From assembly GCA_035476575.1 (NCBI GenBank), contig DATILL010000150.1:5139-69138 (forward strand): 64,000 nucleotides of DNA, written 5' to 3'. The notes beneath the pieces were generated by a model. The model saw nothing but the letters and a program-made list of their open reading frames with translations. It had not been told where the DNA came from and did not search any database. This DNA is from Mycobacteriales bacterium (GTDB lineage: Bacteria; Actinomycetota; Actinomycetes; Mycobacteriales; JACQDL01). Of the stretch, positions 1 to 64,000 are shown one piece after another. A program made the position numbers and the translations under genes. The number at the start of each line of letters is the position of its first letter. Position 1 is the first letter of the stretch.

Positions 1-339
1 CAGCCCGACGCCGATAAACAGGGTCGGCGACGGCTCCAGCAGGTACGCCTCAAGCACCGAGGCCGCCAGCACCCCCAGCACACCACCGGTGAGGAACGTG
101 CTGAACACCAGCAACGGCGTCAGCTCCCCGGTGTCGCTGCGCTCGAACGCCCACGCCACGAACGTCACCGGCACCAGGAAGCTGCCGAGCAGCACCAGAG
201 TCGGGACCAGGTTCGGGCTGCCCGTGGCGAAGATGACCACCACCGTGGCCACCCACAGACCCAGGCCGCTCAGGAAGATCCGCAACCAGGGCCGCCGCGA
301 CCGCGTCCGGCTCACCCGGTTGACTCCCACCTCCATCAT
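1..339 (-). CDS. PrsW-like intramembrane protease, N-terminal part (gene continues past window start)
   Basis: Own minus-strand translation: MMEVGVNRVSRTRSRRPWLRIFLSGLGLWVATVVVIFATGSPNLVPTLVLLGSFLVPVTFVAWAFER... It is multi-TM and resembles PrsW-family N-termini. GAAGGGG lies upstream of ATG 339. Absent from the ORF track because it is open at the edge. Confidence 0.45.
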   Translation of the reverse strand, partial: MMEVGVNRVSRTRSRRPWLRIFLSGLGLWVATVVVIFATGSPNLVPTLVLLGSFLVPVTFVAWAFERSDTGELTPLLVFSTFLTGGVLGVLAASVLEAYLLEPSPTLFIGVGL

Positions 340-358
340 CGCTGCCCCTTCCGTCGTC

Positions 359-940
359 TCAGGCGGTTGCCGGTCGGCCGGCGCCGGCTTCCGCCGCCCC
401 GCCCTGGTAGATCTTGCGCAGGCGCAGGGAGAGCACGATGAGCGCGACGCCGAACACCACTGCGTAGATGCCGATCAGCCAGACGACCGTGACCGCGCCG
501 GCGGTCGGCCAGACGATCAGCAGGATCCCGAACACCACCGACAGCACACCGCTGAGTGCGAGCAGCCACTCGCCCTCCATCTCACGTCGGAGGCGGACCG
601 CCGCGACGATCTCCAGGACGCCGGTCACCAGCACCCAGGCCGCGATCAGCCACAGCAGGGCCAGCGTCGTGATGCCGGGCCACACGAACGTGATCACACC
701 GGTGAGCACACCGGCCACACCCTCCAGCGCCAGCCAGAGGCGGCGTCCCCCGGCGGACCGGCCGCCGAATATCGCCGTCACGAGCGCCAGTACGCCATCG
801 ACGAGCGCGTACGCTCCGAACAGCAGCACCAGCACGGTGACGGTGATCGCGGGCCAGATAATGGCCATCAGGCCGAACAGCACGGCGGCGACGCCGCGGA
901 CGGCGACGACCCACCAGTACCGGGCGAGTGTCTCCAGCAT
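359..940 (-). CDS. HdeD/DUF308 family membrane protein
   Basis: 193 aa from ATG 940, inside track ORF 359..1639: MLETLARYWWVVAVRGVAAVLFGLMAIIWP... Repeated hydrophobic helices with the DUF308 pattern. Confidence 0.7.
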   Translation of the reverse strand: MLETLARYWWVVAVRGVAAVLFGLMAIIWPAITVTVLVLLFGAYALVDGVLALVTAIFGGRSAGGRRLWLALEGVAGVLTGVITFVWPGITTLALLWLIAAWVLVTGVLEIVAAVRLRREMEGEWLLALSGVLSVVFGILLIVWPTAGAVTVVWLIGIYAVVFGVALIVLSLRLRKIYQGGAAEAGAGRPATA

Positions 941-974
941 GTCGATCTCCGTTCGTCGATCGGGGGCTGGGGGG

Positions 975-2657
975 CTACTGGCCGGCGGAGCGGCCGGTCC
1001 AGGCGAGGTGCTCGTGGATGAGGCGAACGGCCATGGAGCCCTCGCCGACCGCTGACGCGACCCGTTTGATCGATCCGCTCCGGACATCGCCCACCGCCAG
1101 TACGCCGGGGCGATTGGTGTCGAGGAGGGAAGGCTGCCGGCCGGCCGGCCGGGACGCGTCGCCCGCGACGGCGGCCGGCCCGGTGCGGACATATCCATGG
1201 TCGTCGAGCGCGACGGCATCCCCCAACCAACCGGTGCAGGGATGTGCGCCGATGAAGATGAAGAGCAGCTCCGTCGCCAGATGCCGGCGTTGCCCGGTGT
1301 GGTTGTCCTCGACGACCAGCGCTTCGAGCTGCCCGTGTTCGCCGACGGGCTGGCGGACCTCGATGTTGCGCAGAACCTCCACGCGCGGGCTGCGCTCGAT
1401 CTGGTCGACCAGGTAGCGGGACATGTCCCGGGCCAGGTCGTCGTGGCGGACGAGCAGGTACACCCGGGAGGCGTGCTGGGCCAGGTAGACGGTGGCCTGG
1501 CCGGCGGAGTTGCCGCCGCCGACGACCGCGACCGGCCGCCGGTGGCAGCTCTGCGCCTCCACCAGGGTGGCCGCGTAGTACACGCTGGTGCCCTCGAACC
1601 CCGCCAGGCGGGGCACGTCGAGCTTGCGGTAGCGGGCACCGGTCGCGATCACGACCGTCCGGCTACGCAGCCGCGTACCGTCGTTCAGGCGTACCGCGTA
1701 GTGGCCGTCGCTGCGCTCCAGGCCTGCGGCCTCCACGGGCACGCTGATGGTGGCGCCGAACTTCGTGGCCTGGATGAATGCGCGGTCGGCGAGCTCCGCC
1801 CCGGAGATGCCGGCGGGGAAGCCGAGGTAGTTCTCGATCCGCGACGAGGTGCCCGCCTGTCCGCCCGCGGCGACCGCGTCGAGCACGATCGTGGAGAGCC
1901 CTTCCGAAGCGCCGTAAACCGCGGCGGCCAGGCCGGCGGGGCCCGCGCCCACCACGACGAGGTCGCATAGCGCGTCGGCGGCGCTCGGCGGCGGCAGGCC
2001 GATCGCCCGCGCCAGGTCGACGTTGCCGGGGTTGCGCAGCACCCGCCCGTCGGACCAGATCACCACGGGCGTCTCCGGTGGAGTGACGCCGAGCTGGCGC
2101 AGCAACGCCTCCGCGCCCGGATCGTCCTCCAGGTCGATCCAGCGGTGCGGCAGCCGGTTGCGGGCGGCGAACTCGCGCAGCCGCCGGCTGTCGGCCGAGT
2201 ACCGCGACCCGACGATGCGGAAGCCGACCCCATGCCCGATCAGCAGCTCGCGGCGCAGCAGGTAGGCCCGCAGGATCAGGTCGCCGAGTCGCGGATCGTG
2301 CGCCACCTGCTCGCGCAGGGCGGTCACCGGGACCGCGAGCACCTCGCCGGGCTCGCAGACCACCGACGAGACGAACGAGGGCTGCCCGGTGAGCAGGCCC
2401 AACTCGTCGAGGAAGCGCCCCGGCCCGTGGACCCGGATCACCCGCTCCTCGCCGGTGTCCAGCCCCTCGATCACCGCGACCTTCCCTGCCAGGACGACGA
2501 AGAAGTCCCGGTCGTGCTGGCCCTCCCGGACCAACACCTCACCGGCGCGGGTATGCCACCGGCGGCCGCACCCGGAAAGCGCGGCGATGTGCTCCTCGCC
2601 AAGGCGGGGAAAGGCCCCGCAGGTATCGGACGTCTCGGCGAGTGGCTGCTCGTGCAT
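975..2657 (-). CDS. cyclic-nucleotide-binding domain fused to a thioredoxin-reductase-like FAD-dependent pyridine nucleotide-disulfide oxidoreductase
   Basis: 560 aa from ATG 2657, with AGGAGG upstream. The N-terminus is cNMP-like (VLVREGQHDRDFFVVLAGKVAV..GPGRFLDELGLL). Then VVVGAGPAGLAAAVY, GGGNSAGQA and AVGDVRSG motifs. The upstream 155 aa of the track ORF overlap the trx gene and are discounted. Confidence 0.85.
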   Translation of the reverse strand: MHEQPLAETSDTCGAFPRLGEEHIAALSGCGRRWHTRAGEVLVREGQHDRDFFVVLAGKVAVIEGLDTGEERVIRVHGPGRFLDELGLLTGQPSFVSSVVCEPGEVLAVPVTALREQVAHDPRLGDLILRAYLLRRELLIGHGVGFRIVGSRYSADSRRLREFAARNRLPHRWIDLEDDPGAEALLRQLGVTPPETPVVIWSDGRVLRNPGNVDLARAIGLPPPSAADALCDLVVVGAGPAGLAAAVYGASEGLSTIVLDAVAAGGQAGTSSRIENYLGFPAGISGAELADRAFIQATKFGATISVPVEAAGLERSDGHYAVRLNDGTRLRSRTVVIATGARYRKLDVPRLAGFEGTSVYYAATLVEAQSCHRRPVAVVGGGNSAGQATVYLAQHASRVYLLVRHDDLARDMSRYLVDQIERSPRVEVLRNIEVRQPVGEHGQLEALVVEDNHTGQRRHLATELLFIFIGAHPCTGWLGDAVALDDHGYVRTGPAAVAGDASRPAGRQPSLLDTNRPGVLAVGDVRSGSIKRVASAVGEGSMAVRLIHEHLAWTGRSAGQ

Positions 2658-2686
2658 GTTCGACGCCTCCTGATTCGTTCGCTCGC

Positions 2687-3112
2687 TCACGGCGACTTCG
2701 CGAGCGTGTCGTCGATCCAGGCTCGCAGTGTCGCCACCGGTGCGGCGCCGGCCTTGCGGGCGAGGACCTGCCCGCCACGCATGACCATCAGCGTGGGCAC
2801 GGCCTGCACCGCGAACCGCTCGGCCAGCTTGGGTGCGGCGTCCACATTGATCTTCACGAGCTTCACCCGGCCAGCCAGCTCCCGGGCCACCTGCTCCAGC
2901 GCCGGGCTCACCCGCCGGCACGGCCCGCACCACGGCGCCCACAGGTCGACCACCACCGGGATCGAGGCGGCCTCGGCGACCTCGTGGAAGTCGTCGTCGC
3001 CCGCGTCGGCCACCCACGGCAGCGCGGCCTTGCAATGGCCGCAACGCGGGCCTCCGGTCGCCGCCGCCGGCACCCGGTTCTTCCGGCCGCAGTTGGGGCA
3101 CTGGATCACCAT
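2687..3112 (-). CDS. trxC: thioredoxin with N-terminal zinc-finger (thioredoxin-2 type)
   Basis: 141 aa. CPNC..CGHC at the N-terminus plus the WCGPC active site. Confidence 0.85.
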   Translation of the reverse strand: MVIQCPNCGRKNRVPAAATGGPRCGHCKAALPWVADAGDDDFHEVAEAASIPVVVDLWAPWCGPCRRVSPALEQVARELAGRVKLVKINVDAAPKLAERFAVQAVPTLMVMRGGQVLARKAGAAPVATLRAWIDDTLAKSP

Positions 3113-3125
3113 GATCGCGCACCTC

Positions 3126-7604
<4,479 letters not shown>

Positions 7605-7608
7605 GGCG

Positions 7609-9492
<1,884 letters not shown>

Positions 9493-9764
9493 GACATTTC
9501 CTCCGCATCTCGTCGCCTACGACCCGATGGCGGGCGACGACCGCGCTGCCTGGGCCGTATCGGGCACGGGCCACCGCGAGCACAGGTACGGCCCGGCGCG
9601 TCGCTGAACGCCGTCCGCCCATTCTAGATCCAGGTTTGCCGAGTCGGCGGTGCCCGGCATCCCGCGGTCGCGTAGTTATCCGGCGGGCATCCTCGTCGCT
9701 ACTGACATGGCGACCCCGGCCCGTGGGTACTCCTCATGGATGTCGAGCCGGGCAGGCGATTGCC

Positions 9765-11845
9765 ATGCAGACCAGGCCAGCACAGTCGAGTCAACGCGCC
9801 GTCCGCCCGCCCGGCCGCCTCCCGGCTCCGCTGCGGCCGCTCTCCGCGGGAGCGGTCCAACTGCTAGAGGTCGCCGCGGTGTTCGACGCGCCGTTCTCGG
9901 TCGAGGATGTCGCCGAGGTGCTCGGTGAGCCGGTCGGCAGGATCCTTCCGGCGCTGCGGGAAGCGCTCGCCGCCGCAGTGGTCGTTCCAAGCGCGGATCT
10001 CATCGCGTACGGCTCGCAGCAGGTGCGCCGGGCGGCTGTGGCCCGGATCCCGCAACCCATCCGGCTGGCCCTGCATCGACAGGTCGGTATGGTGCTGCTC
10101 GCGCGCGGCGAATCGGCGGTGCGCGCCGTGCCACACCTCCTCCAGAGCGTGCGGCCCGGTGACCGCCAGACGCTGGCCGCGTTCGACCGGGGGGCCCGGG
10201 AGCTGACCGCGAGCGCGCCGGAGATCGCAGCCAACCTCGCGCTGCACGTTCTGCGACTGACCGACCCCACCGACGCCGAGCACCTGCCGCGCAGCGAGAT
10301 CGCGATCGACGCGCTCGTGGCCGCGCGGCGCGTCGCCGAGGCCGAAGCGCTCGCCCGGCACGCGCTCGGCCATGCCCTGTCGTCGGCCGAGGGGGCGGCC
10401 CGGATCCGCCTCACGCTCGCCGGCATCCTGTTCGTCGGTGGAGAGCCCGAGGCCGCGGTGGCCGAGGCAGAAGCCGTGCTTGCCACCGGCTGCCTGCCCG
10501 AGGAGCTATACGACGCCGCCGAGCTGGCCCGACTGCACGCCCTGCTGGCCCTGCACGACGTCATCCGGGCGAAGGTGACCGCCGAGGCCATCCTCGCCGG
10601 TGACGCGCGGGGGGTCGGCGACACCGCCCTCGCGGCGGCCATCCGGACCCTCGCCTGGATCGCGTGGGACCAGGGTCGCGCGGCCGCCGCCGTGGGCCTG
10701 GCCCGGGCCGCGGTACGGCGGGCGGCTCGGGCTCCGGCCCGCGGGCAATACCGGGGTCTGGGACTGGCGTCGATGCTCATCGCCCTGGGCGACTTCGACG
10801 AAGCGGCCGGCTGTCTCAAGCGGGCGACCGAGGAGATCGAGCGGCTCGCCGATCCGCTGTGGGAGATCGTCCCCCCGCTGTTCGCCGCGCGCCTGGGCCT
10901 CGCGGCCGGCCGGCTCGACGACGCCCTGGCGCACGCCCGGCTCGTCCTGGAGATCGCGACCGAAGCCGGCACCCGGATGTTCGTCCCGCTGGCGTACGCC
11001 ACCGTGGCGCAGGTGGCGTTGCTGCGCGGCGACCTGCGCGAAGCCAGCGAGTACGCCGAACGCTGCCGGGGCGAGCCCGCCGCCGGACGGGTGCGGTTCG
11101 GCACGGCCACGTACGCCTGGACCCACGCCCGCGTCGCCGAGGCCGAAGGCGGCCCGGCGGCGGCCATGGCGGTGCTGGGCGAGCAGTACGAGCCGCTGCC
11201 GACCGAGCCGATCCTCCTCGTGGAGGAGCCGTGCGCGGCGTCCTGGCTGACCCGCGTCGCGCTCGGGGTCGGCGACCGGGACCGCGCCGAGATGGTCGCC
11301 GCCTGCGCCAACCAGCTCGCCGCGAACAACCCCGAGCTGCCGTCGATCGCGGCCGCCGCCACCCACGCCCGCGGCCTGCTGGACCGCGACGCCGCGGCGT
11401 TCGAGCACGCGGCGACCGGCTACCGGCACCCGTGGGCGGTGGCCTCCGCGCTGGAGGACGCTGGCGTGGCCGCTGCCGCGACGGCGACCAGACGGCGGCT
11501 CGCGGCGCGTTCAGCCGGGCCCTAACGGCGTACGACCGGGCAGGCGCCGACCGGGACGCGGCACGCCTGCGCGCCCGGCTGCGCGACCTAGGGGTCCGGT
11601 ACTGCCACTGGACCCGGGCGGAGCGCCCCGCGACGGGCTGGACCAGCCTCACCGAAACCGAGCGGCAGGTTGCCTACGTCGTCTCGGAAGGGCTCACGAA
11701 CGCCCAGGCGGCCGGGCGGCTCTTCGTGTCGAGGCACACCATCGACTTCCACCTCCGCAAGATCTTCCGCAAGCTCGGCGTCCATTCCCGGATGGAGCTG
11801 GCCCGGCTCGTCCTGCAGCGCGCCGGGGAGCCCGGTACGCCATAG
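9765..11845 (+). pseudogene. large LuxR-family regulator (TPR-like body + C-terminal HTH), split by an apparent 1-nt frameshift near 11478-11482
   Basis: Frame A ends ..HPWAVASALEDAGVAAAATATRRRLAARSAGP* at 11525. Frame B continues with the expected DGDQTAARGAFSRALTAYDRAGADRDAARLRARLRDLGVR..LTETERQVAYVVSEGLTNAQAAGRLFVSRHTIDFHLRKIFRKLGV (stop 11845). Frame B has no plausible independent start. Confidence 0.7.
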
Positions 11846-12533
11846 CACGGCGACGGATACCGGCCGCCGGGCGCAGCGCTCGTGGGGAGACAGACGAGCC
11901 CGGTCCCGGCGGCCGGTATGTTCAGGTGCGGCCGCGTACACACTCAGCTCCGCGGGCCGGCACTCAGACTGGCGCTCAGCTCCCGGCGGTCGCCGACCGG
12001 TGCCGGAGGTGTACGGCGGGTGCTGTTCGCGCCAGGCTTCGGCGAGCAACAGGACACCGGCGACGATCGCGTAGACGCCTATCACCACCGCGAGCGCGAC
12101 GGCGCCGATCGTGGGCCGCAGCAGGATCAGGACGCCGGCCACGATGGAGGCGACACCGGTCAGGAGCAGCAGCCACTGTCCGCGTACCCGGGTGGCGAGC
12201 CGGATGTCCATGGCGCTGGTGACCAGGGCCCACGCGCCGACCAGGACCACCAGCGCCAGGTGCGGTGATGTGTCGGACCAGACCCAGGCCACCACTGCGG
12301 CGACCACGCTCAGCAACCCCAAGACGACGTACGCCGGGCGCCGGGCGCCGTTCCGCACCCGGCGGAAAGCGCCTACCGGTATCGCGACACCGGTGCCGAA
12401 CGCGTACGCGCCGAACAGCAGAGCCAGTACCACCACCGTCACGTCAGGCCACAGCAGGGACCAGCGCGCCGAATACGATCGCGGCGATCCCGCGAAGGAC
12501 CAGCAGCCATCCGTGCCTGTTCCATCCCGTCAC
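11588..12533 (-). pseudogene. HdeD/DUF308-like membrane protein, 5' frameshift and suspicious 3' extension
   Basis: GTG 12533 opens VTGWNRHGWLLVLRGIAAIVFGALV, the expected first helix, which stops at 12446. The body (LLWPDVTVVVLALLFGAYAFGTG.., track ORF 11588..12442) is in another frame. The shift sits at the C-run near 12457-12461. The last ~85 codons overlap the LuxR HTH region antisense. Confidence 0.55.
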
Positions 12534-12733
12534 CTCTCATCCGCCTATCCGCGTTCGGACCGGGGGATCGACGTCCAGCCTCGGTGCCGCACGGGTGAGC
12601 GGGAACTCGCCCGAGGAGGATGAACGCCGGCGCGGGGCTGACGGGTTCGTCCCACCCGGGGATCGCATCTCACCCGTCGGGCGAAACCGTCGGTGGAGAC
12701 ACATGACGTGCCACAGCCTGGGAGGCGACACCG

Positions 12734-12915
12734 ATGAGCGCACCGACGACAACCCGGACGGACGAACAGATCCAGCTCGACAACGCACCGACACGGACAT
12801 CGCCGCCGCCGCGGCGCGGGCGCTCGCGTGGGACGCCTTCGTGCCCGAGGACAAGGTGAGCGTGACCGTCTCCAATGGATGGGTCACGCTCAAGGACGAG
12901 GTCGACTGGGAGTCC
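12734..12915 (+). pseudogene. BON-domain protein fragment (frameshifted and truncated)
   Basis: GGGAGG-N8-ATG 12734 gives MSAPTTTRTDEQIQLD, then stops. The typical continuation DIAAAAARALAWDAFVPEDKVSVTVSNGWVTLKDEVDWE is in another frame, and homology ends at about 12915. Confidence 0.5.
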
Positions 12916-13574
12916 TCGCCGGCTCGGGTGCGGGCGGCGGCGAGTTCATGCTCGGCGGTCACCTCACCGGTACAGGCCGCACCCAGGAGGGCGTAGGCCA
13001 GGTCCGGGCCGCCGAGGGCATCGGTCAGCCACCACGCCGCCATCACCACCGCGACGCGAGCGACCACTGACAGGGCCTGTTCGCGTTCGGTCATGATCCG
13101 AAGCGCCGCCAACCGCTGAGGAGCCGGCACCCGACGAACACCGCGCGGCTCACGGACGGCGCTGCACGACAAGCTCGGCGAGGCGCTGTACCTCGTCCAG
13201 CAGATCGACCGGTCCGCGGACTGACGCTCGGCAGCCGGCCAGCACGGCCGGCCCGCGTGACGCTGGGTCGTCGACATCGAGGTGGATGTCGAGGTACGAG
13301 TAGCGCTGGCCGATCGCCCGACCAGCGCACCGTCGGCCCGGCCCGTCATGTCGGTCCATGTGACCCTGCGACAGGCCGTGTTGGCTCGCATGTCGCCGAG
13401 CCAAATGGGGGTCGGTCTGGCACTAATAAATGATCACCGGGGCTGAAGGCGCGACGGTCTCCGGGGTGAACTCGACGAAGTACTTGCCGGCGGGTGAACA
13501 GGTTGGCGCCGTCGGCCTGGGTGAGGAACCCCTCCAGCGGCGGGCGTGGCGCACACCCGCTTCAACCTGTGCTG

Positions 13575-13937
13575 GCAAGGCGGTCAGTGCTACCTCGAAG
13601 TTCACTCGTCAGACCGAAACTTCGCTGGCTCTGGTCGCGTCGCGCCCGCCTGCGCGCCCATCTGGAGCAGTGCACCGCCCGCGCCCAGGCCCTCAGCATC
13701 AAGCTCAGTCCGGACGCCTTCGTCTTCTCACCCGCACCGGACGGCACCGAGCCGACGAAGCTCGACACCGTCACCCAGAAGTACGCCAGGATGGCCGCTA
13801 AGCTCGGCATCGACACCCATCTGCACAACCTGCGCCACTACTCCGCCACCGAGCTGATCGCCGCCGGTGTCGACATCCGCACCGTCGCCGGCCGCCTCGG
13901 CCACGGCGGCGGTGGAGCCACCACCCTCCGCGTATAC
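13575..13937 (+). pseudogene. tyrosine recombinase/integrase, C-terminal fragment cut by IS insertion
   Basis: ..DAFVFSPAPDGTEPTKLDTVTQKYARMAAKLGIDTHLHNLRHYSATELIAAGVDIRTVAGRLGHGGGGATTLRVY, then the IS inverted repeat. The N-terminal domains are absent and there is a frame change near 13630. Confidence 0.65.
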
Positions 13938-15353
13938 GGGCTCTTCGCATCTGGCTGGGTAGTGTGTTCAGGCTGCTACTGGTTGTGAGGTGGTGGTTGT
14001 GACGGTGTGTAGCCGTTCGGGGCGGGTGGAGCGGGAGGCGGTGTAGTGGGAGCGGCGTTGCTGGTTGGTGACGTCGGTCAGGCCGAAGGCTGTTCTGTAG
14101 ACGGGCTTGATGAGGTGGTTGACGCCCTCTGCGGCGGTGTTGCTGTGTCCGGTGAGCACGGCGCGGGCGGTCTCGGCGCGCCGGGTGGAGACGGTCTCGG
14201 CGAGGGTCTGGATCTCCGGGACGGTGGCGCCGGTGGTGGCGGCGAAGTCGAAGAACGTCTCCAGCGCCGTGGTGACCTGCTCGCGGGTGGCAGCGAGGCC
14301 GGTGCGGTTGGGGGAGAGTTTGGCCTGGTCGCGGAGTGGTTCCTTGGCGCGCCAGGCGGCGCCGGTCTGCTGGCCGTCTTCGCCGAGGTCGGCCAGCGCG
14401 CACAGCAGCTTGTGCCGGGCGGTGGTGGACAGCCGCTCCTGGCCGCGGCGGAGCAGGTTCTTGATGGTGTGCTCCAGGTCACCGGCCCGTTCGCGGCGGG
14501 GGTAGGTGAGGCGGCGGCGCACGTCACCGACGGTCTTGTTGGCCAGCTGCGCCAGGTGGAACGGATCGACGACCAGCCGCGCGTTGGGCAGCAGGCCGCT
14601 GCCGAGGACGGCGGACTTGTACACCGTGGACATGTCGATGCTCACCCAGCGGATGCCGGCCCGCCAGGCCGGGTCGGTCCCGGCCAGCCAGCCGGTCACG
14701 CCGGCCTTGGCCCGGCCCTGGACCTGGCCGAGCAGCCCGTGCCCGCCCGCGGGGCCGACGAGCACACTCTGCCAGCGGTCGGCGTCGGCCACCCACGCCC
14801 CGCTGGCCGCATCGCGGTGGTACAACGGCTTGCCACCTCGATGGTCGCCGGTCCCGAGCACCTCCACCGGCGGCAGCAGCCCGCTCACCGATCGGCGGAC
14901 TCGGGTGGCCGGGCCAGCCTCGGCAGGACAGGCGCCCCCGCAGGCCTCGGTCCGGGCGCCGCTGTCGGTCTCGGCGTCGCCGTCGCTGTCGGTCTGGGCG
15001 TCGGCCGTGGTGTCGGTGAGGTGGATGCCCGCCTCGGCGGCCACCCCGGACACCACGCCTGCTGACCGGATGCGGTCCTCACGTGCACCGTCCAAGACCC
15101 GTCAACCTCCCGTTCCACGACCTCGACCTCGACTCCGCTCAGCCCCAGCAGCTCGGCCAGTGCAGCACCCTGCGACACGCGCCCGCCCGCCCATCCGCCC
15201 GATGATCCTTGATCTTGTCGGACGAAGATCATCCTGGATGGGTGGGCGCGTTCCTGTCCGACACGCCAACACGACACCAACCACAGACCATGACAACCGG
15301 CGATCACTACAAGGGTGCGACCGATTACAGAATCCAGCTCACTGCGTAGAGCC
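13938..15353. mobile_element. ISL3-family insertion sequence (about 1.4 kb), probably defective
   Basis: Imperfect terminal inverted repeats, about 22/34 matched: GGCTCTTCGCATCTGGCTGG.. at 13938, and the reverse complement of 15353 is GGCTCTACGCAGTGAGCTGG.. No matching 8-bp target duplication (CGTATACG vs ATCAGGCG). Confidence 0.7.
13968..15095 (-). CDS. ISL3-family transposase (likely N-terminally disrupted)
   Basis: 375-aa ORF: ..GLLGQVQGRAKAGVTGWLAGTDPAWRAGIRWVSIDMSTVYKSAV..VVDPFHLAQLANK..NTAAEGVNHLIK. The expected N-terminal piece (LLGLSGVEVEVVEREVDGSWTVHVRT) lies in another frame at 15096-15250. Confidence 0.75.
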   Translation of the reverse strand: MDGAREDRIRSAGVVSGVAAEAGIHLTDTTADAQTDSDGDAETDSGARTEACGGACPAEAGPATRVRRSVSGLLPPVEVLGTGDHRGGKPLYHRDAASGAWVADADRWQSVLVGPAGGHGLLGQVQGRAKAGVTGWLAGTDPAWRAGIRWVSIDMSTVYKSAVLGSGLLPNARLVVDPFHLAQLANKTVGDVRRRLTYPRRERAGDLEHTIKNLLRRGQERLSTTARHKLLCALADLGEDGQQTGAAWRAKEPLRDQAKLSPNRTGLAATREQVTTALETFFDFAATTGATVPEIQTLAETVSTRRAETARAVLTGHSNTAAEGVNHLIKPVYRTAFGLTDVTNQQRRSHYTASRSTRPERLHTVTTTTSQPVAA

Positions 15354-15375
15354 ATCAGGCGGGGGGAGTCGCCCG

Positions 15376-15552
15376 GTGCCCAACGTGCTAGGACCCGTCC
15401 GTCCATTCGCCGCGACGCTCGGGGTGCGGCCCATCGAGCTGGGGAAGCACGACACGAAGGCGTCGAAGGTCACGAAGATTGAGGCGACCAAGCAGAATCT
15501 CGACAACAAAGAGGTCCCGGACACCATCCAGAAGGTCGAGACTGACACCTGA
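15376..15552 (+). CDS. candidate graspetide (ATP-grasp-modified RiPP) precursor peptide
   Basis: GGGGGAG-N8-GTG 15376. 58 aa: MPNVLGPVRPFAATLGVRPIELGKHDTKASKVTKIEATKQNLDNKEVPDTIQKVETDT. 21 of the last 35 residues are T/S/K/D/E. Sits directly upstream of an ATP-grasp ORF. Confidence 0.5.
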   Translation: MPNVLGPVRPFAATLGVRPIELGKHDTKASKVTKIEATKQNLDNKEVPDTIQKVETDT

Positions 15553-15578
15553 TGCGTCGGCCCTGAACGGAATGTGCA

Positions 15579-16226
15579 ATGAACCGCTTGGACGGAACAG
15601 TGCTCTTGCTCAGCGGCACCGACGATCACACGACCGAGGCGGTCAACGAGGCTCTACGGCGTCTCGGCGCCAAGGTGGCGCGGATGGATGCCGGAGATTT
15701 TCCGCAGTCGATGACCCTCGTAGCGAAAAGCGCCGAGTCGGGAACCTGGTCAGGTCGCCTCGTCAGCACGCAGGGCTCGATCGAGTTCCACGTCGCTGCA
15801 CGCGTAGGCCTGACGACGCCTCGAACGCTGGTCACCAACGACTACACGGCGTTGCGAGACTTCGCCGCTGAGATCGACGGGCCGCTCGTATGCAAACAGA
15901 TGTCGGCACTAGTTCTGTATGACCACGGGAAGCCACGTCTGACCTACACCACGCGCGTCGAGGTCGCCGACGTCAGCCCGACAGATCTCGCGGTGACCGC
16001 GAACCAGTTTCAGGAGGTTCCCAAGGCTCGCGAGGCGTGGGTCATAATGGTCGGCGAAAGACCATTGGCGGTGGCCATCCAAGCTGAGTCCGACGAGTCG
16101 TACGTGGACTGGCTACCGGCCGCATCTGACGGCGGGGCACGGCGCGGCCGGTGTCCCGGAACGGGCGCCGTTCGACCGTATCGTCGCCACCGCCGCTATC
16201 TCCGCCGTGCCGCCCGCCTGGATTGA
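15579..16226 (+). pseudogene. ATP-grasp ribosomal peptide maturase, internally deleted and 3'-truncated
   Basis: The N-terminus TVLLLSGTDDHTTEAVNEALRRLGAKVARMDAGDFP and GLTTPRTLVTND..VCKQMSALV..LTYTTRV..ANQFQEVPKAREAWVIMVG are family-like. About 60 aa seem missing after ..SIEF. Homology ends at ..ESYVDW (about 16110) and the ORF tail is out-of-frame methyltransferase sequence. Confidence 0.6.
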
Positions 16227-16803
16227 TCAGCTCACGCCCGGCGGGATGATTCTCACAGACCTGCGCGGCGAGCTGGCCAGCAGCCTCATCGCACTCCGCA
16301 AGACCGCGCCCGACACGGTCTCCGGCCGTTTCCTGTCGGTGCCCGGGCACTTCATGTGGCTCCGCGCCGAAATCGACAACCCACTTCGCGACGGCGGCAG
16401 CTACCTGATGGAAATCAACATCGGCAACCCACGCCATACGGCCACCGCCGTGGGACCGGATATTCTCGACGACCCGAACCTGCGGTTCCTCGTTCAGCGC
16501 CGGGCCCCGCGGAGCCAGAGCATTTACCGCATCGACTGTCATGGGCGCGACGTGGTCGAGGTCAACGCGGGTCAGTCTCGGGCGCATCTCGACACTGCCC
16601 CGCTCGGCGACGGCCTACACGAGGTCACTGAAATTGGACCGGACTGCGCGTGGAAATGCGTCGACTCCACCATCGACCTGTGGAACCACCTCGGCCGTCC
16701 CGTCCGTGAACGGTTCGGGCTCACTGCCACAGCCGACGGCACCCACATCCTCTGGCTCGACCAACCCGGCACCAACCACGCCTGGCTGCTACCGAACCCC
16801 TAA
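16114..16803 (+). pseudogene. PIMT-like O-methyltransferase, C-terminal half only
   Basis: This frame gives ..HLTAGHGAAGVPERAPFDRIVATAAISAVPPAWIDQLTPGGMILTDLRG.. through stop 16803. The SAM-binding N-terminal half is missing, and the only in-frame start is GVG-internal (GTG 16207). Confidence 0.55.
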
Positions 16804-16808
16804 CCCTA

Positions 16809-16839
16809 GCCCGGGACTTTCAGACGAGCGTTCCCGGGC
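16809..16839. terminator. hairpin in convergent gap (GCCCGGGA-N15-TCCCGGGC)
   Basis: 8-bp perfect arms between the methyltransferase remnant (+) and the DUF3107 gene (-). No U-tract. Confidence 0.3.
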
Positions 16840-16920
16840 AGAGCAACCACCGCCAGCGCCGGATGGGCCGACGGCTGGGCGCCCGCGACCCACCTGTGGG
16901 CCAGTGCCCGTGCCGAGGGG

Positions 16921-17151
16921 TCAGGCGCCGGCGACGAAGCCGACCCGGCGCAGCTCGGTCTCGGCGATCTCGACGTAGGCAATGATGCCGGCCTGCACGA
17001 TGATCCGGCGGCCCTTGTCGTCCACCAGCCTGAGCACGCCCTTCGGATCCTGCAGCGCCTCGGCGACCATCTGCTCGACCTCGGCGGGGTTCTGCGCGCT
17101 CTCGAAGACGATCTCGCGCGGCGTGTGCTGCACGCCGATCTTGACCTCCAC
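16921..17151 (-). CDS. DUF3107 family protein (TB9.4-like)
   Basis: 76 aa from GTG 17151, with AAGGAGG upstream: VEVKIGVQHTPREIVFESAQNPAEVEQMVAEAL..LRLVDDKGRRIIVQAGIIAYVEI. Confidence 0.8.
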   Translation of the reverse strand: MEVKIGVQHTPREIVFESAQNPAEVEQMVAEALQDPKGVLRLVDDKGRRIIVQAGIIAYVEIAETELRRVGFVAGA

Positions 17152-17219
17152 CGCGGCTGCCTCCTTGCTGGGCTGTTGTGGCAAGGCTAGCGTCCCCACC
17201 GCGATGTCCACATCGCGGC

Positions 17220-17855
17220 TCAGCAGGCGCGGCGCAGCAGCTCCAGCGTCCGGGACCGCGCCGTGGCGTAGTCGACCCCGTACGACCTGAGCAGGTCGTA
17301 CGCCGGCCCCCGCCGACCGGCGAGGATGGCCAGGAGCAGGTGCTCGGTGCCGACCAGGTGGTGGCCGAGCTCGCGGGCCTCCCTGATCGAGCGGGCCAGC
17401 ACCTGCCTGGACTCCGGCCGCAGCGGCACCGGCCCGCGCCAGCGCCGCCAGCGCCGGATCCGGCCGCCCCCGGCGAAGGGATGCCGCCGGCCCCGGTTCC
17501 GCCGCCGGCCCGCGGGCCGGACCGGCACCAGCGCACCCGGCCCGAACGACTCCTCCGCCTGCCGGACGACCGCCCGCAGATCGATCCCGAGGTCGGCCAG
17601 CGCGGCCGCGTCGGCGTCGTCCAGGCCAGCCCGGCGGACGCTCTCCGAGACCCCGTCGACCAGCTCGCGGACGGTGTCCCCGGCGACGACGCCGAACCCG
17701 GCGAGCACCCGCCCGGCCAGGCACTCCGGCTCGGCCAGCATGCCCAGCAGCAGGTGCTCCGGCCCGATGCCGCCAGCGCCGAGTCGCATCGCCTGGTCGC
17801 CAGAGCCGAGGACAACCCGCCGGGCATGGGCGGTGAAGCCCCGCACCACGATCAT
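17220..17855 (-). CDS. Clp N-terminal (Clp_N repeat) domain protein
   Basis: 211 aa with two Clp_N-like repeats (IGPEHLLLGMLAEPECLAGRVL; VGTEHLLLAILAGRRGPAYDLL). ATGA overlap with the upstream HTH gene. Confidence 0.75.
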   Translation of the reverse strand: MIVVRGFTAHARRVVLGSGDQAMRLGAGGIGPEHLLLGMLAEPECLAGRVLAGFGVVAGDTVRELVDGVSESVRRAGLDDADAAALADLGIDLRAVVRQAEESFGPGALVPVRPAGRRRNRGRRHPFAGGGRIRRWRRWRGPVPLRPESRQVLARSIREARELGHHLVGTEHLLLAILAGRRGPAYDLLRSYGVDYATARSRTLELLRRAC

Positions 17856-18070
17856 CGCTGCCTCGCATGCTTCTTGTGCACTGCCTGGCGGCTCACGCCG
17901 AGCGCGTCGGCGACCTCCTGCCAGGACCAGCCCAGCTCCCGGGCGTTGCGGACCTGGAGCACCTCAAGCTGCTCCAGCAGCTTGCGCAGGGCCGCGACGG
18001 CGCGCAGCCCGATCGCGGGATCTCGCCCGCCAGCAGCGGTGGCGAGCGCGGTTGCCTTCACATCAGCCAT
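17852..18070 (-). CDS. small helix-turn-helix protein
   Basis: 72 aa: ..NARELGWSWQEVADALGVSRQAVHKKHARQR. Translationally coupled to the Clp_N gene. Confidence 0.65.
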   Translation of the reverse strand: MADVKATALATAAGGRDPAIGLRAVAALRKLLEQLEVLQVRNARELGWSWQEVADALGVSRQAVHKKHARQR

Positions 18071-18105
18071 GCTGTCAACCTACGTTGACGGCGTGAGGCT
18101 GTCAA

Positions 18106-18801
18106 CTAGAGTTGACGAGGGTCGGTCTGCAACGGGAAGTTCGAGATGCCCCGCCAGGCCAGCGACTCGATCAGCCGGACCGCCTCCTGCTTGGGCACCT
18201 CGCTGGCCCGGTCCAGCCACCACCGGGCGGCGATCTCCGACATCCCGGTCAGCCCGACCGCCAGCAGCTCGGCACGGGGCCGGTCCAGCCCGGTGTCAGC
18301 GGCCACCGTGTCAGTGATCGCCTCGATCAGGCCGCGCTCCATCCGATCCACCTTCTCCCGCACGGCCGGGTCGTTGCGCAGGTCGGACTCGAAGACCAAC
18401 CGGAACGCCTCGCTCTCGGAGTCGACGAAGTCGAAGTAGGCCGAGACCGCGTTGTGCACCCGGGCCTTGTTGTCCGTCGTACCGGCCATCGCCTGGCGCA
18501 TCCGCTCCACCAGGTCCTCGGCGTGCGTCTCCAGCAGCGCGAGGTAGAGGTCGAGCTTGCCCGGAAAGTGCTGGTACAGCACCGGCTTGGAGACCCCGGC
18601 GCGCTCGGCGATGTCGTCCATCGCCGCGGCGTGGTAACCGTGCGCCACGAAGACCTCGCGGGCGGCCCGCAGTAGCTGCTTGCGGCGGGCGGAACGCGGC
18701 ATCCGGACGGTCCGGGCGTGCAGCGGCTCGGCGGGCGGCGGCACGCTCGACGTCGGTGCCGGGGTGGTCGCGGGGGTGGGTGCTGCCGGCGTCGCCGTCA
18801 T
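18106..18801 (-). CDS. TetR family transcriptional regulator
   Basis: 231 aa: RRKQLLRAAREVFVAHGYHAAAMDDIAERAGVSKPVLYQHFPGKLDLY. GGAGG upstream of ATG 18801. Confidence 0.85.
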   Translation of the reverse strand: MTATPAAPTPATTPAPTSSVPPPAEPLHARTVRMPRSARRKQLLRAAREVFVAHGYHAAAMDDIAERAGVSKPVLYQHFPGKLDLYLALLETHAEDLVERMRQAMAGTTDNKARVHNAVSAYFDFVDSESEAFRLVFESDLRNDPAVREKVDRMERGLIEAITDTVAADTGLDRPRAELLAVGLTGMSEIAARWWLDRASEVPKQEAVRLIESLAWRGISNFPLQTDPRQL

Positions 18802-18870
18802 GCCACCTCCCTCCCGTTTTGCCCATTCGTCCCGCCGAACTTTACCCGGGGTAGGAGCGGCGGCGCCCGA

Positions 18871-19053
18871 TCAGCGCCAGTCGTCGTCGTCGATCGGCAC
18901 CTCAGCACGCTGCTCGGCGGCGTCGGCGGGGTCGACGTCCCAGGGTACGTCGGGAGTGGAGACCGGGGTGCGCGCCTCGCCGGGCTCGGGCACGACGTCG
19001 GCATGCTGCTCGGCCGCATCCTCGGCCGGGCTCTCCCATGGTGTCTCGGTCAT
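18871..19053 (-). CDS. small acidic hypothetical protein with internal repeat
   Basis: 60 aa, with PAEDAAEQHA / PADAAEQRAE repeats. Same strand as its neighbours. No family recognised. Confidence 0.35.
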   Translation of the reverse strand: MTETPWESPAEDAAEQHADVVPEPGEARTPVSTPDVPWDVDPADAAEQRAEVPIDDDDWR

Positions 19054-19089
19054 CCACCCTCCTCAGTGTCCTGGCCATTGTGCACACCC

Positions 19090-19998
19090 TCAGCGGGGCA
19101 GCGCCGGCCGGTCGGCGGTGCGCAGGCCGGCGAACAGGTCACCATGCTCCTCGACCCGCGCCAGCACCTCACCTGCGGTGAACCGCAGCGGCCGGCCCGA
19201 CTCGACCTCCGCCCAGCGCAGCGGGGTGGAGACGGTCGGCTGAGCCACGGCCCGCAGCGAGTACGGCGCGACGGTGGTCTTGGCGGCGTTGTTCTGGCTC
19301 CAGTCCACGAACACCTTGCCCGGCCGCAGCGACCGGGTCATCCGGGACAGCACCAGCGTCGGATGGGTGGCCTCCAGCCGCTGGGCCAGGTCCTTCGCGT
19401 ACGCCGAGGTCGCGGCGTCCGGGGCCGGGGCGATCGGCGCGTAGACCTGCATGCCCTTGCGGCCGGAGGTCTTCGGGTAGCCGGTCAGGCTGTCCCGGCC
19501 GATCTCGGTGCGCAGCAGGCAGGCGACCTCGGCACACTCCACAATGGACGCTGGCGGGCCGGGATCGAGGTCGAACACCAGCAGGTCCGCCGGGCGCGCC
19601 TCACCGCGCGGGCCGACCGTCCACTGTGGAACGTGCAGCTCCAGCGCGGCCAGGTTCGCCAGCCAGACCAGGGTGGCCAGGTCGTCGCACACGACGAAGT
19701 CGATCTCGTCCCGGTTCATCGAGCTGCCGGGCACCGGCAGCCGGACCGTGCGCACCCAGCTGGGGGTGTGGGACGGCTTGTTCTTCTCGAAGAAGGACTG
19801 ACCGGTCACGCCGTTCGGGAACCGGTTCATGGTGAGCGGCCGGTCGGCCAGGTGCGGCAGGATGTACGGCGCGACCCGGGAGTAGTAGTCGAGCACCTCG
19901 GCCTTGGTGAAACCGGCGTCCGGATACAGCAGCTTGTCCAAGTTGGACAGTTGCAGGGTGCGGCCGTCGACGGTGACCTGCACCCGCTGCGGGCTCAA
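19090..19998 (-). CDS. NHEJ polymerase/primase (LigD polymerase domain protein)
   Basis: 302 aa from TTG 19998 (GGAGGT 5 nt upstream): LQLSNLDKLLYPDAGFTKAEVLDYYSRVAPYILPHLADRPLTMNRFPNG. Confidence 0.85.
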   Translation of the reverse strand: MSPQRVQVTVDGRTLQLSNLDKLLYPDAGFTKAEVLDYYSRVAPYILPHLADRPLTMNRFPNGVTGQSFFEKNKPSHTPSWVRTVRLPVPGSSMNRDEIDFVVCDDLATLVWLANLAALELHVPQWTVGPRGEARPADLLVFDLDPGPPASIVECAEVACLLRTEIGRDSLTGYPKTSGRKGMQVYAPIAPAPDAATSAYAKDLAQRLEATHPTLVLSRMTRSLRPGKVFVDWSQNNAAKTTVAPYSLRAVAQPTVSTPLRWAEVESGRPLRFTAGEVLARVEEHGDLFAGLRTADRPALPR

Positions 19999-20037
19999 CC
20001 TGTACCTCCGGCCTCGGTGTGATGCGATGGTAAGAGG

Positions 20038-21006
20038 GTGCCCACAGAGGGTCTACCCGCACTGATCCGGCCGATGCTCGCCATCGCCAGCGGCCTGCCG
20101 GCGGACGACGCGGCGCACGGCTACGAGCTGAAGTGGGATGGTGTCCGCGCCGTCGCGTATGTCCACAGTGGACAGTGGCGGCTGGTGTCGCGCAACGACC
20201 GGGATGTCACCACCGGCTATCCCGAGCTGGCCGCGCTGCCCGGGCTGCTCGGCGGTGCGTCGGTCATCCTGGACGGCGAGCTGGTCGCCTACGACGAGGG
20301 CGGTCGGCCGAGCTTCAGCGCGCTGCAGGATCGGATGCACGTCCTGGCGCCCAGCCCGGGGCTGGTCGCCGCCCGGCCGGTGACGTACCACCTGTTCGAC
20401 GTCCTGCACCTCGGCGCGCACAGCCTGCTGCGGGTGCCCTACGCTGACCGGCGCGGGCTGCTGTCCGAGCTGGCCCTGGACAGCCCGCCGGTGCGCACCC
20501 CGCCGTACTTCGTCGGCGGTGGCGTGGCGGTGCTGGCGGCCAGCCGAGAGCAGCGGATCGAAGGCGTGGTGGCCAAGCGGCTGGACTCGCCGTACCTGCC
20601 GGGCCACCGCAGCCTGCTCTGGCGCAAGATCAAGAACCTGCGCACCCAGGAGGTCATCATCGGCGGCTGGCGGCCGGGCGCCGGCCGGCGGACCGGGCTG
20701 ATCGGCTCGCTGCTGCTCGGCGTGCCGGCCGCCGGCGGGCTGCGCTACGCCGGGCACGTGGGCACGGGCTTCACCGAGGCGATGCTGCGCGACCTGACCG
20801 ACCGGCTGGCCCCGGACGCCCGGCCGGACAGCCCGTTCGCCGGGCCGGTCCCGCGCGCCCACGCGGTCGACGCGCGCTGGGTCCGGCCGACGCTGGTCGG
20901 CGAGGTGGCGTACGGCCAGTGGACCCGGGACGGCATGCTCCGTCATCCGGTCTGGCGCGGGCTGCGCCCGGACAAGACGCCGGAGGACGTCGTACCGGAA
21001 GGCTGA
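20038..21006 (+). CDS. ATP-dependent DNA ligase (LigD ligase-domain type)
   Basis: 322 aa: IRPMLA..YELKWDGVRAV (KxDG adenylation motif)..EGVVAKRLDSPYLPGHRS..WRKIK. Confidence 0.85.
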   Translation: MPTEGLPALIRPMLAIASGLPADDAAHGYELKWDGVRAVAYVHSGQWRLVSRNDRDVTTGYPELAALPGLLGGASVILDGELVAYDEGGRPSFSALQDRMHVLAPSPGLVAARPVTYHLFDVLHLGAHSLLRVPYADRRGLLSELALDSPPVRTPPYFVGGGVAVLAASREQRIEGVVAKRLDSPYLPGHRSLLWRKIKNLRTQEVIIGGWRPGAGRRTGLIGSLLLGVPAAGGLRYAGHVGTGFTEAMLRDLTDRLAPDARPDSPFAGPVPRAHAVDARWVRPTLVGEVAYGQWTRDGMLRHPVWRGLRPDKTPEDVVPEG

Positions 21007-21009
21007 CTG

Positions 21010-21085
21010 GCGCCGCACCGCAGGCCGCCGTCCCGGAGAGCGCCGCACCGCAGGCCGCCGTCCCGGAGAGCACCGCACCGGAGAG
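21010..21085. repeat. 30-bp perfect tandem duplication plus a partial third copy
   Basis: GCGCCGCACCGCAGGCCGCCGTCCCGGAGA at 21010-21039 and 21040-21069, then GCACCGCACCGGAGAG. Lies in a convergent intergenic gap. Confidence 0.85.
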
Positions 21086-21095
21086 CCGGGCACGG

Positions 21096-21443
21096 CTACA
21101 CCCGGAGCAGGGGGGCGAGCCGTTCCCAGCGGGCGATCTCGGCGCCGTTGGTCCGGTTGAGCTCGGCGTGCACCGGGCGGCCACGCCAGCGCCCGGTGAC
21201 CGTAGCGGTCTCCGGGCCGCCGTAGATCATGGTCGCGATGGTGCCGGGCGGGACCGGCGCGAACGGGTCGTCGGCTGGGCCGAACGCGGCCAGCGCGGCG
21301 CAGGCGGCGGCGGCGTTCGGGTGGTCGCCGGGGTCCTGCGGTGGGTTCCCGGGATCCGGTGGTGGCTCCGCGGGGCAGCGCAGGGTCCGGGTGACCGGGT
21401 CGACGCCTGGCTGGGACACGGTGACCCGCAGCTCACAGTCCAT
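21096..21443 (-). CDS. SSI (subtilisin-inhibitor)-like domain protein, no signal peptide seen
   Basis: 115 aa: LRVTV..TLRCPAEP..GDHPNAAAACAAL..DPFAPVP..TMIYGGPETATVTGRWRGRPV follows the SSI-like pattern, but the second Cys pair is missing. Confidence 0.45.
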   Translation of the reverse strand: MDCELRVTVSQPGVDPVTRTLRCPAEPPPDPGNPPQDPGDHPNAAAACAALAAFGPADDPFAPVPPGTIATMIYGGPETATVTGRWRGRPVHAELNRTNGAEIARWERLAPLLRV

Positions 21444-21459
21444 GGGTCCACCGGCTCAG

Positions 21460-21495
21460 GGGTCCGCTCGTCATGTCATGGGTCCGCTCGTCATG
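21460..21495. repeat. 16-bp direct repeat (GGGTCCGCTCGTCATG x2, period 20) in the ku upstream region
   Basis: Copies at 21460-21475 and 21480-21495. The related motif CATGGGNCC recurs at 21441, 21477, 21492 and 21511. Confidence 0.7.
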
Positions 21496-21604
21496 GGACC
21501 ACTGTGGACTCATGGGCCACGCTGGACCAGCCCTCCACCGGACGCGACAACCCGGCCCCGCGAATGCGACCCTGGTAGTGGGCTCCCCGGGAGGCAGGTG
21601 CGGC

Positions 21605-22450
21605 GTGCGTGCGATCTGGAAGGGCGCGATCTCGTTCGGGCTGGTGACCATCCCGGTCCGGCTCTACACCGCAGCCGAGGAGCGGGACGTCTCCTTCCAC
21701 CAGGTGCACCGTACCGACGGCGGTCGGGTCCGCTACAAGCGGGTCTGCACCATCGACGGCGAGGAGGTCCCGTACGCCGACATCGCCAAGGGCTACGAGC
21801 TGGACACCGGCGAGATCGTGGTGCTGACCGACGAGGACCTGGCCGACCTGCCGCTGCCCTCGGCCAGGGTGATCGACGTGCTGCAGTTCGTGCCGCTGGA
21901 CCAGATCGACCCGATCTACTTCGCCAAGAGCTACCTCCTGGAGCCGGACAAGACCGCGGCCAAGCCGTACGTGCTGCTCCGCGACGCGCTGGAGGCGTCC
22001 GGCATGGTGGCCGTGGTCAAGGTGGCGATCCGGACCCGCGAGCAGCTCGCCACGCTGCGGGTGCGAGACGACGTCCTGGTGCTGGAGACCATGCTCTGGC
22101 CGGATGAGATCCGCACCCCGGACTTCGGTTTTCTCGACAGTGACGTGGCGCTCCGCCCGCAGGAGATGGCGATGGCCGAGTCGCTGATCGAGAGCATGTC
22201 CGGCGACTTCGACCCGACGCAGTACCACGATGAGTACCGCGAGGCGCTGCTGGCGGTGATCGACGCCAAGGTGGCCGGCCATGAGGTCGTCGAGCCGCGG
22301 CCGTCCGGGGCGGCCAGCGGTGAGGTCGTGGACCTGATGGCAGTGCTGCGGCAGAGCGTGGCCGCGGCGAAGCGGGCCCGGGGCGAGGAGCCGGCAGAGG
22401 AGAAGACCGCGAAGAAGGCAGCCAAGAAGACGGCCAGCCGCTCGGCCTGA
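21605..22450 (+). CDS. ku: NHEJ DNA-end-binding protein Ku
   Basis: 281 aa from GTG 21605: VRAIWKGAISFGLVTIPVRLYTAAEE..FHQVH. Lys-rich C-terminal tail (KTAKKAAKKTA). Confidence 0.9.
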   Translation: MRAIWKGAISFGLVTIPVRLYTAAEERDVSFHQVHRTDGGRVRYKRVCTIDGEEVPYADIAKGYELDTGEIVVLTDEDLADLPLPSARVIDVLQFVPLDQIDPIYFAKSYLLEPDKTAAKPYVLLRDALEASGMVAVVKVAIRTREQLATLRVRDDVLVLETMLWPDEIRTPDFGFLDSDVALRPQEMAMAESLIESMSGDFDPTQYHDEYREALLAVIDAKVAGHEVVEPRPSGAASGEVVDLMAVLRQSVAAAKRARGEEPAEEKTAKKAAKKTASRSA

Positions 22451-22549
22451 CCCCGCGGGTAGGCGGCCAGACCAGTCACCGTGCGGTGCTAGCACAACAC
22501 GCCTAGTCATGATGCGGACCAGACGGCGGTGTTGTGAGAGGCTGCCCGG

Positions 22550-23701
22550 GTGACTCGACCGACTGCGAGCCATGGCGGCCATCCGGTCCGACCACACTCG
22601 GCTCCGCGCGGCGCGGGCCAGCGGCCCACCCGGGCGCATACGGAGCGGGCACCCGGCGGGCGGACGCGGACCGTCGACAGCCCGGCGCCGACCCGCCGCG
22701 GGTACGACACCGCCGCGCAGCGGGCGGCCCGGATCGGCCAGCCGCGCACGGTCGCCAGTCCCGATGGCACGGTCAGCACCGGCAGCTACGGCGTCGCCGC
22801 CCGCGGCCGCGGCCGGACCTACGTGCCCGGCGAGCCGGCCCGCCGTCCAAGCCGGCTGGCCAGGTTCCTGCAGGACTACGGCTGGCGGGCGTACGCGATC
22901 CCGGTGCTGACGGTCGCGACGTTCCTCTGCGGCATCGACGTCGTCAACGGACCGGCGGGCAGCGGCCAGGCCAGCTCGGCGGGCCCGGCGGGCTCGGTGG
23001 CGCAGGTCCAGAACGCCGAGATCTACGTCGAGCTGCCGCGCGACCTGGCGGGCGGCAGCCAGCCCGCGCCCGGCGCTGGAGCACTGACCGACGCGCTGCC
23101 GGCCGGGCCGCCGTACACCATGAAGGGCACCGGCACGTACCGCATCGTGCCCGGGACCTCGAAGGTCTACGGCACCGGGCCGCTGCAGCTCTACGCTGTC
23201 GAGGTCGAGGAGGGCATCGACATCGACCAGCAGGCCTTTGCCTCGGAGGTGGAGCGGATCCTCGGCGACTGGCGTGGCTGGGGCGCCAACGGGCGGATGT
23301 CGTTCCGCCGGGTGGACGACCCGGGCAAGGCGTCGTTCCGGGTGTCGCTGACCGCCACCATGACGGTGCGGTCGATCTGCGGGTACGACGTCAAGTCCGA
23401 GACGAGCTGCTACAACGGCACGCTGCACCGGGCGGTGATCAACGACGCCCGCTGGGTGCGGGGAGCGCAGGCCTTCGCCGGCAACCTGCCGCTGTACCAC
23501 TCCTACGTGGTCACCCACGAGGTCGGGCACAGCTTCGGGCACCGCCACCAGCTCTGCGGCACGCCGGGCACCCCGGCGCCGGTCATGATGCAGCAGACGC
23601 TGTCCACCGGCCTGTGCACGCCCAACCCGTGGCCCTACCCGGACGGCGTCCACGAGGTCTCCGGCCCGCCCGCCCCCCCCAACCTTCCGGTCGGCCGCTG
23701 A
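22550..23701 (+). CDS. DUF3152 family protein (putative Zn-metalloprotease-like, HExxH)
   Basis: 383 aa: ..LQLYAVEVEEGIDIDQQAFASEVERILGDWRGWG..YHSYVVTHEVGHSFGHRH. One N-terminal TM helix. The start is uncertain. Confidence 0.75.
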   Translation: MTRPTASHGGHPVRPHSAPRGAGQRPTRAHTERAPGGRTRTVDSPAPTRRGYDTAAQRAARIGQPRTVASPDGTVSTGSYGVAARGRGRTYVPGEPARRPSRLARFLQDYGWRAYAIPVLTVATFLCGIDVVNGPAGSGQASSAGPAGSVAQVQNAEIYVELPRDLAGGSQPAPGAGALTDALPAGPPYTMKGTGTYRIVPGTSKVYGTGPLQLYAVEVEEGIDIDQQAFASEVERILGDWRGWGANGRMSFRRVDDPGKASFRVSLTATMTVRSICGYDVKSETSCYNGTLHRAVINDARWVRGAQAFAGNLPLYHSYVVTHEVGHSFGHRHQLCGTPGTPAPVMMQQTLSTGLCTPNPWPYPDGVHEVSGPPAPPNLPVGR

Positions 23702-24246
23702 CCGGGACGCGCTGGGTCCACCTTGTCGCTGGGTCCACCACCTTGTCCGGGGAGCCAGGGGCGTTGGGCTACCACCCCCGGCGCCCCCGGCTCCAGATGC
23801 TGCGCCGGGCCTTGGTGGATCGCTCGGGTGACAGCAGTTCATTTGTACACCAGCTGAGAAACTAGGTTTCCTCTGTTTCTCAGGCTAGGTGGCTCCGGTT
23901 CCGGAGGATGTACACGGCCTCGGCTGTTCGCCAACGGGGGTGGATCACGTGGTGGCCAGCGATGAACTGGTCCGCGCGGCATGGCTGTGGCCGCGACGGC
24001 GATGCGGGGATCCGTCGGTCTGAGCGGCCATCGTGGCGGCAAGGTGCAGCGGCCGCAACCTCGGGCAGCCTGTCTCATGGGACAAGAGTCCTGGATTTTA
24101 GGGAGATCTTTTATCTGGACACTTGGGGGCGCTAGCGTCTAGACGACTCAAGTCCTTCAGCGGACCTTGGCCGTCCTACCCCGGCTACGAAGGGTCCGGC
24201 TGCGGGACGCCGCACCGGGCCTTGGTGGCCGCTTGGGAGGACATTT

Positions 24247-24480
24247 ATGCAACCACTACAAATAATCTTTGCCGGGCTCGCCGTGCTGGCTTTCGTCGCT
24301 TTGGCCGGCTTCTTGGTTGCCCGGATGAGTCGGGTGGGTCCAGGATACATCGCCACGATCTTGATCGCTCTGGCGATCTTCTTCAAGGTGCTACCGGCTG
24401 TGCTCAACGAACTGCGGGTCGATAACTTGGCTGGAACAACCCAAATCATCTCAGAGCCTCCGCTCCCGGCGTGGCAATGA
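24247..24480 (+). CDS. small two-helix membrane protein (hypothetical)
   Basis: GGGAGG 7 nt upstream of ATG 24247. 77 aa: MQPLQIIFAGLAVLAFVALAGFLVARMSRVGPGYIATILIALAIFFKVLPAVL.. AT-richer codons than the flanks. Confidence 0.5.
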   Translation: MQPLQIIFAGLAVLAFVALAGFLVARMSRVGPGYIATILIALAIFFKVLPAVLNELRVDNLAGTTQIISEPPLPAWQ

Positions 24481-24658
24481 ACGGGTCGTCACCGGGTACG
24501 AGCCAGCCGCAACGGGCTCGCTCGTACCCGCCGCGGCCTGCGACCAAACTGACCAATGGCGCTGGAAGACGAGCCGGGGAATTCTTCGGCTCCTTTCTCA
24601 GAGCTCGCGCTGGGCACTCATCGAGCGGTCCAACCTGAGGTACTATCGCTGTCGAGAA

Positions 24659-25216
24659 GTGATTCCGCAGGCTGGCGACTCCGGGATCGGTTTCATTGTG
24701 TCCGGATGGGCGAAGAGCACGGTTGCCGCGGTGCAGCCCAGGGGGATGCTGGTTGATGTCCATGGCCCGGGCGACCTCGTTTGCGAAGTCACCGGTGGAC
24801 GCCAGGAGACCGCTGTTTTATCTTCTCGTGGAGTCGGTCTGACAGTCACGGCCGGGTATGACATGACCACAGTAGGGTGGATCGACCCCAGGCTGGTGGA
24901 GAGGCTTGTCAAGGACAACACGAACGACTCGCTGATCCTCCAGGTGTCCTCAATGAAGGAGCTACGTAGGAAAGAGATCGTAGCGAGCGGCTATCGGCTT
25001 CTTGAGATCCTCCAGCCGCAAGGTCTGCTCGAACGCGCGAAGTCTGCCTGGCGCCCACCGGCGGGCCTCCTGCTCCCCGTCCAGACCTGGTCCGACTTCG
25101 AAGAGACTGCCAGCAAGGATGCCGAACGACCGGTCCGCGCAGCGCCATCTCCTCGCAGAAAGGAATCTGTCCGGCGTGTGGAAATACCTCGGATGCGCAG
25201 AAATACAATGGACTAG
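24659..25216 (+). CDS. orphan protein with weak cNMP-binding/Crp-like similarity, possibly 5'-truncated
   Basis: 185-aa track ORF from GTG 24659: VIPQAGDSGIGFIVSGWAKSTV..GPGDLVCEV. The same frame stays open upstream (..ILRLLSQSSRWALIERSNLRYYRCRE) without any ATG/GTG/TTG. Confidence 0.35.
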   Translation: MIPQAGDSGIGFIVSGWAKSTVAAVQPRGMLVDVHGPGDLVCEVTGGRQETAVLSSRGVGLTVTAGYDMTTVGWIDPRLVERLVKDNTNDSLILQVSSMKELRRKEIVASGYRLLEILQPQGLLERAKSAWRPPAGLLLPVQTWSDFEETASKDAERPVRAAPSPRRKESVRRVEIPRMRRNTMD

Positions 25217-25457
25217 TGCACCAGCACAGATGCTGTCAGCCGCCCTGGGCGACCCGGCCCGTCCAGCCAAGCCACCGGACGCACGCGCCTTCGGTCGCCT
25301 GCATCGGAGTCGACGCGCTGATCGTTCGGTGCTGACGGGGGACCCTGACAGGGGAACAATGGGTCGCGGGCGCAGGGTTGTGCTCCAGGACCCCCGTTGT
25401 CGTCGCTGAGTGTGTCCCAGGCCCGTGTCCGAGGCCCGTCTCCCGAGGAGTAGCACC

Positions 25458-26636
25458 GTGTCCCTGCCGCCGTTGGTCGAGCCGGCCGCTGAGCTAACCG
25501 CCGCCGAGGTACGCCGATACAGCCGCCACCTGATCATCCCCGAGGTAGCGATGGACGGGCAGAAGCGGCTGAAGAACGCCAAGGTGCTCGCCGTCGGCGC
25601 CGGTGGGCTCGGCTCGCCCACCCTGATGTATCTGGCTGCGGCCGGGGTCGGCACCCTCGGCATCATCGACTTCGACGTCGTCGACGAGTCCAACCTGCAG
25701 CGCCAGGTCATCCACGGCCAGTCCGACGTCGGCCGGCCCAAGGCCGAGTCGGCGCGCGACTCGATCCGGGAGATCAACCCGCTGGTCGCCGTCCGGCTGC
25801 ACGCCGTCCGGCTGGACTCCTCCAACGCGCTGGAGATCTTCGCCGAGTACGACCTGATCGTGGACGGCACCGACAACTTCGCCACCCGGTACCTGGTGAA
25901 CGACGCCTGCGTGCTGCTCGGCAAGCCGTACGTCTGGGGCTCGATCTACCGCTTCGACGGGCAGGCGTCAGTGTTCTGGGCCGAGCACGGGCCGTGCTAT
26001 CGGTGCTTGTACCCGGAGCCGCCGCCGCCCGGCATGGTGCCCTCCTGCGCCGAGGGCGGCGTGCTCGGCGTGCTGTGTGCCTCGATCGGGTCCATCCAGG
26101 TCAACGAGGCGATCAAGGTGCTGACCGGCATCGGCCAGCCGCTGGTCGGCCGGCTGGTGGTCTACGACGCCCTGGAGATGAGCCACCGCACGATCCGGGT
26201 GCAGAAGGACCCGGAGTGCCCGCTGTGCGGCAAGAACCCGTCCATCACCGGGCTGATCGACTACGAGGCGTTCTGCGGCACCGTGTCGGAGGCGGCCGCC
26301 GAGGCGGCGAAGGGCTCGACCATCACCGCTGCCGAGCTCAGGCAGTGGCTGGACGACGGCCGGAAGATCGAGCTGGTCGACGTGCGCGAGCCGGCGGAGT
26401 ACGAGATCGTCCGGATCCCCGGCTCGGTGCTGGTGCCGAAGGGTGAGATCGTGTCCGGCGCGGCGCTGGCCACGCTGCCGCAGGACCGGCAGGTGGTCCT
26501 GTACTGCAAGTCCGGCGTGCGCTCGGCCGAGGCGCTTGCGGTGCTCAAGCAGGCTGGCTTCAGCGACGCGGTGCATGTGCAGGGTGGGGTCACCGCCTGG
26601 GCCACCCAGGTCGACCGGACCCTGCCGACGTACTGA
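25458..26636 (+). CDS. moeZ: MoeZ/MoeB-type adenylyltransferase-sulfurtransferase (E1-like + rhodanese)
   Basis: 392 aa from GTG 25458 (GAGGAG 8 nt upstream): RYSRHLIIPEV..VLAVGAGGLGSP..CYRCLYPEPPPP..CPLCG. C-terminal rhodanese domain (VLYCKSGVRS). Confidence 0.9.
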   Translation: MSLPPLVEPAAELTAAEVRRYSRHLIIPEVAMDGQKRLKNAKVLAVGAGGLGSPTLMYLAAAGVGTLGIIDFDVVDESNLQRQVIHGQSDVGRPKAESARDSIREINPLVAVRLHAVRLDSSNALEIFAEYDLIVDGTDNFATRYLVNDACVLLGKPYVWGSIYRFDGQASVFWAEHGPCYRCLYPEPPPPGMVPSCAEGGVLGVLCASIGSIQVNEAIKVLTGIGQPLVGRLVVYDALEMSHRTIRVQKDPECPLCGKNPSITGLIDYEAFCGTVSEAAAEAAKGSTITAAELRQWLDDGRKIELVDVREPAEYEIVRIPGSVLVPKGEIVSGAALATLPQDRQVVLYCKSGVRSAEALAVLKQAGFSDAVHVQGGVTAWATQVDRTLPTY

Positions 26637-26649
26637 CGCCGCCGACGTC

Positions 26650-26982
26650 GTGGCCGGAGCGTCGTTCGCCGAGCGGGTGCTTGCCGTGGTGGAGCGGATC
26701 CCCGCCGGGTGGGTGATGTCGTACGGCGATGTCGCGGAGCTTCTCGGCTCGCGGGCGCCGCGCATGGTCGGCCAGGTGATGGCCCGGCAGGGTGGCGGCG
26801 TGCCGTGGCATCGGGTCTTGCGGTCGGACGGCACGCCCGCGCCCGGCCTTGCGGACCGACAGCTTGCCTTGTTGGCCGCCGAGGGGGTGCCGATCGTCGG
26901 CGGGCGGGTGGACATGCGGCTGGCCCGGTACTCTCCCGACTTGTCACAGGAAGGTCACCGCGAACTGGAGCCAGGCTGGTGA
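26650..26982 (+). CDS. MGMT-family DNA-binding domain protein (alkyltransferase-like)
   Basis: 110 aa from GTG 26650: FAERVLAVVERIPAGWVMSYGDVAELLG..VPWHRVLRSDG. Confidence 0.75.
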   Translation: MAGASFAERVLAVVERIPAGWVMSYGDVAELLGSRAPRMVGQVMARQGGGVPWHRVLRSDGTPAPGLADRQLALLAAEGVPIVGGRVDMRLARYSPDLSQEGHRELEPGW

Positions 26983-27020
26983 CCTTTGCTCGACAGGTGC
27001 GCGCCCGGCCCACTTCCCAT

Positions 27021-27098
27021 GTGGTCACCTCTCGGCGTTGTGGTGACCTGTTGTTGTCTGCGGCGCTCGTGTGGTGACCTCTCGGCGTTGTGGTGACC
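27021..27098 (+). repeat. dispersed hairpin repeat family, locus A: two 28-nt units at 50-bp period
   Basis: GTGGTCACCTCTCGGCGTTGTGGTGACC (27021-27048) and GTGGTGACCTCTCGGCGTTGTGGTGACC (27071-27098). A looser GGTCACC-N18-GGTGACC pair at 26953-26984 spans the MGMT-like stop codon. Confidence 0.9.
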
Positions 27099-27482
27099 TC
27101 TTGGGGGTGGATGCCGGCGTCGGGCTTTCCTTACGGCCGGGTCGCCTGTCGCTGCGGTTCGCCTGCGACGTCCGTGTCATCTGCCCTGCGGGAGCGAAAG
27201 CCAGGCCCTCGCCCGCGGCACCTGGCTCTTACGTCGCCCGCACCGCGCTCAACCTCCTGGGTATGCATAACCGACGACGGACGTCCCCGAGCTCCTGGCA
27301 CCGCGATCAATCGACCCGCAGCGCAATCGGCGGACGATCGTGGCCAGCGGCGGACACGCTGACCTGCGACCGATTCACGGCGACCACGGTTAGTCATTCA
27401 CTGATCGCGCTCCGAGCAGACTACAGCCGGGTATCGGCGCGGGTCCCCGAGCCGGTGGGGCCGGCATGGTGTCCTGTCCGCC

Positions 27483-30400
27483 GTGACGGGAGCCCGGACC
27501 AGCTCCGCGGCCGGGTCCACGCCCTATCGGCTGGTCCGCGCGCGGGCCCGGCCGCACCGCCCACCGGTCCTCGACCCGGCCCAGCAGGCGGTGCTCGCCC
27601 ATCCCGGCGGCCCCCTGCTGGTGCTGGCCGGGCCTGGCACCGGCAAGACCACCACCCTTGTGGAGACCGTCGTGGCCAGGATCGAGGCCGGCGTCGACCC
27701 CGAGCACGTGCTGGTCCTCACCTTCAGCCGCAAGGCCGCCGCCGAGCTGCGCGACCGCATCACCATCCGGCTCGGCCGGACCACCCGCGAGCCGCTGGCC
27801 CGCACCGTCCACTCCTACGCCTTCGGTGTGCTACGCCGGCAGGCCGGGCCGCTGGAGCCTCCCCGGCTGCTCACCGGGCCCGAGCAGGACATGGTGATCC
27901 GCGAGCTGCTGGCCGGCGACGTCGAGACCGGCGCCGCGTACTGGCCGGTCGACCTCCGCCCCGCCCTGCTGACCCGCGGGTTCGCCGAGGAGCTGCGCGA
28001 CCTGCTCGCCCGGGCCACCGAGCGCGGCATCGGCCCGATCGAGCTGGCCCGCTACGGCGCCGAGCAGCGCCGCCCCGACTGGATCGCCGCGGCCCGGTTC
28101 TTCCGCCAGTACCTCCAGGTCACCGCGCTGGCCGACCGCACCGCCTACGACCCGGCCGAGCTGATCGACGCCGCGCTGGACGTCTTCGCCGACGACCGCG
28201 CCGCGCTGGCCCGGGAGCGGGCTGCGCGCCGCCGCATCTACGTCGACGAGTACCAGGACGTCGACCCGGCCCAGGAAGCCCTCCTGCGCACCATCGCCAC
28301 CGGCGCGGACGAGCTGATCGTCGTCGGCGACCCGGACCAGTCCATCTACGGCTTCCGCGGCTCCGACCCCGGCTGCCTGCGCCGGTTCCCCGAACGGTTC
28401 GCCCCGCGCGACGGGCGCCCGGTCCCGGTGCTCGCCCTGGACGTCTCCCGCCGCGCCGGCCGCGACCTGCTGGCCGCGTCCCGCCGGATCGCCACCCGGC
28501 TCCCGGCCGGCCCGCCCGGCGCCCGGCACCGCGAGCTCGCCCCGGCCCGCGGCCGGCCCGGCGGCAGCATCGACGTACGCCTCTTCCGCACCCCCAGCGA
28601 GGAGGCCGCGTACGTCGCACACCGGCTCCGGGTCGCGCACCTGATGCGCGGCGTCCCCTGGCGCGAGATGGCAGTCCTGGTCCGGTCCACCACCCGCCAG
28701 CTCCCGATCCTGCGCCGCGCCCTCACCTCGGCCGGCGTACCGGTCGCCGTCACCGCCGACGATCTCCCGCTCATCGACACCACCGGCGCCGCCCCGCTGC
28801 TGCTCCTGCTCCGCTGCGCACTCCAGCCGGACGACGCCCTGGACGAGAACACCGCCATCGAGCTGCTGTCCGGGCCCCTCGGCGGGGCCGACACGCTCGC
28901 CCTGCGCCGGCTGCGCCAACACCTGCGCCAGCTCGAGATCGCGGCCGGCGGGCGGCGGCAGTCCGGCCCGCTGCTGGTCGAGGCGCTGCGCGAGCCGGAC
29001 ACCCTCACCGTGCTGCCCGAGCGGGTCGCCGACCCCGCGCTGCGCATCGTCCGGCTGCTCGCCGCCGCGCGCGAGGAGCACGCCGCCGGCGGCACCGCCG
29101 AGGACGTGCTGTGGGCGGTCTGGTCCGGCTCCGGGCTGGCCGAGACCTGGCACCGGGCCAGCCTGCGCGGCGGCCTGGCCGGCGCCACGGCCGACCGCGA
29201 CCTGGACTGCGTGGTCGCGCTGTTCGACGCTGCCGCGGCGTTCGTGGACCGGCTGCCCCGGGCCGGGCCGCTGGCCTTCCTCGACCACCTCGCCGGCCAG
29301 CAGATCCCTGGCGACACCCTGGCCGCGCACGCCCCCGTCGGCGACGCCGTCCGGATCTTGACCGCGCACGCCGCCAAGGGTCTTGAGTGGCAGGTGGTGT
29401 GCGTGGCCGGCGTACAGGAGGCGAGCTGGCCCGACCTGCGTCGCCGCGGCACGCTGCTTGGCTCCGAGGCGCTGGTCGAGCTGGTCGCCGGCTGGGGCCC
29501 GCCGCCAGGGAGCACGACGGCCCCGCCGTCGCCGGTCGCGCCGCTGCTCGCCGAGGAACGCCGGCTGTTCTACGTCGCGATCACCCGGGCCAGCCGCGAG
29601 CTGGTGGTCACCGCCGTCAGCGGCGAGGAGGAGCAGCCGTCCCGGTTCCTGGACGAGCTGGTTCCGCTGGTCCCGGCGCCTGGCATGCCCCACGACGCCG
29701 GCCGGCCCATCGACTCGGTGCCGCGCACCCTGGCGCTGCCCGCGCTGGTGGCCGAGCTGCGCGCCGTCGCCTGCGACCCGGCCGAGCCCGCCGTACGCCG
29801 TCGCGCCGCGGCCGGCGAGCTGGCCAAGCTGGCCGCCGCCGGTGTCCCCGGCGCGCACCCGGACCAGTGGTGGGGCCTGCCCGAGCTGTCCGACCCGAGG
29901 CCGCTGCGGGACCCGGGCGAGCCGGTGCCGGTCTCGCCGTCGCAGGTGGAGAAGTACGCAGACTGCCCGCTGCGCTGGCTGCTGGAGGCCTCCGGCGGCA
30001 CCGGCGGGCCGTCCGCCGCGCAGGGCCTCGGCACCCTGGTCCATGAGCTGGCCGCCCTGGCCGCCGACCCGGACCAGGCCACCGCTGAGGCGCTGCTGCC
30101 CCGGCTGGAGCAGGCCCTGGACGGCATGGACCTCGGCGGCCCGTTCGCCAGCCGGCGGGAGAAGGCCCGGGCCCGCCAGATGCTCGGCAAGTTCCTGGAG
30201 TGGCTGGCCGGCAGCCGGTCCCGCTGGCGGCTCGTCGGGGTGGAGCTCGCCTTCGAGGTGAAGGTCGGCGACCGGGCCCGGCTGACCGGCCGGGTGGACC
30301 GGCTGGAGCAGGACGGCGACGGCAGGCTGGTCGTCGTCGACCTGAAGACCGGCCGGACCGCCGTACGCAAGGATGACGTGCCCGCGCACCCGCAGCTCGG

Positions 30401-30695
30401 CTGCTACCAGCTTGCCGTCGCCGAGGGCGGCCTGACCGACGCCGACGGCAGGCCGGCCGAGCCCGGTGGCGCCGCTCTGGTCCAGCTCGGCGGTACGACG
30501 CACGGCCCCAAGCAGCAGGACCAGCCGGCGCTGGCCGAGACCGGCGACCCGGCATGGGCGGCCAAGCTGGTCATCGACGTGGCCGACGGAATGGCGGGCA
30601 CCGCCTTCCCCGGCGTGGAGAGCAGCGCCTGCCGGGTCTGCCCGGTACGGTCCTCCTGCCCGGTGCACGACGAGGGGCGGCAGGTGACGGAGTGA
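27483..30695 (+). CDS. adnA: helicase-nuclease AdnA-like subunit (UvrD-like + RecB-type nuclease)
   Basis: 1070 aa: LAGPGTGKTTTL, VDEYQDVDP, and a C-terminal nuclease with a Cys cluster (..ACRVCPVRSSCPV). Paired with the downstream subunit. Confidence 0.85.
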   Translation: MTGARTSSAAGSTPYRLVRARARPHRPPVLDPAQQAVLAHPGGPLLVLAGPGTGKTTTLVETVVARIEAGVDPEHVLVLTFSRKAAAELRDRITIRLGRTTREPLARTVHSYAFGVLRRQAGPLEPPRLLTGPEQDMVIRELLAGDVETGAAYWPVDLRPALLTRGFAEELRDLLARATERGIGPIELARYGAEQRRPDWIAAARFFRQYLQVTALADRTAYDPAELIDAALDVFADDRAALARERAARRRIYVDEYQDVDPAQEALLRTIATGADELIVVGDPDQSIYGFRGSDPGCLRRFPERFAPRDGRPVPVLALDVSRRAGRDLLAASRRIATRLPAGPPGARHRELAPARGRPGGSIDVRLFRTPSEEAAYVAHRLRVAHLMRGVPWREMAVLVRSTTRQLPILRRALTSAGVPVAVTADDLPLIDTTGAAPLLLLLRCALQPDDALDENTAIELLSGPLGGADTLALRRLRQHLRQLEIAAGGRRQSGPLLVEALREPDTLTVLPERVADPALRIVRLLAAAREEHAAGGTAEDVLWAVWSGSGLAETWHRASLRGGLAGATADRDLDCVVALFDAAAAFVDRLPRAGPLAFLDHLAGQQIPGDTLAAHAPVGDAVRILTAHAAKGLEWQVVCVAGVQEASWPDLRRRGTLLGSEALVELVAGWGPPPGSTTAPPSPVAPLLAEERRLFYVAITRASRELVVTAVSGEEEQPSRFLDELVPLVPAPGMPHDAGRPIDSVPRTLALPALVAELRAVACDPAEPAVRRRAAAGELAKLAAAGVPGAHPDQWWGLPELSDPRPLRDPGEPVPVSPSQVEKYADCPLRWLLEASGGTGGPSAAQGLGTLVHELAALAADPDQATAEALLPRLEQALDGMDLGGPFASRREKARARQMLGKFLEWLAGSRSRWRLVGVELAFEVKVGDRARLTGRVDRLEQDGDGRLVVVDLKTGRTAVRKDDVPAHPQLGCYQLAVAEGGLTDADGRPAEPGGAALVQLGGTTHGPKQQDQPALAETGDPAWAAKLVIDVADGMAGTAFPGVESSACRVCPVRSSCPVHDEGRQVTE

Positions 30696-30733
30696 CCCAG
30701 CGAGGCGAGGTGGTCGGATGACCGCTGAGTCCG

Positions 30734-33700
30734 ATGACCGTTGAGCTGGTACGCGACGCGACCTTCCCCCACCCGCCGCTGATCGGTCCGGCCGAGCTGG
30801 CGGCGGCCCTGGGCCTGCACCCGCCCACCGCGGAGCAGGAGGCGGTGATCGCGGCCCCGCTGGCCCCCGCCGTGGTGGTGGCCGGGGCCGGCTCCGGCAA
30901 GACCGAGACCATGTCGGCTCGGGTGGTCTGGCTGGTCGCGAACGGTTATGTGCGCCCGGACGAGGTGCTCGGCCTGACCTTCACCAACAAGGCCGCCGCC
31001 GAGCTGGCCGGCCGGATCCGGATCCGGCTGGCCCAGCTTGCCCGCAACGGCCTGAGCACCGACACGGACGGCGAGCCGACCGTGCTCACCTATCACGCCT
31101 ACGCCGGCCGGCTGGCCGCCGAGCATGCGCTCCGGCTGGCCGTGGAGCCGACCTCCCGGCTGCTCACCGGGGCGCTGAGCTGGCAGCTCGCCGCCCGGGT
31201 CGTCCGGCGGTACGACGGCGAGCTGCCGAGCCTTGACGTCGCCGAGTCCACCGTGCTCGGCTACCTCCTGGACCTGGCCGGTGAGCTGGCCGAGCACCTG
31301 GTCGGCGAGGCCGACCTGCGGGCCTGGACGGCGGCGTTCCGGGACCGGGTCGAGGGGCTGCCGGCTGGCCCGCGGTACAAGCAGCCGAGCGCCAAGATGC
31401 GCGCCATCCTCGCGGCGGCGGACGCCCGGTGCGAGCTGCTGCCGCTGGTCGCGGCGTACCAGCGGGCCAAGCGGGAGGCGACCGCGATGGACTTCGGCGA
31501 CCAGATGTCGCTGGCCGCCCGGATCGCCGTCGGCTTCGGGGAGGTCGGCCGGGCCGAGCGGGCGCGCTACCGGGCCGTGCTGCTGGACGAGTTTCAGGAC
31601 ACCGGGCACTCCCAGCTCGTGTTGCTGCGGGCGCTGTTCGGCGGCGCCGTTGATGGCTGCAGCCATCCGGTTACGGCGGTCGGCGACCCGTGCCAGTCGA
31701 TCTACGGTTGGCGCGGCGCCAGCGCCGGCAACCTGACCCGCTTCCCGGCGCACTTCCCAGCCTCCGACGGCGCCCCGGCGGCGGTGCTGCCGCTGTCCAC
31801 CAGCTTCCGCAACGACCGGCGCATCCTGGCCGCGGCCAACCTGCTCTCCACCGAGCTGCGGGCCGCTGGGTTGGGAAGTGCTGGGTCGGGGGCCGCTAGG
31901 TCGGGGGGGGCTGGGTCGGGGGGCGCGGGGCGGGCCGGAGAGCAACGCGCCGAGGTCGGCGTCCTCACCCCCGGCCCGGCGGCGGGGGACGGGCGGGTGC
32001 GGGCCGCGCTGCTGCCGACCGTCGCCGACGAGGCGGCGTGGCTGGCCGACCGGATCGCGGCGTTGTGGACGGCGGACGCACCGCGGCGGGCCCGGCCGTA
32101 CGCCGGCCGCGGCGGGTCCAGCGGCAGCCCCGCTGGCGGACGCGGTGGTGAGCCCAGCGGCGGACGCAGCATCGCAGTGCTGTGCCGGCGGCGCAGCCAG
32201 TTCCAGCGGGTGGCGGCGGAGCTGCGGGCACGGGGTGTGCCGGTGGAGCTGGTCGGCCTGGGCGGGCTGCTCGCCACCCCGGAGGTGCGCGACGTGGTGA
32301 GCACGCTGCGGGTGCTGTCCGACCCGTCGGCGGGCGACGCGGTGGTCCGGCTGCTGACCGGGGCACGCTGGCGGCTCGGCCCGCGTGACCTGGCCGCGCT
32401 CGGCCGGCGGGCCCGCGAGCTGGCCCACGCCCGCCCGGGCCATCCCGCTGGCCCGGGTAGTACGGCCGGGACGCCGGAGCCCGACGTACGCCCGGCGCCC
32501 GACGTGGCTGACGACGCCAGCCTGGTTGAGGCGCTGGACGACCCCGGCCCGGCGGCCAGCTACTCCCCGGCCGGGCATCGGCGGCTCCTGGCGCTGCGCC
32601 GGGAGCTGGCCGGGCTGCGGCGGCGGGTCGGCCAGCCGCTGCCGGAGCTGGTCGCGGAGGTGGAGCGTGCGCTGCTGCTCGATATCGAGGTCGGCATCCG
32701 GGGCAGCGCCGGCCGGGTGCACCTCGACCGGTTCCTCGACGTGGCCGCCCGGTTCGCGGAGGACGCCGAGGTGGCCACCCTGGGCGCGTTCCTCGGTTAC
32801 CTGGAGGCGGCCGAGTCCACCGAGCGCGGCCTGGAGGCCGGCGTCGTCGAGGTGAACGCCGACCGGGTGCAGGTGCTGACCGTGCACGCGGCCAAGGGGC
32901 TGGAGTGGGACGTCGTGGCGGTGCCCGGCCTGACCCTCGGGGTCTTCCCGGACCGGGACGCGGTGACCGGCTCGGGCTGGGCCGCCGACCCGGCGGCACT
33001 GCCGTACCCGCTGCGCGGCGACGCCGACGACCTGCCCGACCTCGATCCGGCGGCGGCCGACGACCAGGCCGAGCTGGAACAGCTCCGGGTCGACTTCGTG
33101 CGGGCCTGCAAGGACCGCGGCGAACGGGAGGAACGCCGGCTGGCCTACGTCGCGGTGACCCGGGCGAGGCGGCTGCTGCTCTGCTCCGGCTACTGGTGGG
33201 ACGACGCGACGAAGCCACGCGGCCCGTCGCCGTTCCTCACCGAGCTGCGGCCCGTCGCCGAGGTGGACACCTGGGCCGACCCGCCCGGCCCGGAGGAGAC
33301 CAACCCGCTGCTCGTCGTGCGCCGGGAGGCGCCGTGGCCGTACGACCCGCTGGGCGGCCGGCGTGCCGACGTGGATGTCGGCGCCGAGCTGGTCAGGGCC
33401 GCGCTCGCCGGGTTGGCCGAGGCTGGCGCGGGCCGTCCGGCGCCGGTCGAGGCTGCTGAGCCGACGTTGGCGCCGGCGCCGGCACCGGCACCGGCACCGG
33501 ACGACGGCGCGCTGCTCGCCCGGGAGGAGGTGACCGCCGCGGGCTGGCGGCGCGAGGCCGACCTGCTGCTGGCCGAGCGAGCCGCCCGGGTAGCGACCGG
33601 GGGCCGGGTCGACGTACCGCTGCCCGCGCACCTGTCGGTCTCGGCGCTGGTGGCGCTGGCCGCGGACGCCGCCGAGCTGGCCCGGCGGATCCGCCGGCCG

Positions 33701-34261
33701 ATGCCGTTTCGGCCGGCGCCGATGGCCCGGCGTGGCACCGCCTTCCATGCCTGGCTGGAGGAGCGGTACGGCGGCGAGCGGCTGCTGGACCTGGCCGAGC
33801 TGCCCGGTGCGGCCGATGACGAGGCCGCGCCGGACACCGACCTGGAGCTGCTGCAGGAGCGGTTCCTGGCCAGCGAGTGGGCGGACCGGTCGCCGGTCGA
33901 GGTGGAGGTGCCGTTCGAGGCGGTGCTCGGCGGGCTGGTGGTGCGCGGCCGGATGGACGCCGTGTTCGCCGAGCCCGACGGCGGGTTCACTGTGGTCGAC
34001 TGGAAGACCGGCGCCCGGCCGACCGGCGCCGCTGCCCGGGCCGCCGCCGTACAGCTCGCGGCGTACCGGCTGGCCTGGGCGGCGCTGGCCGGCGTACCGC
34101 TGGACCAGGTGCGCGCCGCGTTCCACTACGTGCGGTCGGGGGTGACGGTGCGGCCGGTTGACCTGCTGGACGCGGCCGGGCTGCGTGCCCTGACTGAGCA
34201 GCTCCCCGCCGCACCGGACCAACCCCAACAGGTCACCACACGGCGGCCGGCGACAACGTGA
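30734..34261 (+). CDS. adnB: helicase-nuclease AdnB-like subunit
   Basis: 1175 aa: AGAGSGKTETM, LLDEFQDTGHSQ, VHAAKGLEWD, and a C-terminal PD-(D/E)xK-like region (GRMDAVF..VVDWKTG). Confidence 0.85.
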   Translation: MTVELVRDATFPHPPLIGPAELAAALGLHPPTAEQEAVIAAPLAPAVVVAGAGSGKTETMSARVVWLVANGYVRPDEVLGLTFTNKAAAELAGRIRIRLAQLARNGLSTDTDGEPTVLTYHAYAGRLAAEHALRLAVEPTSRLLTGALSWQLAARVVRRYDGELPSLDVAESTVLGYLLDLAGELAEHLVGEADLRAWTAAFRDRVEGLPAGPRYKQPSAKMRAILAAADARCELLPLVAAYQRAKREATAMDFGDQMSLAARIAVGFGEVGRAERARYRAVLLDEFQDTGHSQLVLLRALFGGAVDGCSHPVTAVGDPCQSIYGWRGASAGNLTRFPAHFPASDGAPAAVLPLSTSFRNDRRILAAANLLSTELRAAGLGSAGSGAARSGGAGSGGAGRAGEQRAEVGVLTPGPAAGDGRVRAALLPTVADEAAWLADRIAALWTADAPRRARPYAGRGGSSGSPAGGRGGEPSGGRSIAVLCRRRSQFQRVAAELRARGVPVELVGLGGLLATPEVRDVVSTLRVLSDPSAGDAVVRLLTGARWRLGPRDLAALGRRARELAHARPGHPAGPGSTAGTPEPDVRPAPDVADDASLVEALDDPGPAASYSPAGHRRLLALRRELAGLRRRVGQPLPELVAEVERALLLDIEVGIRGSAGRVHLDRFLDVAARFAEDAEVATLGAFLGYLEAAESTERGLEAGVVEVNADRVQVLTVHAAKGLEWDVVAVPGLTLGVFPDRDAVTGSGWAADPAALPYPLRGDADDLPDLDPAAADDQAELEQLRVDFVRACKDRGEREERRLAYVAVTRARRLLLCSGYWWDDATKPRGPSPFLTELRPVAEVDTWADPPGPEETNPLLVVRREAPWPYDPLGGRRADVDVGAELVRAALAGLAEAGAGRPAPVEAAEPTLAPAPAPAPAPDDGALLAREEVTAAGWRREADLLLAERAARVATGGRVDVPLPAHLSVSALVALAADAAELARRIRRPMPFRPAPMARRGTAFHAWLEERYGGERLLDLAELPGAADDEAAPDTDLELLQERFLASEWADRSPVEVEVPFEAVLGGLVVRGRMDAVFAEPDGGFTVVDWKTGARPTGAAARAAAVQLAAYRLAWAALAGVPLDQVRAAFHYVRSGVTVRPVDLLDAAGLRALTEQLPAAPDQPQQVTTRRPATT
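31861..31940 (+). repeat. G-rich imperfect tandem repeat inside adnB (nine G-runs, one G8 homopolymer)
   Basis: GGGTTGGGAAGTGCTGGGTCGGGGGCCGCTAGGTCGGGGGGGGCTGGGTCGGGGGGCGCGGGGCGGG. It encodes the low-complexity insert LGSAGSGAARSGGAGSGGAGRAG. Confidence 0.8.
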
Positions 34262-34339
34262 GGTCACCACAACGCCGAGTGGTGACCACACGGGCGGTGC
34301 GGGCAACGATAGGTCACCACAACGCCGAGTGGTCACCAC
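34231..34339 (-). repeat. dispersed hairpin repeat family, locus B (reverse orientation): two full units at 50-bp period plus a partial unit
   Basis: GGTCACCACAACGCCGAGTGGTGACCAC (34262-34289) and GGTCACCACAACGCCGAGTGGTCACCAC (34312-34339). A partial GGTCACCACA at 34231 lies in the adnB 3' end. Confidence 0.9.
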
Positions 34340-34552
34340 ACGGGGAGGCCGGCGGGCTGCCCGGGCAAGTAAGGGGCGCGGCCGAGGGAGGGGCTCTCGA
34401 CCGCGCCTTCCCACATGGTGACATCCTCTGGCCGATCGCGCTGCAACATCCCGGGGAGTATCCAGAGAGCCGGGCCAAATGGTGGGGATTTCACACCCGA
34501 TCGGAGCTGTGCTGGGGTGTTTGCGCCGCAACTGCGCTGCCCGGGCTGGCCT

Positions 34553-35926
34553 CTACCGGGTCGCCGAGGCTGCAGCATACCTCTGGTCGGAGCCGGCCGC
34601 GCCGCCGTCCTCCGGCCGAGCCGTCGACGGGGGTGGCGCGGGGCGCTGGCCAGCCCGTTTCGACCACGCTGTCGACGGCGCCTCGACGTAGCGGTACATC
34701 AGCGCGGCGCAGCCGAACGCGACAACCAGCGCGATCACCGCCTCGACGATCCGTCCGGCCGGCGCCGGCATGGTGCCGCGCAGCAGGCTGAACGTCGTCT
34801 GGAAGATCGGCAGATGCACCAGGTACAGCGAGTACGATCGCTCGCCGACCCAGGCCAGCCCTGGCACCGTCGGCCGCCATGACCGCAGCGGCCATGACCG
34901 CGGTCGCCACCATCTCGGCGGCCGTCCCGCCTGGCCCCGTTCGGCCGCTCCCCGTTCGGCCGTCCGCCGTTCGGCGGCAAGGCAGGAGCACAGCAGCAGA
35001 AAGAACGCGGCGCCGGCCGCCGGGTCCCAGACCAGGTCGGTCAGCGCCACCGGATGCCCGCCCAGCGACCCGAACCCGGCCCGGTGGTGGAACAGCCACC
35101 ACACGCCGTACAGGCTGAGCAAGGCGGTCACCCGGGAGGTCAGCGCCTGCGGAAGCCGCTGGCGGCCGACATACCACTCCGCCGCCACCGCGCCGAGCAG
35201 CCATTCGACGATCCGGGCCGGCGCCTGCTGGTACAGCAGGGTGGCCACCCAGGTCCGCTCCGGACCCAGCGGCAGCAGGCTCTTCGGCACCGACGGCATG
35301 ACCAGCATGGCGCCGGCCCGCCAGGCCAGCGTGATCCCGAGACCCACCAGCAGCCAGGTCAGCGGCCTGGTCCGGCGCAGCCAGCGCATCGCCCCGGCGT
35401 AGATGAGGTAGAGGTGCTCCTCCAGCGCCAGGCTCCAGGTGACCATCAGCCAGCCGGCCGGCAGCACCGTGGCCCCCACCACGGTCAGGTGCACGCAGGC
35501 CAGCATCCACACCGGCATCGGGCTGCCGGTGAACCCCCACGTGGCGTGCGCCGAGCTGTGCCGCACCACGCCGTTCAGGCCGATCAGGCAGAGGGCGAGG
35601 CAGACCGCCACGAGGTACGCCGGATGCAGCCGGAGGAACCGCCGCAGCAGGAACTGCCCGGCCCGAAACTCCCCGCCCGCCGCCACCCGTAGATGGATCG
35701 AGAAGCCGGAGAGCACCAGGAACAGGCTGACCCCGAGGAACCCGACCGCCCGCACCTCCCGCAGCGGCGCCAGCCACGGCGTGGCGTCGACCCAGCCGCC
35801 GGTGTCGAGGTGGTGCATCAGGACGAGCAGGACGGCCACTCCACGCAGCGCATCCACGGCACGAGAACGGCGCACGACACCTCCGGGAACGGGACCATAC
35901 CGAGCCCGCCGGCCCGTGCCCAACAC
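34553..35926 (-). CDS. acyltransferase family 3 membrane protein
   Basis: AVDALRGVAVLLVLMHHL..FLGVSLFLVLSGFSI..RRFLRLHPAY, multi-TM. The start is uncertain (GTG 35926, TTG 35923 or GTG 35875). Further upstream it would collide with the divergent peptidase gene. Confidence 0.75.
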   Translation of the reverse strand: MLGTGRRARYGPVPGGVVRRSRAVDALRGVAVLLVLMHHLDTGGWVDATPWLAPLREVRAVGFLGVSLFLVLSGFSIHLRVAAGGEFRAGQFLLRRFLRLHPAYLVAVCLALCLIGLNGVVRHSSAHATWGFTGSPMPVWMLACVHLTVVGATVLPAGWLMVTWSLALEEHLYLIYAGAMRWLRRTRPLTWLLVGLGITLAWRAGAMLVMPSVPKSLLPLGPERTWVATLLYQQAPARIVEWLLGAVAAEWYVGRQRLPQALTSRVTALLSLYGVWWLFHHRAGFGSLGGHPVALTDLVWDPAAGAAFFLLLCSCLAAERRTAERGAAERGQAGRPPRWWRPRSWPLRSWRPTVPGLAWVGERSYSLYLVHLPIFQTTFSLLRGTMPAPAGRIVEAVIALVVAFGCAALMYRYVEAPSTAWSKRAGQRPAPPPSTARPEDGGAAGSDQRYAAASATR

Positions 35927-35991
35927 GCCCCACGGCGGTTCCCCCGCCCTGCAAGTGAGCGATCGGCCGTTCGCGGGATAATCTCGGCGAC

Positions 35992-37296
35992 GTGCCGACG
36001 CTGAAGCTGCCCGCTCCGACCTACCCACTGGAGCGCAGTGCCCTGCCCAACGGGCTCCGGGTGCTGCTCGCGCCGGACCGCGCCGCCCCCGTCGTGGGCA
36101 TCGCGGTCTACTACGACGTCGGCATCCGGTCTGAGCCGGAAGGCCGCACCGGGTTCGCACACCTGTTCGAGCATCTGATGTTCCAGGGCTCGCGGAACCT
36201 GGAGAAGCTGGCACACTTCCGGTACGTGCAGTCCTCCGGCGGCACCTTCAACGGCTCGACCCATCTCGACTACACCAACTACTACGAGGTTCTGCCGAGC
36301 AACGCGCTGGAGCGGGGGCTGTTCCTGGAGGCGGACCGGATGCGCGCCCCCACGATCACCGAGGAGAACCTGGCCAACCAGATCTCGGTGGTCAAGGAGG
36401 AGATCCGGGTCAACGTGCACAACCGGCCGTACGGCGGGTTCCCGTGGCTGGCGCTGCCCCCGGTGCTGTTCGAGACCTTCCCCAACGCGCACGATGGCTA
36501 CGGCTCGTTCGACGACCTCGAGGCGGCCACACTGGACGACGCCCGGCAGTTCTTCACCGACTACTACGCGCCGGCCAACGCCGTGCTCTGCGTGGCCGGC
36601 GACATCGACCCGGAGCAGGCGTTCGCGCTGGCCGAGCGGCACTTCGGCGACATCCCGGCCCGCCCGACGCCGCTGCGGCCGGACTTCACCGAGCCCGACC
36701 TGACCGCCGAGCGGCGGGTCACGCACACCGACAAGCTGGCGCCCAACCCGGCGCTGGCCGCCGCCTGGCGGGTGCCCGACCCGGTCGGCGCGCTCGGTGA
36801 CTACCTGCCGTTCGTGGTGCTGGCCGAGGTGCTCGGCGACGGTGACGCCTCCCGGCTGCAGCAGCGGCTGGTCCGCAAGGACCGCACTGCCACCGAGGTG
36901 AACGCCTACCTGTCGATGTTGGGTGACCCGTTCGACGTGCGGGACCCCACCGCGTTCCTGCTGCAGGCCCATTACACCCCGGCCAGCTCAGCCGACGCCG
37001 TGCTGGCCACGGTGGACGACGAGCTGGCCATGCTGGCGACGGACGGGCTGCGTCAGGGCGAGCTGGACCGGGTCAAGGCCCGGATCGCTGCCCAGCTCCT
37101 GCGCGACGTGGACGCCGTGCTCGGCCGCACCCTGGCGCTGGCCGCGTTCGAGCAGCAGCACGGCCGGGCCGAGCTGCTCGCCGAGCTCCCTGTCCTGATC
37201 GGCGCGGTGACGGCCGAGCAGATCGCGGCCGCTGCCGCCACCCTCGTTCCCAACCGGCGCGCCGTCGTCGAGCTCGTTCCCGGAGGCGCCCAGTGA
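35992..37296 (+). CDS. M16 family zinc peptidase (active-site subunit)
   Basis: 434 aa with the inverted zincin motif GFAHLFEHLMFQGS. GTGA overlap with the next gene. Confidence 0.85.
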   Translation: MPTLKLPAPTYPLERSALPNGLRVLLAPDRAAPVVGIAVYYDVGIRSEPEGRTGFAHLFEHLMFQGSRNLEKLAHFRYVQSSGGTFNGSTHLDYTNYYEVLPSNALERGLFLEADRMRAPTITEENLANQISVVKEEIRVNVHNRPYGGFPWLALPPVLFETFPNAHDGYGSFDDLEAATLDDARQFFTDYYAPANAVLCVAGDIDPEQAFALAERHFGDIPARPTPLRPDFTEPDLTAERRVTHTDKLAPNPALAAAWRVPDPVGALGDYLPFVVLAEVLGDGDASRLQQRLVRKDRTATEVNAYLSMLGDPFDVRDPTAFLLQAHYTPASSADAVLATVDDELAMLATDGLRQGELDRVKARIAAQLLRDVDAVLGRTLALAAFEQQHGRAELLAELPVLIGAVTAEQIAAAAATLVPNRRAVVELVPGGAQ

Positions 37297-38705
37297 ACGG
37301 CGGAACAGCAAACGGCGGAACAGTGAACGGCGGGGGAACGAGCGGCGGGGGAACGAGCGGCGGGACAGTGAACGGCGGGAGCGCGCTCAGGCGTCCGGTG
37401 CCGCCGCTCGGGCCGCCGCCGCAGACCAGCCAGCCGACCTCGACCGAGCGCCAGCTCGCCGACGGGCTGACCGTGGTCGCGGTCCGCCGGCCCGGCGTCC
37501 CGCTGGTCGAGCTGCGGCTGCGCATCCCGTTCGGCAGCACCGTGCCGTCCCACCCGGCCCAGTCCAGCCTGCTTGGTGAGACCATGCTGACCGGCACCCC
37601 TCGGCACAGCCAGGTTGAGCTGGCCGAGGCCGTGCAGGCGCTCGGCGGGCATCTGTCGGTCGGCACCGACTCCGACCGGCTGCTGATCGGCGGGGCGGTG
37701 CTGGCGGACGGCCTGCCGACGCTGCTCGACCTGGTTGCCGAGGTGGTGACCGAGGCGACGTACCCGGCCGGCGAGGTGGAGGTGGAGCGGGACCGGCTGG
37801 TCGAGCACCTGTCCATCGCCCGGTCCCAGCCGTCCGTGCTGGCCCGCGAGGCGCTGCGCCGCCGGATGTATGGCGATCATCCGTACGCCCACGAGATCCC
37901 GGAGGCGGCGGCGGTGGCGGAGACCACGCCGGACCAGCTCCGCGCCCTGCATGCCAGCCGGGTGGTGCCGGCCGGCGCGACCCTGGTGCTGGTGGGTGAC
38001 CTGCAGCCGGACCGGCTGCTGGACCGGGTCGAGGCCGCCCTGGCCGACTGGAAGGTCGAGGGCACGCCGACGCCGCTGCCGCCGCTGCCCCCGGTGCGGC
38101 CGGCGGTGACCGAGCTGGTGCACCGGGCCGGCGCCGTCCAGTCCTCGATCCGGCTCGGCGGTGCGGCGCCCCGCCGCGACGACCCGGCGTACCCGGCCCT
38201 GCACCTGGCCAACCTCGTCTTCGGCGGCTACTTCTCCTCCCGGCTGGTGGAGAACATCCGCGAGGACAAGGGCTACACCTACAGCCCGCACAGCCGGATC
38301 GACCACGGCGCCGCCGGCTCCACCCTGGTCGTCGACGCGGACGTGGCGAACGACGTCACCGCTCCGGCGCTGCTGGAGATGTGGTACGAGCTGGGCCGGA
38401 TGGCCACCCTGCCGGTCAGCGCGAGCGAGCTGGACGACGTCCGGCAGTACGCCGTCGGCACGCTGGCCATGTCCACCGCGACCCAGGCCGGACTGGCGTC
38501 CATGCTGTCCGCCCTGGCCGGCACCGGGCTCGGCCTGGACTGGCTGCGGGAGTACCCGGGCAAGCTGGCCGCGGTGACGGTGGGGGAGGCGTTCGAGGTG
38601 GCCCAGGCGGTGCTCGCCCCGGCCGGGCTGGTCACCGTCGTGCTCGGAGACGCCGACCAGGTCGCATCCGGGCTGGCGGTCCTCGGCCCGGTCGAACGCC
38701 GGTGA
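37293..38705 (+). CDS. M16 family peptidase-like subunit (no HxxEH seen)
   Basis: 470 aa: LTVVAVRRPGVPLVELRLRIPFG.. Peptidase_M16 C-terminal-like. The N-terminus is a tandem NGGT(A/V) repeat. Confidence 0.8.
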   Translation: MNGGTANGGTVNGGGTSGGGTSGGTVNGGSALRRPVPPLGPPPQTSQPTSTERQLADGLTVVAVRRPGVPLVELRLRIPFGSTVPSHPAQSSLLGETMLTGTPRHSQVELAEAVQALGGHLSVGTDSDRLLIGGAVLADGLPTLLDLVAEVVTEATYPAGEVEVERDRLVEHLSIARSQPSVLAREALRRRMYGDHPYAHEIPEAAAVAETTPDQLRALHASRVVPAGATLVLVGDLQPDRLLDRVEAALADWKVEGTPTPLPPLPPVRPAVTELVHRAGAVQSSIRLGGAAPRRDDPAYPALHLANLVFGGYFSSRLVENIREDKGYTYSPHSRIDHGAAGSTLVVDADVANDVTAPALLEMWYELGRMATLPVSASELDDVRQYAVGTLAMSTATQAGLASMLSALAGTGLGLDWLREYPGKLAAVTVGEAFEVAQAVLAPAGLVTVVLGDADQVASGLAVLGPVERR

Positions 38706-39649
38706 TCCCGGCCCTCGCGCGGGGCACGCACGACCGGGCGGCGCACCGGCGGGGCGATGAGGAGTGGCTGGCCGCCGCCTGGGCGCGGGCGAAGGTGCTG
38801 GTGGTGGCGCCGGACGGCACCGTACCGGTCCTCGACTCCGCCGCCGGCCCCCGGCTCCGCTACGTCGAACCCTCCACCGTGGACGGCGCCGGCGGCCGGT
38901 GCTTCCTCGGTGAGCACGGTGGTACGCCGTACTTCGCGGTGCCGGCCGACGCCGCCGGCGCGGCGGCTGGGCAGGTGCCGGCCGGCTGGCGCGGCCTGCG
39001 CGAGGTCGGCGCCGAGCTTGCCGACCTGGAGGCCGGGCTGCTGGCGACCGCGGTGGCGCTGGTCGGCTGGCACGCCCGGCACCCGCGCTGCCCGCGCTGT
39101 GGCGAGCCGACCGAGGTGACCGAGGCCGGCTGGAGCCGGCAGTGCGCGCGGGACGGCTCGCAGCATTGGCCGCGCACCGACCCAGCGGTGATCATGCTGG
39201 TGCACGACGGGGCGGACCGGTGCATCCTCGGCCGGAAGGTGGTCTGGCCGCTCGGGCGGTACTCGATCCTGGCCGGGTTCGTCGAGCCGGGGGAGTCGCT
39301 GGAGGCCGCGGTGGCCCGCGAGGTCGCCGAGGAGGTCGGCGTCGCGGTCACCGACATCCGTTACCTCGCCTCGCAGCCCTGGCCGTTCCCGGCATCGCTG
39401 ATGCTCGGCTTCTCCGCCCGGGTGGTCGGCGACCCGACGCCGCGGGTGGACGGCACCGAGCTGGCGGAGGCGCGCTGGTTCACCCGGGACGAGATCCGCG
39501 GCGGCACCATCCGGCTGCCGCCCCTCGCCTCCATCGCGCACGCCATCATCGCCACCTGGCTGACCGCCCCCGCCGGCCCCAGCGGTGCGGCGGGGCTCAG
39601 CGGTGCGGCGGGGCCAGCTCCGGCGGCAGCGGCACGGCCCGGTCGGTGA
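38702..39649 (+). CDS. nudC: NAD+ diphosphatase NudC (Nudix)
   Basis: 315 aa from GTG 38702 (GTGA overlap): CPRCGEPTE..C zinc ribbon and Nudix box GFVEPGESLEAAVAREVAEEVGV. Confidence 0.85.
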   Translation: MIPALARGTHDRAAHRRGDEEWLAAAWARAKVLVVAPDGTVPVLDSAAGPRLRYVEPSTVDGAGGRCFLGEHGGTPYFAVPADAAGAAAGQVPAGWRGLREVGAELADLEAGLLATAVALVGWHARHPRCPRCGEPTEVTEAGWSRQCARDGSQHWPRTDPAVIMLVHDGADRCILGRKVVWPLGRYSILAGFVEPGESLEAAVAREVAEEVGVAVTDIRYLASQPWPFPASLMLGFSARVVGDPTPRVDGTELAEARWFTRDEIRGGTIRLPPLASIAHAIIATWLTAPAGPSGAAGLSGAAGPAPAAAARPGR

Positions 39650-40043
39650 CCGACGCCACCACCTCACGGGCCAGGTCGTGCACCTTGCGGCCACGCGAGC
39701 GGGCCACCCGGCGCAGCCGCTCGAAGGCGTCCCGCGGGCCGATCCGGCGCCGCTCGGCCACCACGCCGATGGCCTGCTCGATGATGACCCGGGCGGTCAG
39801 CGCGTGCTCAAGCTGCCGCACAGCCAGCTTGAGCTGGTCGATCTCGCCCAGCGCATGGTCCGGCTTGGCCGGCCGCGGGCGCGGGACGAGGTCGTTGGCG
39901 AGCAGGTCGGCGAGCACCATGGCGCAGGTGAGATCCTCCGCCGGCGACTCGTTCTGCTCGGTGTCGCGGACCACCCAGCCATCCGGCGTACGTCGGATGA
40001 CGACGTCGCCGACCGCCGTAGGCGGGACCCCGCTCGGCGACAT
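39597..40043 (-). CDS. ANTAR domain-containing protein
   Basis: 148 aa from ATG 40043 (GGAGGTG 5 nt upstream): ..LTARVIIEQAIGVVAERRRIGPRDAFERLRRVARSRGRKVHDLAREVV. Confidence 0.75.
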   Translation of the reverse strand: MSPSGVPPTAVGDVVIRRTPDGWVVRDTEQNESPAEDLTCAMVLADLLANDLVPRPRPAKPDHALGEIDQLKLAVRQLEHALTARVIIEQAIGVVAERRRIGPRDAFERLRRVARSRGRKVHDLAREVVASVTDRAVPLPPELAPPHR

Positions 40044-40086
40044 CAGGTCACCTCCGTAACTGGATGGCACGCTGTGAATGGCCCGT

Positions 40087-40133
40087 GGCAGTGCGTCGTT
40101 TTGGCAGTGCGTCGTTCATGATCGAGATGAACG
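40087..40133. promoter_or_regulatory. direct repeat GGCAGTGCGTCGTT x2 (period 16) plus CGTTCAT-N7-ATGAACG inverted repeat upstream of the ANTAR gene
   Basis: Copies at 40087-40100 and 40103-40116, and an inverted repeat at 40113-40133. These lie 45-90 nt upstream of ATG 40043. Confidence 0.3.
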
Positions 40134-40235
40134 ATTGAGCCAACAGTATCTGTGCCCAGGGGGTAGGTAACGCAAGTCGACCGAAACTCCACCAAGAAAC
40201 CTTCGTTGGGCCGGCGTCGTTCGTGCCTGGTTGGC

Positions 40236-40487
40236 TCAGCTTGCCCGGCTCAGCCGCTGCCGCACCTGGTCCATCGTCGGGTTCGTCAGCGTGCTGCCGT
40301 CGGCGAAACGCAGAGTCGGCACGGTCTGGCTGCCGCCGTTAACGCTTGTCACAAAATCGGCTCCGATCGGGTCGTCCTCTATGTCGACCTCAAGGAACGC
40401 GACGCCGTCCCGGTCAAGCAGGCGCTTGAGCCGAATGCAGTAGCCGCACCACGTGGTGGTGTACATCGTCAGTGAACCGGCGTCCAC
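40236..40487 (-). CDS. mycoredoxin / glutaredoxin-like protein
   Basis: 83 aa from GTG 40487: VDAGSLTMYTTTWCGYCIRLKRLLDRDGVAFLEVDIEDDP..TVPTLRFADGS. Confidence 0.8.
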   Translation of the reverse strand: MDAGSLTMYTTTWCGYCIRLKRLLDRDGVAFLEVDIEDDPIGADFVTSVNGGSQTVPTLRFADGSTLTNPTMDQVRQRLSRAS

Positions 40488-40646
40488 GACCGGGACCGTC
40501 CTTCCAGGTGGTAGTCCGTGCTGGCTGTCCGGGACAGAACCGTCGCCGGCCGCGACGCCCGACGATCCGGATCCCGCCCACGTTTCCGGGCAACACTCAC
40601 GCCCCCGCGCACCTTCCATCCGGGTCGCCTGACAGGATGCGAGGTG

Positions 40647-42809
40647 ATGGACGACGCTGCCTCCGACCTCCGTGCGACCGACGGCCAGCCCGATCTGGCG
40701 GCTGGCCCGGCCCGCGGCATCCTGGCCGGCCTCGACCCAGAGCAGGCCGAGGCGGTGCGCGCGGTGCGCGGCCCGGTCTGCATCCTGGCCGGCGCCGGCA
40801 CCGGAAAGACCCGCACCATCACGCACCGGATCGCCTACGCCGTCCACACTGGCGCGGCGGCTGCGTCCCAGCTCCTCGCGGTCACCTTCACCGCCCGGGC
40901 CGCCGGGGAGATGCGCGGCCGGCTGCGCGCGCTCGGCGTCGGGGGGGTGCAGGCGCGCACGTTCCACGCCGCGGCGCTGCGGCAGCTCCGGTACTTCGCG
41001 CCCCGGGTGCTCGGCGGCCCGATGCCGGAGCTGGCCGAGCACAAGTTCCGGCTGGTGACCACGGCCGCGCTGCGCTGCCGCCTGACTGTGGACGGCACGC
41101 TCCGGCGGGACCTGTCCGGCGAGATCGAATGGGCCAAGTCCAGCCTGGTCGGGCCGGAGCAGTACGCCGAGGTGGTCACCAAGCTGGGCCGGCAGCCGCC
41201 GCTGGACGCCGCGACGGTGGCCGCGGTCTTCGCGGCGTACGAGCAGGTCAAGCAGCAGGCCGGCGTGCTGGACTTCGAGGACCTGCTGCTGGTGACCGCG
41301 GTGGCCATCGAGAACCACCGCGACGTCGCCGAGGAGGTCCGGGCGCGCTACCGGCAGTTCGTGGTGGACGAGTACCAGGACGTCAACCCGCTGCAGCAGC
41401 GGCTGCTCGACGCGTGGCTCGGCGGGCGCGAGGACCTGTGCGTGGTCGGCGACGCCAACCAGACGATCTACTCCTTCACCGGCGCCACCCCGGACTACCT
41501 GCTCGGCTTCGGCCGCCGCTACCCCGGTGCGGTGGTGGTGCGGCTGGAGCGCGACTACCGGTCCACCCCGCAGGTGGTGTCCGCGGCCAACCGGCTGATC
41601 GCGGCCACCCATGGACCGGCCGGTGGAGCCCGGCTGCGGCTGGTCGGGCAACGGCCGGACGGGCCGGAGCCGACGTTGCGCGAGTACGACGACGAGCCGG
41701 CCGAGGCCGCCGGGGTGGCCGCTGAGTGTGCCCGGCTGGTCGCGGCCGGCACCCCGGCCGCCGAGATCGCGGTGCTGTACCGGGTCAACGCGCAGTCCGA
41801 AAGCTACGAGACGGCGCTGTCCGCGGCCGGCGTGCCGTACGTGCTGCGCGGGGGCGAGCGGTTCTTCGAGCGGGCCGAGGTCCGCGAGGCCCGGGTGCTG
41901 CTGCGTGCGGCGGCCCGGTCGGCCGACCCCGAGGTTCCGCTGGTCCGGGCGGTCACCGACGTGCTGTCCGCCGCCGGCTGGTCGCCGGGGGACCCGCCGG
42001 CCGGTGGCGCCGCTCGGGAGCGGTGGGAGTCGCTGGCAGCCCTGGTCGCGCTGGCCGAGGAGGTCGCCGCCCAGCCGGCCGGTGGGGGTGACCGGCCGGG
42101 CCCGCCCGGGCTGGAGGATCTCGTGGCCGAGCTGGAGCAGCGTGCCGCGGCCCAGCACGCGCCGACCGTGCAGGGGGTCACGCTCGCCTCGCTGCACGCC
42201 GCCAAGGGGCTGGAGTGGGACGCGGTGTTCCTCGTCGGGTTGACCGAGGGCACGCTGCCGATCCAGCACGCCAGCACCGACGAGCAGGTCGAGGAGGAAC
42301 GCCGGCTGTTGTACGTCGGGATCACCCGGGCGCGGGAGCGGCTGGCGTTGTCCTGGGCGCTGGCCCGAACGCCGGGCGCGCGCCGGGGCCGGCGCAAGAG
42401 CCGGTTCCTCTACCCGCTGCTGCCGCCGGTCCTTCCGGCTGGCCGGGCCGGCGGCGGGGCCGCTGGTGGGAGTGCCGGTGCCGGTGCTGTTCGCGGTGGC
42501 AAGGCTGTCTGCGTCGAGTGCGGTGGGCCGCTGCGCAAGGGCGTCGAGCGCGCGCTGGAGCGCTGTGCCGGCTGCCCGGGCAAGGTCGACGTCGCGTTGT
42601 TCGAGCGGCTGCGTGCCTGGCGCTCGGAGCGGGCCAGCACGGCCAGCGTGCCGGCCTACGTCGTGTTCACCGACGCCACCCTGGTCGCGATCGCCGAGAC
42701 CCGGCCGGTCGACGTCGCGGGCCTGGTCCGGCTGCCCGGCATCGGGCCGCGCAAGCTCGACCTGTACGGCGCCGACGTGCTGGCGATCGTCGCGGGCCAG
42801 GCGCTGTAG
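40647..42809 (+). CDS. uvrD2: ATP-dependent DNA helicase UvrD2 type (with Cys4 module and HRDC-like tail)
   Basis: LAGAGTGKTRTITHRIAY, VVDEYQDVNP, CVECGGPL..CAGCPG, and a C-terminal VVFTDATLVAIAE..LPGIGPRKLDLYG. The start is ATG 40647 (or GTG 40644). Confidence 0.9.
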   Translation: MDDAASDLRATDGQPDLAAGPARGILAGLDPEQAEAVRAVRGPVCILAGAGTGKTRTITHRIAYAVHTGAAAASQLLAVTFTARAAGEMRGRLRALGVGGVQARTFHAAALRQLRYFAPRVLGGPMPELAEHKFRLVTTAALRCRLTVDGTLRRDLSGEIEWAKSSLVGPEQYAEVVTKLGRQPPLDAATVAAVFAAYEQVKQQAGVLDFEDLLLVTAVAIENHRDVAEEVRARYRQFVVDEYQDVNPLQQRLLDAWLGGREDLCVVGDANQTIYSFTGATPDYLLGFGRRYPGAVVVRLERDYRSTPQVVSAANRLIAATHGPAGGARLRLVGQRPDGPEPTLREYDDEPAEAAGVAAECARLVAAGTPAAEIAVLYRVNAQSESYETALSAAGVPYVLRGGERFFERAEVREARVLLRAAARSADPEVPLVRAVTDVLSAAGWSPGDPPAGGAARERWESLAALVALAEEVAAQPAGGGDRPGPPGLEDLVAELEQRAAAQHAPTVQGVTLASLHAAKGLEWDAVFLVGLTEGTLPIQHASTDEQVEEERRLLYVGITRARERLALSWALARTPGARRGRRKSRFLYPLLPPVLPAGRAGGGAAGGSAGAGAVRGGKAVCVECGGPLRKGVERALERCAGCPGKVDVALFERLRAWRSERASTASVPAYVVFTDATLVAIAETRPVDVAGLVRLPGIGPRKLDLYGADVLAIVAGQAL

Positions 42810-42927
42810 CCTCGGGATGGCAGGCCGGGATGGCGGGCCGGGCGCCGCGGGAACGACCCGTCCGGCGCCAGCTCACTGGCGTCGATCCGGCCCGGATGCC
42901 CCAAGGGGAAAGATTCCCGCTGATTGC

Positions 42928-42967
42928 GCAAAAATGTTTGCCCCCACTCCGGCAGACGGCCTAGTCT
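42928..42967 (+). promoter_or_regulatory. putative whiB7 promoter: AT-rich patch + -35 TTGCCC, 18-nt spacer, -10 TAGTCT
   Basis: GCAAAAATGTTTGCCC (42928-42943) and TAGTCT (42962-42967). The only A/T-rich patch in the uvrD2-whiB7 gap. Fits the AT-hook autoregulation model. Confidence 0.45.
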
Positions 42968-43029
42968 CCGAAATGCCACCCGGCGTGACGTGCGTCGGCA
43001 GGACCGTCAGAGAGAAGGAGGTGCCCCAG

Positions 43030-43320
43030 ATGATCACTAAGGAGCTGAACGTCGTGCCATCCACGGGTGCCGCCGATCTGGCGATCTCGCTGCCCGCGGA
43101 TTTTGAGCGCGACGGGATGCGTCTGTCCGGAGCCGGGTTCCCCGCGTGCGCCGGTGGCCTTATGGCCGCCGTCCTCCGCGGAAGGCACGGCACCGCGGCG
43201 GGCAGCGACTGGGCCACGGCCGTGATCGCTGGCACGCGCATCCAGGTCGCCGTTCGGCGCCGCGTCCAGGCCGACGACGCCTACGTCCCGGGTACTCCGC
43301 CTCGAGGTGCACCAGTCTGA
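43030..43320 (+). CDS. whiB7 leader uORF (96 codons)
   Basis: AAGGAGGTG 6 nt upstream of ATG 43030. The stop at 43318-43320 is 22 nt before the terminator hairpin. The 3' end is rich in codons unusual for this genome (ggt act ccg cct cga ggt gca cca gtc). Confidence 0.55.
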   Translation: MITKELNVVPSTGAADLAISLPADFERDGMRLSGAGFPACAGGLMAAVLRGRHGTAAGSDWATAVIAGTRIQVAVRRRVQADDAYVPGTPPRGAPV

Positions 43321-43342
43321 CCATTTTCAGACCGGCTCACCT

Positions 43343-43388
43343 TGAGGCCGCGGAACCCGTACCCGGGTTCCGCGGCCTCAGTGTTTTA
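43343..43388 (+). terminator. intrinsic terminator/attenuator in the whiB7 leader
   Basis: Perfect 17-bp stem TGAGGCCGCGGAACCCG / CGGGTTCCGCGGCCTCA, loop TAC, followed by GTGTTTTA. Confidence 0.7.
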
Positions 43389-43438
43389 CCCGATCTGTCT
43401 ACCACGACTAGCCGACGAAACACCCGGAGGTGAACACG

Positions 43439-43750
43439 GTGACCCTCGCACCCGAGGTGACCGATTGCTCCTTCGAGGTCACGACCCTCGACTTCGTCGA
43501 GGCGGAGACCCGAGGCTGGGCCCTGCCCTGCCGGGTTTACGACCCCGAACTGTGGTTCGCGGAGCGCCCCGCGGACCTGGAGCTGGCAAAAAGCTACTGC
43601 CTGGACTGCCCAGTGCGGGCGGCGTGCCTCGCTGGCGCGCTGTCCCGGCGCGAGCCCTGGGGCGTCTGGGGCGGCGAGATCTTCGAGCGTGGCGTCGTGA
43701 TCCCGCGCAAGCGGCCTCGCGGCCGGCCACGCAAGGAGGTAGCCGCATGA
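43439..43750 (+). CDS. whiB7: WhiB7-type transcriptional regulator (WhiB-like Fe-S protein with AT-hook)
   Basis: 103 aa from GTG 43439 (GGAGG 8 nt upstream): LPCRVYDPELWF..AKSYCLDCPVRAACL..EPWGVWGGE..RKRPRGRPRK. Confidence 0.9.
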   Translation: MTLAPEVTDCSFEVTTLDFVEAETRGWALPCRVYDPELWFAERPADLELAKSYCLDCPVRAACLAGALSRREPWGVWGGEIFERGVVIPRKRPRGRPRKEVAA

Positions 43751-43995
43751 ACGACCTTGCCGCACCCACCGCCGCACCCACCGTAGGAAGCCAGCCGATG
43801 AACGACCGCACCGTCAGGAGCACTCCGATGTATCAGATCATGTACGAAGAGCTCGCCCGGTCTCGAATGTCCGAAGCGCAGGAGGAGGCGGAGACTTATC
43901 GCCGCAGCCGGCGTCTCATCGCGGCCCGGCGCTGGCAGCGCAAGGCCGCGCAGGCCGCGCGGCGCGCTCGTCAGGCGCAGAACGCGATCTGGTAA
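43747..43995 (+). CDS. small Arg/Ala-rich hypothetical protein translationally coupled to whiB7
   Basis: ATG 43747 overlaps the whiB7 TGA (ATGA). 82 aa: ..MYQIMYEELARSRMSEAQEEAETYRRSRRLIAARRWQRKAAQAARRARQAQNAIW. Confidence 0.5.
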   Translation: MNDLAAPTAAPTVGSQPMNDRTVRSTPMYQIMYEELARSRMSEAQEEAETYRRSRRLIAARRWQRKAAQAARRARQAQNAIW

Positions 43996-44035
43996 CACCC
44001 GCTGAGTCCAGTTCATGGTCTCGGCTTGAACATCC

Positions 44036-44075
44036 GGCCGCCGCCCCGGCGCGTTACTGCGCCGGGGCGGCGGCC
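44036..44075. terminator. GC-rich perfect hairpin in convergent gap
   Basis: GGCCGCCGCCCCGGCGC-GTTACT-GCGCCGGGGCGGCGGCC (17-bp stem), between the whiB7 operon (+) and the ABC1 kinase gene (-). Confidence 0.5.
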
Positions 44076-44131
44076 GTCCCACCCCGTCCCAGCGGTTAGG
44101 GCGCCCGGGTGGTGAGTGCACTGGTCGCGGG

Positions 44132-45442
44132 TCAGTCCGCGAACCCCGGCTGCCAGCGCTCGACGATCGCCCGGTACGGCGCCTCGGCGTTCAACTGGCA
44201 GAGCACGCCGATCGAGCCGATCGTGACCCGGGGGATCAGCAGGTACGACGGCGGCAGGGTGAGCTGCCGCCCGACCTGGCCGGTCTCCGAGCGCAGGTCG
44301 GTGACCCGGGACGCCTCCCGACGCATCCACTCCCGGCTGAACCGGAACCGCGCCACGCGCAACGGGTCCAGCATCGGCCGGAAGTAGTCGAGCACGCGCT
44401 CGGCGTCGAGGTTGATCGTGGGCCGGACGAACCCCTCCCGGCGCAGCCCGGCCAGCGCCGCGTCCGCGTCGCCGTCCAGCGCCAGCCGGGTGATCCGGCC
44501 GATCGGCGCCGGCAGGCCGTCCGGCAGCCGGGCCACGGCACCGAAGTCGATCACGCCGAGCCGGCCGTCCGGCAGCAGCCGGAAGTTGCCCGGATGCGGG
44601 TCGGCGTGCAGCAGCCCGGCCCGGGCAGGGGCGGAGAAGTGCAACGTGGACAGCAGGTAGCCAGCCCGGTCGCGCTGCTCCGGCGTGCCCTCGGCGATGA
44701 TCGACGACATCGCCGTACCGTCGATCCACTCGGTGACCAGCACCTTCGGTGCGCTCGCGACCACCCGTGGCGCGATGATCTCCGCATCGTCGGCGTACGC
44801 CGCGCTGAAGGCCCGCTGCGCGTCGGCCTCCAGCCGGTAGTCGAGCTCCTCGATCACCCGCGACCTCAGCTCGGCGAGCAGCGGCTTGACATCCAGGCCC
44901 GGGCTGAGCACCGCGAACATTCGCGCGAACCGGGCCAACTGGCTCAGGTCGGCGAGCAGCGCCGGACCCGCGCCCGGGTACTGCACCTTGACCGCGACCC
45001 GCCGGCCGTCGTGCCAGGTCGCCTGGTGCACCTGCCCGATGCTGGCCGCGGCCGCGGGCTTGTCGGCGAACTCCGCGAACCGCCGACGCCACGCCGTGCC
45101 CAACTGCTCGTCCAGCACCTGGTGCACCGTCCGCGCCGGCAGCGGCGGTGCGGCCTCCTGCAGCTTGGTGAGCGCCTCCCGGTAGGGAGCCGCCACATCC
45201 TCCGGGAGCGCGGCCTCGAACACGCTCAGCGCCTGGCCGAACTTCATCGCGCCGCCTTTGAGCTGCCCGAGCACGGCGAAGAGCTGGTCGGCGGTCCGTT
45301 GCTGCAGCTCGAGCTGGACGGCCTCGGCGGACTGGCCAGCCAGCCGCTTGCCGAAGCCGACCGTGGCCCTCCCGGCGACCCCCAACGGCAGCGAGGCGAG
45401 CTTCGCCGTCCGGGTCATGGCGCGGCGCGGAATATCGGACAC
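44132..45442 (-). CDS. ABC1/UbiB-family atypical kinase
   Basis: 436 aa: GGAMKFGQALS..PAAAASIGQVHQATWHDGRRVAVKVQYPG..HADPHPGNFRLLPDGRLGVIDFG. Confidence 0.85.
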   Translation of the reverse strand: MSDIPRRAMTRTAKLASLPLGVAGRATVGFGKRLAGQSAEAVQLELQQRTADQLFAVLGQLKGGAMKFGQALSVFEAALPEDVAAPYREALTKLQEAAPPLPARTVHQVLDEQLGTAWRRRFAEFADKPAAAASIGQVHQATWHDGRRVAVKVQYPGAGPALLADLSQLARFARMFAVLSPGLDVKPLLAELRSRVIEELDYRLEADAQRAFSAAYADDAEIIAPRVVASAPKVLVTEWIDGTAMSSIIAEGTPEQRDRAGYLLSTLHFSAPARAGLLHADPHPGNFRLLPDGRLGVIDFGAVARLPDGLPAPIGRITRLALDGDADAALAGLRREGFVRPTINLDAERVLDYFRPMLDPLRVARFRFSREWMRREASRVTDLRSETGQVGRQLTLPPSYLLIPRVTIGSIGVLCQLNAEAPYRAIVERWQPGFAD

Positions 45443-45511
45443 TGCGCCATTGTCCCTCGCCCAGCCCGGTCCGCACAGCTCGCTGCCCGGTTGGGCGACC
45501 TACGTGCCCAC

Positions 45512-46648
45512 TCATCCGGCCCGCCGGTCGGTGCCGGGCAGGCCCGCGCCCGTTCGGCCAGCCTGCCCGCCCGGGCGCTGGCGAGCGGCGTTGGGCCGGC
45601 CGGCGCCACAGTCGCAGTGCGGGTGGGCTGGCCAGGTGCGCCGCCGGACCCGCCAGTCGGGCAGCCGTAGCTCCAGCGTGCCGTGCAACGTGGCCGGCTC
45701 GCCGCCGTCCAGCAGGGTCAGCGCCTGGAGGACGGCCAGCGACGCGGCGAAGATCGCCAGCGTCACGTCACACGGCTCGGTCTGCCGGCGCCGCCGGATG
45801 GAGAGCTGGGCGGCCAGCACCGGCCAGGCCGGGTCGCGGTCGCGGCGCTGCAGGTCCGCACAGGTCAGGCAGCTCGACAGGCCGGGCAGCACGAGCGGCC
45901 CGACCACAGCCGTCGACTCCCGGATCGACACCGGCAGGTGCGGCGCGCCGATCCGGTGCAGCCCGGCCCGGACCTGGGGCTCGACCGGGTCCATCCCGGT
46001 CAGCACCACCAGGTCGGGCACCTCGCGCGGCCGGATCGGCCCCACCTCGGTCTCCGGCGCGGCCCGGCGGACCGCGGCCATCGCCGCGGCCAGCCGGGGC
46101 GTGAAGGCGTCGGACGGCGCCAGCCCGCCCGGCGCGGCGTCGCACGGCCGGGCCATCTCCCGGTCGATCACCCGGACCCGTCCGACCCCGGCGGCACCGA
46201 GCAACGTCGCCACCGGCGCACCGAGCCGCCCGGCGCCGTGCACCGCCACGGTTGCGTCCCGGCGCCGCAGCAGCGTGCTGATCGGCGCGCGGGCCGGGCT
46301 GGCCAGGGACAGCCCGGCCCGGTCCGGCTCCAGCCGCTCGGCGGTGTCCGGCCGGCCCAGCGCGGTCAGCCCGACCGGCTCGCCGTCCACCACCAGGCCG
46401 CACTGCCGCAGCCCGCGGACCAGCCTGGTGACCGTCTCCCGGTCAGCCCCGATCGCGGCGGCGTCGGCCAGCACCTCCGCCTCCGACCGGCTGCCGTCCA
46501 GCCCGACCAGCACCCGGGCGGTGGTCTGGTCGATGCCGTCGACGACGATCCCGCGGGCCGCGTCGAGGCCGAGCTGGAGCGTCCGCTGGTCCCGCCAGAG
46601 CGGACGCAGGCCGGTGAGCAGTTGCGGACACGGTTCGGACACGGGCAC
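45512..46648 (-). CDS. ThiF/E1-like family protein (function unknown)
   Basis: 378 aa: VAVHGAGRLGAPVATLLGAAGVGRVRVID, a Rossmann-like segment, and a CxxC pair (SSCLTCAD). Weak family call. Confidence 0.55.
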   Translation of the reverse strand: MPVSEPCPQLLTGLRPLWRDQRTLQLGLDAARGIVVDGIDQTTARVLVGLDGSRSEAEVLADAAAIGADRETVTRLVRGLRQCGLVVDGEPVGLTALGRPDTAERLEPDRAGLSLASPARAPISTLLRRRDATVAVHGAGRLGAPVATLLGAAGVGRVRVIDREMARPCDAAPGGLAPSDAFTPRLAAAMAAVRRAAPETEVGPIRPREVPDLVVLTGMDPVEPQVRAGLHRIGAPHLPVSIRESTAVVGPLVLPGLSSCLTCADLQRRDRDPAWPVLAAQLSIRRRRQTEPCDVTLAIFAASLAVLQALTLLDGGEPATLHGTLELRLPDWRVRRRTWPAHPHCDCGAGRPNAARQRPGGQAGRTGAGLPGTDRRAG

Positions 46649-46713
46649 CTCGCCTTGCCGTACGGAATGTGGTTGCCGGCAGCCTGGCAGGTTGAGCCGA
46701 CTGGCCGCTGCCG

Positions 46714-46741
46714 TTGTCCACAGGCTGGCGGGTTGTCCACA
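46714..46741 (+). promoter_or_regulatory. two perfect actinobacterial DnaA-box 9-mers (TTGTCCACA) in direct orientation
   Basis: TTGTCCACAGGC at 46714 and 46733, 66-93 nt upstream of the ThiF-like start (46648). Confidence 0.45.
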
Positions 46742-46797
46742 GGCGATGAGCGCGCCTTGCCTTCGCGGGGTTGGATCCGCTATCCGGCAGGCATGCC

Positions 46798-46832
46798 CAA
46801 GGGCGGCCCCGACCCTCTCGGGACCGCCCTTG
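46798..46832 (-). terminator. hairpin downstream of the DUF5679 gene
   Basis: CAAGGGCGGCCCCGA-CCCTC-TCGGGACCGCCCTTG, a 15-bp stem with one mismatch. Confidence 0.4.
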
Positions 46833-46866
46833 CGCGGTCGTGCGTGCGGCGGACCTCAGGCGACGT

Positions 46867-47019
46867 TCAAGCCTTGCCGAGGATCCTGTTCATCTTGGTG
46901 CCACACACCGGACACGAGCCCTTGGCCATGCGGCGCCCGGAGTCGCTGGTGAAGACCTCGCCCTCGAAGTCGCGCTTCTCCTTGCACTTCACGCAGTAGC
47001 CGTTGTAGGTCTCGGCCAC
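46867..47019 (-). CDS. DUF5679-type small zinc-ribbon protein
   Basis: 50 aa from GTG 47019 (AGGAGG upstream): VAETYNGYCVKCKEKRDFEGEVFTSDSGRRMAKGSCPVCGTKMNRILGKA. Confidence 0.75.
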   Translation of the reverse strand: MAETYNGYCVKCKEKRDFEGEVFTSDSGRRMAKGSCPVCGTKMNRILGKA

Positions 47020-47205
47020 GTCGCCTCCTAGCTTCTTCCATCGTGTCCCGCGCCGCGTTCCGGCAGCCGGGACGGTCCGGCACACGGTACTCGCCCGTTC
47101 CAGGCGGGCCTGCGTAACCCGGCGCGGACGCACCCAGGCCTACCAGGGCGTGCTCAGGGCGGGACCGGCCCGCTCGATGTCGGGATCGGCGGTAGCCTCC
47201 GCGAC

Positions 47206-47991
47206 ATGCGGCCGCTGCTGATCGACCGGCATGACGACGGCGTTGTCGTGCTCACCCTTAACCTGCCGGACCGGCGCAACGCGATGACCGCGGACCTCAC
47301 CGCGGCCTGGGCCGAGACTGTGCCGGCGCTGGCGGCCGACCGCTCGGTCCGCTGCGTGCTGCTCACCGCGGCGGGTACGGCGTTCTGCGCCGGCGGCGAC
47401 CTGTCCTGGCTGGAGCGGGGGGACACCCGGTCCGTCGACGACCTGCGCGCCCGGATGCTGCCCTTCTACCGCACCTGGCTGGCCATTCGGGAGGTGGAGG
47501 CGCCGACCATCGCGGTCGTCCAGGGGCCCGCGGTGGGCGCCGGGCTGGCCCTCGCGCTCGCCTGCGACCTGCGCTACGCCGCGCCGGACGCCGCGCTGTC
47601 GATGCCGTTCACCGCGCTCGGCATCCACCCGGGCATGGCGAGCACCTGGCTGCTGCCTGAGGTGGCGGGGTTGCCGGTGGCCCGCGAGCTGCTGCTGACC
47701 GGGCGGGTGGTCACCGGTGCCGAGGCGGTCGGCCTGGGCCTGGTCAACCGGGTCTTCCCGGCCGGCACGCTGGCCGCCGAGGCGCTGGCGATCGCCCGCC
47801 AGGTCGCGTCCCGGGCGCCGGTGCCGACCCGGCTGACCAAGGTGGCGCTGGCCGGCGGTGGACCCGCGACGTTCGAGGCGGCGCTGGCGTGGGAGGCGGT
47901 CGCCCAGCCGGTGACGCTGGCCGGTGCGGACCTGGCCGAGGGGCTGCGGGCGGCCCGCGAACGCCGGCCGCCGCGGTTCACTGGCCGCTGA
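47206..47991 (+). CDS. enoyl-CoA hydratase/isomerase family protein
   Basis: 261 aa: VVVLTLNLPDRRNAMT..AFCAGGDLS..AVVQGPAVGAGLALALACDLRYA. Confidence 0.85.
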   Translation: MRPLLIDRHDDGVVVLTLNLPDRRNAMTADLTAAWAETVPALAADRSVRCVLLTAAGTAFCAGGDLSWLERGDTRSVDDLRARMLPFYRTWLAIREVEAPTIAVVQGPAVGAGLALALACDLRYAAPDAALSMPFTALGIHPGMASTWLLPEVAGLPVARELLLTGRVVTGAEAVGLGLVNRVFPAGTLAAEALAIARQVASRAPVPTRLTKVALAGGGPATFEAALAWEAVAQPVTLAGADLAEGLRAARERRPPRFTGR

Positions 47992-48179
47992 CCGGGCAGC
48001 ACGCCGTCCTGGTGAGAACCGTGGCGAGCTGGGTTCAGAACCCTATGGAGCCCGGACGCACGTAGCCCCCGAACCATTGGGCACGCCGCCCGCCTTCCCC
48101 TAACGAACGGTGCGCCCGCAGCTTCGGGGGCTGCGTCGCCTCAGACGGTATGGCGACCGGCAGGCCGGGTCAACGTTGG

Positions 48180-48333
48180 TTGCCCACAGGCTGTGGATAA
48201 CCCTGTGGACCAGGGTGTTGACGAGCCGGTGTGTCGCTGTGGACAGCCCAGAGACGGCCTGTGGACGCCCAGTGTTCACCGTAGTAGTCCACCCGGGTGA
48301 CGTGCGCGAATGTTGTGCACCGGGTGTGGACAG
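48180..48333. promoter_or_regulatory. cluster of DnaA-box-like 9-mers in a non-coding, AT-richer gap
   Basis: TTGCCCACA 48180(+). Reverse-orientation boxes: TGTGGATAA 48192, TGTGGACCA 48204, TGTGGACAG 48238, TGTGGACGC 48260, TGTGGACAG 48325. A weaker TAGTCCACC at 48285(+). Confidence 0.5.
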
Positions 48334-48367
48334 AAAAAATTGGCGGATTCTCGGCTAGCGTGCCCTC

Positions 48368-48922
48368 GTGGGCATCATGCCTCCGGACGACCCGGTCGAG
48401 GTTCGTCGCAGCTCGCGGCGGCGCCGGACCGTGTCAGCGTATCGGGACGGTGACCGTGTTGTCGTGCTTATCCCGGCCCGGTTCAGCAAGGCCGAGGAGC
48501 GTCGCTGGGTCGCCGAGATGGTGGCCCGGCTCAAGGCCAGGGACGCCCGGCGCAGCAACGGCCCGCGGGCCAGCGACATCGCCCTGCTCGGCCGGGCGCG
48601 CCAGCTCTCTGGGCAGTACCTCGGCGGCCGGGCGGATCCTGACAGCGTCCGCTGGGTCGGCAACATGAGCACCCGGTGGGGGTCGTGTACGCCGATGGAC
48701 CGCACCATCCGGGTGTCCAGCCGGCTGCGCGACATGCCGGGCTGGGTGCTCGACTACGTGCTGGTGCACGAGCTCGCGCACCTGCAGGTGCCCGGCCACG
48801 GCCCGGACTTCTGGGAGCTGGTCGGGCGCTATCCGCGCACCGAGCGGGCCCGTGGCTACCTGGAGGGGGTGGCTGCCGCCGCCCAGCTTGACCTCACCGA
48901 GGACGACGTGATCGAGGCGTGA
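48368..48922 (+). CDS. DUF45/YgjP-like metal-dependent hydrolase (HExxH)
   Basis: 184 aa: ..RWGSCTPMDRTIRVSSRL..VLDYVLVHELAHLQVPGHGPDFW. Confidence 0.8.
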   Translation: MGIMPPDDPVEVRRSSRRRRTVSAYRDGDRVVVLIPARFSKAEERRWVAEMVARLKARDARRSNGPRASDIALLGRARQLSGQYLGGRADPDSVRWVGNMSTRWGSCTPMDRTIRVSSRLRDMPGWVLDYVLVHELAHLQVPGHGPDFWELVGRYPRTERARGYLEGVAAAAQLDLTEDDVIEA

Positions 48923-49521
48923 GGGCCGCCGTACTGCTGCTGACGGGGGCGCCTGGGCACCCGGCCTGTCCGCCGGGCGTGGACCAGGTCCGGTTCGGCC
49001 GCGCGCTGGCTGAGGACGTCGTCGACCTGCTGGCCACACTGTCCGATGTGGATACCCTGATCGCGGCGACGCCGTCCCGGCTGGACGACGTGGCAGCCAT
49101 CCGCTGGCCGGGCACGGTGGTGCTGCGGCTGTCCGAGGTGGATGGTGTGGTGTCGCTGCTCGGCCGGATCGCGGGCTACGACGAGGCCGCGGTCTTCGCG
49201 CCGGACGTACCGGACCTGCCCGCGCTGCTAGCGGCCAAGCCGTTCAGCGGACTGTCGACAGCGGAGGTCGCGGTGCTGCCGGCCAGCACCGGCGGTCTGG
49301 TGGCGCTGGCCAGCCGGCTGCCGGTGCCGGGCTGGCTGCCGTCCACCGTGGACCTCGACGACCCGGCCGCGCTGGATCGGTTACGGGCTGCCGCCCCCAG
49401 GCCGGACGACGTGGTGGTCGCGCCGGCCTGGCCCCGGCTGCGCACCCCGACCGACCTGGTCCGGCTGGATCCGGCGCTGGAGGGCTGGGAGGCCACCCGC
49501 GCCCTGGTGTCCGACAGCTAG
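48919..49521 (+). CDS. hypothetical protein (family not recognised with confidence)
   Basis: 200 aa. GTGA overlap with the upstream gene and high-GC third positions. The stop abuts the locus C palindrome. Confidence 0.5.
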   Translation: MRAAVLLLTGAPGHPACPPGVDQVRFGRALAEDVVDLLATLSDVDTLIAATPSRLDDVAAIRWPGTVVLRLSEVDGVVSLLGRIAGYDEAAVFAPDVPDLPALLAAKPFSGLSTAEVAVLPASTGGLVALASRLPVPGWLPSTVDLDDPAALDRLRAAAPRPDDVVVAPAWPRLRTPTDLVRLDPALEGWEATRALVSDS

Positions 49522-49657
49522 CCCCCAGTGGTCACCACTACGCCGTGTGGTGACCACTGGGGGTCTCCGGACACCGTGTGGTCACCTCTGCGCCGTGTGG
49601 TGACCTCTTGGGGTCTGGCGGCAACGAGAGGTCACCACAACGCCGAGAGGTGACCAC
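49522..49657. repeat. dispersed hairpin repeat family, locus C: three units (two forward at 50-bp period, one reverse)
   Basis: 49522-49563 is a perfect 17-bp-arm palindrome, CCCCCAGTGGTCACCAC-TACGCCGT-GTGGTGACCACTGGGGG. Also GTGGTCACCTCTGCGCCGTGTGGTGACC (49578-49605) and GGTCACCACAACGCCGAGAGGTGACCAC (49630-49657). Confidence 0.9.
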
Positions 49658-49677
49658 ACGGGGAGTGGATAGGGCGG

Positions 49678-50898
49678 TCAGGGCTCCAGCAGGGGGAAGT
49701 CACCGGGCCCGGCCTCGGTCCGCTCGGCGAAGCCGTCCGGGTCGTCCAGGTCGTCGGCGGCGGGCAGCAGGTCCGGGTGCGCCCATACGGCGTCCCGGCC
49801 ATCGACGCCACGGCGGTCGGCCAGCACCTGCCACAGCCGGGCCGCGTCGCGCAGCCGGCGCGGCCGCAGCTCCAGCCCGACCAGGGTGGCGAAGGTCTGC
49901 TCGGCCGGGCCGCCGCTGGCCCGGCGGCGGCGCAGCGTCTCGCGCAGCGCGTCCGCGCCGGGCAGCCGGGCCTCGGCGGCCTGCGCCACCACCGCGTCCA
50001 CCCAGCCCTCGACCAGCGCCAGCAGCGTCTCCAGCCGGGCCAGCGCGGCCTGCTGCTCCGGCGTGGCCTGCGGCTCGAACAGCCCGCCCTGCAGCGCGTT
50101 CTGCAGGCTCTCCGGGTTGGTGGGGTCCAGCTCGGCCATGACCTGCTCGATGGCCGAGGTGTCCACGCTGATGCCACGGGCGTAGGCGTCCACCGTGTCC
50201 AGCAGCCGCTGCCGCAGCCACGGCACATGCCCGAACAGCCGCTGGTGGGCCGCCTCGCGCAGCGCCAGGTAGAGCCGCACCTCCTCGGCCGGCAGCTCCA
50301 GCCCGCCGCCGAACACGGCGATGTTCTCCGGGACCAGCGCGGCCACCCCGGCTGGGCCGAGCGGCAGGCCGATGTCGGTGCCGGACAGCACCTCGGTCGC
50401 CAGCTCGGCCAGGGCCTGGCCGACCTGGGCGCCGAACATCAGCCCGCCGACCGAGTTGAGCATGCCGATGAGCTGCCCGGCCTGCGCCTTGGCCTCCTCC
50501 GGCAGCGCCGTGCCCATCGCGCCGACCACCCGGGCGGCCACAGGGTCGCACAACGCCGGCCACACAGCGAGGGTCTTGTCGACCCATTCCACCCGGGTCC
50601 ACGCCTCGGTCGCGGTCACCCCGGACGGCAGCGTGGTCGCTTCGTTCAGCCAGAGGTCGGCGAGCGCGACTGCCTCGATCGCCTGCTGCCGGTCCGCCGC
50701 GTCGGTCGGCCGGTGCTGGCTGGCCAGGTGCGAGGTGGCTAACTGCCGCGCCAGGTCCCAGTTGACCGGGCCGCCCTGCCAGGACATCAGCTTCTGTAGC
50801 TCGGCGAAGAGCGGGAACATGCCGAGCGGGTTGTCCCCGCCGCCGCGTTCCTCAGGGTTTCGGTCGGGTGAGCCGAACCCGAACGGTACGTCGCTCAT
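49678..50898 (-). CDS. DUF2342-type putative zinc-dependent hydrolase
   Basis: 406 aa: MSDVPFGFG..LFAELQKLMSWQGGPVNWDLARQLA..LREAAHQRLFGHVPWLR. Confidence 0.8.
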   Translation of the reverse strand: MSDVPFGFGSPDRNPEERGGGDNPLGMFPLFAELQKLMSWQGGPVNWDLARQLATSHLASQHRPTDAADRQQAIEAVALADLWLNEATTLPSGVTATEAWTRVEWVDKTLAVWPALCDPVAARVVGAMGTALPEEAKAQAGQLIGMLNSVGGLMFGAQVGQALAELATEVLSGTDIGLPLGPAGVAALVPENIAVFGGGLELPAEEVRLYLALREAAHQRLFGHVPWLRQRLLDTVDAYARGISVDTSAIEQVMAELDPTNPESLQNALQGGLFEPQATPEQQAALARLETLLALVEGWVDAVVAQAAEARLPGADALRETLRRRRASGGPAEQTFATLVGLELRPRRLRDAARLWQVLADRRGVDGRDAVWAHPDLLPAADDLDDPDGFAERTEAGPGDFPLLEP

Positions 50899-50960
50899 GT
50901 CAGCCGCCCGTGCGATGTCATGCTGTCCACGGTAGTCCTGACGAGTAAAGGGGGCCGGCC

Positions 50961-52058
50961 GTGCCCGGGTCCGACCACCAGCCGGTGCGCCATGGACGAA
51001 CTGCCGCCCGCCTCCGCTCTCCGGCCGTCGCGGTCACCGGCGCGGGCTGCCCGCTCGGCGCGGCGGTGCTGCGACACCTCAGCCGGGCCGGCTGGATCCG
51101 GACCGTCGTCGGGGTCGACACGACGGTGGCCGCGCCGGCGACCGGCGAGGTCGCCTGGCACGGCCTGGACCCGGCCGACCCTCGGCTGGCCCAGGCGCTG
51201 TGCGGTGTGGCCGCCGTCGTCCACTGCGCGACCGACCTGCGCCCGGACGCCAACCGCGCGGCCCAGCGGCAGCGGAACCTGCGGCGCGCCCAGACCGTGC
51301 TGGCCGCGGCGTTCGCGGCCGGCGTCCGGCACGTCGTGCTGGTCAGCAGCGCGATGGTCTACGGCGCCCGGCCCGACAACCCGGTGCCGCTGCCCGACGA
51401 CGCCCCGCTGCGGGCCGTGCCCGAGGCGAGCGTGCTCGGCGACCTGCTGGAGATCGAGCGGGCCGCGGCGGCCAACGGGGCGGCCCACCCGACGATGGCG
51501 GTGACGATGCTGCGACCGGCCATCGTCCTCGGGGCAGGAGCCAGCTCGGCGCTGGCCGCGCTGTTCGAGGCACCCCGGCTGCTGCACCTGCGGGGCACCC
51601 GGCCGCGCTGGCAGTTCTGCCACGTCGACGACCTGGCCAGCGCGGCGGAGGTCGTCGTGCTCGACCGGATCACCGGCCCGGTGAACGTCGGCTGCGACGG
51701 CTTCCTGGAGCACGCCGAGGTGGAGCAGGTCAGGGGACGCCGGTCGCTCGACCTGCCCGAGCGGGTGGCCGTCGGGACCGCCGAGCGGCTGCACCGGCTG
51801 GGCATCACCTCCGCCCCGCCGACCGAGCTGGCCTACCTCGCCCACCCGTGGGTGGTGGACAGCAGCCGGCTCCGGGCGGCCGGGTGGCAGCCCCGGTACA
51901 CCAACGCCGAGGCGCTACGGGCGCACTTATCGGCCCGGCCGGCGCGCGCCGAGAATGCGGTGCACGGCGCCACTGCCGCGGCCGGTGCCACGGTGGCGCT
52001 GGTCGGCACTGCGGCGCTGGTCCGGCGGGCCCGCCGCAACCGCCGCGCCAGCTCGTGA
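50961..52058 (+). CDS. NAD-dependent epimerase/dehydratase (SDR) family protein
   Basis: VAVTGAGCPLGAAVLRHL Rossmann motif, ..VVLVSSAMVYG. The start is uncertain (GTG 50961 or downstream). Confidence 0.7.
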   Translation: MPGSDHQPVRHGRTAARLRSPAVAVTGAGCPLGAAVLRHLSRAGWIRTVVGVDTTVAAPATGEVAWHGLDPADPRLAQALCGVAAVVHCATDLRPDANRAAQRQRNLRRAQTVLAAAFAAGVRHVVLVSSAMVYGARPDNPVPLPDDAPLRAVPEASVLGDLLEIERAAAANGAAHPTMAVTMLRPAIVLGAGASSALAALFEAPRLLHLRGTRPRWQFCHVDDLASAAEVVVLDRITGPVNVGCDGFLEHAEVEQVRGRRSLDLPERVAVGTAERLHRLGITSAPPTELAYLAHPWVVDSSRLRAAGWQPRYTNAEALRAHLSARPARAENAVHGATAAAGATVALVGTAALVRRARRNRRASS

Positions 52059-52119
52059 GGGCGACGGTCCCGCGGGCCCGAGAGGACGCCGCGACGTAGG
52101 GACGGCGTACCGTGGGAGG

Positions 52120-52362
52120 ATGTCGCCGCTGATCTGGGTAGCGATGCCCGTTGCCGTCACCGTGGTGGCGACCCTGTGGGCGCTGTGGGTCGCCCGCGAC
52201 CCGGGCCGGACCGATGCCCACAGCTCGGTGCAGGCGCATCACCGGTTCGTCGAGGCGCTGTCGAGGAACGTCCGGCCGCTGGCCGCGCGGCCAACGCCGG
52301 CCGTGGCTAAGGACGAACGTACGGACGAGCCATCCGGCCGGGAGCAGCTACGCCGGGAGTAG
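52120..52362 (+). CDS. small single-TM hypothetical protein
   Basis: 80 aa: MSPLIWVAMPVAVTVVATLWALWVA.. GGGAGG abuts the ATG with zero spacing, so start and gene status are uncertain. Confidence 0.4.
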   Translation: MSPLIWVAMPVAVTVVATLWALWVARDPGRTDAHSSVQAHHRFVEALSRNVRPLAARPTPAVAKDERTDEPSGREQLRRE

Positions 52363-52376
52363 CTACCCTGTCCGGC

Positions 52377-53402
52377 ATGAGCCGGCGCGTCATGACCATG
52401 TCTGTCGGCGTGGCGCTGCTGGTGGTGCTCGGGCTGTTCGGCGCCCGGCTGCCCGTGCCGTACGCCGCGCTCGGCCCCGGGCCGACGTTGGACACCCTCG
52501 GCAGCGTGGGCAACCGGCAGGTCATCGCCATCGTCGGCCGTACGCCGAACACGACCACCGGCCACCTCAACCTGACCACCGTGTCGGTACAGGACCGCCT
52601 CGACGTGTTCAGCGTGCTGCGTGGCTGGGTCGACGGTGGGGTCTCGGTCGTCCCGCGCGAGGAGCTCTACCCGCCGGACCAGACCCAGGAGCAGGTCGAC
52701 AAGGAGAACACCGCCGAGTTCGCCCGGTCGCAGAGCGATGCCGTGCTGGCCGCGCTGCGCGAGCTGCACTATCCGGAGAAGATCGTCATCCAAGGCGTGC
52801 CAGACGGCTCGGCGTCCACGGGCAAGCTGCGGTCGCGCGACCTGCTGACCAGCGTTGACGGCACGCCGGTGACCGATCTGGCCACGCTGGAGAAGGTGCT
52901 GACCCGGCTCGCGCCGGGCACCACGGTGACCGTCGGGTACCGGCGCCAGCACGCCGCCGGCACGGCCCGGGTGACGCTGGCGAAGGCCAAGGACCGGCCC
53001 GGCGGCGCCCTCGGCGTGCTGGTCTCGATGGAGCCGGTGGCCGAGGACTTCACGGTCAACATCCAGGTGGGGGAGGACATCGGCGGGCCGTCCGCCGGGC
53101 TGATGTTCGCGCTCGGCATCCTGGAGAAGATCGGGCCAACGGAGCTGACTGGTGGCCGGTTCATCGCCGGCACCGGCACCATCGACCCCGTCGGCAAGAT
53201 CGGCCCGATCGGCGGCATCCCGCTGAAGATGCTCGGTGCGCGGCAGAAGGGCGCGACGGTCTTCCTCGTGCCGGCGGCCAACTGCGACGAGGCTCGCCGG
53301 GCCATCCCGGCCGGGCTGCGGCTGGTCAAGGTGGACAGCCTGCACACGGCGGTCACCGCGCTGGGGACGCTGCGGCAGGGCGGCGTGCCGGCCGGCTGCT
53401 GA
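52377..53402 (+). CDS. PDZ domain-containing Lon-like (S16) protease
   Basis: 341 aa: N-terminal TM, a PDZ segment (LLTSVDGTPVTDL), and a Lon catalytic-like GGPSAGLMFALGI..IAGTGTID. Confidence 0.85.
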   Translation: MSRRVMTMSVGVALLVVLGLFGARLPVPYAALGPGPTLDTLGSVGNRQVIAIVGRTPNTTTGHLNLTTVSVQDRLDVFSVLRGWVDGGVSVVPREELYPPDQTQEQVDKENTAEFARSQSDAVLAALRELHYPEKIVIQGVPDGSASTGKLRSRDLLTSVDGTPVTDLATLEKVLTRLAPGTTVTVGYRRQHAAGTARVTLAKAKDRPGGALGVLVSMEPVAEDFTVNIQVGEDIGGPSAGLMFALGILEKIGPTELTGGRFIAGTGTIDPVGKIGPIGGIPLKMLGARQKGATVFLVPAANCDEARRAIPAGLRLVKVDSLHTAVTALGTLRQGGVPAGC

Positions 53403-53487
53403 GACCCGGGCTGCCCGGCCCGGCCGGATCGTTCGGCAGTCAGCCTGGATCGTTTGGGCCCGGATCGCTTGGGGCCGGATCGCTCGG

Positions 53488-54087
53488 TCAGCTCGGATCG
53501 TTCGGCGGGTCAGCCAGCGTGGCGAGCAGCGCCTCGGACAGGTTCGGGGCGAGGTCCTCACCCACCAGCAGCTCGTCCTCGACGCCGGCCGTCCCGGCGG
53601 GTTCCGGCCGTACGTCGTCCGACCCGGTCGGCCGGCGGCGGAAGCGCACCACAGTGGCCCGGGAACCGTCCCGCAGCACGGCCACCGCCACCCGCGCCTC
53701 CCGCCGGTGCGGGTGCTCGGCGGCGTAGCGGAGCGGGTCCGGCTGGCCGGGCAGCTCGGCCTCGGCGTCCGGCGGGAGCAGCACGACCTCGTGCACCAGG
53801 CAGCAGCCGCGCACCTCGGCCGACCACATGATCTGGGCCAGGGCGTCGTCCAGCGGGCCGTCCGGCAGCGGCTCCTGCTCGATCGGGGTGAGCGAGCTGG
53901 GTGACACCTCGTCGACGGGCAGCCCGAGGCTGCGGGCGAGGTCCGGCTCGGCCGCCACCAGCTCGGCGGTGGCCACCAGCGCGAAGAGCTGCGGCGGCTG
54001 GTCCCACCCGTGGGCGCCCACATGCCGCTCCACCTCCACCAGCGCGTCGGCCAGCGACGGGGGCGGGTTCGGGTGCCGGGTCGCCAT
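53488..54087 (-). CDS. PPA1309-family conserved actinobacterial protein
   Basis: 199 aa from ATG 54087: LADALVEVERHVGAHGWDQPPQLFALVATAELV..CCLVHEVVLLPPDAE. Confidence 0.7.
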   Translation of the reverse strand: MATRHPNPPPSLADALVEVERHVGAHGWDQPPQLFALVATAELVAAEPDLARSLGLPVDEVSPSSLTPIEQEPLPDGPLDDALAQIMWSAEVRGCCLVHEVVLLPPDAEAELPGQPDPLRYAAEHPHRREARVAVAVLRDGSRATVVRFRRRPTGSDDVRPEPAGTAGVEDELLVGEDLAPNLSEALLATLADPPNDPS

Positions 54088-54245
54088 GAGCCACATGGTG
54101 GCACGGAGCGCACGATGGCACGGAAGGCGACCACGGCCGGGTGCGGGAACCGGCCGGGTGCGGGAACCCGCCGCGAGCTGTGTAAGTTTCCACATCATCC
54201 GATGGACTCGCGTCCGCTCGACTCCCGTGCCAGGAGTGTTGTCCA

Positions 54246-57143
54246 GTGGCCATGCGGCCGCCGTTGCCGGTGCCGGCGATCTCCCGCCGGGCCCGGGTCA
54301 TGCTCACCGTCATCGCGATCCTCGTGGTCGCGCTCTCCGTGCTTGGCTCGTTGGTGTCGCTGTACATCGACTGGCTGTGGTTCGGCGAGGTGAAGTTCCG
54401 CGAAGTCTTCGGCACCGTGCTGTGGACGCGGATCTTCCTGTTCTTCGGCTTCGGGGTCCTGCTGGCGGCGGTGGTCGGGGCGAACCTGGTGGTCGCCTAC
54501 CGGCTCCGCCCGCCGTTCCGGCCGATGTCGCTGGAGCAGCAGAACCTGGAGCGATACCGGACCGCGATCGAGCCGCGCCGGGTGCTGGTGCTGGTGATCG
54601 TCAGCGGGATCGTCGGGCTGTTCGCCGGGCTGGCCGCCCAGGGCCGGTGGGAGACCTGGCTGCTGTGGCGCAACGGCACGCCGTTCGGCATCCTGGACCC
54701 GCAGTTCGGCCGCGACATCTCCTACTTCGCGTTCACCTACCCGTTCCAGCGGTTCATCCTCGGCTTCTTGTTCGCCGCGGTGGTGTTCTCGCTGATCGGC
54801 GCGGTGGTGGTGCACTACCTGTTCGGTGGGCTGCGGCTGCAGACACCGGGGGAGAAGGTCACCCCGGCGGCCCGGGTGCACCTGTCGGTGCTGCTCGGCG
54901 GCTTTGTGCTGCTCAAGGCGGTCGCGTACTACCTGGACCGGTACGGCCTGGTGTTCTCCGACCGCGGCGCCATCACCGGGGCGTCGTACACCGACGTCAA
55001 CGCGGTGCTGCCGGCCAAGTCGATCCTCATGATCATCGCGCTGATCTGCGCGGTGGCGTTCTTCGCCAACGTGGCGTTCCGCAACTTCCAGCTTCCCGCG
55101 ATCGCGCTGGTGCTGCTGGTGCTCTCCAGCGTCATCATCGGCGGCGCGTACCCGGCGCTGATCCAGAACTTCCGGGTGAAGCCGAACGCGGACCAGAAGG
55201 AGAAGCTCTACATCGCCCGGAACATCGAGGCGACCCGGCAGGCCTACTCGCTGAACAACGTCGACTACACCGGCTACTCGGCCTCGCCGACAGTTGACGA
55301 CACCGCCCGGCAGAAGATTCGCAACGACACGTCCACAATTTCCAACGCACGGCTGATGGACCCGAACGTGCTCTCTCCGACGTTCGACCAGAACCAGAAG
55401 GTCCTGAACGTCTACAACTTCGCCGACAAGCTCGACATCGACCGCTACACGATCAGCAACCAGTTGAAGGAGTACGTGGTCGGGGTACGTGAGATGGATC
55501 CGCAGCAGCTCACCGGCAACCAGACAAACTGGATCAACGAGCATCTGGTCTACACGCATGGCAACGGTTTCGTCGCGGCCCCGACGAACACGGCGCTCAA
55601 CGGTCAACCGGCCTACGTCGACCCGAAGATATTCAACATCAGCCAGCCCCGGGTCTACTACGGCGAGCTGCTCGGCGACACGTACTCGATCGTCGGAAAG
55701 GCCGGCGACCAGACCGACCGCGAGTTCGACGCGCTGAAGGAGAACGAGGACGTCAAGTTCACCTACGACGGCTCGGGCGGGGTCAACGTCGGGAACATCT
55801 TCAACCGGGTCATCTTCGCCTGGCATTACCGAGCCCAGCAGATCCTGTTCTCCGGCGCGATCACCGGCGGCTCGAAGATTATGTACGTGCGAGACCCGCG
55901 GGACCGGGTGGAGAAGGCCGCGCCGTTCCTGACCGCGGACGGCGACCCGTATCCCGCGGTGATCGCGGGCAAGATCAAGTGGGTGGTGGACTGCTACACC
56001 ACGCTGGACGGCTTCCCGTACTCCGAGCACACCCAGCTCGGCGACGTCACCCAGGACTCCCTGACCGGCACCGGAACCCGGGCGCAGGCCAACACCCAGG
56101 TCAACTACATCCGCAACTCGGTCAAGGCCGTCGTCGACGCCTATGACGGGTCGGTGTCGCTCTACCAGTTCGGCGCCATGGACCCGGTGCTGGAGTCGTG
56201 GAAGAAGGCGTTCCCCGGAATTGTCAAGCCGGAGAGCGAGATCAGCCCGGAGCTGCGTGCGCACCTGCGTTATCCCGAGGACCTGTTCAAGGTGCAGCGC
56301 GACCTGATCACGAAGTACCATCTGGACGACCCGGTGCAGTTCTTCAACTCCCAGGGCTTCTGGGACGTGCCGACCGACCCCACCAGGGACAGCCAGCAGG
56401 CGCAGCCGCCGTACTATCTGCTCGCCCAGACGCCGGGGCAGGAGCAGACGACGTTCCAGCTGACCAGCGCGCTTAACCAGTTCCGCCGGCAGAACATGGC
56501 GGCGTACATGACGGTGTCGTCCGACCCGCAGGACTACGGCAAGTTCCGGGTGCTCCGGCTGCCCAGCGAGACATCGATTCTCGGCCCGAACCAGATGTTC
56601 TCCAACTTCAACTCGACCGAGCAGATCAAGACCGAGATCTCGCTCCTCAACCAGAATGGGTCAAAGGTTGTCTACGGCAACCTGCTCACGCTGCCGGTCG
56701 GTGGCGGGCTGATGTACGTCATGCCGGTGTACGTGCAGGGCAGTGGTTCGACCTATCCCCTGCTGCGCAAGGTGATTGTCGCCTTCGGCGACCGGATCGG
56801 CTACGAGTCCACGCTGGCGGACGCCTTGGACAAGGTCTTCGGGCCGGGCAGTGGTCAGGTGGTGCCGCCGCCGGTCGGGCCGCCGTCCAGCGGGACGCCG
56901 ACGGCCCCGCCGACCCAGCCGGGCAGCGGCGGTGAGCTGGCCGCTGCGGTGGACGCGATCCAGGCCGCTCTGGCGCACCTGAGGTCGGCCACCCAGGCGG
57001 GCAACTTCGTCGAGATCGGCAAGGCGCAGCAGGAGCTGGCGAACGCGGCTGCCCGCTTCGAGGCGGCGCGGAGGGCGGCGTCGCTGCTGCCGCCGCCGTC
57101 GCCGTCGCCGAGCCCCGCACCCAGCCCGACGCCCACGCGCTGA
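54246..57143 (+). CDS. UPF0182 family large membrane protein
   Basis: 965 aa: LVSLYIDWLWFGEVKFREVF.., seven N-terminal TM helices, and a Pro/Ser-rich C-terminus. Confidence 0.9.
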   Translation: MAMRPPLPVPAISRRARVMLTVIAILVVALSVLGSLVSLYIDWLWFGEVKFREVFGTVLWTRIFLFFGFGVLLAAVVGANLVVAYRLRPPFRPMSLEQQNLERYRTAIEPRRVLVLVIVSGIVGLFAGLAAQGRWETWLLWRNGTPFGILDPQFGRDISYFAFTYPFQRFILGFLFAAVVFSLIGAVVVHYLFGGLRLQTPGEKVTPAARVHLSVLLGGFVLLKAVAYYLDRYGLVFSDRGAITGASYTDVNAVLPAKSILMIIALICAVAFFANVAFRNFQLPAIALVLLVLSSVIIGGAYPALIQNFRVKPNADQKEKLYIARNIEATRQAYSLNNVDYTGYSASPTVDDTARQKIRNDTSTISNARLMDPNVLSPTFDQNQKVLNVYNFADKLDIDRYTISNQLKEYVVGVREMDPQQLTGNQTNWINEHLVYTHGNGFVAAPTNTALNGQPAYVDPKIFNISQPRVYYGELLGDTYSIVGKAGDQTDREFDALKENEDVKFTYDGSGGVNVGNIFNRVIFAWHYRAQQILFSGAITGGSKIMYVRDPRDRVEKAAPFLTADGDPYPAVIAGKIKWVVDCYTTLDGFPYSEHTQLGDVTQDSLTGTGTRAQANTQVNYIRNSVKAVVDAYDGSVSLYQFGAMDPVLESWKKAFPGIVKPESEISPELRAHLRYPEDLFKVQRDLITKYHLDDPVQFFNSQGFWDVPTDPTRDSQQAQPPYYLLAQTPGQEQTTFQLTSALNQFRRQNMAAYMTVSSDPQDYGKFRVLRLPSETSILGPNQMFSNFNSTEQIKTEISLLNQNGSKVVYGNLLTLPVGGGLMYVMPVYVQGSGSTYPLLRKVIVAFGDRIGYESTLADALDKVFGPGSGQVVPPPVGPPSSGTPTAPPTQPGSGGELAAAVDAIQAALAHLRSATQAGNFVEIGKAQQELANAAARFEAARRAASLLPPPSPSPSPAPSPTPTR

Positions 57144-57246
57144 GGTAGACGACCCTCGAACCGACCACTTGTCGTGGGAAAGTTGGCGATTCTGTGCCCG
57201 GATTGTTCGGTATTATCCCTGACAAGTCGCCACAGCGGCCGCGAGT

Positions 57247-57276
57247 TTGGCGGCAGTCGCGGCGGACAGGTAGAGT
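57247..57276 (+). promoter_or_regulatory. possible tRNA promoter (-35 TTGGCG, 18 nt, -10 TAGAGT)
   Basis: The hexamers are read directly. The -10 ends 11 nt before the tRNA 5' end. Confidence 0.35.
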
Positions 57277-57287
57277 TGGCTCACCGA

Positions 57288-57364
57288 CGCGGGGTGGAGC
57301 AGCTCGGTAGCTCGCTGGGCTCATAACCCAGAGGTCGGAGGTTCAAATCCTCCCCCCGCTACCA
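57288..57364 (+). tRNA. tRNA-Met (CAU), initiator-type features
   Basis: The cloverleaf folds by eye. Anticodon loop CTCATAA, three G:C pairs in the anticodon stem (GGG/CCC), C1 unpaired with U72, T-arm GGAGG-TTCAAAT-CCTCC, and an encoded CCA. Confidence 0.95.
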
Positions 57365-57369
57365 TGACA

Positions 57370-57403
57370 AGACCCCCAAACCAGACGGTTTGGGGGTCTT
57401 TGT
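57370..57403 (+). terminator. intrinsic terminator after tRNA-Met
   Basis: AGACCCCCAAACC-AGAC-GGTTTGGGGGTCT followed by TTGT. Confidence 0.6.
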
Positions 57404-57429
57404 CGTCTCGTTGCTAACGGACTTGCTAA

Positions 57430-57800
57430 CGGGGACCGTCGTCCGGGGCCACGAACAGGCCGCCCATGGTGCGCGGCGTCGCGGTCCATGCCCTGCATGA
57501 TCACCTCTGTATGCGCCGGCCGCCCGTTCTCCCCAGGTGAAGTCGAAGCCGGACTCGCGAAAGTCCCGACCGAAAAGGACCGCTCCTTCGCCTGCCGGGC
57601 CTGTTGCTCGCGTAGCACCGCGACCCGTGGCCGGGGTGAGCGCTGGTGCCCAGGCGGTGGCGTGGGCGAGGCGGGATGCGTCGGTGAGGTGAGGCAGGTG
57701 CGGATGGTGTCGGTGGCGAGCGCGGCGGCCAGGGCGCGGGCCCGCTGGCTGACCCGAGGGTTCGTAGGTCGCAGGTTGCGCCCGCCACCCTCGGCGCGTC
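57430..57800 (-). pseudogene. tyrosine integrase remnant (frameshifted, catalytic domain missing)
   Basis: Minus-strand pieces lie in two frames: ..NLRPTNPRVSQRARALAAALATDTIRTCLTS..VAVLREQQARQAKER / ..FRESGFDFTWGE / NGRPAHTEVIMQGMDR. They match the integrase core-binding region pattern. Adjacent to the tRNA 3' end. Confidence 0.45.
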
Positions 57801-57846
57801 GTCGTAACTGAATGGACAGAGAATGGGGGAGCGAAGGAGGGCCGAT

Positions 57847-58275
57847 ATGCGAGTCGCATTCGCGGCCGACGACGAGAATGACACCACGCGGGCGGCCGAA
57901 GGTTTTCTGGTCGAGTCCGGCCACGACGTGGTGTGGCCGGCGACGTCCGGCGCCTGGCCGGAGATCGGCGCCGCCGTCGGCAGATCCGTGGTCGACGGGA
58001 CGGCGGACCTCGGCATCGTCATGTGCTGGACTGGCACCGGTACGGCCATTGCGGCGAACAAGGTGCACGGCGTCCGCGCGGCCCTCGCGTGGGATCCTTG
58101 GGTCGCCGTCGGTGCACGGAGATGGAACGATGCGAACGTCCTCGCTCCCAGCCTGAAGCGGCTGGCTCCCGATGTGGCCGTGGAGATCGCCAGTGCCTTT
58201 CTGGCCGAGCCGGCGCCGGATCCCGACGAGGCCGCCAACATCGCGCAGCTCAACGACCTGGAGCGAGACGCTTGA
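57847..58275 (+). CDS. rpiB: ribose-5-phosphate isomerase B (RpiB/LacA/LacB family)
   Basis: 142 aa from ATG 57847 (GAAGGAGG 6 nt upstream): MRVAFAADD..GIVMCWTGTGTAIAANKVHGVRAAL. Confidence 0.85.
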   Translation: MRVAFAADDENDTTRAAEGFLVESGHDVVWPATSGAWPEIGAAVGRSVVDGTADLGIVMCWTGTGTAIAANKVHGVRAALAWDPWVAVGARRWNDANVLAPSLKRLAPDVAVEIASAFLAEPAPDPDEAANIAQLNDLERDA

Positions 58276-58387
58276 TCCGCCGCTCCGCGTTCTCGGACTG
58301 GCCGCCTCGCGTAGCAACGAGTCACGTCCGTTCTCCGCCCGAGCACGAGCAAGCTGGCGGTCAAGGTCATCAACGACGACGGCGACG

Positions 58388-58468
58388 AGGTTGGGCGAGC
58401 CTCATATGCGACAACTGAACGGCAAGCTTCGGGAGCTGCGTTTCCACCTGGACAGGCGGTGCGGGTGA
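58388..58468 (+). pseudogene. RelE/HigB (Gp49-like) toxin remnant
   Basis: ..RLGEPHMRQLNGKLRELRFHLDRRCG*. It matches the mid-region of Gp49-type toxins. N-terminal sense is unclear and the C-terminal half is absent. Confidence 0.35.
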
Positions 58469-58483
58469 CGTGGATGAGGAGAG

Positions 58484-58789
58484 GTGACCGACGTGGCCGA
58501 GCGCAGCGATGGGAAAGCACTACGGGAACGCCGGATGAGCGAGCCCGGCGCTGACGCCGCGTACCGGGCAGCCCGGCTGGCCTTCGAGCTTGGCCACAGT
58601 CCGTGCGCTGCGCGAACAATGTGGTTGGGCCAGGGCGAGCTGGCTCGGCTCGCCGGCATGACGCAGTCCGCGGTGGCCCGGTTTGAGGCCGGTGGCACGG
58701 TGCCGACCTTGCCGGTTTGGGAGCGGTTGGCCGGAGCGCTTGATGCTGAGCTCGTCGTTCAGGTCACCCCCCGGCCACAGGTGGCGTGA
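58484..58789 (+). CDS. XRE-family HTH protein (antitoxin-like)
   Basis: 101 aa: ..QGELARLAGMTQSAVARFEAGGTVPTLPVWERLAGALDAELVVQVTP. HTH helix 1 looks scrambled (see finding). An alternative start is ATG 58535. Confidence 0.65.
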   Translation: MTDVAERSDGKALRERRMSEPGADAAYRAARLAFELGHSPCAARTMWLGQGELARLAGMTQSAVARFEAGGTVPTLPVWERLAGALDAELVVQVTPRPQVA

Positions 58790-58849
58790 GACCCGAGGTC
58801 CGGGCGCAGGACGCCGCGTGACACGCGGAGCTTTGCCGAGCTACCGGGG

Positions 58850-60046
58850 TCAGGCGCAGGCGGACTTGGCGATGAGAACCCGCCGTACCGCCTCGTTGAC
58901 CCGGGCCGCGGGCAGCTCCCCGCTGGCGACCGCGGCCTGCAGCCGGTCCAGCACGGCTGCCGGCCCGGCGCCCGAGGTCCACAGGGCGATGTCGGCGCCA
59001 GCCCGCAGCGCCCGCAGCACGGCGTCGGCGAGACCGAACCGGTCGGTGACGGCCTTCATCGAGCCGAGGTCGTCGGTGATGGCCACGCCGCCGAACCGGT
59101 ATTCCGTGCGGAGCAGGCGGTACGCGGCGGGGCTCAGCGAGGCCGGCTGACCGCCGGTCAGGCCGGGGACGTCGAGGTGGCCCACCATGACCGCGACCGG
59201 TCCGAAAGACGGCAGCCAGCGGTACGGGACCAGGTCATCGCCGCGCAGCACGCCGATCGGCGGGGTGGTCACCCGGCCGGCGTGCGAGTCACCACTGGCG
59301 TGGCCGTGCCCGGGGAAGTGCTTGACCACCGGCAGCACCCCGGCGGCGCGCAGGCCCGCGGCGAACGCCGCCGCGTACCGCGTCGACACCAGGGGGTCCG
59401 CGCTGAACGAGCGGTCACCGATCACCGCGTCGTCCGACCCAGCGCCGATGTCGACGACCGGCGCGAAGTCGACGGTGACGCCGAGCTGGCGGAGCTGCCG
59501 GCCACGGGCGAGCGCCAGCTCCCGCACCTGCCGGAGCGACATGGTCGCGGCCATCGTCTGGGCGCTCGGGATCGAGCCGCCCAGCCGGTCGATGCGCTGC
59601 ACCCGGCCGCCCTCCTCGTCGACCGCCACCAGCAGCGGGAGCCGCGACGCGGCCCGCACCCGCGCCAGCGCGTGGCCCGACAGCAGCCCGGTCGCCGTGC
59701 CCCCAATGAAGATGCCGCCGACCTGTTCGCCGCGTACCAGCCGAGTGGCCGCGCCGGGTCCGGTCGGGTCGACGCCGAGGACAAGGAGCTGGGCCAGCCG
59801 GCGCCGGAGTGGCAGCGCCGCGACGACCGCGGCGCAGGTCGGCTGGGAGGCGTCGGTCCTAGTGGCACTGTTGGGGGTGGCGGCAGGCCGGGTGGCCTGT
59901 GGCGGCTGGGTCGGCCCTCCGCCGGCCGAGCCGCCGGCCGCTTCGGTGGAAGTTACGCGCCGCGCTGGGTGGGCGGTGGCCACGCCGATGACGATCAGCC
60001 CGGCCGCCAGCCAGGCGATCCTCCGGTCGGGCCGCCTCGATCCCAC
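58850..60046 (-). CDS. glycoside hydrolase family 3 (NagZ/LpqI-like beta-N-acetylhexosaminidase), secreted
   Basis: 398 aa: N-terminal hydrophobic signal, LLVAVDEEGGRVQR, FAPVVD, KHFPGHGHASGDSH. Confidence 0.85.
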   Translation of the reverse strand: MGSRRPDRRIAWLAAGLIVIGVATAHPARRVTSTEAAGGSAGGGPTQPPQATRPAATPNSATRTDASQPTCAAVVAALPLRRRLAQLLVLGVDPTGPGAATRLVRGEQVGGIFIGGTATGLLSGHALARVRAASRLPLLVAVDEEGGRVQRIDRLGGSIPSAQTMAATMSLRQVRELALARGRQLRQLGVTVDFAPVVDIGAGSDDAVIGDRSFSADPLVSTRYAAAFAAGLRAAGVLPVVKHFPGHGHASGDSHAGRVTTPPIGVLRGDDLVPYRWLPSFGPVAVMVGHLDVPGLTGGQPASLSPAAYRLLRTEYRFGGVAITDDLGSMKAVTDRFGLADAVLRALRAGADIALWTSGAGPAAVLDRLQAAVASGELPAARVNEAVRRVLIAKSACA

Positions 60047-60300
60047 GATGGCAGTGGATCCTCCGTCGACGTTGCGTGGTCGGCCCCAGCATGCCCGCTG
60101 TCGCCTGTTCCTTCAGCACCGGCGCACTATCAGGCGGCGGCGAGGGTCCCGTTCGTGCCGATATGCAGTCATGCGGTGGCGGGCCGGGGCAGTGGTCGTC
60201 ATCCGCTCACTCCGCTCGTTCGGGTCATTCGGCTCATTCGAACGGGGGTCTTTTCGAGTGCACCGTCAGGCCGTAGTGGGTGGGCCAGTAGGTTCCTGCC

Positions 60301-61563
60301 GTGTCCGTGAACTCGCCGGGCGAGCTCGGTCGCCGTCGAAGGCTGGTGCTGCCGCGTGCCAACGGGCCTTTCGGGTTGTTACCCGCCTGGTCCGGCTGGC
60401 TGTCGCCGCGGCGGCGAGTTGCGGTGACTCCGAGGCGCCAGCCGGCGCTGGCGGCGTTGGTGGCCGATGTCGCCGCTGAGCTTGGCCAGCGGTCACCGCA
60501 GCGGGTCTGGCTGGCCGCGGGGCCGACAGCGAGGCTGGTTACCTTTCCTGCCCGACGGCCTCACCTGTACCTCGGACACCCGTACGTGCGGTGCCTGTCC
60601 GGGCCGGAGCTGCGGACGGTCGTGGCACACGAGCTGGCCCACGTGCCGGTCGGTGTGCCCCACCTGGCTCGTCGGGTGCTGGAGCCGCGGATGGGCCAGG
60701 CTGAACGTTTCGCGGGCCTGCGGCCGGCCGAGGCTCGGCCGCTTGCGAACGCGGTGAAGCTGGCCGCGGACGCGACCGTGACCCGGCTGGTCGGCGTTGA
60801 CCTGGCCGGGCGGGCGCTGGCCCGGTCGCACCTGCTCGGCGAGGCCTTCGGCTGGTTCATGAGCACCTGCGTCGTACCGATGCTGCGGGCCGGGCTGTAT
60901 CCGATCGACCTGTACGACGGCTGGGAGGAGAAGTTGGCCCAGCCGTCGTTCGCCGCCGAGATGGGGTCACGGGTGCTCGGGCTGCTCGCCGACGAGGCGG
61001 GGGAGCTGGCCGCCGGGAGGCTGCTCGCTCCCAGCAGCCTGCCGGTCCCGCTGGTACCGCTGGATCCGGCCGTCAAGGACCGCCTGGTACGCGCACTGCT
61101 GGGCGTCGGTCGGTTCCGCGGACCGCGCGGGGTCACCTTCGCCGACCCCGTGGTGCTGGACGCCTACGATGCGGACCTCGCTCAGGCGTACGACGCGCTG
61201 CGGACGGCGGCACGCGAGGTGCTCGGCCAGCCGGAGATGACCGACGGCGACATACATGGGCTGGTCCTTGGTCCGCGACGCCGGGAGCTCCACCGGGCGC
61301 TCGACGCGGTCGAGCCGGACCGGGTTGACCCCGTGGCGGTGCTCACCCTGCTGTACTCCTCCCGGCTGAGACGGGCTGGCTACCGTTACGAGTCGGCGCT
61401 GCTTCGTGATGTGCTGCGCCCCCCGGATGGCGGCGAGCCGATCGACGTCGCCGCGCTGGCCCGGGTCGTGGCAGCCGATCCTGCCGATGAGGCGGCGCGT
61501 GTCGACGCCGTCGCGCTGCTCAACCTGGGCCAGGACCCGGCGCCTGTTCGAGCGCCAACGTAA
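60301..61563 (+). CDS. hypothetical protein with M48-like HExxH motif
   Basis: 420 aa: ..LSGPELRTVVAHELAHVP.. The rest is not recognised. The start is uncertain. Confidence 0.5.
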   Translation: MSVNSPGELGRRRRLVLPRANGPFGLLPAWSGWLSPRRRVAVTPRRQPALAALVADVAAELGQRSPQRVWLAAGPTARLVTFPARRPHLYLGHPYVRCLSGPELRTVVAHELAHVPVGVPHLARRVLEPRMGQAERFAGLRPAEARPLANAVKLAADATVTRLVGVDLAGRALARSHLLGEAFGWFMSTCVVPMLRAGLYPIDLYDGWEEKLAQPSFAAEMGSRVLGLLADEAGELAAGRLLAPSSLPVPLVPLDPAVKDRLVRALLGVGRFRGPRGVTFADPVVLDAYDADLAQAYDALRTAAREVLGQPEMTDGDIHGLVLGPRRRELHRALDAVEPDRVDPVAVLTLLYSSRLRRAGYRYESALLRDVLRPPDGGEPIDVAALARVVAADPADEAARVDAVALLNLGQDPAPVRAPT

Positions 61564-61631
61564 CCGAGTCCGACGTACCAAAAAGACTATAGACCCGGCC
61601 ACCGACAGAACCGAGTCGCAAAGGAAGACCT

Positions 61632-61761
61632 GTGGTGACCTGTCGTCGTTGTGGTGACCTGTTGTTGTCTGTGGGGAACGATAGGTCACCACAACGCCGG
61701 TAGGTGACCACACGGGGGGCGAGGGGAACGATAGGTCACCACAACGCCGGTAGGTGACCAC
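61632..61761. repeat. dispersed hairpin repeat family, locus D: one forward unit, two reverse units at 50-bp period
   Basis: GTGGTGACCTGTCGTCGTTGTGGTGACC (61632-61659), followed by TGTTGTTGTCTG as in locus A. GGTCACCACAACGCCGGTAGGTGACCAC at 61684-61711 and 61734-61761. Confidence 0.9.
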
Positions 61762-61779
61762 ACGAGGAGCGGGGAACGG

Positions 61780-62010
61780 TTAGTCTGCGTACGCCGTCCC
61801 CTGGGTCTGAGCGTGATCCTCGCGGACGAAGTGATCAAGCGGTGCCGCGTGCCGCCGAAGGACGTCGATGGCGCTCTTCTTGTCCGGGCAGTACGCCATC
61901 ACCCGTGACTCGTTCCTGATACGCAGCACCTGCTGACCGTCGAGGCAGACCACGTCAATGCGCCAAGGGCCGCAGACCAGGGCTGGGCAACGCGGCTCGG
62001 ATCCGTCCAT
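61780..62010 (-). CDS. small hypothetical protein
   Basis: 76 aa from ATG 62010 (GGGAG 5 nt upstream): MDGSEPRCPALVCGPWRIDVVCLDGQQVLRIRNESRVMAYCPD.. AT-richer than the core genes. Confidence 0.45.
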   Translation of the reverse strand: MDGSEPRCPALVCGPWRIDVVCLDGQQVLRIRNESRVMAYCPDKKSAIDVLRRHAAPLDHFVREDHAQTQGTAYAD

Positions 62011-62433
62011 ATCCGCTCCCTTCGCCCGATTCGCCTCCACCCCCGCGTGCCCCGATATTCGCAGGCCTTAAGATACCCCACGGGTACGGCGGGCGGCTTA
62101 GCTCGATCGGCGGACAGCGTAGTGTGTCCTGCGCTGCCCGGTCCTGCCAGACGGATCGGCGCTGGCTCGCTGCGCCATTCGCGCGCGGTCAACTGGGCCA
62201 ACGGACCAGGACCGCGCCATAACGGTCAGCCCAATATGACGGTTGCACGGCATGTCGACGGCATTTCGCACGGGGCCGACCGGGCGTGTGCCATTGGTCC
62301 GTTAGCGAGCCGGAAACATTCGCGTTCACCATTGTCATGTCCGGCGTTCCGCCGAATGTGCGAGCGGATTGTTACGACCCCACGAAGGTCATCCTCGCTT
62401 GAGTGCGATATCCGAGCTTGGGCTGGAGGGGTG

Positions 62434-62925
62434 ATGGGTCAACCGCGGTACCTCATCGTATCCGCAATGGCGCCCGCACCGGCTGGCCCGTGGTTTGCCT
62501 GGCGGCTGATCGGGGCCAACAGCCGCGAGCTCGGCCGCAGCGCCCAGACCTACGCCGACCTGGCCACCTGCTGGCTGGCGACCGCCCGGTTGCGGCGCCG
62601 GCTCGACGACACCGACCAGGTGGTCACGCCGCACAAGCGGACCGGAGAGTGGACCTGGCGGCTGGAGATCGACGGCGTCGCGGTGGCCGTCGCCGCCCCC
62701 ACCTACCTACGGCAGCGAGAGTGCGCCTACAACCTCACGCAGTTCCTGGCGGCGCCGGTTGCCCGGATCACGGACCAGCAGGCGCTGCTCACCCGGCCAG
62801 TCGAGTGGCAGGCCCGGCGGCCGCGGGACACGGGTGACGAGGAGAGCGCAGGCCCGGCGGCACCGGCCGTCCGGCCGCTCCACCCATGGGCGCTCCACCC
62901 ATGGGCCCGAACGGCCGCCGGATGA
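62434..62925 (+). CDS. YegP/DUF1508-like tandem-domain protein
   Basis: 163 aa from ATG 62434 (GGAGG upstream), where third-position GC rises. Two repeats of the W(F/T)WRL..(S/A)..Y pattern: WFAWRLIGANSRELGRSAQTY and WTWRLEIDGVAVAVAAPTY. Confidence 0.55.
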   Translation: MGQPRYLIVSAMAPAPAGPWFAWRLIGANSRELGRSAQTYADLATCWLATARLRRRLDDTDQVVTPHKRTGEWTWRLEIDGVAVAVAAPTYLRQRECAYNLTQFLAAPVARITDQQALLTRPVEWQARRPRDTGDEESAGPAAPAVRPLHPWALHPWARTAAG

Positions 62926-63344
62926 GCCAACGGTCGGACGGCCCGGCACCGCGCCCGATCGTGGCGACGGTCGGAGTCGGGGACCGGATCTTCCGGGGCA
63001 CGGCGCGCGGCGGCGGCATCGTCGTACTGCTGATCATGCTGTTGGTCGGCCTCTTCCTGGACTACCGCGCGTTACAGGCGCTGCACGTTGCCGGCTGGTC
63101 GTTCCTGACCACCCAGCGCTGGCAGCCGGACGCGCACGACTTCGGCATCGCCGCGGTGCTGGTCGGCACCGTGCTGATCGGGCTGGTCGCCGTCGTGTTC
63201 GCGGTCCCGCTCGCGGTCGGGACAGCGCTGTACATCAGCGAGTACGCCCCGCCACGGCTGCGCCGGATGCTGGTCAGCCTGGTCGACCTCATGGCGGCGG
63301 TGCCCAGCATCGTCTACGGGCTGTGGGGCTTCTTCTACCTGTAG
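62922..63344 (+). pseudogene. pstC: phosphate ABC transporter permease PstC, N-terminal 140 aa only
   Basis: MSQRS..GDRIFRGTARGGGIVVLLIMLLVGLFL..ALYISEYAPPRLRRMLVSLVDLMAAVPSIVYGLWGFFYL, then TAG at 63342. Full-length PstC is roughly twice as long. Confidence 0.7.
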
Positions 63345-63959
63345 TTCAGCCGGTTCTCGGCCGCCCCGTCCGGGACGACGACGCCGGGCCTGACCTACAT
63401 CCCGTTCGCCATTGACGCGGTCAGCTTCGCGGTGACCAACGACAGCAACCTGCCGCGCCAGCTCACCAAGGCCGACCTGATCTCCATCTACCAGTGCCAG
63501 ATCCCCGGCATCACGCCGTACATCCCGCAGGCGGGCTCGGGCACCCGGTCGTTCTGGCTGAGCTATCTCGGCATCACCGACGTGACGCTCTTCCCGTGCA
63601 TCAAGGACGCCAAGAACGGCGTCCCGATCGAGGAGCACGACGGCCGTGTCCTTGATGCCAACAGCCTGATCCCGATCTCGGTGGCGCAGAACATCGCACA
63701 GGCCGAGGGCACCCTCACCGACCTGCGCGGCAAGTCGGTGCTGGGCACCATTGACGGCACCCTGCCGCAGACCCTCAACGGCGGCTTCGCGGTCAAGCGC
63801 GAGATCTACAACGTTGTCCCGACGTCGTAGCTGACCGACTCGACGATCGCGGCCGTCTTCGTCGGTTCGGGCTTGCAGATCTGCTCGCTCATCTCGGTCA
63901 TCAACCAGTTCGGCTTCGCCACCGACCCGGAGTGCGGCACCACCAACCAGCACACCTGA
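63345..63959 (+). pseudogene. PstS-like periplasmic binding protein fragment with internal TAG
   Basis: Same frame as pstC: FSRFSAAPSGTTTPGLTYIPFAIDAVSFAVTNDSNLPRQLTKADLISIYQC..QAGSGTRSFW.. The N-terminal ~100 aa are missing. An in-frame TAG at 63828 is followed by the C-terminal ..VFVGSGLQICS..DPECGTT. Confidence 0.6.
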
Positions 63960-64000
63960 CCGTCGTCCGAGCTTGGCTCGTTTGTGCGGAACCTCCCAGG

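Follow-up and report, generated by a model that had tools for sequence, protein, structure and literature searches.

A probable relic of a graspimiditide cluster at the edge of a probable ISL3-family insertion sequence

The window, as we call the whole 64,000-nucleotide stretch analysed here, very probably holds a pseudogenised graspimiditide (group 13 graspetide) cluster at positions 15355-16803, in the order precursor, ATP-grasp ligase and aspartyl O-methyltransferase, judging from its sequence and that of its relatives. The three genes (A 15355-15552, B 15579-16110, M 16111-16803) lie on one strand in the A-B-M order described for all graspimiditides but fuscimiditide, and the cluster is a non-functional relic of a known system, with all three genes damaged. 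Aligned to an intact relative, locus L089, it shows four lesions: a loss from the precursor at the edge of an insertion sequence (IS), a 64-codon deletion in the ligase, a small loss in the ligase QxWVPK motif and a deletion of 712 nt. The breakpoints were mapped on the DNA of L089 and on the proteins of L002, L004 and L001. A sequence-only reading of this DNA had proposed a relic of an aspartimidylated, fuscimiditide-like A-B-M cluster, and that proposal is upheld by profile matches, synteny in relatives and the graspimiditide literature. With 1,300-1,400 clusters of this RiPP type already catalogued, the window locus, being one more dead copy, is in itself of little weight. Its features are as follows.

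15355..15552, + strand: 3' part of a graspimiditide precursor gene, orthologue codons ~23-87 and the stop (homology to L089, precursor alignments, omega)
15400..15411, + strand: RPFA leader motif, residues 9-12 (R and P invariant, F nearly so, in the precursor alignment)
15448..15549, + strand: 34-residue core from the His to the C-terminus, H25..T58, HDTKASKVTKIEATKQNLDNKEVPDTIQKVETDT (family pattern, alignment)
15502-15507, + strand: D43-N44 loop, predicted aspartimide site (Asp invariant in the precursor alignment; published stem-loop rule)
15579..16110, + strand: ATP-grasp ligase remnant, 177 of ~322 codons (TIGR04187, PF21068, tblastn with intact ligases)
15780..15800, + strand: junction of deletion 1, approximate (global DNA alignment to L089, junction sequences, protein alignment)
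16017..16020, + strand: one or two codons missing in frame from the conserved Qx(x)W(V)PK (alignments; L089 nt 3656-3661 without a window counterpart)
16110..16111, + strand: junction of deletion 2 (L089 alignment, junction sequences, reading frames)
16111..16803, + strand: remnant of a PAMT/PIMT-like methyltransferase, Rossmann end and RiPP-specific C-terminal domain (TIGR04188, L001 alignment)

The ligase remnant starts at an ATG at 15579, 26 nt past the precursor ORF, which opens a 215-codon ORF; its last part, up to the stop at 16226, is no longer in the ligase frame. Its N-terminus is of the MvdD pre-ATP-grasp type (PF21068, E 3.5e-6), a match that bears out the peptide-modifying ATP-grasp N-terminus recognised earlier at this distance. 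TIGR04187 (GRASP_SAV_5884) is matched over profile positions 1-64 and 128-236 of 312 (E 1.2e-32; 113 bits, cutoff 350), and the remnant is thus homologous to the family without being an intact, full-length member. Both breaks already suspected from the letters, about 60 aa missing after ..SIEF and everything missing after ..ESYVDW, reappear in the profile coordinates and the orthologue alignments. At deletion 1 a net 192 nt, or 64 codons (L089 residues ~66-130), are gone in frame, joining ..GSIEF to HVAARVG.. in the peptide. One or two codons including the Trp are gone where relatives read QAWVPK, QEWVPK or QELIWPK and the window QFQE-VPKA. Deletion 2, with a 2-nt microhomology (GG), removed 712 nt (L089 nt 3754-4465), joining ligase residue ~240 (..VDW) out of frame to methyltransferase residue 156 (GYRPHL..); the last ~82 ligase codons are absent. 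A search for ligase homologues in a 5.8-billion-sequence database at E 1e-10, a threshold that was too strict, recovered nothing beyond the window's own protein.

The methyltransferase remnant is read in another frame, in which 16108-16803 specifies its C-terminal 231 residues (PF01135, E 1.2e-10), 63% identical to the L001 enzyme over residues 163-393. The match to TIGR04188 spans profile positions 155-362 of 363 (E 4.1e-44; 151 bits, cutoff 380), so that the combination of Rossmann and C-terminal domains that makes up an intact enzyme of this type is incomplete here: the first 155 codons were removed by the 712-nt deletion, which left the remainder out of frame, and the remnant has no SAM-binding motif I, which in L089 reads LEIGTGTGY and stands at residue 113. 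The WxxxGxP motif of the C-terminal domain, described in a review as a hallmark of graspimiditide methyltransferases, is kept as WNHLGRP (16681-16701). PF01135 and TIGR04188 thereby support the earlier recognition of the C-terminal half of a PIMT-like enzyme in another frame, and the profile coordinates and the orthologue alignment agree with the loss of its SAM-binding half. Both enzymes of the window match their RiPP families only in part and are incomplete beside intact orthologues, and the missing pieces were found nowhere else in the 64-kb window.

The precursor gene is damaged as well. A GTG at 15376, 22 nt past the IS end (15353), opens a 58-codon ORF running to 15552, and the earlier description was exact as to the distance, the peptide and its composition (T/S/K/D/E make up 21 of its last 35 residues). 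The view that this ORF looks intact has to be given up. Homology to L089 begins right after the IS end (window 15356 corresponds to L089 nt 2796, codon 23), and the orthologous precursors, which are 84-93 aa long, start ~22-30 codons further upstream and have conserved DPLFP and LLPL(S/C) motifs at the N-terminus. The window precursor is 5'-truncated, without a complete leader, a start of its own or the DPLFP and LLPL motifs, and the GTG encodes a Val inside the precursor, within the sequence RPV(A/P)NV. The GGGGGAG is present at 15362-15368 as had been noted, although 7 nt rather than 8 from the GTG, and it is no Shine-Dalgarno sequence, as it corresponds to conserved Gly-Gly-Gly codons in the orthologues. 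Omega values of 0.10-0.27 against relatives indicate purifying selection on the precursor. Neither Pfam nor NCBIfam (at E up to 10) has a match for the 58-aa peptide, which is uninformative because the intact orthologous precursors match nothing either: no NCBIfam precursor model matches five of them (E up to 10) or that of L089 (E up to 0.01). The relevant NCBIfam precursor model is presumably TIGR04186 (ATP-grasp target RiPP precursor).

The window RPFA is the counterpart of RPFG, by which graspimiditide leaders are recognised. This role of RPFG is described for ThfA, which remains functional after removal of its 20 N-terminal residues. Since the truncated window peptide keeps RPFA and the complete core, it might likewise be modifiable if expressed. 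It could then be argued that the 58-codon ORF is a working precursor gene, its transcription starting in the IS end or reading through from upstream and its product being modified in trans by an intact ligase and methyltransferase from elsewhere in the genome, given that its core is full-length, typical of the family and free of stops and frameshifts, and given the GGGGGAG-N7-GTG arrangement. That reading is very unlikely, however, as the GTG and the GGGGGAG are internal codons in all orthologues, which indicates no selected start, and the N-terminal motifs found throughout the family are lost. A promoter scan of 15150-17000 found no promoter-like site, and the 64-kb window has no second ligase or methyltransferase. 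Likewise, no second methyltransferase is named for the window's metagenome-assembled genome (MAG) among the best 120 of 180 relatives, many of which carry no source name. We retain the reading of a pseudogenised cluster. Two elements lie upstream of it.

13494..13938, + strand: C-terminal fragment of a tyrosine recombinase (integrase) (PF00589 Phage_integrase, E 7.6e-9, profile 95-157/172)
13939..15353, - strand: probable ISL3-family insertion sequence, 1415 bp (NF033550 transpos_ISL3, E 2.9e-35; PF01610, E 4.9e-32, at 13968-15095)

The left IS end interrupts the integrase fragment just past its ..LRVY motif. The element has imperfect terminal inverted repeats of ~31 bp (13939-13969 and 15323-15353, 21 of 31 positions matching by eye), and its transposase is split over two frames, with the N-terminal LLGL..V.V..VE motif on an other-frame ORF (14885-15406, - strand). 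ISL3 elements are expected to produce an 8-bp target duplication. No target-site duplication was found at the IS ends, and the flanks are unrelated, with an integrase 3' end on one side and the middle of a precursor on the other. A join through a repeated IS could give the same picture, and the window sequence comes from a MAG, so that the cluster might be intact in the organism and the deletions and the IS junction might be metagenome assembly artefacts (chimeric joins at repeated IS copies, collapsed or mis-joined reads). Yet identical 58-, 215- and 185/207-aa ORFs occur in NCBI, JGI, Logan and ENA assemblies (contigs of 114,041, 113,992 and 71,419 bp), and the 215-aa ORF covers both ligase junctions. 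Comparable deletions in relatives also recur in independent assemblies, as in L001 and L088, which are 99.5% identical and share the same deletion, and the IS is single-copy within the window by self-BLAST. An assembly artefact is thus slightly less probable even than a precursor modified in trans, and genuine decay of the cluster remains the preferred explanation.

An exhaustive precursor profile search yielded 28 representatives. Members of the precursor family stand upstream of ligase-methyltransferase pairs in L002, L004, L008 and L089, intact relatives in which the A-B-M order is kept, and in L083 a precursor lies upstream of an intact ligase and the start of a methyltransferase, where the contig ends. 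The small ORF thus has homologues that adjoin the same enzymes in relatives, and its core, which the sequence-only reading could match to no graspetide core, is no orphan: its family numbers at least ~25 clusters when grouped at 50% identity. That it is a chance ORF next to unrelated enzyme stretches that were never a RiPP cluster is hardly credible, and is already refuted by conserved synteny and substitution pattern (homologous peptides precede these enzymes, in the same position, at six or more further loci; omega 0.1-0.3), even if spurious ORFs are frequent in high-GC DNA and a profile match is lacking for the peptide, as it is for its intact orthologues.

The intact orthologous cluster that had been expected in a relative was found in L089 (Logan assembly of ERR15009267), which encodes an 87-aa precursor, a 322-aa ligase and a 397-aa methyltransferase. 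The ligase covers TIGR04187 from profile position 1 to 312 with 331.5 bits, below the cutoff of 350, and the methyltransferase covers TIGR04188 from 11 to 362 with 318.7 bits, below the cutoff of 380. Compared with L089, the precursor and the remnants of ligase and methyltransferase have omega values of 0.27-0.32, and the window remnants carry no further stops or frameshifts, from which we infer that the decay was recent relative to the divergence from known relatives. The relic thus leads to an expressible intact cluster. It also points to a graspimiditide subfamily with a strictly 34-residue core, of which we know no characterised member and whose sequences come for the most part from Pseudonocardiaceae-like soil metagenomes. 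Exact-sequence look-up of P0001 and P0007 gave no record.

The core of this subfamily follows the pattern H-D-T-x2-[TS]-x7-T-x4-D-[GN]-x4-D-x7-D-[TS], and the distance from the His to the end is exactly 34 residues in 21 of 23 family members. Across these 23, the conserved positions, in window numbering, are the donors T27, S30 and T38, the loop pair D43-N44 and the acceptors D49 and D57. The window precursor thus has an RPF leader motif and a core in which Thr/Ser donors form one stem and Asp/Glu acceptors the other, on either side of a loop with Asp-Xaa. The published graspimiditide motif is built alike: its conserved His is followed by the Thr/Ser stem, the loop with Asp-Xaa and the Asp/Glu stem, and Asn is among the n+1 residues that it allows. 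By analogy, the ester pairs are likely T38-D49 and S30-D57, and Asp-Asn is the predicted aspartimide site. The site is Asp-Gly in all four characterised graspimiditides, whereas the Asn of the window sub-branch is an n+1 residue that was predicted before and never characterised. A literature search for the KHDT motif found nothing, and a PDB sequence search with the precursor-family profile and one family core gave no relevant match, the amycolimiditide and fuscimiditide entries not being recovered.

Amycolimiditide (Amycolatopsis cihanbeyliensis), albusimiditide (Streptomyces albus J1074) and SsfA(BM) are graspimiditides with the A-B-M order of the window. They share with it the RPF(G/A) leader, the conserved His and stem-loop layout of the core, the extra methyltransferase C-terminal domain with WxxxGxP and an actinomycete host, relatives being known from Pseudonocardiaceae; unlike them, the window has all three genes truncated and non-functional. 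Graspimiditide precursors have been divided into eight published clusters and, by their leaders, into five subgroups. Fuscimiditide (ThfA/ThfB/ThfM, Thermobifida fusca), with two Thr-Asp omega-esters forming a stem-loop and an aspartimide in the loop, represents the chemistry presumed for the window family, and its leader recognition motif is RPFG where the window has RPFA. It differs in its gene order (B-A-M), in being a singleton in the precursor network and in its ester spacing, which is 3 residues against a predicted 7 in the window, and its core has no detectable sequence similarity to that of the window.

In the ancestral cluster, the ligase would have bound the leader through RPF(A/G), as the characterised relatives suggest, and with ATP would have esterified Thr/Ser to Asp side chains of the 34-residue core to form a stem-loop. 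D43 in the loop would then have been methylated by the SAM-dependent methyltransferase, and attack by the N44 backbone nitrogen, displacing methanol, would have closed the aspartimide. The fuscimiditide methyltransferase acts on the cyclised peptide only. In the window the precursor gene has lost its promoter, its start and ~22 initial codons to the ISL3-type element or to a deletion at its edge. With the precursor 5' end, the ligase segments and the SAM half of the methyltransferase gone, this chemistry is no longer possible at the window locus.

Ligase-centred decay with the precursor, and often the methyltransferase, kept is found in L081, L001 (= L088), L082, L090, P0011 and the window. 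The frequency of such ligase deletions among relatives is a small observation on how these clusters die. Treating the pattern of the ligase always being lost as statistically significant was rejected because of search bias, as a locus came to light only by its precursor or by the C-terminal part of its methyltransferase, so that no losses but ligase-centred ones were visible. Imiditides and type I pamtides, which consist of a precursor and a PIMT-like methyltransferase only, superficially resemble the ligase-less L001/L088 and L082. Their methyltransferases recognise the linear precursor, whereas graspimiditide methyltransferases leave linear precursors unmodified, and in the window, in contrast to imiditides, the methyltransferase too is destroyed. 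It is improbable, if a little less so than the trans-modified precursor, that the decay reflects selection against the cross-linked product or towards two-gene systems of precursor and methyltransferase; if it does, these loci would be a snapshot of graspimiditide clusters becoming imiditide-like. A genome scan with the methyltransferase fragment gave 80 loci, most of which (Streptomyces, Nocardiopsis, Actinoalloteichus) have no ATP-grasp ORF in the flanking sequence retrieved and were set aside as other methyltransferase-associated systems. Within the family, L082 is decayed relative to an intact sister, L083, that is 96% identical to it.

The three remnants keep the gene order precursor, ATP-grasp ligase and methyltransferase, and the locus is by descent a member of the graspimiditides, the aspartimide-bearing group 13 graspetides. 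They abut an insertion sequence whose end at 15353 was confirmed, in the following arrangement:

13494-13938, tyrosine recombinase fragment, C-terminal catalytic part only, stopping at ..LRVY where the IS starts
13939-15353, ISL3-family element, single-copy in the window, with imperfect inverted repeats of ~31 bp
15355-15552, plus strand, precursor remnant
15579-16110, plus strand, ligase remnant
16111-16803, plus strand, methyltransferase remnant

GenBank lists the three remnant ORFs as hypothetical proteins (VLJ59_19885, VLJ59_19890, and VLJ59_19895). The sequence-only reading had proposed an ATP-grasp enzyme paired with a PIMT-like methyltransferase, and the NCBIfam maturase and methyltransferase searches that it suggested identify both. 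The 215-codon ORF starting with ATG at 15579, present as described, matches the Pfam MvdD pre-ATP-grasp domain (PF21068) and, in two pieces (profile positions 1-64 and 128-236 of 312), TIGR04187 “ATP-grasp ribosomal peptide maturase” (E 1.2e-32; 113 bits, cutoff 350). The stretch 16108-16803 is indeed open in another frame, with its stop codon at 16801-16803, and the translation of 16108-16800 matches Pfam PF01135 (PCMT) and positions 155-362 of 363 in TIGR04188 “ATP-grasp peptide maturase system methyltransferase” (E 4.1e-44; 151 bits, cutoff 380).

The 58-codon ORF from the GTG at 15376 to the stop at 15552 also exists as first written, but the precursor is 5′-truncated and not intact as it had looked. 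When 1.84 billion representatives were searched exhaustively with a precursor profile (E up to 0.001), 28 precursor relatives came up, most full-length ones being 82-93 aa, with the pattern DPLFP..LLPL(S/C)..GG..P...PG.LRPF(S/A)ATL.V.PIE.GKHDT...; both the DPLFP and LLPL motifs are absent from the window ORF. The GGGGGAG that had been read as a ribosome-binding site is present (15362-15368), although 7 nt and not 8 nt before the GTG. It encodes a Gly-Gly-Gly conserved in relatives and the GTG codes for Val in the conserved RPV(A/P)NV, so the apparent binding site and start are by-products of coding sequence. The remnant keeps the complete core and RPFA, the counterpart of RPFG, the recognition sequence of the fuscimiditide leader.

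Relatives were found by scanning species-representative genomes with the methyltransferase fragment, by a precursor HMM over the fetched loci, and by ORF inspection. Intact orthologous clusters, which the earlier reading had foreseen, occur in Longispora albida DSM 44784 (L002), a Pseudonocardiaceae MAG (L004), a Pseudonocardiales MAG (L008), and the Logan assembly of ERR15009267 (L089). The last is the closest intact cluster among the matches listed (best 120 of 180) when a large protein collection was queried with the methyltransferase fragment and the genomic context of matches was inspected. It encodes a precursor of 87 aa, a ligase of 322 aa, and a methyltransferase of 397 aa that is 61% identical to the window remnant. 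Its two enzymes span the TIGR04187 and TIGR04188 profiles from end to end, with scores slightly below the curated cutoffs (331.5 bits for the ligase, cutoff 350, and 318.7 bits for the methyltransferase, cutoff 380), and the orthologous precursors match none of the NCBIfam precursor models; thus, the clade would be annotated only generically. Another relative (L085:21-3269) has a different order, in which a gene resembling the methyltransferase (353 aa) is followed by an ORF of 568 aa that lacks any recorded Pfam match, then by the precursor and the ligase start. Most of the genome loci brought up by the C-terminal methyltransferase fragment (L009-L080, mostly Streptomyces, and L005, L007, L010, L019, and L022) lack an ATP-grasp ORF in the fetched flanks and presumably represent other PIMT-like RiPP systems of lanthipeptide, lasso, or imiditide types.

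The damage was mapped against L089 through a global DNA alignment, junction sequences, and protein alignments, which gave four lesions. Homology begins at 15356, codon 23 of the L089 precursor, directly against the IS end, at the cost of the native start, ~22 codons, and all sequence upstream. Near 15780-15800, the ligase has lost a net 192 nt in frame (64 codons, residues ~66-130), and at 16018/16019, 1-2 codons are absent, including the Trp of the conserved Qx(x)W(V)PK motif. Finally, 712 nt is absent at 16110/16111, where only 2 nt of microhomology is seen and ligase residue ~240 (..VDW) is joined out of frame to methyltransferase residue 156 (GYRPHL..). The ligase thereby loses ~82 residues at its C-terminal end, and the methyltransferase its first 155, with SAM motif I among them (LEIGTGTGY, residue 113 in L089). 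In the ATP-grasp fold, the C-terminal region carries Mg-ATP ligands. No copy of the lost enzyme pieces is found elsewhere within the 64-kb window. With all three components disabled, the locus would make no product.

Omega for the precursor is 0.10 against L081, 0.26 against L001, and 0.27 against L089; against L089, it is 0.27-0.32 for the ligase remnants and 0.30 for the methyltransferase remnant (dS ~0.9-1.6 across comparisons). Together with the absence of further stops or frameshifts in ~410 remnant codons, this indicates that all three genes stayed functional over most of the period since the known relatives diverged, and the deletions thus appear comparatively recent.

As the source genome was assembled from a metagenome (“MAG TPA ... 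Mycobacteriales bacterium”), the damage might instead reflect misassembly. This is unlikely, since the same three proteins recur in assemblies from NCBI, JGI, Logan, and ENA, where the contigs differ in length, and the 215-aa ORF runs across both junctions in the ligase. The part of the relic least secure against this objection is the IS junction.

The ISL3 transposase is divided between two reading frames, the element has no target-site duplication, and its flanks are unrelated (a truncated integrase 3′ end and mid-precursor), which suggests an IS-associated deletion or rearrangement, or possibly a join through a repeat. The recombinase fragment and the lower G+C over ~12.2-17.0 kb (~0.61-0.68 in the relic tract vs 0.73-0.80 around it) suggest that the cluster lies within a decayed mobile island. 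DUF308 and BON-domain ORFs lie upstream; downstream on the minus strand (16921-19998) are genes ordinary for actinobacteria, encoding DUF3107, a Clp_N-domain protein, a small HTH protein, a TetR-family regulator, and a LigD primase-polymerase domain protein. The window has a single tRNA, tRNA-Met (57288-57364), which is distant from the island.

Many relatives are decayed, always in the ligase, with the precursor and often the methyltransferase intact:

L081, 300-500, ~27 ligase codons left at the N-terminal end and ~33 at the C-terminal end
L001, 1221-1352, and L088, 3678-3848, ~22 and ~16 ligase codons left in each, methyltransferase essentially full-length
L082, ~975-985, 534-nt ligase deletion relative to L083 (606-1139)
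L090, 2889-3716, without precursor and ligase residues 1-64
P0011, frameshifted precursor-ligase fusion
L003, 643-1867, ligase frameshift

L001 and L088, assembled independently, are 99.5% identical and share their deletion, and L083, intact in the ligase, is 96% identical to L082 with an identical precursor. The L001 methyltransferase (1352-2566) carries an 11-residue tandem duplication (ANGSRTARERL) not in L088 (3848-5029), which may be recent slippage or an assembly difference. Selection against the cross-linked product, or towards two-gene precursor and methyltransferase systems, is a very improbable cause of this pattern, because decayed loci were located via precursor or methyltransferase homology and only ligase-centred losses could appear, an ascertainment bias that probably explains it. 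Graspimiditide methyltransferases do not modify linear precursors, so one surviving without its ligase would be idle.

In 21 of 23 family members, the core that starts at the conserved His and runs to the C-terminus is exactly 34 residues long, an unusually strict constraint (family precursors P0002, P0004-P0029, L002, and L004; window 15448-15549). Its pattern, H-D-T-x2-[TS]-x7-T-x4-D-[GN]-x4-D-x7-D-[TS], fixes Thr/Ser, a loop Asp-Gly/Asn, and two Asp, in agreement with the published graspimiditide design of a conserved His, a Thr/Ser donor stem, a loop with conserved Asp-Xaa, and an Asp/Glu acceptor stem, cross-links being equally spaced on both strands. By this rule, we infer candidate esters T38-D49 and S30-D57 and a candidate aspartimide at D43-N44 (58-aa ORF numbering). 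By analogy with characterised family members, the ancestral ligase would have bound the leader and formed Thr/Ser-Asp omega-esters with ATP, the methyltransferase would next have added a methyl group to the loop Asp once the peptide was cyclised, and the methyl ester would have closed to the aspartimide.

With 1,326-1,432 graspimiditide clusters catalogued, almost all in Actinomycetota, the locus is no new kind of system; its modest novelty lies in a subfamily with a 34-residue core and no characterised member, a loop variant with Asp-Asn, and the availability of an intact orthologue for further work. The literature predicts Asn as a residue that can follow the modified Asp, but the four characterised members are all Asp-Gly. 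The Asp-Asn loop also occurs in the family precursors P0002, P0015, and P0021.

Follow-up and report, generated by a model that had tools for sequence, protein, structure and literature searches.

What is the short repeated sequence that lies between the gene for an MGMT-DNA-binding-like protein and adnA, and by which machinery could it have come there? A sequence-only reading of the window (the whole stretch of 64,000 nucleotides of Mycobacteriales DNA analysed here) had described a 28-nt unit found at four loci, had ranked it with the REP/BIME repeats and had seen in its hairpins possible terminators or stabilisers of mRNA. The following sections deal with what the repeated element is, which part of it is conserved, how it may spread and to which known family it comes closest.

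The repeats of the window

The window contains 11 exact matches to the pattern GTGGTSACC-N10-GTGGTGACC, and each of 100 dinucleotide shuffles none, which bears out the unit and its four loci. Its 9-mer, GTGGTSACC, is present in 33 copies, against 1.9 expected. The matches form four clusters, at 27.02-27.10, 34.23-34.34, 49.53-49.66 and 61.63-61.76 kb (loci A to D), and Tandem Repeats Finder calls a period of 50 at loci B, C and D. The repeats and the genes around them are as follows; the genes were confirmed with Pfam.

25410-26636, moeZ-like gene
ending at 26982, MGMT-DNA-binding-like gene
26953-26984, plus strand, variant pair GGTCACC-N18-GGTGACC, off the 19/31-bp lattice described below, folding as a 10-12 bp stem
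27016-27120, plus strand, array A, two modules in the same orientation (units 27021-27048 and 27071-27098), then a TCTTGGGGG tail
27276-27326, plus strand, remnant (51 nt) of a DUF222-HNH (13E12-like) gene, from its 3' end, located past array A, in the orientation of the array, and before adnA
27483-30695, adnA
30734-34261, adnB
34215-34345, minus strand, array B, two modules (units 34312-34339 and 34262-34289), with a terminal half-unit at 34231-34239 and a TGTTGGGG tail
34553-36214, convergent acyltransferase gene
ending at 49521, hypothetical gene
49522-49662, both strands, array C, three modules of mixed orientation (49528/49530-49557, 49578-49605 and 49630-49657)
49678-50898, convergent Zincin_2 gene, with its stop codon at 49678
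61627-61766, both strands, array D, one plus module (61632-61659), then two minus modules (61684-61711 and 61734-61761)

Locus A lies in a co-directional gap, directly past a stop codon. Loci B and C occupy convergent gaps, array C filling the gap between the stop codons of the hypothetical and Zincin_2 genes, and locus D is downstream of a gene ending at 61563. The units had been said always to come in pairs. Paired units are indeed found at the loci, but single units and half-units also occur, such as that at 34231-34239. The segments quoted as evidence for a kinship between the inter-unit sequences are all present in the window. The additional GGTCACC-N18-GGTGACC pair reported across the stop codon of the MGMT-like gene was recovered as well (26953-26984, with the TGA at 26980-26982); it is probably an old or variant member of the family.

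Rfam matched a single element in the window, a tRNA-Met (CAT) at 57288-57364, which is the sole RNA gene detected there, and assigned no family to the repeats; searches of loci A and C at relaxed E-values returned generic hairpin matches far below the gathering scores. Two tandem repeats unrelated to the family, both apparently coding, are found at 21010-21088 (30-bp unit, 2.6 copies, 93% matches) and at 37291-37380 (15-bp unit, 6 copies).

A 50-bp module in many copies

A strict 25-base pattern, GTGGTSACCNNNCGGCGTTGTGGTGACC, was scanned over 241 million metagenome records. It matched 104 stretches, every one from metagenome Ga0307470, amounting to 888 kb and none overlapping the window, whose own contig was not among them. 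On circumstantial grounds, these loci probably belong to the same population as the Mycobacteriales MAG that contains the window. A census of units, in which up to 2 mismatches were allowed in the 18 site bases, was then taken over about 0.95 Mb including the window, that is, over a part of the genome selected for containing arrays. It gave 368 units in 141 arrays of 1 to 5 units each, the commonest patterns being ++ (40 arrays), ++- (28), +++ (26), single units (19) and ++++ (8), followed by rarer types. The prediction of a family extending far beyond the four loci of the window, to the genome as a whole, is thus borne out within one population.

The repeated element is a module of 50 bp with a symmetric 12-7-12-7-12 arrangement: a flank, a GGTSACC site, a 12-nt loop, a second GGTSACC site and a second flank. 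Its consensus is cgccgcccgtGT-GGTSACC-TSTCGGCGTTGT-GGTGACC-TGTCGTTGcccg; the unit can alternatively be written cccgtGT-GGTSACC-TSTCGGCGTTGT-GGTGACC-TGTCGTTGcccgcgccg. Head-to-tail neighbours dominate (171 of 227 neighbouring pairs), and in 164 of these 171 the starts are exactly 50 bp apart. The constant 50-bp spacing claimed for all units holds for these same-orientation neighbours only, since the starts of opposite neighbours are 52 bp apart at +/- junctions (46 cases) and 48 bp apart at -/+ junctions (9 cases), the linker measuring 22, 24 or 20 nt according to the type of junction. With these three spacings, the distance between the centres of successive GGTSACC sites is 19 and 31 bp in turn, however the modules are oriented. 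The proposal that the true element is a 50-bp module is therefore upheld, with the 19/31-bp lattice of sites added to it.

Many arrays have CCCGTGTGGTSACC facing outward at both ends, sometimes in the form of a terminal inverted half-unit, and GGTCACC is preferred as the outermost site (about 79%, compared to 48% in internal units). About 10% of the units, among them that at 49578-49605, belong to a minority subfamily with the loop TSTGCGCCKT (GCGCCKT type), whose inner hexamer is nearly the reverse complement of the common CGGCGT and which is similar to the 3'-terminal part of the inter-unit spacer.

Absence from relatives and rewritten C-termini

The nearest other sequences found share 81% identity with the Zincin_2 protein and 72% with AdnB, and the 20-23 kb of DNA examined from relatives at 70-81% protein identity contain no unit. 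At locus C, the gap measures 156 bp in the window, compared to 43 and 25 bp, free of units, in two relatives; the gap between the MGMT-like gene and adnA measures 500 bp, compared to 52 and 60 bp. No match to the family was found in the viral contigs and PLSDB plasmids scanned, and an origin in a phage or a plasmid was set aside on this ground. A loose 18-base scan of species genomes returned at least 69 stretches. Those inspected, among them both stretches from Micromonosporaceae and the ones in which 9-mers were clustered, had matched by chance or within coding sequence. In the closest relative (L071:578-2952), TIR_2, NNH6 and NACHT-like genes flank a conserved UPF0182 gene; this region, a candidate defence island, is absent from the window.

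Two proteins of the window end in repeat sequence. Array B contains the stop codon of adnB (34259-34261) together with its last 14 codons or so, the repeat-encoded part extending from 34215 to 34261, and AdnB ends in ...LPAAPDQPQQVTTRRPATT where an orthologue ends in ...LPTAAT. The MGMT-like protein has a 13-residue C-terminal extension, LSQEGHRELEPGW* (26944-26982); the variant pair supplies its final 9 codons (GHRELEPGW) as well as the TGA. Neither this extension nor the 14-residue, repeat-encoded extension of AdnB is present in the corresponding L178 orthologue. As judged from the sequences, the C-terminus of both proteins has been rewritten, and its stop codon supplied, by the repeats. The shortness of the orthologous gaps and the lack of extensions in the orthologues mean that the repeats are insertions relative to these relatives.

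The repeat also generates spurious open reading frames, as had been remarked. In the plus orientation, each of the three frames meets a TGA, provided by the GGTGACC sites, within about 1.5 modules (e.g. 27021-27098), while the opposite strand of the G-centred sites, reading GGTCACC, contains no stop codon. Arrays of this kind rewrite protein C-termini, create false reading frames and would confuse both the annotation and the assembly of such MAGs.

Sites, not hairpins, are conserved

GGTCACC and GGTGACC are complementary, and the sequence-only reading had taken the resulting stems as the characteristic feature of the family. The comparison of units does not support this: what is conserved is the site. 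Both 7-mers are perfect in 246 of the 254 units recovered through the loop heptamer alone, while the loop core deviates from the consensus in 31% of the units recovered through their sites, and between arrays the spacers show a mean of 7.6 differences over 22 positions. Of 736 sites, 730 have C or G at the centre. The pairs of central bases at sites 1 and 2 (C/G in 183 units, G/G in 119, C/C in 53 and G/C in 7) agree no better with pairing than independence predicts, which implies that the intra-unit hairpin is not under selection for pairing; these statistics rule it out as a selected feature.

The longer hairpin that inverted neighbours can form fares no better. At the 46 +/- junctions, pairing extends to 84.2% of the cells of the full 36-bp hairpin, and to 85.2% after shuffling of the partners. 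Inverted neighbours are no more alike than pairs drawn at random, the mean number of differing positions being 3.8 and 3.5, respectively, and the third unit of ++- arrays resembles unit 1 as often as unit 2. This hairpin was likewise rejected as a selected feature. Very stable RNA folds are found solely where modules are inverted: the z-scores are -11.6 and -8.3 at locus C and -5.6 and -4.6 at locus D, and -1.6 and -2.9 for the same-orientation arrays A and B.

A palindrome whose centre toggles between C and G only, repeated at spacings exact to the base pair, is the pattern expected if a symmetric protein reads double-stranded DNA. The pattern suggests that the GGTSACC lattice is recognized in this form by a symmetric, presumably dimeric, protein. 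Which protein this might be is the most interesting point raised by the family.

Growth, spread and a possible host function

Two levels of propagation can be distinguished. Within arrays, spacers are identical in 27 of 67 pairs, and adjacent units of the same orientation are identical in 22% of cases, compared to 5% of random pairs, which shows that arrays grow by local duplication of 50 bp. Between arrays, 103 spacer pairs differ by at most one mismatch; the presence of the same spacer variants at different loci indicates that whole modules have spread from one locus to another. The ends of the arrays are sharp, the complementarity of the flanks stopping 3-7 nt outside the outer site, so that the arrays are not inverted duplications including host flanks. 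No target-site duplication was found in 37 arrays (offsets 0 to 19, k = 3-6). Together with the sharp ends, this argues against a mechanism of the DDE-type MITE kind, and the MITE class was rejected in spite of the TIR-like ends of many arrays.

We consider it rather probable that the family is a lineage-specific, non-coding, self-propagating repeat of the REP/BIME kind, in which the 50-bp module is what propagates and GGTSACC is what a symmetric protein reads. The arrays show that modules settle between genes, mostly no farther than about 25 nt from a stop codon, and that they sometimes take the place of the last codons of a gene along with its stop. Established arrays lengthen in 50-bp steps by local tandem duplication, with modules in either orientation on a single lattice of sites. 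The functional core would be the double-stranded GGTSACC palindrome bound by a symmetric (dimeric) protein, either the enzyme (nuclease or recombinase) by which the modules spread or a DNA-binding protein of the host, and spreading would take place without a cut-and-paste transposase of the DDE type. The hairpins of inverted modules, and any effect that these may have on termination or mRNA stability, would be by-products rather than selected properties.

The strong conservation of the 7-mers could reflect a host function instead of a requirement for propagation. The arrays would then be kept as chromosomal platforms to which a dimeric protein binds, for example gyrase, a condensin loader or one of the nucleoid-associated proteins. 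Precedents exist: the BIMEs of E. coli are bound by IHF and gyrase, and sopC of the F plasmid consists of tandem 43-bp units, each with a 7-bp inverted repeat. Several properties of the family are those of such a platform, namely the near-invariance of the 7-bp palindromes while loops and spacers drift, the C/G-only centre typical of a symmetric double-stranded site, the base-pair-exact 19/31-bp spacing in all three types of junction and the equal occurrence of arrays in either orientation relative to genes. Nevertheless, we regard this alternative as unlikely. The family is absent from the relatives at 70-81% identity and from all other metagenomes scanned, and so pervasive a host function would have to be very recent; moreover, arrays vary from 1 to 5 units and bear the marks of recent local duplication, and some of them truncate or extend host proteins.

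The search for a mobilising gene and the link with DUF222-HNH

A search for a RAYT-like transposase had been proposed; crude screens for HUH-plus-tyrosine (HUH/Y1) motifs in the six frames of the 0.95 Mb found none. The ten genes that are bracketed by two arrays are ordinary ones (vapBC, a tipA-like gene, P450s and others). In one of these cases (L085:2321-3374), a vapBC cassette (2508-3181) stands between two nearly identical ++- arrays in direct orientation, and the DNA directly beyond the first array is unusually AT-rich; the cassette may have been inserted into an array or have moved with it.

When all the sequences were compared with one another, a gene of about 1.3 kb was found in multiple copies; Pfam identifies it as DUF222 (PF02720). 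REP13E12/HNH endonuclease/DUF222 is among the categories of repetitive element given for Mycobacteria (PMC10589994). The following DUF222-HNH (13E12-like) copies were located, and many copies are pseudogenised or internally deleted.

L161:179-1650, DUF222-HNH copy
L114:1-520, DUF222-HNH copy
L141:10144-11609, DUF222-HNH copy
L154:1666-2422, DUF222-HNH copy
L099:7171-8215, DUF222-HNH copy
L094:9465-9904, DUF222-HNH copy
L133:11498-11974, DUF222-HNH copy

Of about 14 copies or fragments of DUF222, at least 8 have an array in the same orientation directly upstream. Array and conserved junction are situated about 200 bp upstream of the DUF222 start codon, and the junction is a conserved module of about 100 nt with a CATCGAC...GTCGATG hairpin. 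This raises the question of whether the arrays are cis-acting ends, landing pads or deletion derivatives of selfish DUF222-HNH elements, spread or targeted by the HNH nuclease. Arrays and 13E12-type elements would then form an HNH-nuclease counterpart of the REP/RAYT couple, with GGTSACC as the putative recognition site, and a palindrome centre restricted to C or G would fit cleavage and rejoining at a symmetric site.

In addition to the shared junction, four observations point in this direction. The association is seen in two subfamilies with only about 50% protein identity to one another; L094 and L133 both contain a deletion derivative whose array is joined to the gene near residue 304; a GGTCACC-like site opens the DUF222 leader; and in the window itself array A is followed by the 51-nt remnant at 27276-27326, which blastn matches to the C-terminal coding ends of the DUF222 copies of L099, L123 and L094. 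Against this, the junction module is present on only about 7 of the 141 arrays, the near-intact copies of L097 and L166 have no adjoining array, and at least one relative in which no array was seen, its DNA having gone unread, has a DUF222 gene at the corresponding locus. All the linked copies could stem from a single chance juxtaposition, and insertion at a hot spot beside arrays would explain the association with no mechanistic tie; REPs are indeed insertion hot spots for mobile elements. The association may thus reflect one ancestral juxtaposition, or the insertion of DUF222 genes beside arrays, and we find it quite doubtful that the 50-bp arrays are the ends or landing pads of these elements.

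Position relative to genes and the question of termination

Positions were determined relative to our own gene calls, based on codon usage. None of the 118 classifiable arrays lies within a called gene. The gaps that hold 114 arrays are co-directional for 47, convergent for 40 and divergent for 27 (about 24%), a last class that may include miscalled genes; the background consists of 500 co-directional, 155 convergent and 146 divergent gaps. Convergent gaps are thus occupied in 26% of cases, compared to 9% of co-directional ones. In co-directional gaps, the array is at a median distance of 22 nt past the upstream stop codon and 111 nt before the next start codon. For 95 genes, the stop codon falls between -30 and +35 nt of the array, and some stop codons lie inside the site itself (GG-TGA-CC). 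The rule that the repeats are confined to gene 3' ends and convergent gaps is obeyed by all the arrays of the window; it does not extend to the genome as a whole, where the 27 divergent cases break it.

The unit nearest to the gene is turned outward with its site-1 side at 73% of gene 3' ends and at 70% of gene 5' ends. This bias, being nearly equal at both, is a property of the array and not of transcription.

It had been suggested that the arrays are transcription terminators or mRNA stabilisers. The GGUCACC...GGUGACC hairpins, or those of about 30 bp formed by inverted modules, would then block the polymerase or, at the 3' end of the mRNA, 3' exonucleases. The proximity of the arrays to upstream stop codons and their enrichment in convergent gaps are what this would predict. 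The highly stable folds of loci C and D (z from -4.6 to -11.6) and the relatively T-rich tract, TSTYGTTG, that follows site 2 are also in keeping with it. However, neither hairpin shows covariation, and the stem centre carries a G/G or C/C mismatch in 47% of units; same-orientation arrays fold weakly; and a scan for consensus terminators found none at loci A and B. Unit orientation is alike beside gene 5' and 3' ends and bears no relation to transcription, and about a quarter of the arrays lie in divergent gaps, which together argue against a primary role in termination or mRNA stabilisation. Classification as intrinsic terminators was rejected on the scan, the orientation and the missing covariation, and we consider either role very unlikely.

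A last reading, that of degenerate CRISPR-like mini-arrays or of an assembly artefact, can draw on the fixed period with which a 28-nt repeat alternates with a 22-nt spacer, but is practically refuted by the conserved spacers, shared between loci, and by the number of loci (141 arrays, none of more than 5 units), an artefact being further contradicted by the occurrence of the family both in the contig of the window (an ENA record) and in JGI metagenome contigs.

Comparison with known systems

REPs are palindromes of 20-40 bp with a GTAG or CGTC tag, that mostly form dimers, either head to head or tail to tail, and lie where neighbouring ORFs are co-directional or convergent (PMC3733652). Those of the GTAG type are linked to RAYTs, those of the CGTC family have loops of 4-5 nt and stems with A/T at their first and second positions, and the survey lists no actinobacterium (PMC3733652). 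The present family shares with REPs and BIMEs a high copy number of short, imperfect palindromes, an extragenic location near gene 3' ends with enrichment in convergent gaps, conserved linkers within clusters, restriction to one species and the lack of target-site duplication. A unit of 26-28 bp with a 7-bp stem, present 368 times in 0.95 Mb, is within the REP range of size and abundance, and 87 of the 114 arrays are in co-directional or convergent gaps as defined by our own gene calls, the other 27 being in divergent ones.

The differences are in the architecture. The ends of the unit, cccGTGT-GGTSACC and GGTGACC-TSTYGTTG, carry neither a GTAG nor a CGTC tag; the stems lack A/T at their first and second positions and the loop has 12 nt instead of 4-5; the units follow each other head to tail with an exact period of 50 bp (171 of 227 pairs) rather than as head-to-head or tail-to-tail dimers; and the host is an actinobacterium. 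Fixed-length, conserved linkers are common to this family and BIMEs, but orientation here is mostly direct and not alternating. Unlike the partners of a REPIN, inverted modules show no excess of complementarity (84.2 against 85.2% at the 46 +/- junctions), and the crude screen of 0.95 Mb disclosed no RAYT.

REP/BIME is thus the closest known kind, as had been proposed, and the repeats are a variant within it: a real, genome-wide family that has none of the classical tags and for which no RAYT was detected. GTAG/CGTC tags and RAYTs define the classical REP/BIME and REPIN families, which are known mainly from Proteobacteria. A literature search returned no paper joining REP, RAYT and Actinobacteria, and the papers returned for the 9-mer were eukaryotic and viral only, apparently unrelated judging by their titles. 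What we find here is the ecology of REPs (high copy number, extragenic and stop-adjacent location, confinement to one lineage) in an uncultured actinobacterium with a different architecture, which suggests that intergenic space can be colonised in the manner of REPs by means of another machinery, one that recognizes a palindrome in double-stranded DNA.

BOX elements of pneumococci and Correia elements of Neisseria are similarly modular: their internal tandem modules vary in number and their ends are inverted, as in the many arrays here that end in CCCGTGTGGTSACC on both sides. They are set apart from the present arrays by the lack of target-site duplication in the latter and by the repetition of the end palindrome in every module. 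We know of no cognate IS element for the 50-bp module.

Compared by description only, the MIRU-VNTR loci of Mycobacterium offer another parallel. These are tandem units of 40-100 bp found at dozens of dispersed intergenic loci, where they abut ORF ends and vary in copy number by unit steps; MIRUs have a single orientation relative to the operon and reported small overlapping ORFs. The arrays resemble them as dispersed, intergenic tandem units of Mycobacteriales that abut ORF ends, but have a period, 50 bp, that is not a multiple of 3 and modules in both orientations. MIRUs are not known to have a lattice of palindromes as their basis.

Finally, the multi-copy DUF222 genes of this Mycobacteriales genome recall the REP13E12/DUF222-HNH elements of Mycobacterium tuberculosis, with the difference that a subset of the copies here carries 50-bp arrays at the 5' end. 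We know of no described association of 13E12 elements with a short-repeat array. The physical link makes the DUF222-HNH protein a concrete candidate, and could illuminate a mycobacterial repeat family that has long been enigmatic.

Follow-up and report, generated by a model that had tools for sequence, protein, structure and literature searches.

An array of DnaA-box-like sites between predicted divergent promoters is conserved in the whiB7-uvrD2 neighbourhood of actinomycetes

What role could a dense array of DnaA-box-like sites have in a chromosomal gap that is not flanked by replication genes? How DnaA activity is controlled in actinomycetes is poorly understood, and we know of no described actinomycete counterparts of Hda, SeqA, datA or DARS of E. 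coli. A sequence-only reading of the window (the whole stretch of 64,000 nucleotides analysed here) had drawn attention to such sites at positions 48180-48333, and had compared them with the datA and DARS loci. An array of fixed architecture that is kept across several orders offers a concrete candidate locus for DnaA-dependent gene control or for DnaA buffering.

A check of the sequence located every 9-mer that had been listed, namely TTGCCCACA at 48180 on the plus strand and, on the opposite strand, TGTGGATAA at 48192, TGTGGACCA at 48204, TGTGGACAG at both 48238 and 48325 and TGTGGACGC at 48260, together with the weak TAGTCCACC, which is the site at 48285. When up to two mismatches are allowed, the sites at 48216, 48260, 48285 and 48313 are added, and the total within 48180-48333 reaches nine. 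Scores were obtained with the DnaA matrix of Hicks et al. 2020 (PMC7738170, Table S10), which was derived from biochemically defined M. tuberculosis boxes and has a maximum of 15.2, a value that the box at 48192 nearly attains. The sites of the array are the following:

48180-48188, plus strand: DnaA-box-like site TTGCCCACA, matching 8/9 positions, opposed to the 48192 box across a 3-bp gap, matrix score 13.3
48192-48200, minus strand: DnaA box TTATCCACA, the exact E. coli-type consensus and the best site of the array, matrix score 15.0
48204-48212, minus strand: DnaA-box-like site TGGTCCACA, 8/9, placed 12 bp past the 48192 box
48216-48224, minus strand: weak site TCGTCAACA, 7/9, placed 12 bp past the 48204 box
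48238-48246, minus strand: DnaA-box-like site CTGTCCACA, 8/9, matrix score 14.2, preceded by a conserved GTGTCGC
48260-48268, minus strand: DnaA-box-like site GCGTCCACA, 7/9, placed 22 bp past the 48238 box
48298-48306, unstranded: conserved motif TGACGTGCG, which reads TGACCTGCG in most relatives
48313-48321, plus strand: weak box TTGTGCACC, 7/9, opposed to the 48325 box across a 3-bp gap
48325-48333, minus strand: DnaA-box-like site CTGTCCACA, 8/9, matrix score 14.2, placed 65 bp past the 48260 box

In relatives, the weak site at 48216 aligns with a conserved TGGGGAC and the position of the weak box at 48313 is occupied by tCCACCggcTGTGGA. The last box, at 48325, directly adjoins the -35 region of the DUF45 promoter, and next to it comes an A-tract, the run of six A residues being confirmed at 48334-48339. 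Both orientations occur among the sites, which form direct as well as opposed repeats; this suits a monomeric binder of an asymmetric site. An asymmetric 9-mer employed in both orientations and with tolerated degeneracy is a better fit for DnaA than for a dimeric regulator.

The gap in which these sites lie is larger than the 260 bp first given for it, extending over 376 bp from the stop of the hydratase gene at 47991 to the DUF45 start at 48368, and about 85 nt of it correspond to a conserved hairpin RNA gene. It is indeed AT-richer, as 48180-48340 contains 60% G+C compared with about 72% for the window. A dense set of boxes, a local drop in G+C (to 60%) and a terminal A-tract are also features of a secondary or mobile-element replication origin, an explanation that we consider extremely improbable: there is no AT-rich unwinding element, the A-tract having just 6 nt, no replication or mobility genes are found nearby, the chromosomal gene order is conserved across orders, and there is no switch of GC skew at the array. 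The earlier statement that the locus is not oriC is likewise borne out by the lack of dnaA, dnaN and an AT-rich unwinding element and by the position of the array within a conserved whiB7-uvrD2 neighbourhood. Its flanking genes, an enoyl-CoA hydratase gene on the left (47206-47991) and DUF45 on the right, are not replication genes, in agreement with that earlier statement.

The density of the boxes is well above background. Twelve sites with at most one mismatch to TTGTCCACA, known in M. tuberculosis and S. coelicolor as the high-affinity DnaA box (PMC4285127), occur in the 64-kb window against 5.3 expected; five of them fall in 48180-48333, two perfect ones are located at 46714 and 46733, and the other five are scattered singles, as chance predicts. 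The maximum found in 100 dinucleotide-preserving shuffles of the window was 2 sites per 160 bp, versus 5 observed in 154 bp. With the DnaA matrix, 48132-48331 comes out as the best 200-bp cluster of the window; it scores 133 and contains 11 sites scoring at least 10. The second-ranked cluster (89.5, at about 13800) was discarded, being an integrase-like coding fragment without TGTGGA or TCCACA cores. The same matrix applied to the M. tuberculosis dnaA locus as a positive control gave 171 for oriC and 129 for the rpmH-dnaA gap, both of which are bound by DnaA in IDAP-seq, as are their M. smegmatis counterparts in ChIP-seq (PMC7738170). The score of the array is level with that of the DnaA-bound rpmH-dnaA region of M. 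tuberculosis. This equality in box density is in favour of a dedicated replication-control locus similar to datA/DARS of E. coli or D78 of Streptomyces, which would titrate DnaA or alter its nucleotide state and for which the flanking promoters would be incidental, or would only set the local supercoiling. We consider such a locus rather unlikely.

The conservation across genera, for which the sequence-only reading had called, was found upstream of the DUF45 orthologs. The 400 bp preceding 80 of these orthologs contain 89 boxes, compared with 4.5 +/- 2.0 in local shuffles, with at least one upstream box in 50 of the 80 loci and at least two in 34. Perfect copies of TTGTCCACA or TTATCCACA amount to 154 across the 80 loci (934 kb), from which the extended consensus AGTT[G/A]TCCACAG was obtained. 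In sister Amycolatopsis loci TTATCCACA and TTGTCCACA replace each other at the same site (A/G at position 3), a swap of the kind that DnaA tolerates. The array is non-random and conserved across many actinomycetes.

A first group of loci, class A, consists of the window together with 13 genome loci that represent several orders, and the 20 metagenome contigs found independently bring it to 34; it includes Kribbella, Actinomadura and Streptosporangiaceae, MAGs assigned to Frankiales and Motilibacteraceae, and several unclassified Actinomycetota MAGs. In these 34 loci TGTGGA cores, all in one orientation, start 23, 35, 68, 90 and 155 nt from a conserved GTCAA, which is the -35 element of the hairpin RNA promoter. 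The entire box set is displaced in some class A loci, so that the series begins at 13 or at 33 from the -35, and the whole array moves in 10-11 bp steps relative to the RNA promoter; the internal start-to-start spacings (12, 33, 22 and 65 bp) are fixed in the 34 loci and all of them are near multiples of the helical turn. The alignment of the boxes in 32 class A modules presents them as conserved islands within an otherwise variable spacer. In window coordinates these islands are CTGTGGA at 48191-48197 (at least 90%), CTGtGGA at 48203-48209, GTGTCGCTGTGGA at 48231-48243 (70-99%), TGTGGAC at 48260-48266 and TGTGGA at 48324-48330, the box at 48325 being kept at 90% or more. The sites at 48180 and 48285 are not conserved across the wider family, and the opposed box at 48180 is present only in closer relatives, with matches in 10-50% of the aligned modules. 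Most of the conserved boxes are matches to the core, in the form CTGTGGAyR, and their outer two positions are only partly conserved, for which reason a moderate affinity is predicted.

These data also dispose of a chance cluster and of the idea that the sites belong to a coding sequence, for instance to the mechanical ORF at 48110-48358, an explanation to which we assign virtually no probability. The mechanical ORF list does include ORFs overlapping the gap; nevertheless no shuffle came near the observed density, and conserved boxes are combined with a spacer that differs between loci by indels of 10-11 nt, shifts that are not multiples of three and so rule out a coding reading of the spacer. 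Both the shuffles and the conserved box architecture refute this explanation.

On the left of the array, within the same gap, we identified a candidate RNA gene that was absent from the sequence-only reading, as was the pair of boxes at 46714 and 46733. The elements concerned are:

48057-48140, minus strand: candidate hairpin small RNA of about 85 nt, with an invariant apical loop GGGGAAG, read leftward and away from the array
48145-48150, minus strand: -10 element TACCGT of the hairpin RNA promoter, recognised by conservation, 6-8 nt upstream of the hairpin base
48168-48173, minus strand: -35 element TTGACC of the hairpin RNA promoter, recognised by conservation, separated from the -10 by a 17-nt spacer

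Compensatory changes occur in 13 of the 16 consensus pairs of the hairpin, and the observed covariation was reached by none of 500 column shuffles; sliding the pairing partners makes the hairpin pairing collapse. With 34 sequences, compensatory changes are seen in 12/16 pairs. The analysis of the strands indicates that the fold is more stable on the minus strand in 13 of 14 copies, that the G-U pairs sit on that strand, and that the covariance model scores 45-87 bits on it, compared with less than 40 on the plus strand. A search of metagenome contigs with this model retrieved 20 more copies, all of them at the same position. The model gave no copy in loci lacking the array, elsewhere in the window or in three mycobacterial loci (one around dnaA and two around sodA). 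Rfam gave no match at gathering scores in the window and nine loci, and only chance-level matches at E up to 10 over 47950-48420. A role of the hairpin as terminator of the enoyl-CoA hydratase gene was rejected, since the module is present with echA, DUF5679 or ThiF upstream and has its own promoter. In that promoter, 14 loci share without exception A...TA on the plus strand (TAnnnT when read on the minus strand), which 20 more loci also possess, the plus-strand GTCAA is kept at 90% or more, and the spacer between -35 and -10 is constant at 17-18 nt. A scan of 46500-48600 for consensus promoters and terminators returned nothing, the promoters being recognised from conservation only. From these elements, the hairpin RNA promoter is predicted to be of the consensus housekeeping-sigma type, and the hairpin itself to be a structured small RNA that is conserved, seems to be strongly transcribed and falls outside the known RNA family library. 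The promoter of this family-less RNA is physically coupled to the array.

The vicinity of a structured RNA, and the fact that the conserved boxes all point in one direction in the 34 modules, might suggest that the repeats act as RNA, for example as GGA-type repeats bound by a protein, within either a long 5' leader of DUF45 or a longer non-coding RNA. This we find very improbable. The sole conserved promoter nearby points away from the array and the -10 of DUF45 lies downstream of it, so the boxes are predicted to be untranscribed; moreover, the Pseudonocardiaceae boxes are inverted perfect 9-mers, no conserved pairing includes the boxes, and the phasing of 10-11 nt is a property of double-stranded DNA.

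On the right of the array two elements define the DUF45 side:

48356-48361, plus strand: -10 element TAGCGT of the DUF45 promoter, with the GTG start codon 7 nt downstream
48368-48922, plus strand: DUF45 / YgjP-like metallopeptidase gene, with a HELAH motif (Pfam PF01863, E = 3e-22)

Relatives with a short spacer have TAnnnT 6-7 nt before the DUF45 start codon. A -10 so close to the start codon suggests that the DUF45 mRNA is leaderless, with a start site that we infer from this distance. The distance from the last box to this -10 varies among loci from 13 to more than 100 nt. The DUF45 protein also gives a weak SprT-like match, is identical to a protein listed by NCBI under a 'Mycobacteriales bacterium' metagenome-assembled genome and is 73-84% identical to many actinobacterial proteins, and the end of its gene overlaps the start of a 200-aa ORF. 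Searches of solved structures and NCBIfam added nothing on its function, and a literature search combining DUF45 with DNA damage retrieved eukaryotic DUF45xx matches only.

A different arrangement is seen in class B, formed by Pseudonocardiaceae such as Amycolatopsis, in which just two boxes remain upstream of DUF45 as the inverted perfect pair TTGTCCACA-N12-TGTGGACAA, with a PafBC/RecA-NDp-like promoter, TGTCGGTG-N8-TAnnnT, about 35 bp downstream of the pair. We take TGTC[G/A]GTG-N8-TAnnnT upstream of the gene to be the PafBC/RecA-NDp promoter motif, a form reportedly given by Gamulin and co-workers in 2004. A match to it is present in most Pseudonocardiaceae DUF45 orthologs, and none was found upstream of the DUF45 gene of the window or in any array locus. 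The role of this kind of promoter is described in PMC6789036.

Having these elements in hand, we propose that the locus is an extra-origin DnaA-box array in the spacer of divergent promoters, serving DnaA-dependent transcription control and with titration as a side effect, a reading that on balance seems probable to us. It would be best classed as an extra-origin DnaA-box cluster, its unusual trait being a fixed architecture coupled to an undescribed small RNA gene. Motif match, enrichment, conservation, fixed architecture, promoter elements and RNA structure are direct observations, from which we infer that DnaA binds, in which direction it regulates and where transcription starts. In the proposed mechanism the array would fill an untranscribed spacer, with the RNA promoter on its left and the leaderless DUF45 operon on its right. 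DnaA would nucleate at the best boxes, 48192, 48238 and 48325, and would then spread cooperatively onto the weaker ones, the conserved sites, whose starts are 12, 12, 22, 22 and 65 bp apart, being all on the same helical face. The DnaA complex so formed could contact or occlude the -35 regions on both sides, and the expression of the RNA and/or of the DUF45 operon would consequently follow the amount or the nucleotide state of DnaA, and hence the replication status. The pair at 46714 and 46733 may play the same role for the ThiF-like gene, which would then belong to the same regulon. The holding of about eight DnaA molecules would be an unavoidable side effect, which may matter in itself. Of the two halves of this mechanism, the control of the RNA promoter has the better support because the array keeps its helical register with that promoter, while the variable distance between the last box and the DUF45 -10 leaves a direct control of DUF45 less supported. 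The array would in this way probably link the expression of the hairpin RNA and of DUF45 to the replication state, and perhaps also link free DnaA levels to it.

A further, unlikely possibility is that the array and the hairpin RNA form a single unrecognised actinobacterial DnaA-control module, for which two versions can be envisaged. According to the first, DnaA status would set the level of the small RNA, whose invariant GGGGAAG loop would pair with C-rich partners, e.g. the C-rich loops of 6C RNA or pyrimidine-rich mRNA sites, and replication status would be broadcast post-transcriptionally. According to the second, divergent transcription would drive the assembly of the DnaA oligomer, or its nucleotide turnover, on the array, which, if true, would make the locus a functional counterpart of datA/DARS. 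To our knowledge no datA/DARS equivalent has been described in this phylum.

The boxes could also constitute the operator of another regulator having a site that resembles the DnaA box, such as the response regulator MtrA, WhiA or some other factor, which we judge to be quite unlikely. The conserved core, CTGTGGAyR, is certainly short, and a direct-repeat period of 11-12 bp suits regulators of the OmpR family too. A conserved GTGTC is found beside the third conserved box, and it is the complement of GACAC, which we take to be a WhiA-type site. On the other hand, Pseudonocardiaceae and the sites at 46714 and 46733 keep perfect 9-mers with the outer TT, and a dimeric or tandem-dimer regulator would not be expected to use such mixed orientations and spacings. 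In its flanks, the extended consensus AGTTRTCCACAG further equals the R1 and R4 boxes of E. coli. The third conserved box, GTCGCTGTGGA (complement TCCACAGCG), does match the M. tuberculosis MtrA box GTCACAGCG at 7/9 positions (PMC4285127); its GCG flank is nevertheless found on one box only. A contribution of MtrA or WhiA at the GTGTCGCTGTGGA box is possible, and it cannot explain the perfect 9-mers elsewhere.

Returning to DnaA-dependent transcription control, the closest known systems are clusters outside the origin. In B. subtilis the genes sda, ywlC and yydA are under the control of such clusters, which lie upstream of these and of other genes (Ishikawa et al. 2007, PMC2533591). The clusters have in common with the array dense intergenic boxes, located away from the unwinding site and kept in related species, and both are defined by the local density of the boxes and by their affinity. 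The B. subtilis clusters are found in the promoter regions of DnaA-responsive genes, whereas the array occupies a promoter spacer for which regulation is predicted from the sequence; it also belongs to another phylum, has other flanking genes, and presents a fixed spacing of five boxes in register with a small-RNA promoter.

Among mycobacteria, DnaA sites outside the origin have been described at rpmH-dnaA, Rv0010c-Rv0011c, Rv0057/dnaB and Rv3843c-MTS2975 (Hicks et al. 2020, PMC7738170). These sites have the same box consensus as the array and the same range of matrix scores (129 for rpmH-dnaA, 133 for the array), and both share a period of 11-12 bp and the triad of boxes in which an opposed one is followed by direct ones. 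The triad of M. tuberculosis rpmH-dnaA, CTGTCCACA tt TGTGGATAG cca TGTGGACAG, has the same steps of 11-12 bp as 48180/48192/48204. In a Mycobacterium locus syntenic with the DnaA-bound Rv3843c-sodA site we found CTATCCACAgtTTTCCACAgccTTATCCACA and a nearby cTGTGGATAAc, again with a box period of 11-12 bp, and one mycobacterial site is beside a small-RNA gene, as is the array. The sodA locus of M. adipatum is not syntenic with the Rv3843c site. The mycobacterial sites, none of them in the whiB7-uvrD2 neighbourhood, have direct binding data, whereas the array is known from its sequence. M. tuberculosis and M. smegmatis are the only actinobacteria with genome-wide DnaA maps. No peak is reported in the whiB7-uvrD2 neighbourhood in the maps of these two species, which may lack the array. 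A literature search for DnaA ChIP-seq in actinobacteria returned only an unrelated paper.

The dedicated replication-control locus introduced above has to be weighed against the same architecture. A fixed and phased spacing is what would be expected of a defined DnaA oligomer, the opposed-then-direct triad 48180/48192/48204 with its perfect middle box recalls the topology of a DARS core, and more pairs of perfect boxes exist within a few kb in the same neighbourhood. datA of E. coli, D78 of S. coelicolor and the array are all box clusters outside oriC that could lower free or active DnaA. datA needs IHF, the site for which lies between essential boxes, and promotes the hydrolysis of DnaA-ATP; no consensus site is known to us for a counterpart of IHF in actinobacteria. 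The D78 cluster is close to oriC, as Smulczyk-Krawczyszyn and colleagues are said to have found in 2006. The array differs from both in its placement in a promoter spacer and in its neighbourhood. A strong small-RNA promoter beside the array also recalls the tRNA operon beside datA (PMC10950094).

Against this explanation, the array is in helical register with a promoter, a register that a pure sink would not need, and the Pseudonocardiaceae retain just two boxes upstream of DUF45. A DARS locus promotes the release of ADP from ADP-DnaA and has an essential and conserved core of three boxes. In this core, boxes I and II are opposed, II is the full consensus and III has the same direction as II (PMC6868365, PMC10380432), and the triad of the window follows the order seen in DARS1 and DARS2 of E. 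coli, with the first box opposed to the second, the second of full consensus and the third pointing the same way. The gap is 5 bp in DARS (PMC6868365) versus 3 bp in the window triad (2-3 bp in such triads), and the opposed box at 48180 is poorly conserved, being present in a minority of the 34 modules only. The resemblance to DARS is one of topology only, the opposed pair of the window being possibly not head-to-head in the DARS sense, and depends on that poorly conserved box. In addition the same triad occurs upstream of M. tuberculosis dnaA, where the accepted reading is autoregulation. Of the original interpretation, the box match, the density and the conservation are upheld; the position in a promoter spacer and the register fit transcription control at least as well as a titrating or reactivating role.

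The neighbourhood in which DnaA-dependent transcription control would operate is rich in DNA-repair genes, including uvrD2 and whiB7, and the DUF45 gene of Pseudonocardiaceae carries the DNA-damage promoter motif. On the left, the gene order comprises uvrD2 (40518-42809), whiB7 (43430-43750), whose product has a C-terminal AT-hook, an ABC1 kinase gene on the minus strand, and the ThiF-like (45512-46648) and DUF5679 (46867-47022) genes, both also on the minus strand; to the right of DUF45 follow the 200-aa ORF and the Zincin_2, epimerase, PDZ-Lon and UPF0182 genes. This whole block of genes is conserved in all of the 80 genome loci collected by means of the DUF45 protein, and spans orders. The second set of boxes of this neighbourhood is placed upstream of the ThiF-like gene:

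46714-46741, plus strand: two perfect TTGTCCACA boxes, 19 bp apart (46714 and 46733), 66-95 nt upstream of the start of the ThiF-like gene

This pair is also kept between ThiF and DUF5679 in Actinosynnema and Umezawaea loci.

Next to the array of DnaA-box-like sites (window 48180-48333) we identified a candidate small RNA gene on the minus strand, together with its putative promoter:

48057-48140, minus strand: hairpin RNA of ~85 nt, unannotated, with an invariant GGGGAAG loop
48145-48173, minus strand: predicted promoter of the hairpin RNA, with the consensus TTGACC-17-TACCGT

The stem of the hairpin is backed by compensatory base changes across the 34 instances, and a search of Rfam returned no family match for the RNA at 48057-48140. 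The array itself contains two further conserved motifs in addition to the boxes:

48231-48237: GTGTCGC
48298-48306: TGAC[C/G]TGCG

The first of these includes the complement of the WhiA-type motif GACAC; taken as one unit with the neighbouring box, GTGTCGC is also MtrA box-like.

The comparison anchored in experiment is a Mycobacterium sp. locus (L083 7330-7440), the gap between sodA and the Rv3843c homologue, which is syntenic with a published DnaA site from IDAP-seq/ChIP-seq and contains three tandem boxes with a period of 11-12 bp, plus one inverted consensus box ~70 nt away. Perfect boxes are also found in the window outside the array:

46714-46722 and 46733-46741: a pair of perfect TTGTCCACA boxes at a spacing of 19 bp; GGC follows in both cases

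This pair is positioned 66-95 nt upstream of the ThiF-like gene (minus strand), and is also kept in the ThiF-DUF5679 interval of Actinosynnema and Umezawaea loci. A third perfect-box pair, formed by two copies of cTGTGGACAACTc, was seen in Pseudonocardiaceae loci (L028 3290-3340, L020 3073-3100 and others) directly past the stop codon of the ABC1 kinase gene; the pair is located upstream of a minus-strand ORF resembling an AbiEi-type antitoxin.

Upstream of the DUF45 match in Pseudonocardiaceae loci (L013, L016, L020, L028 and others), at ~15-100 nt, we located the motif TGTCGGTG-N8-TAnnnT, which was not found in the window. This motif is of the PafBC/RecA-NDp type, the actinobacterial LexA-independent DNA-damage promoter, and its presence suggests that the DUF45 metallopeptidase would be damage-inducible in Pseudonocardiaceae.

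Two further genes of the window were also recorded:

48919-49521, plus strand: ORF of 200 aa, overlapping the DUF45 stop codon
43430-43750, plus strand: WhiB7 ortholog whose C-terminus carries an AT-hook, RGRPRK

The 200-aa ORF has no Pfam family and, within the set of genome loci, turned up mainly where the hairpin-plus-array module is present, as well as in Streptosporangiales loci such as Actinomadura. The WhiB7 ortholog is flanked by uvrD2 and the ABC1 kinase gene, an order matching the arrangement of M. tuberculosis Rv3197-Rv3198c. At ~13430-14000 a DnaA-matrix cluster was discarded as spurious; this stretch of lower G+C content, with a fragment like a tyrosine recombinase C-terminus, may be the leftover of an integrated element.
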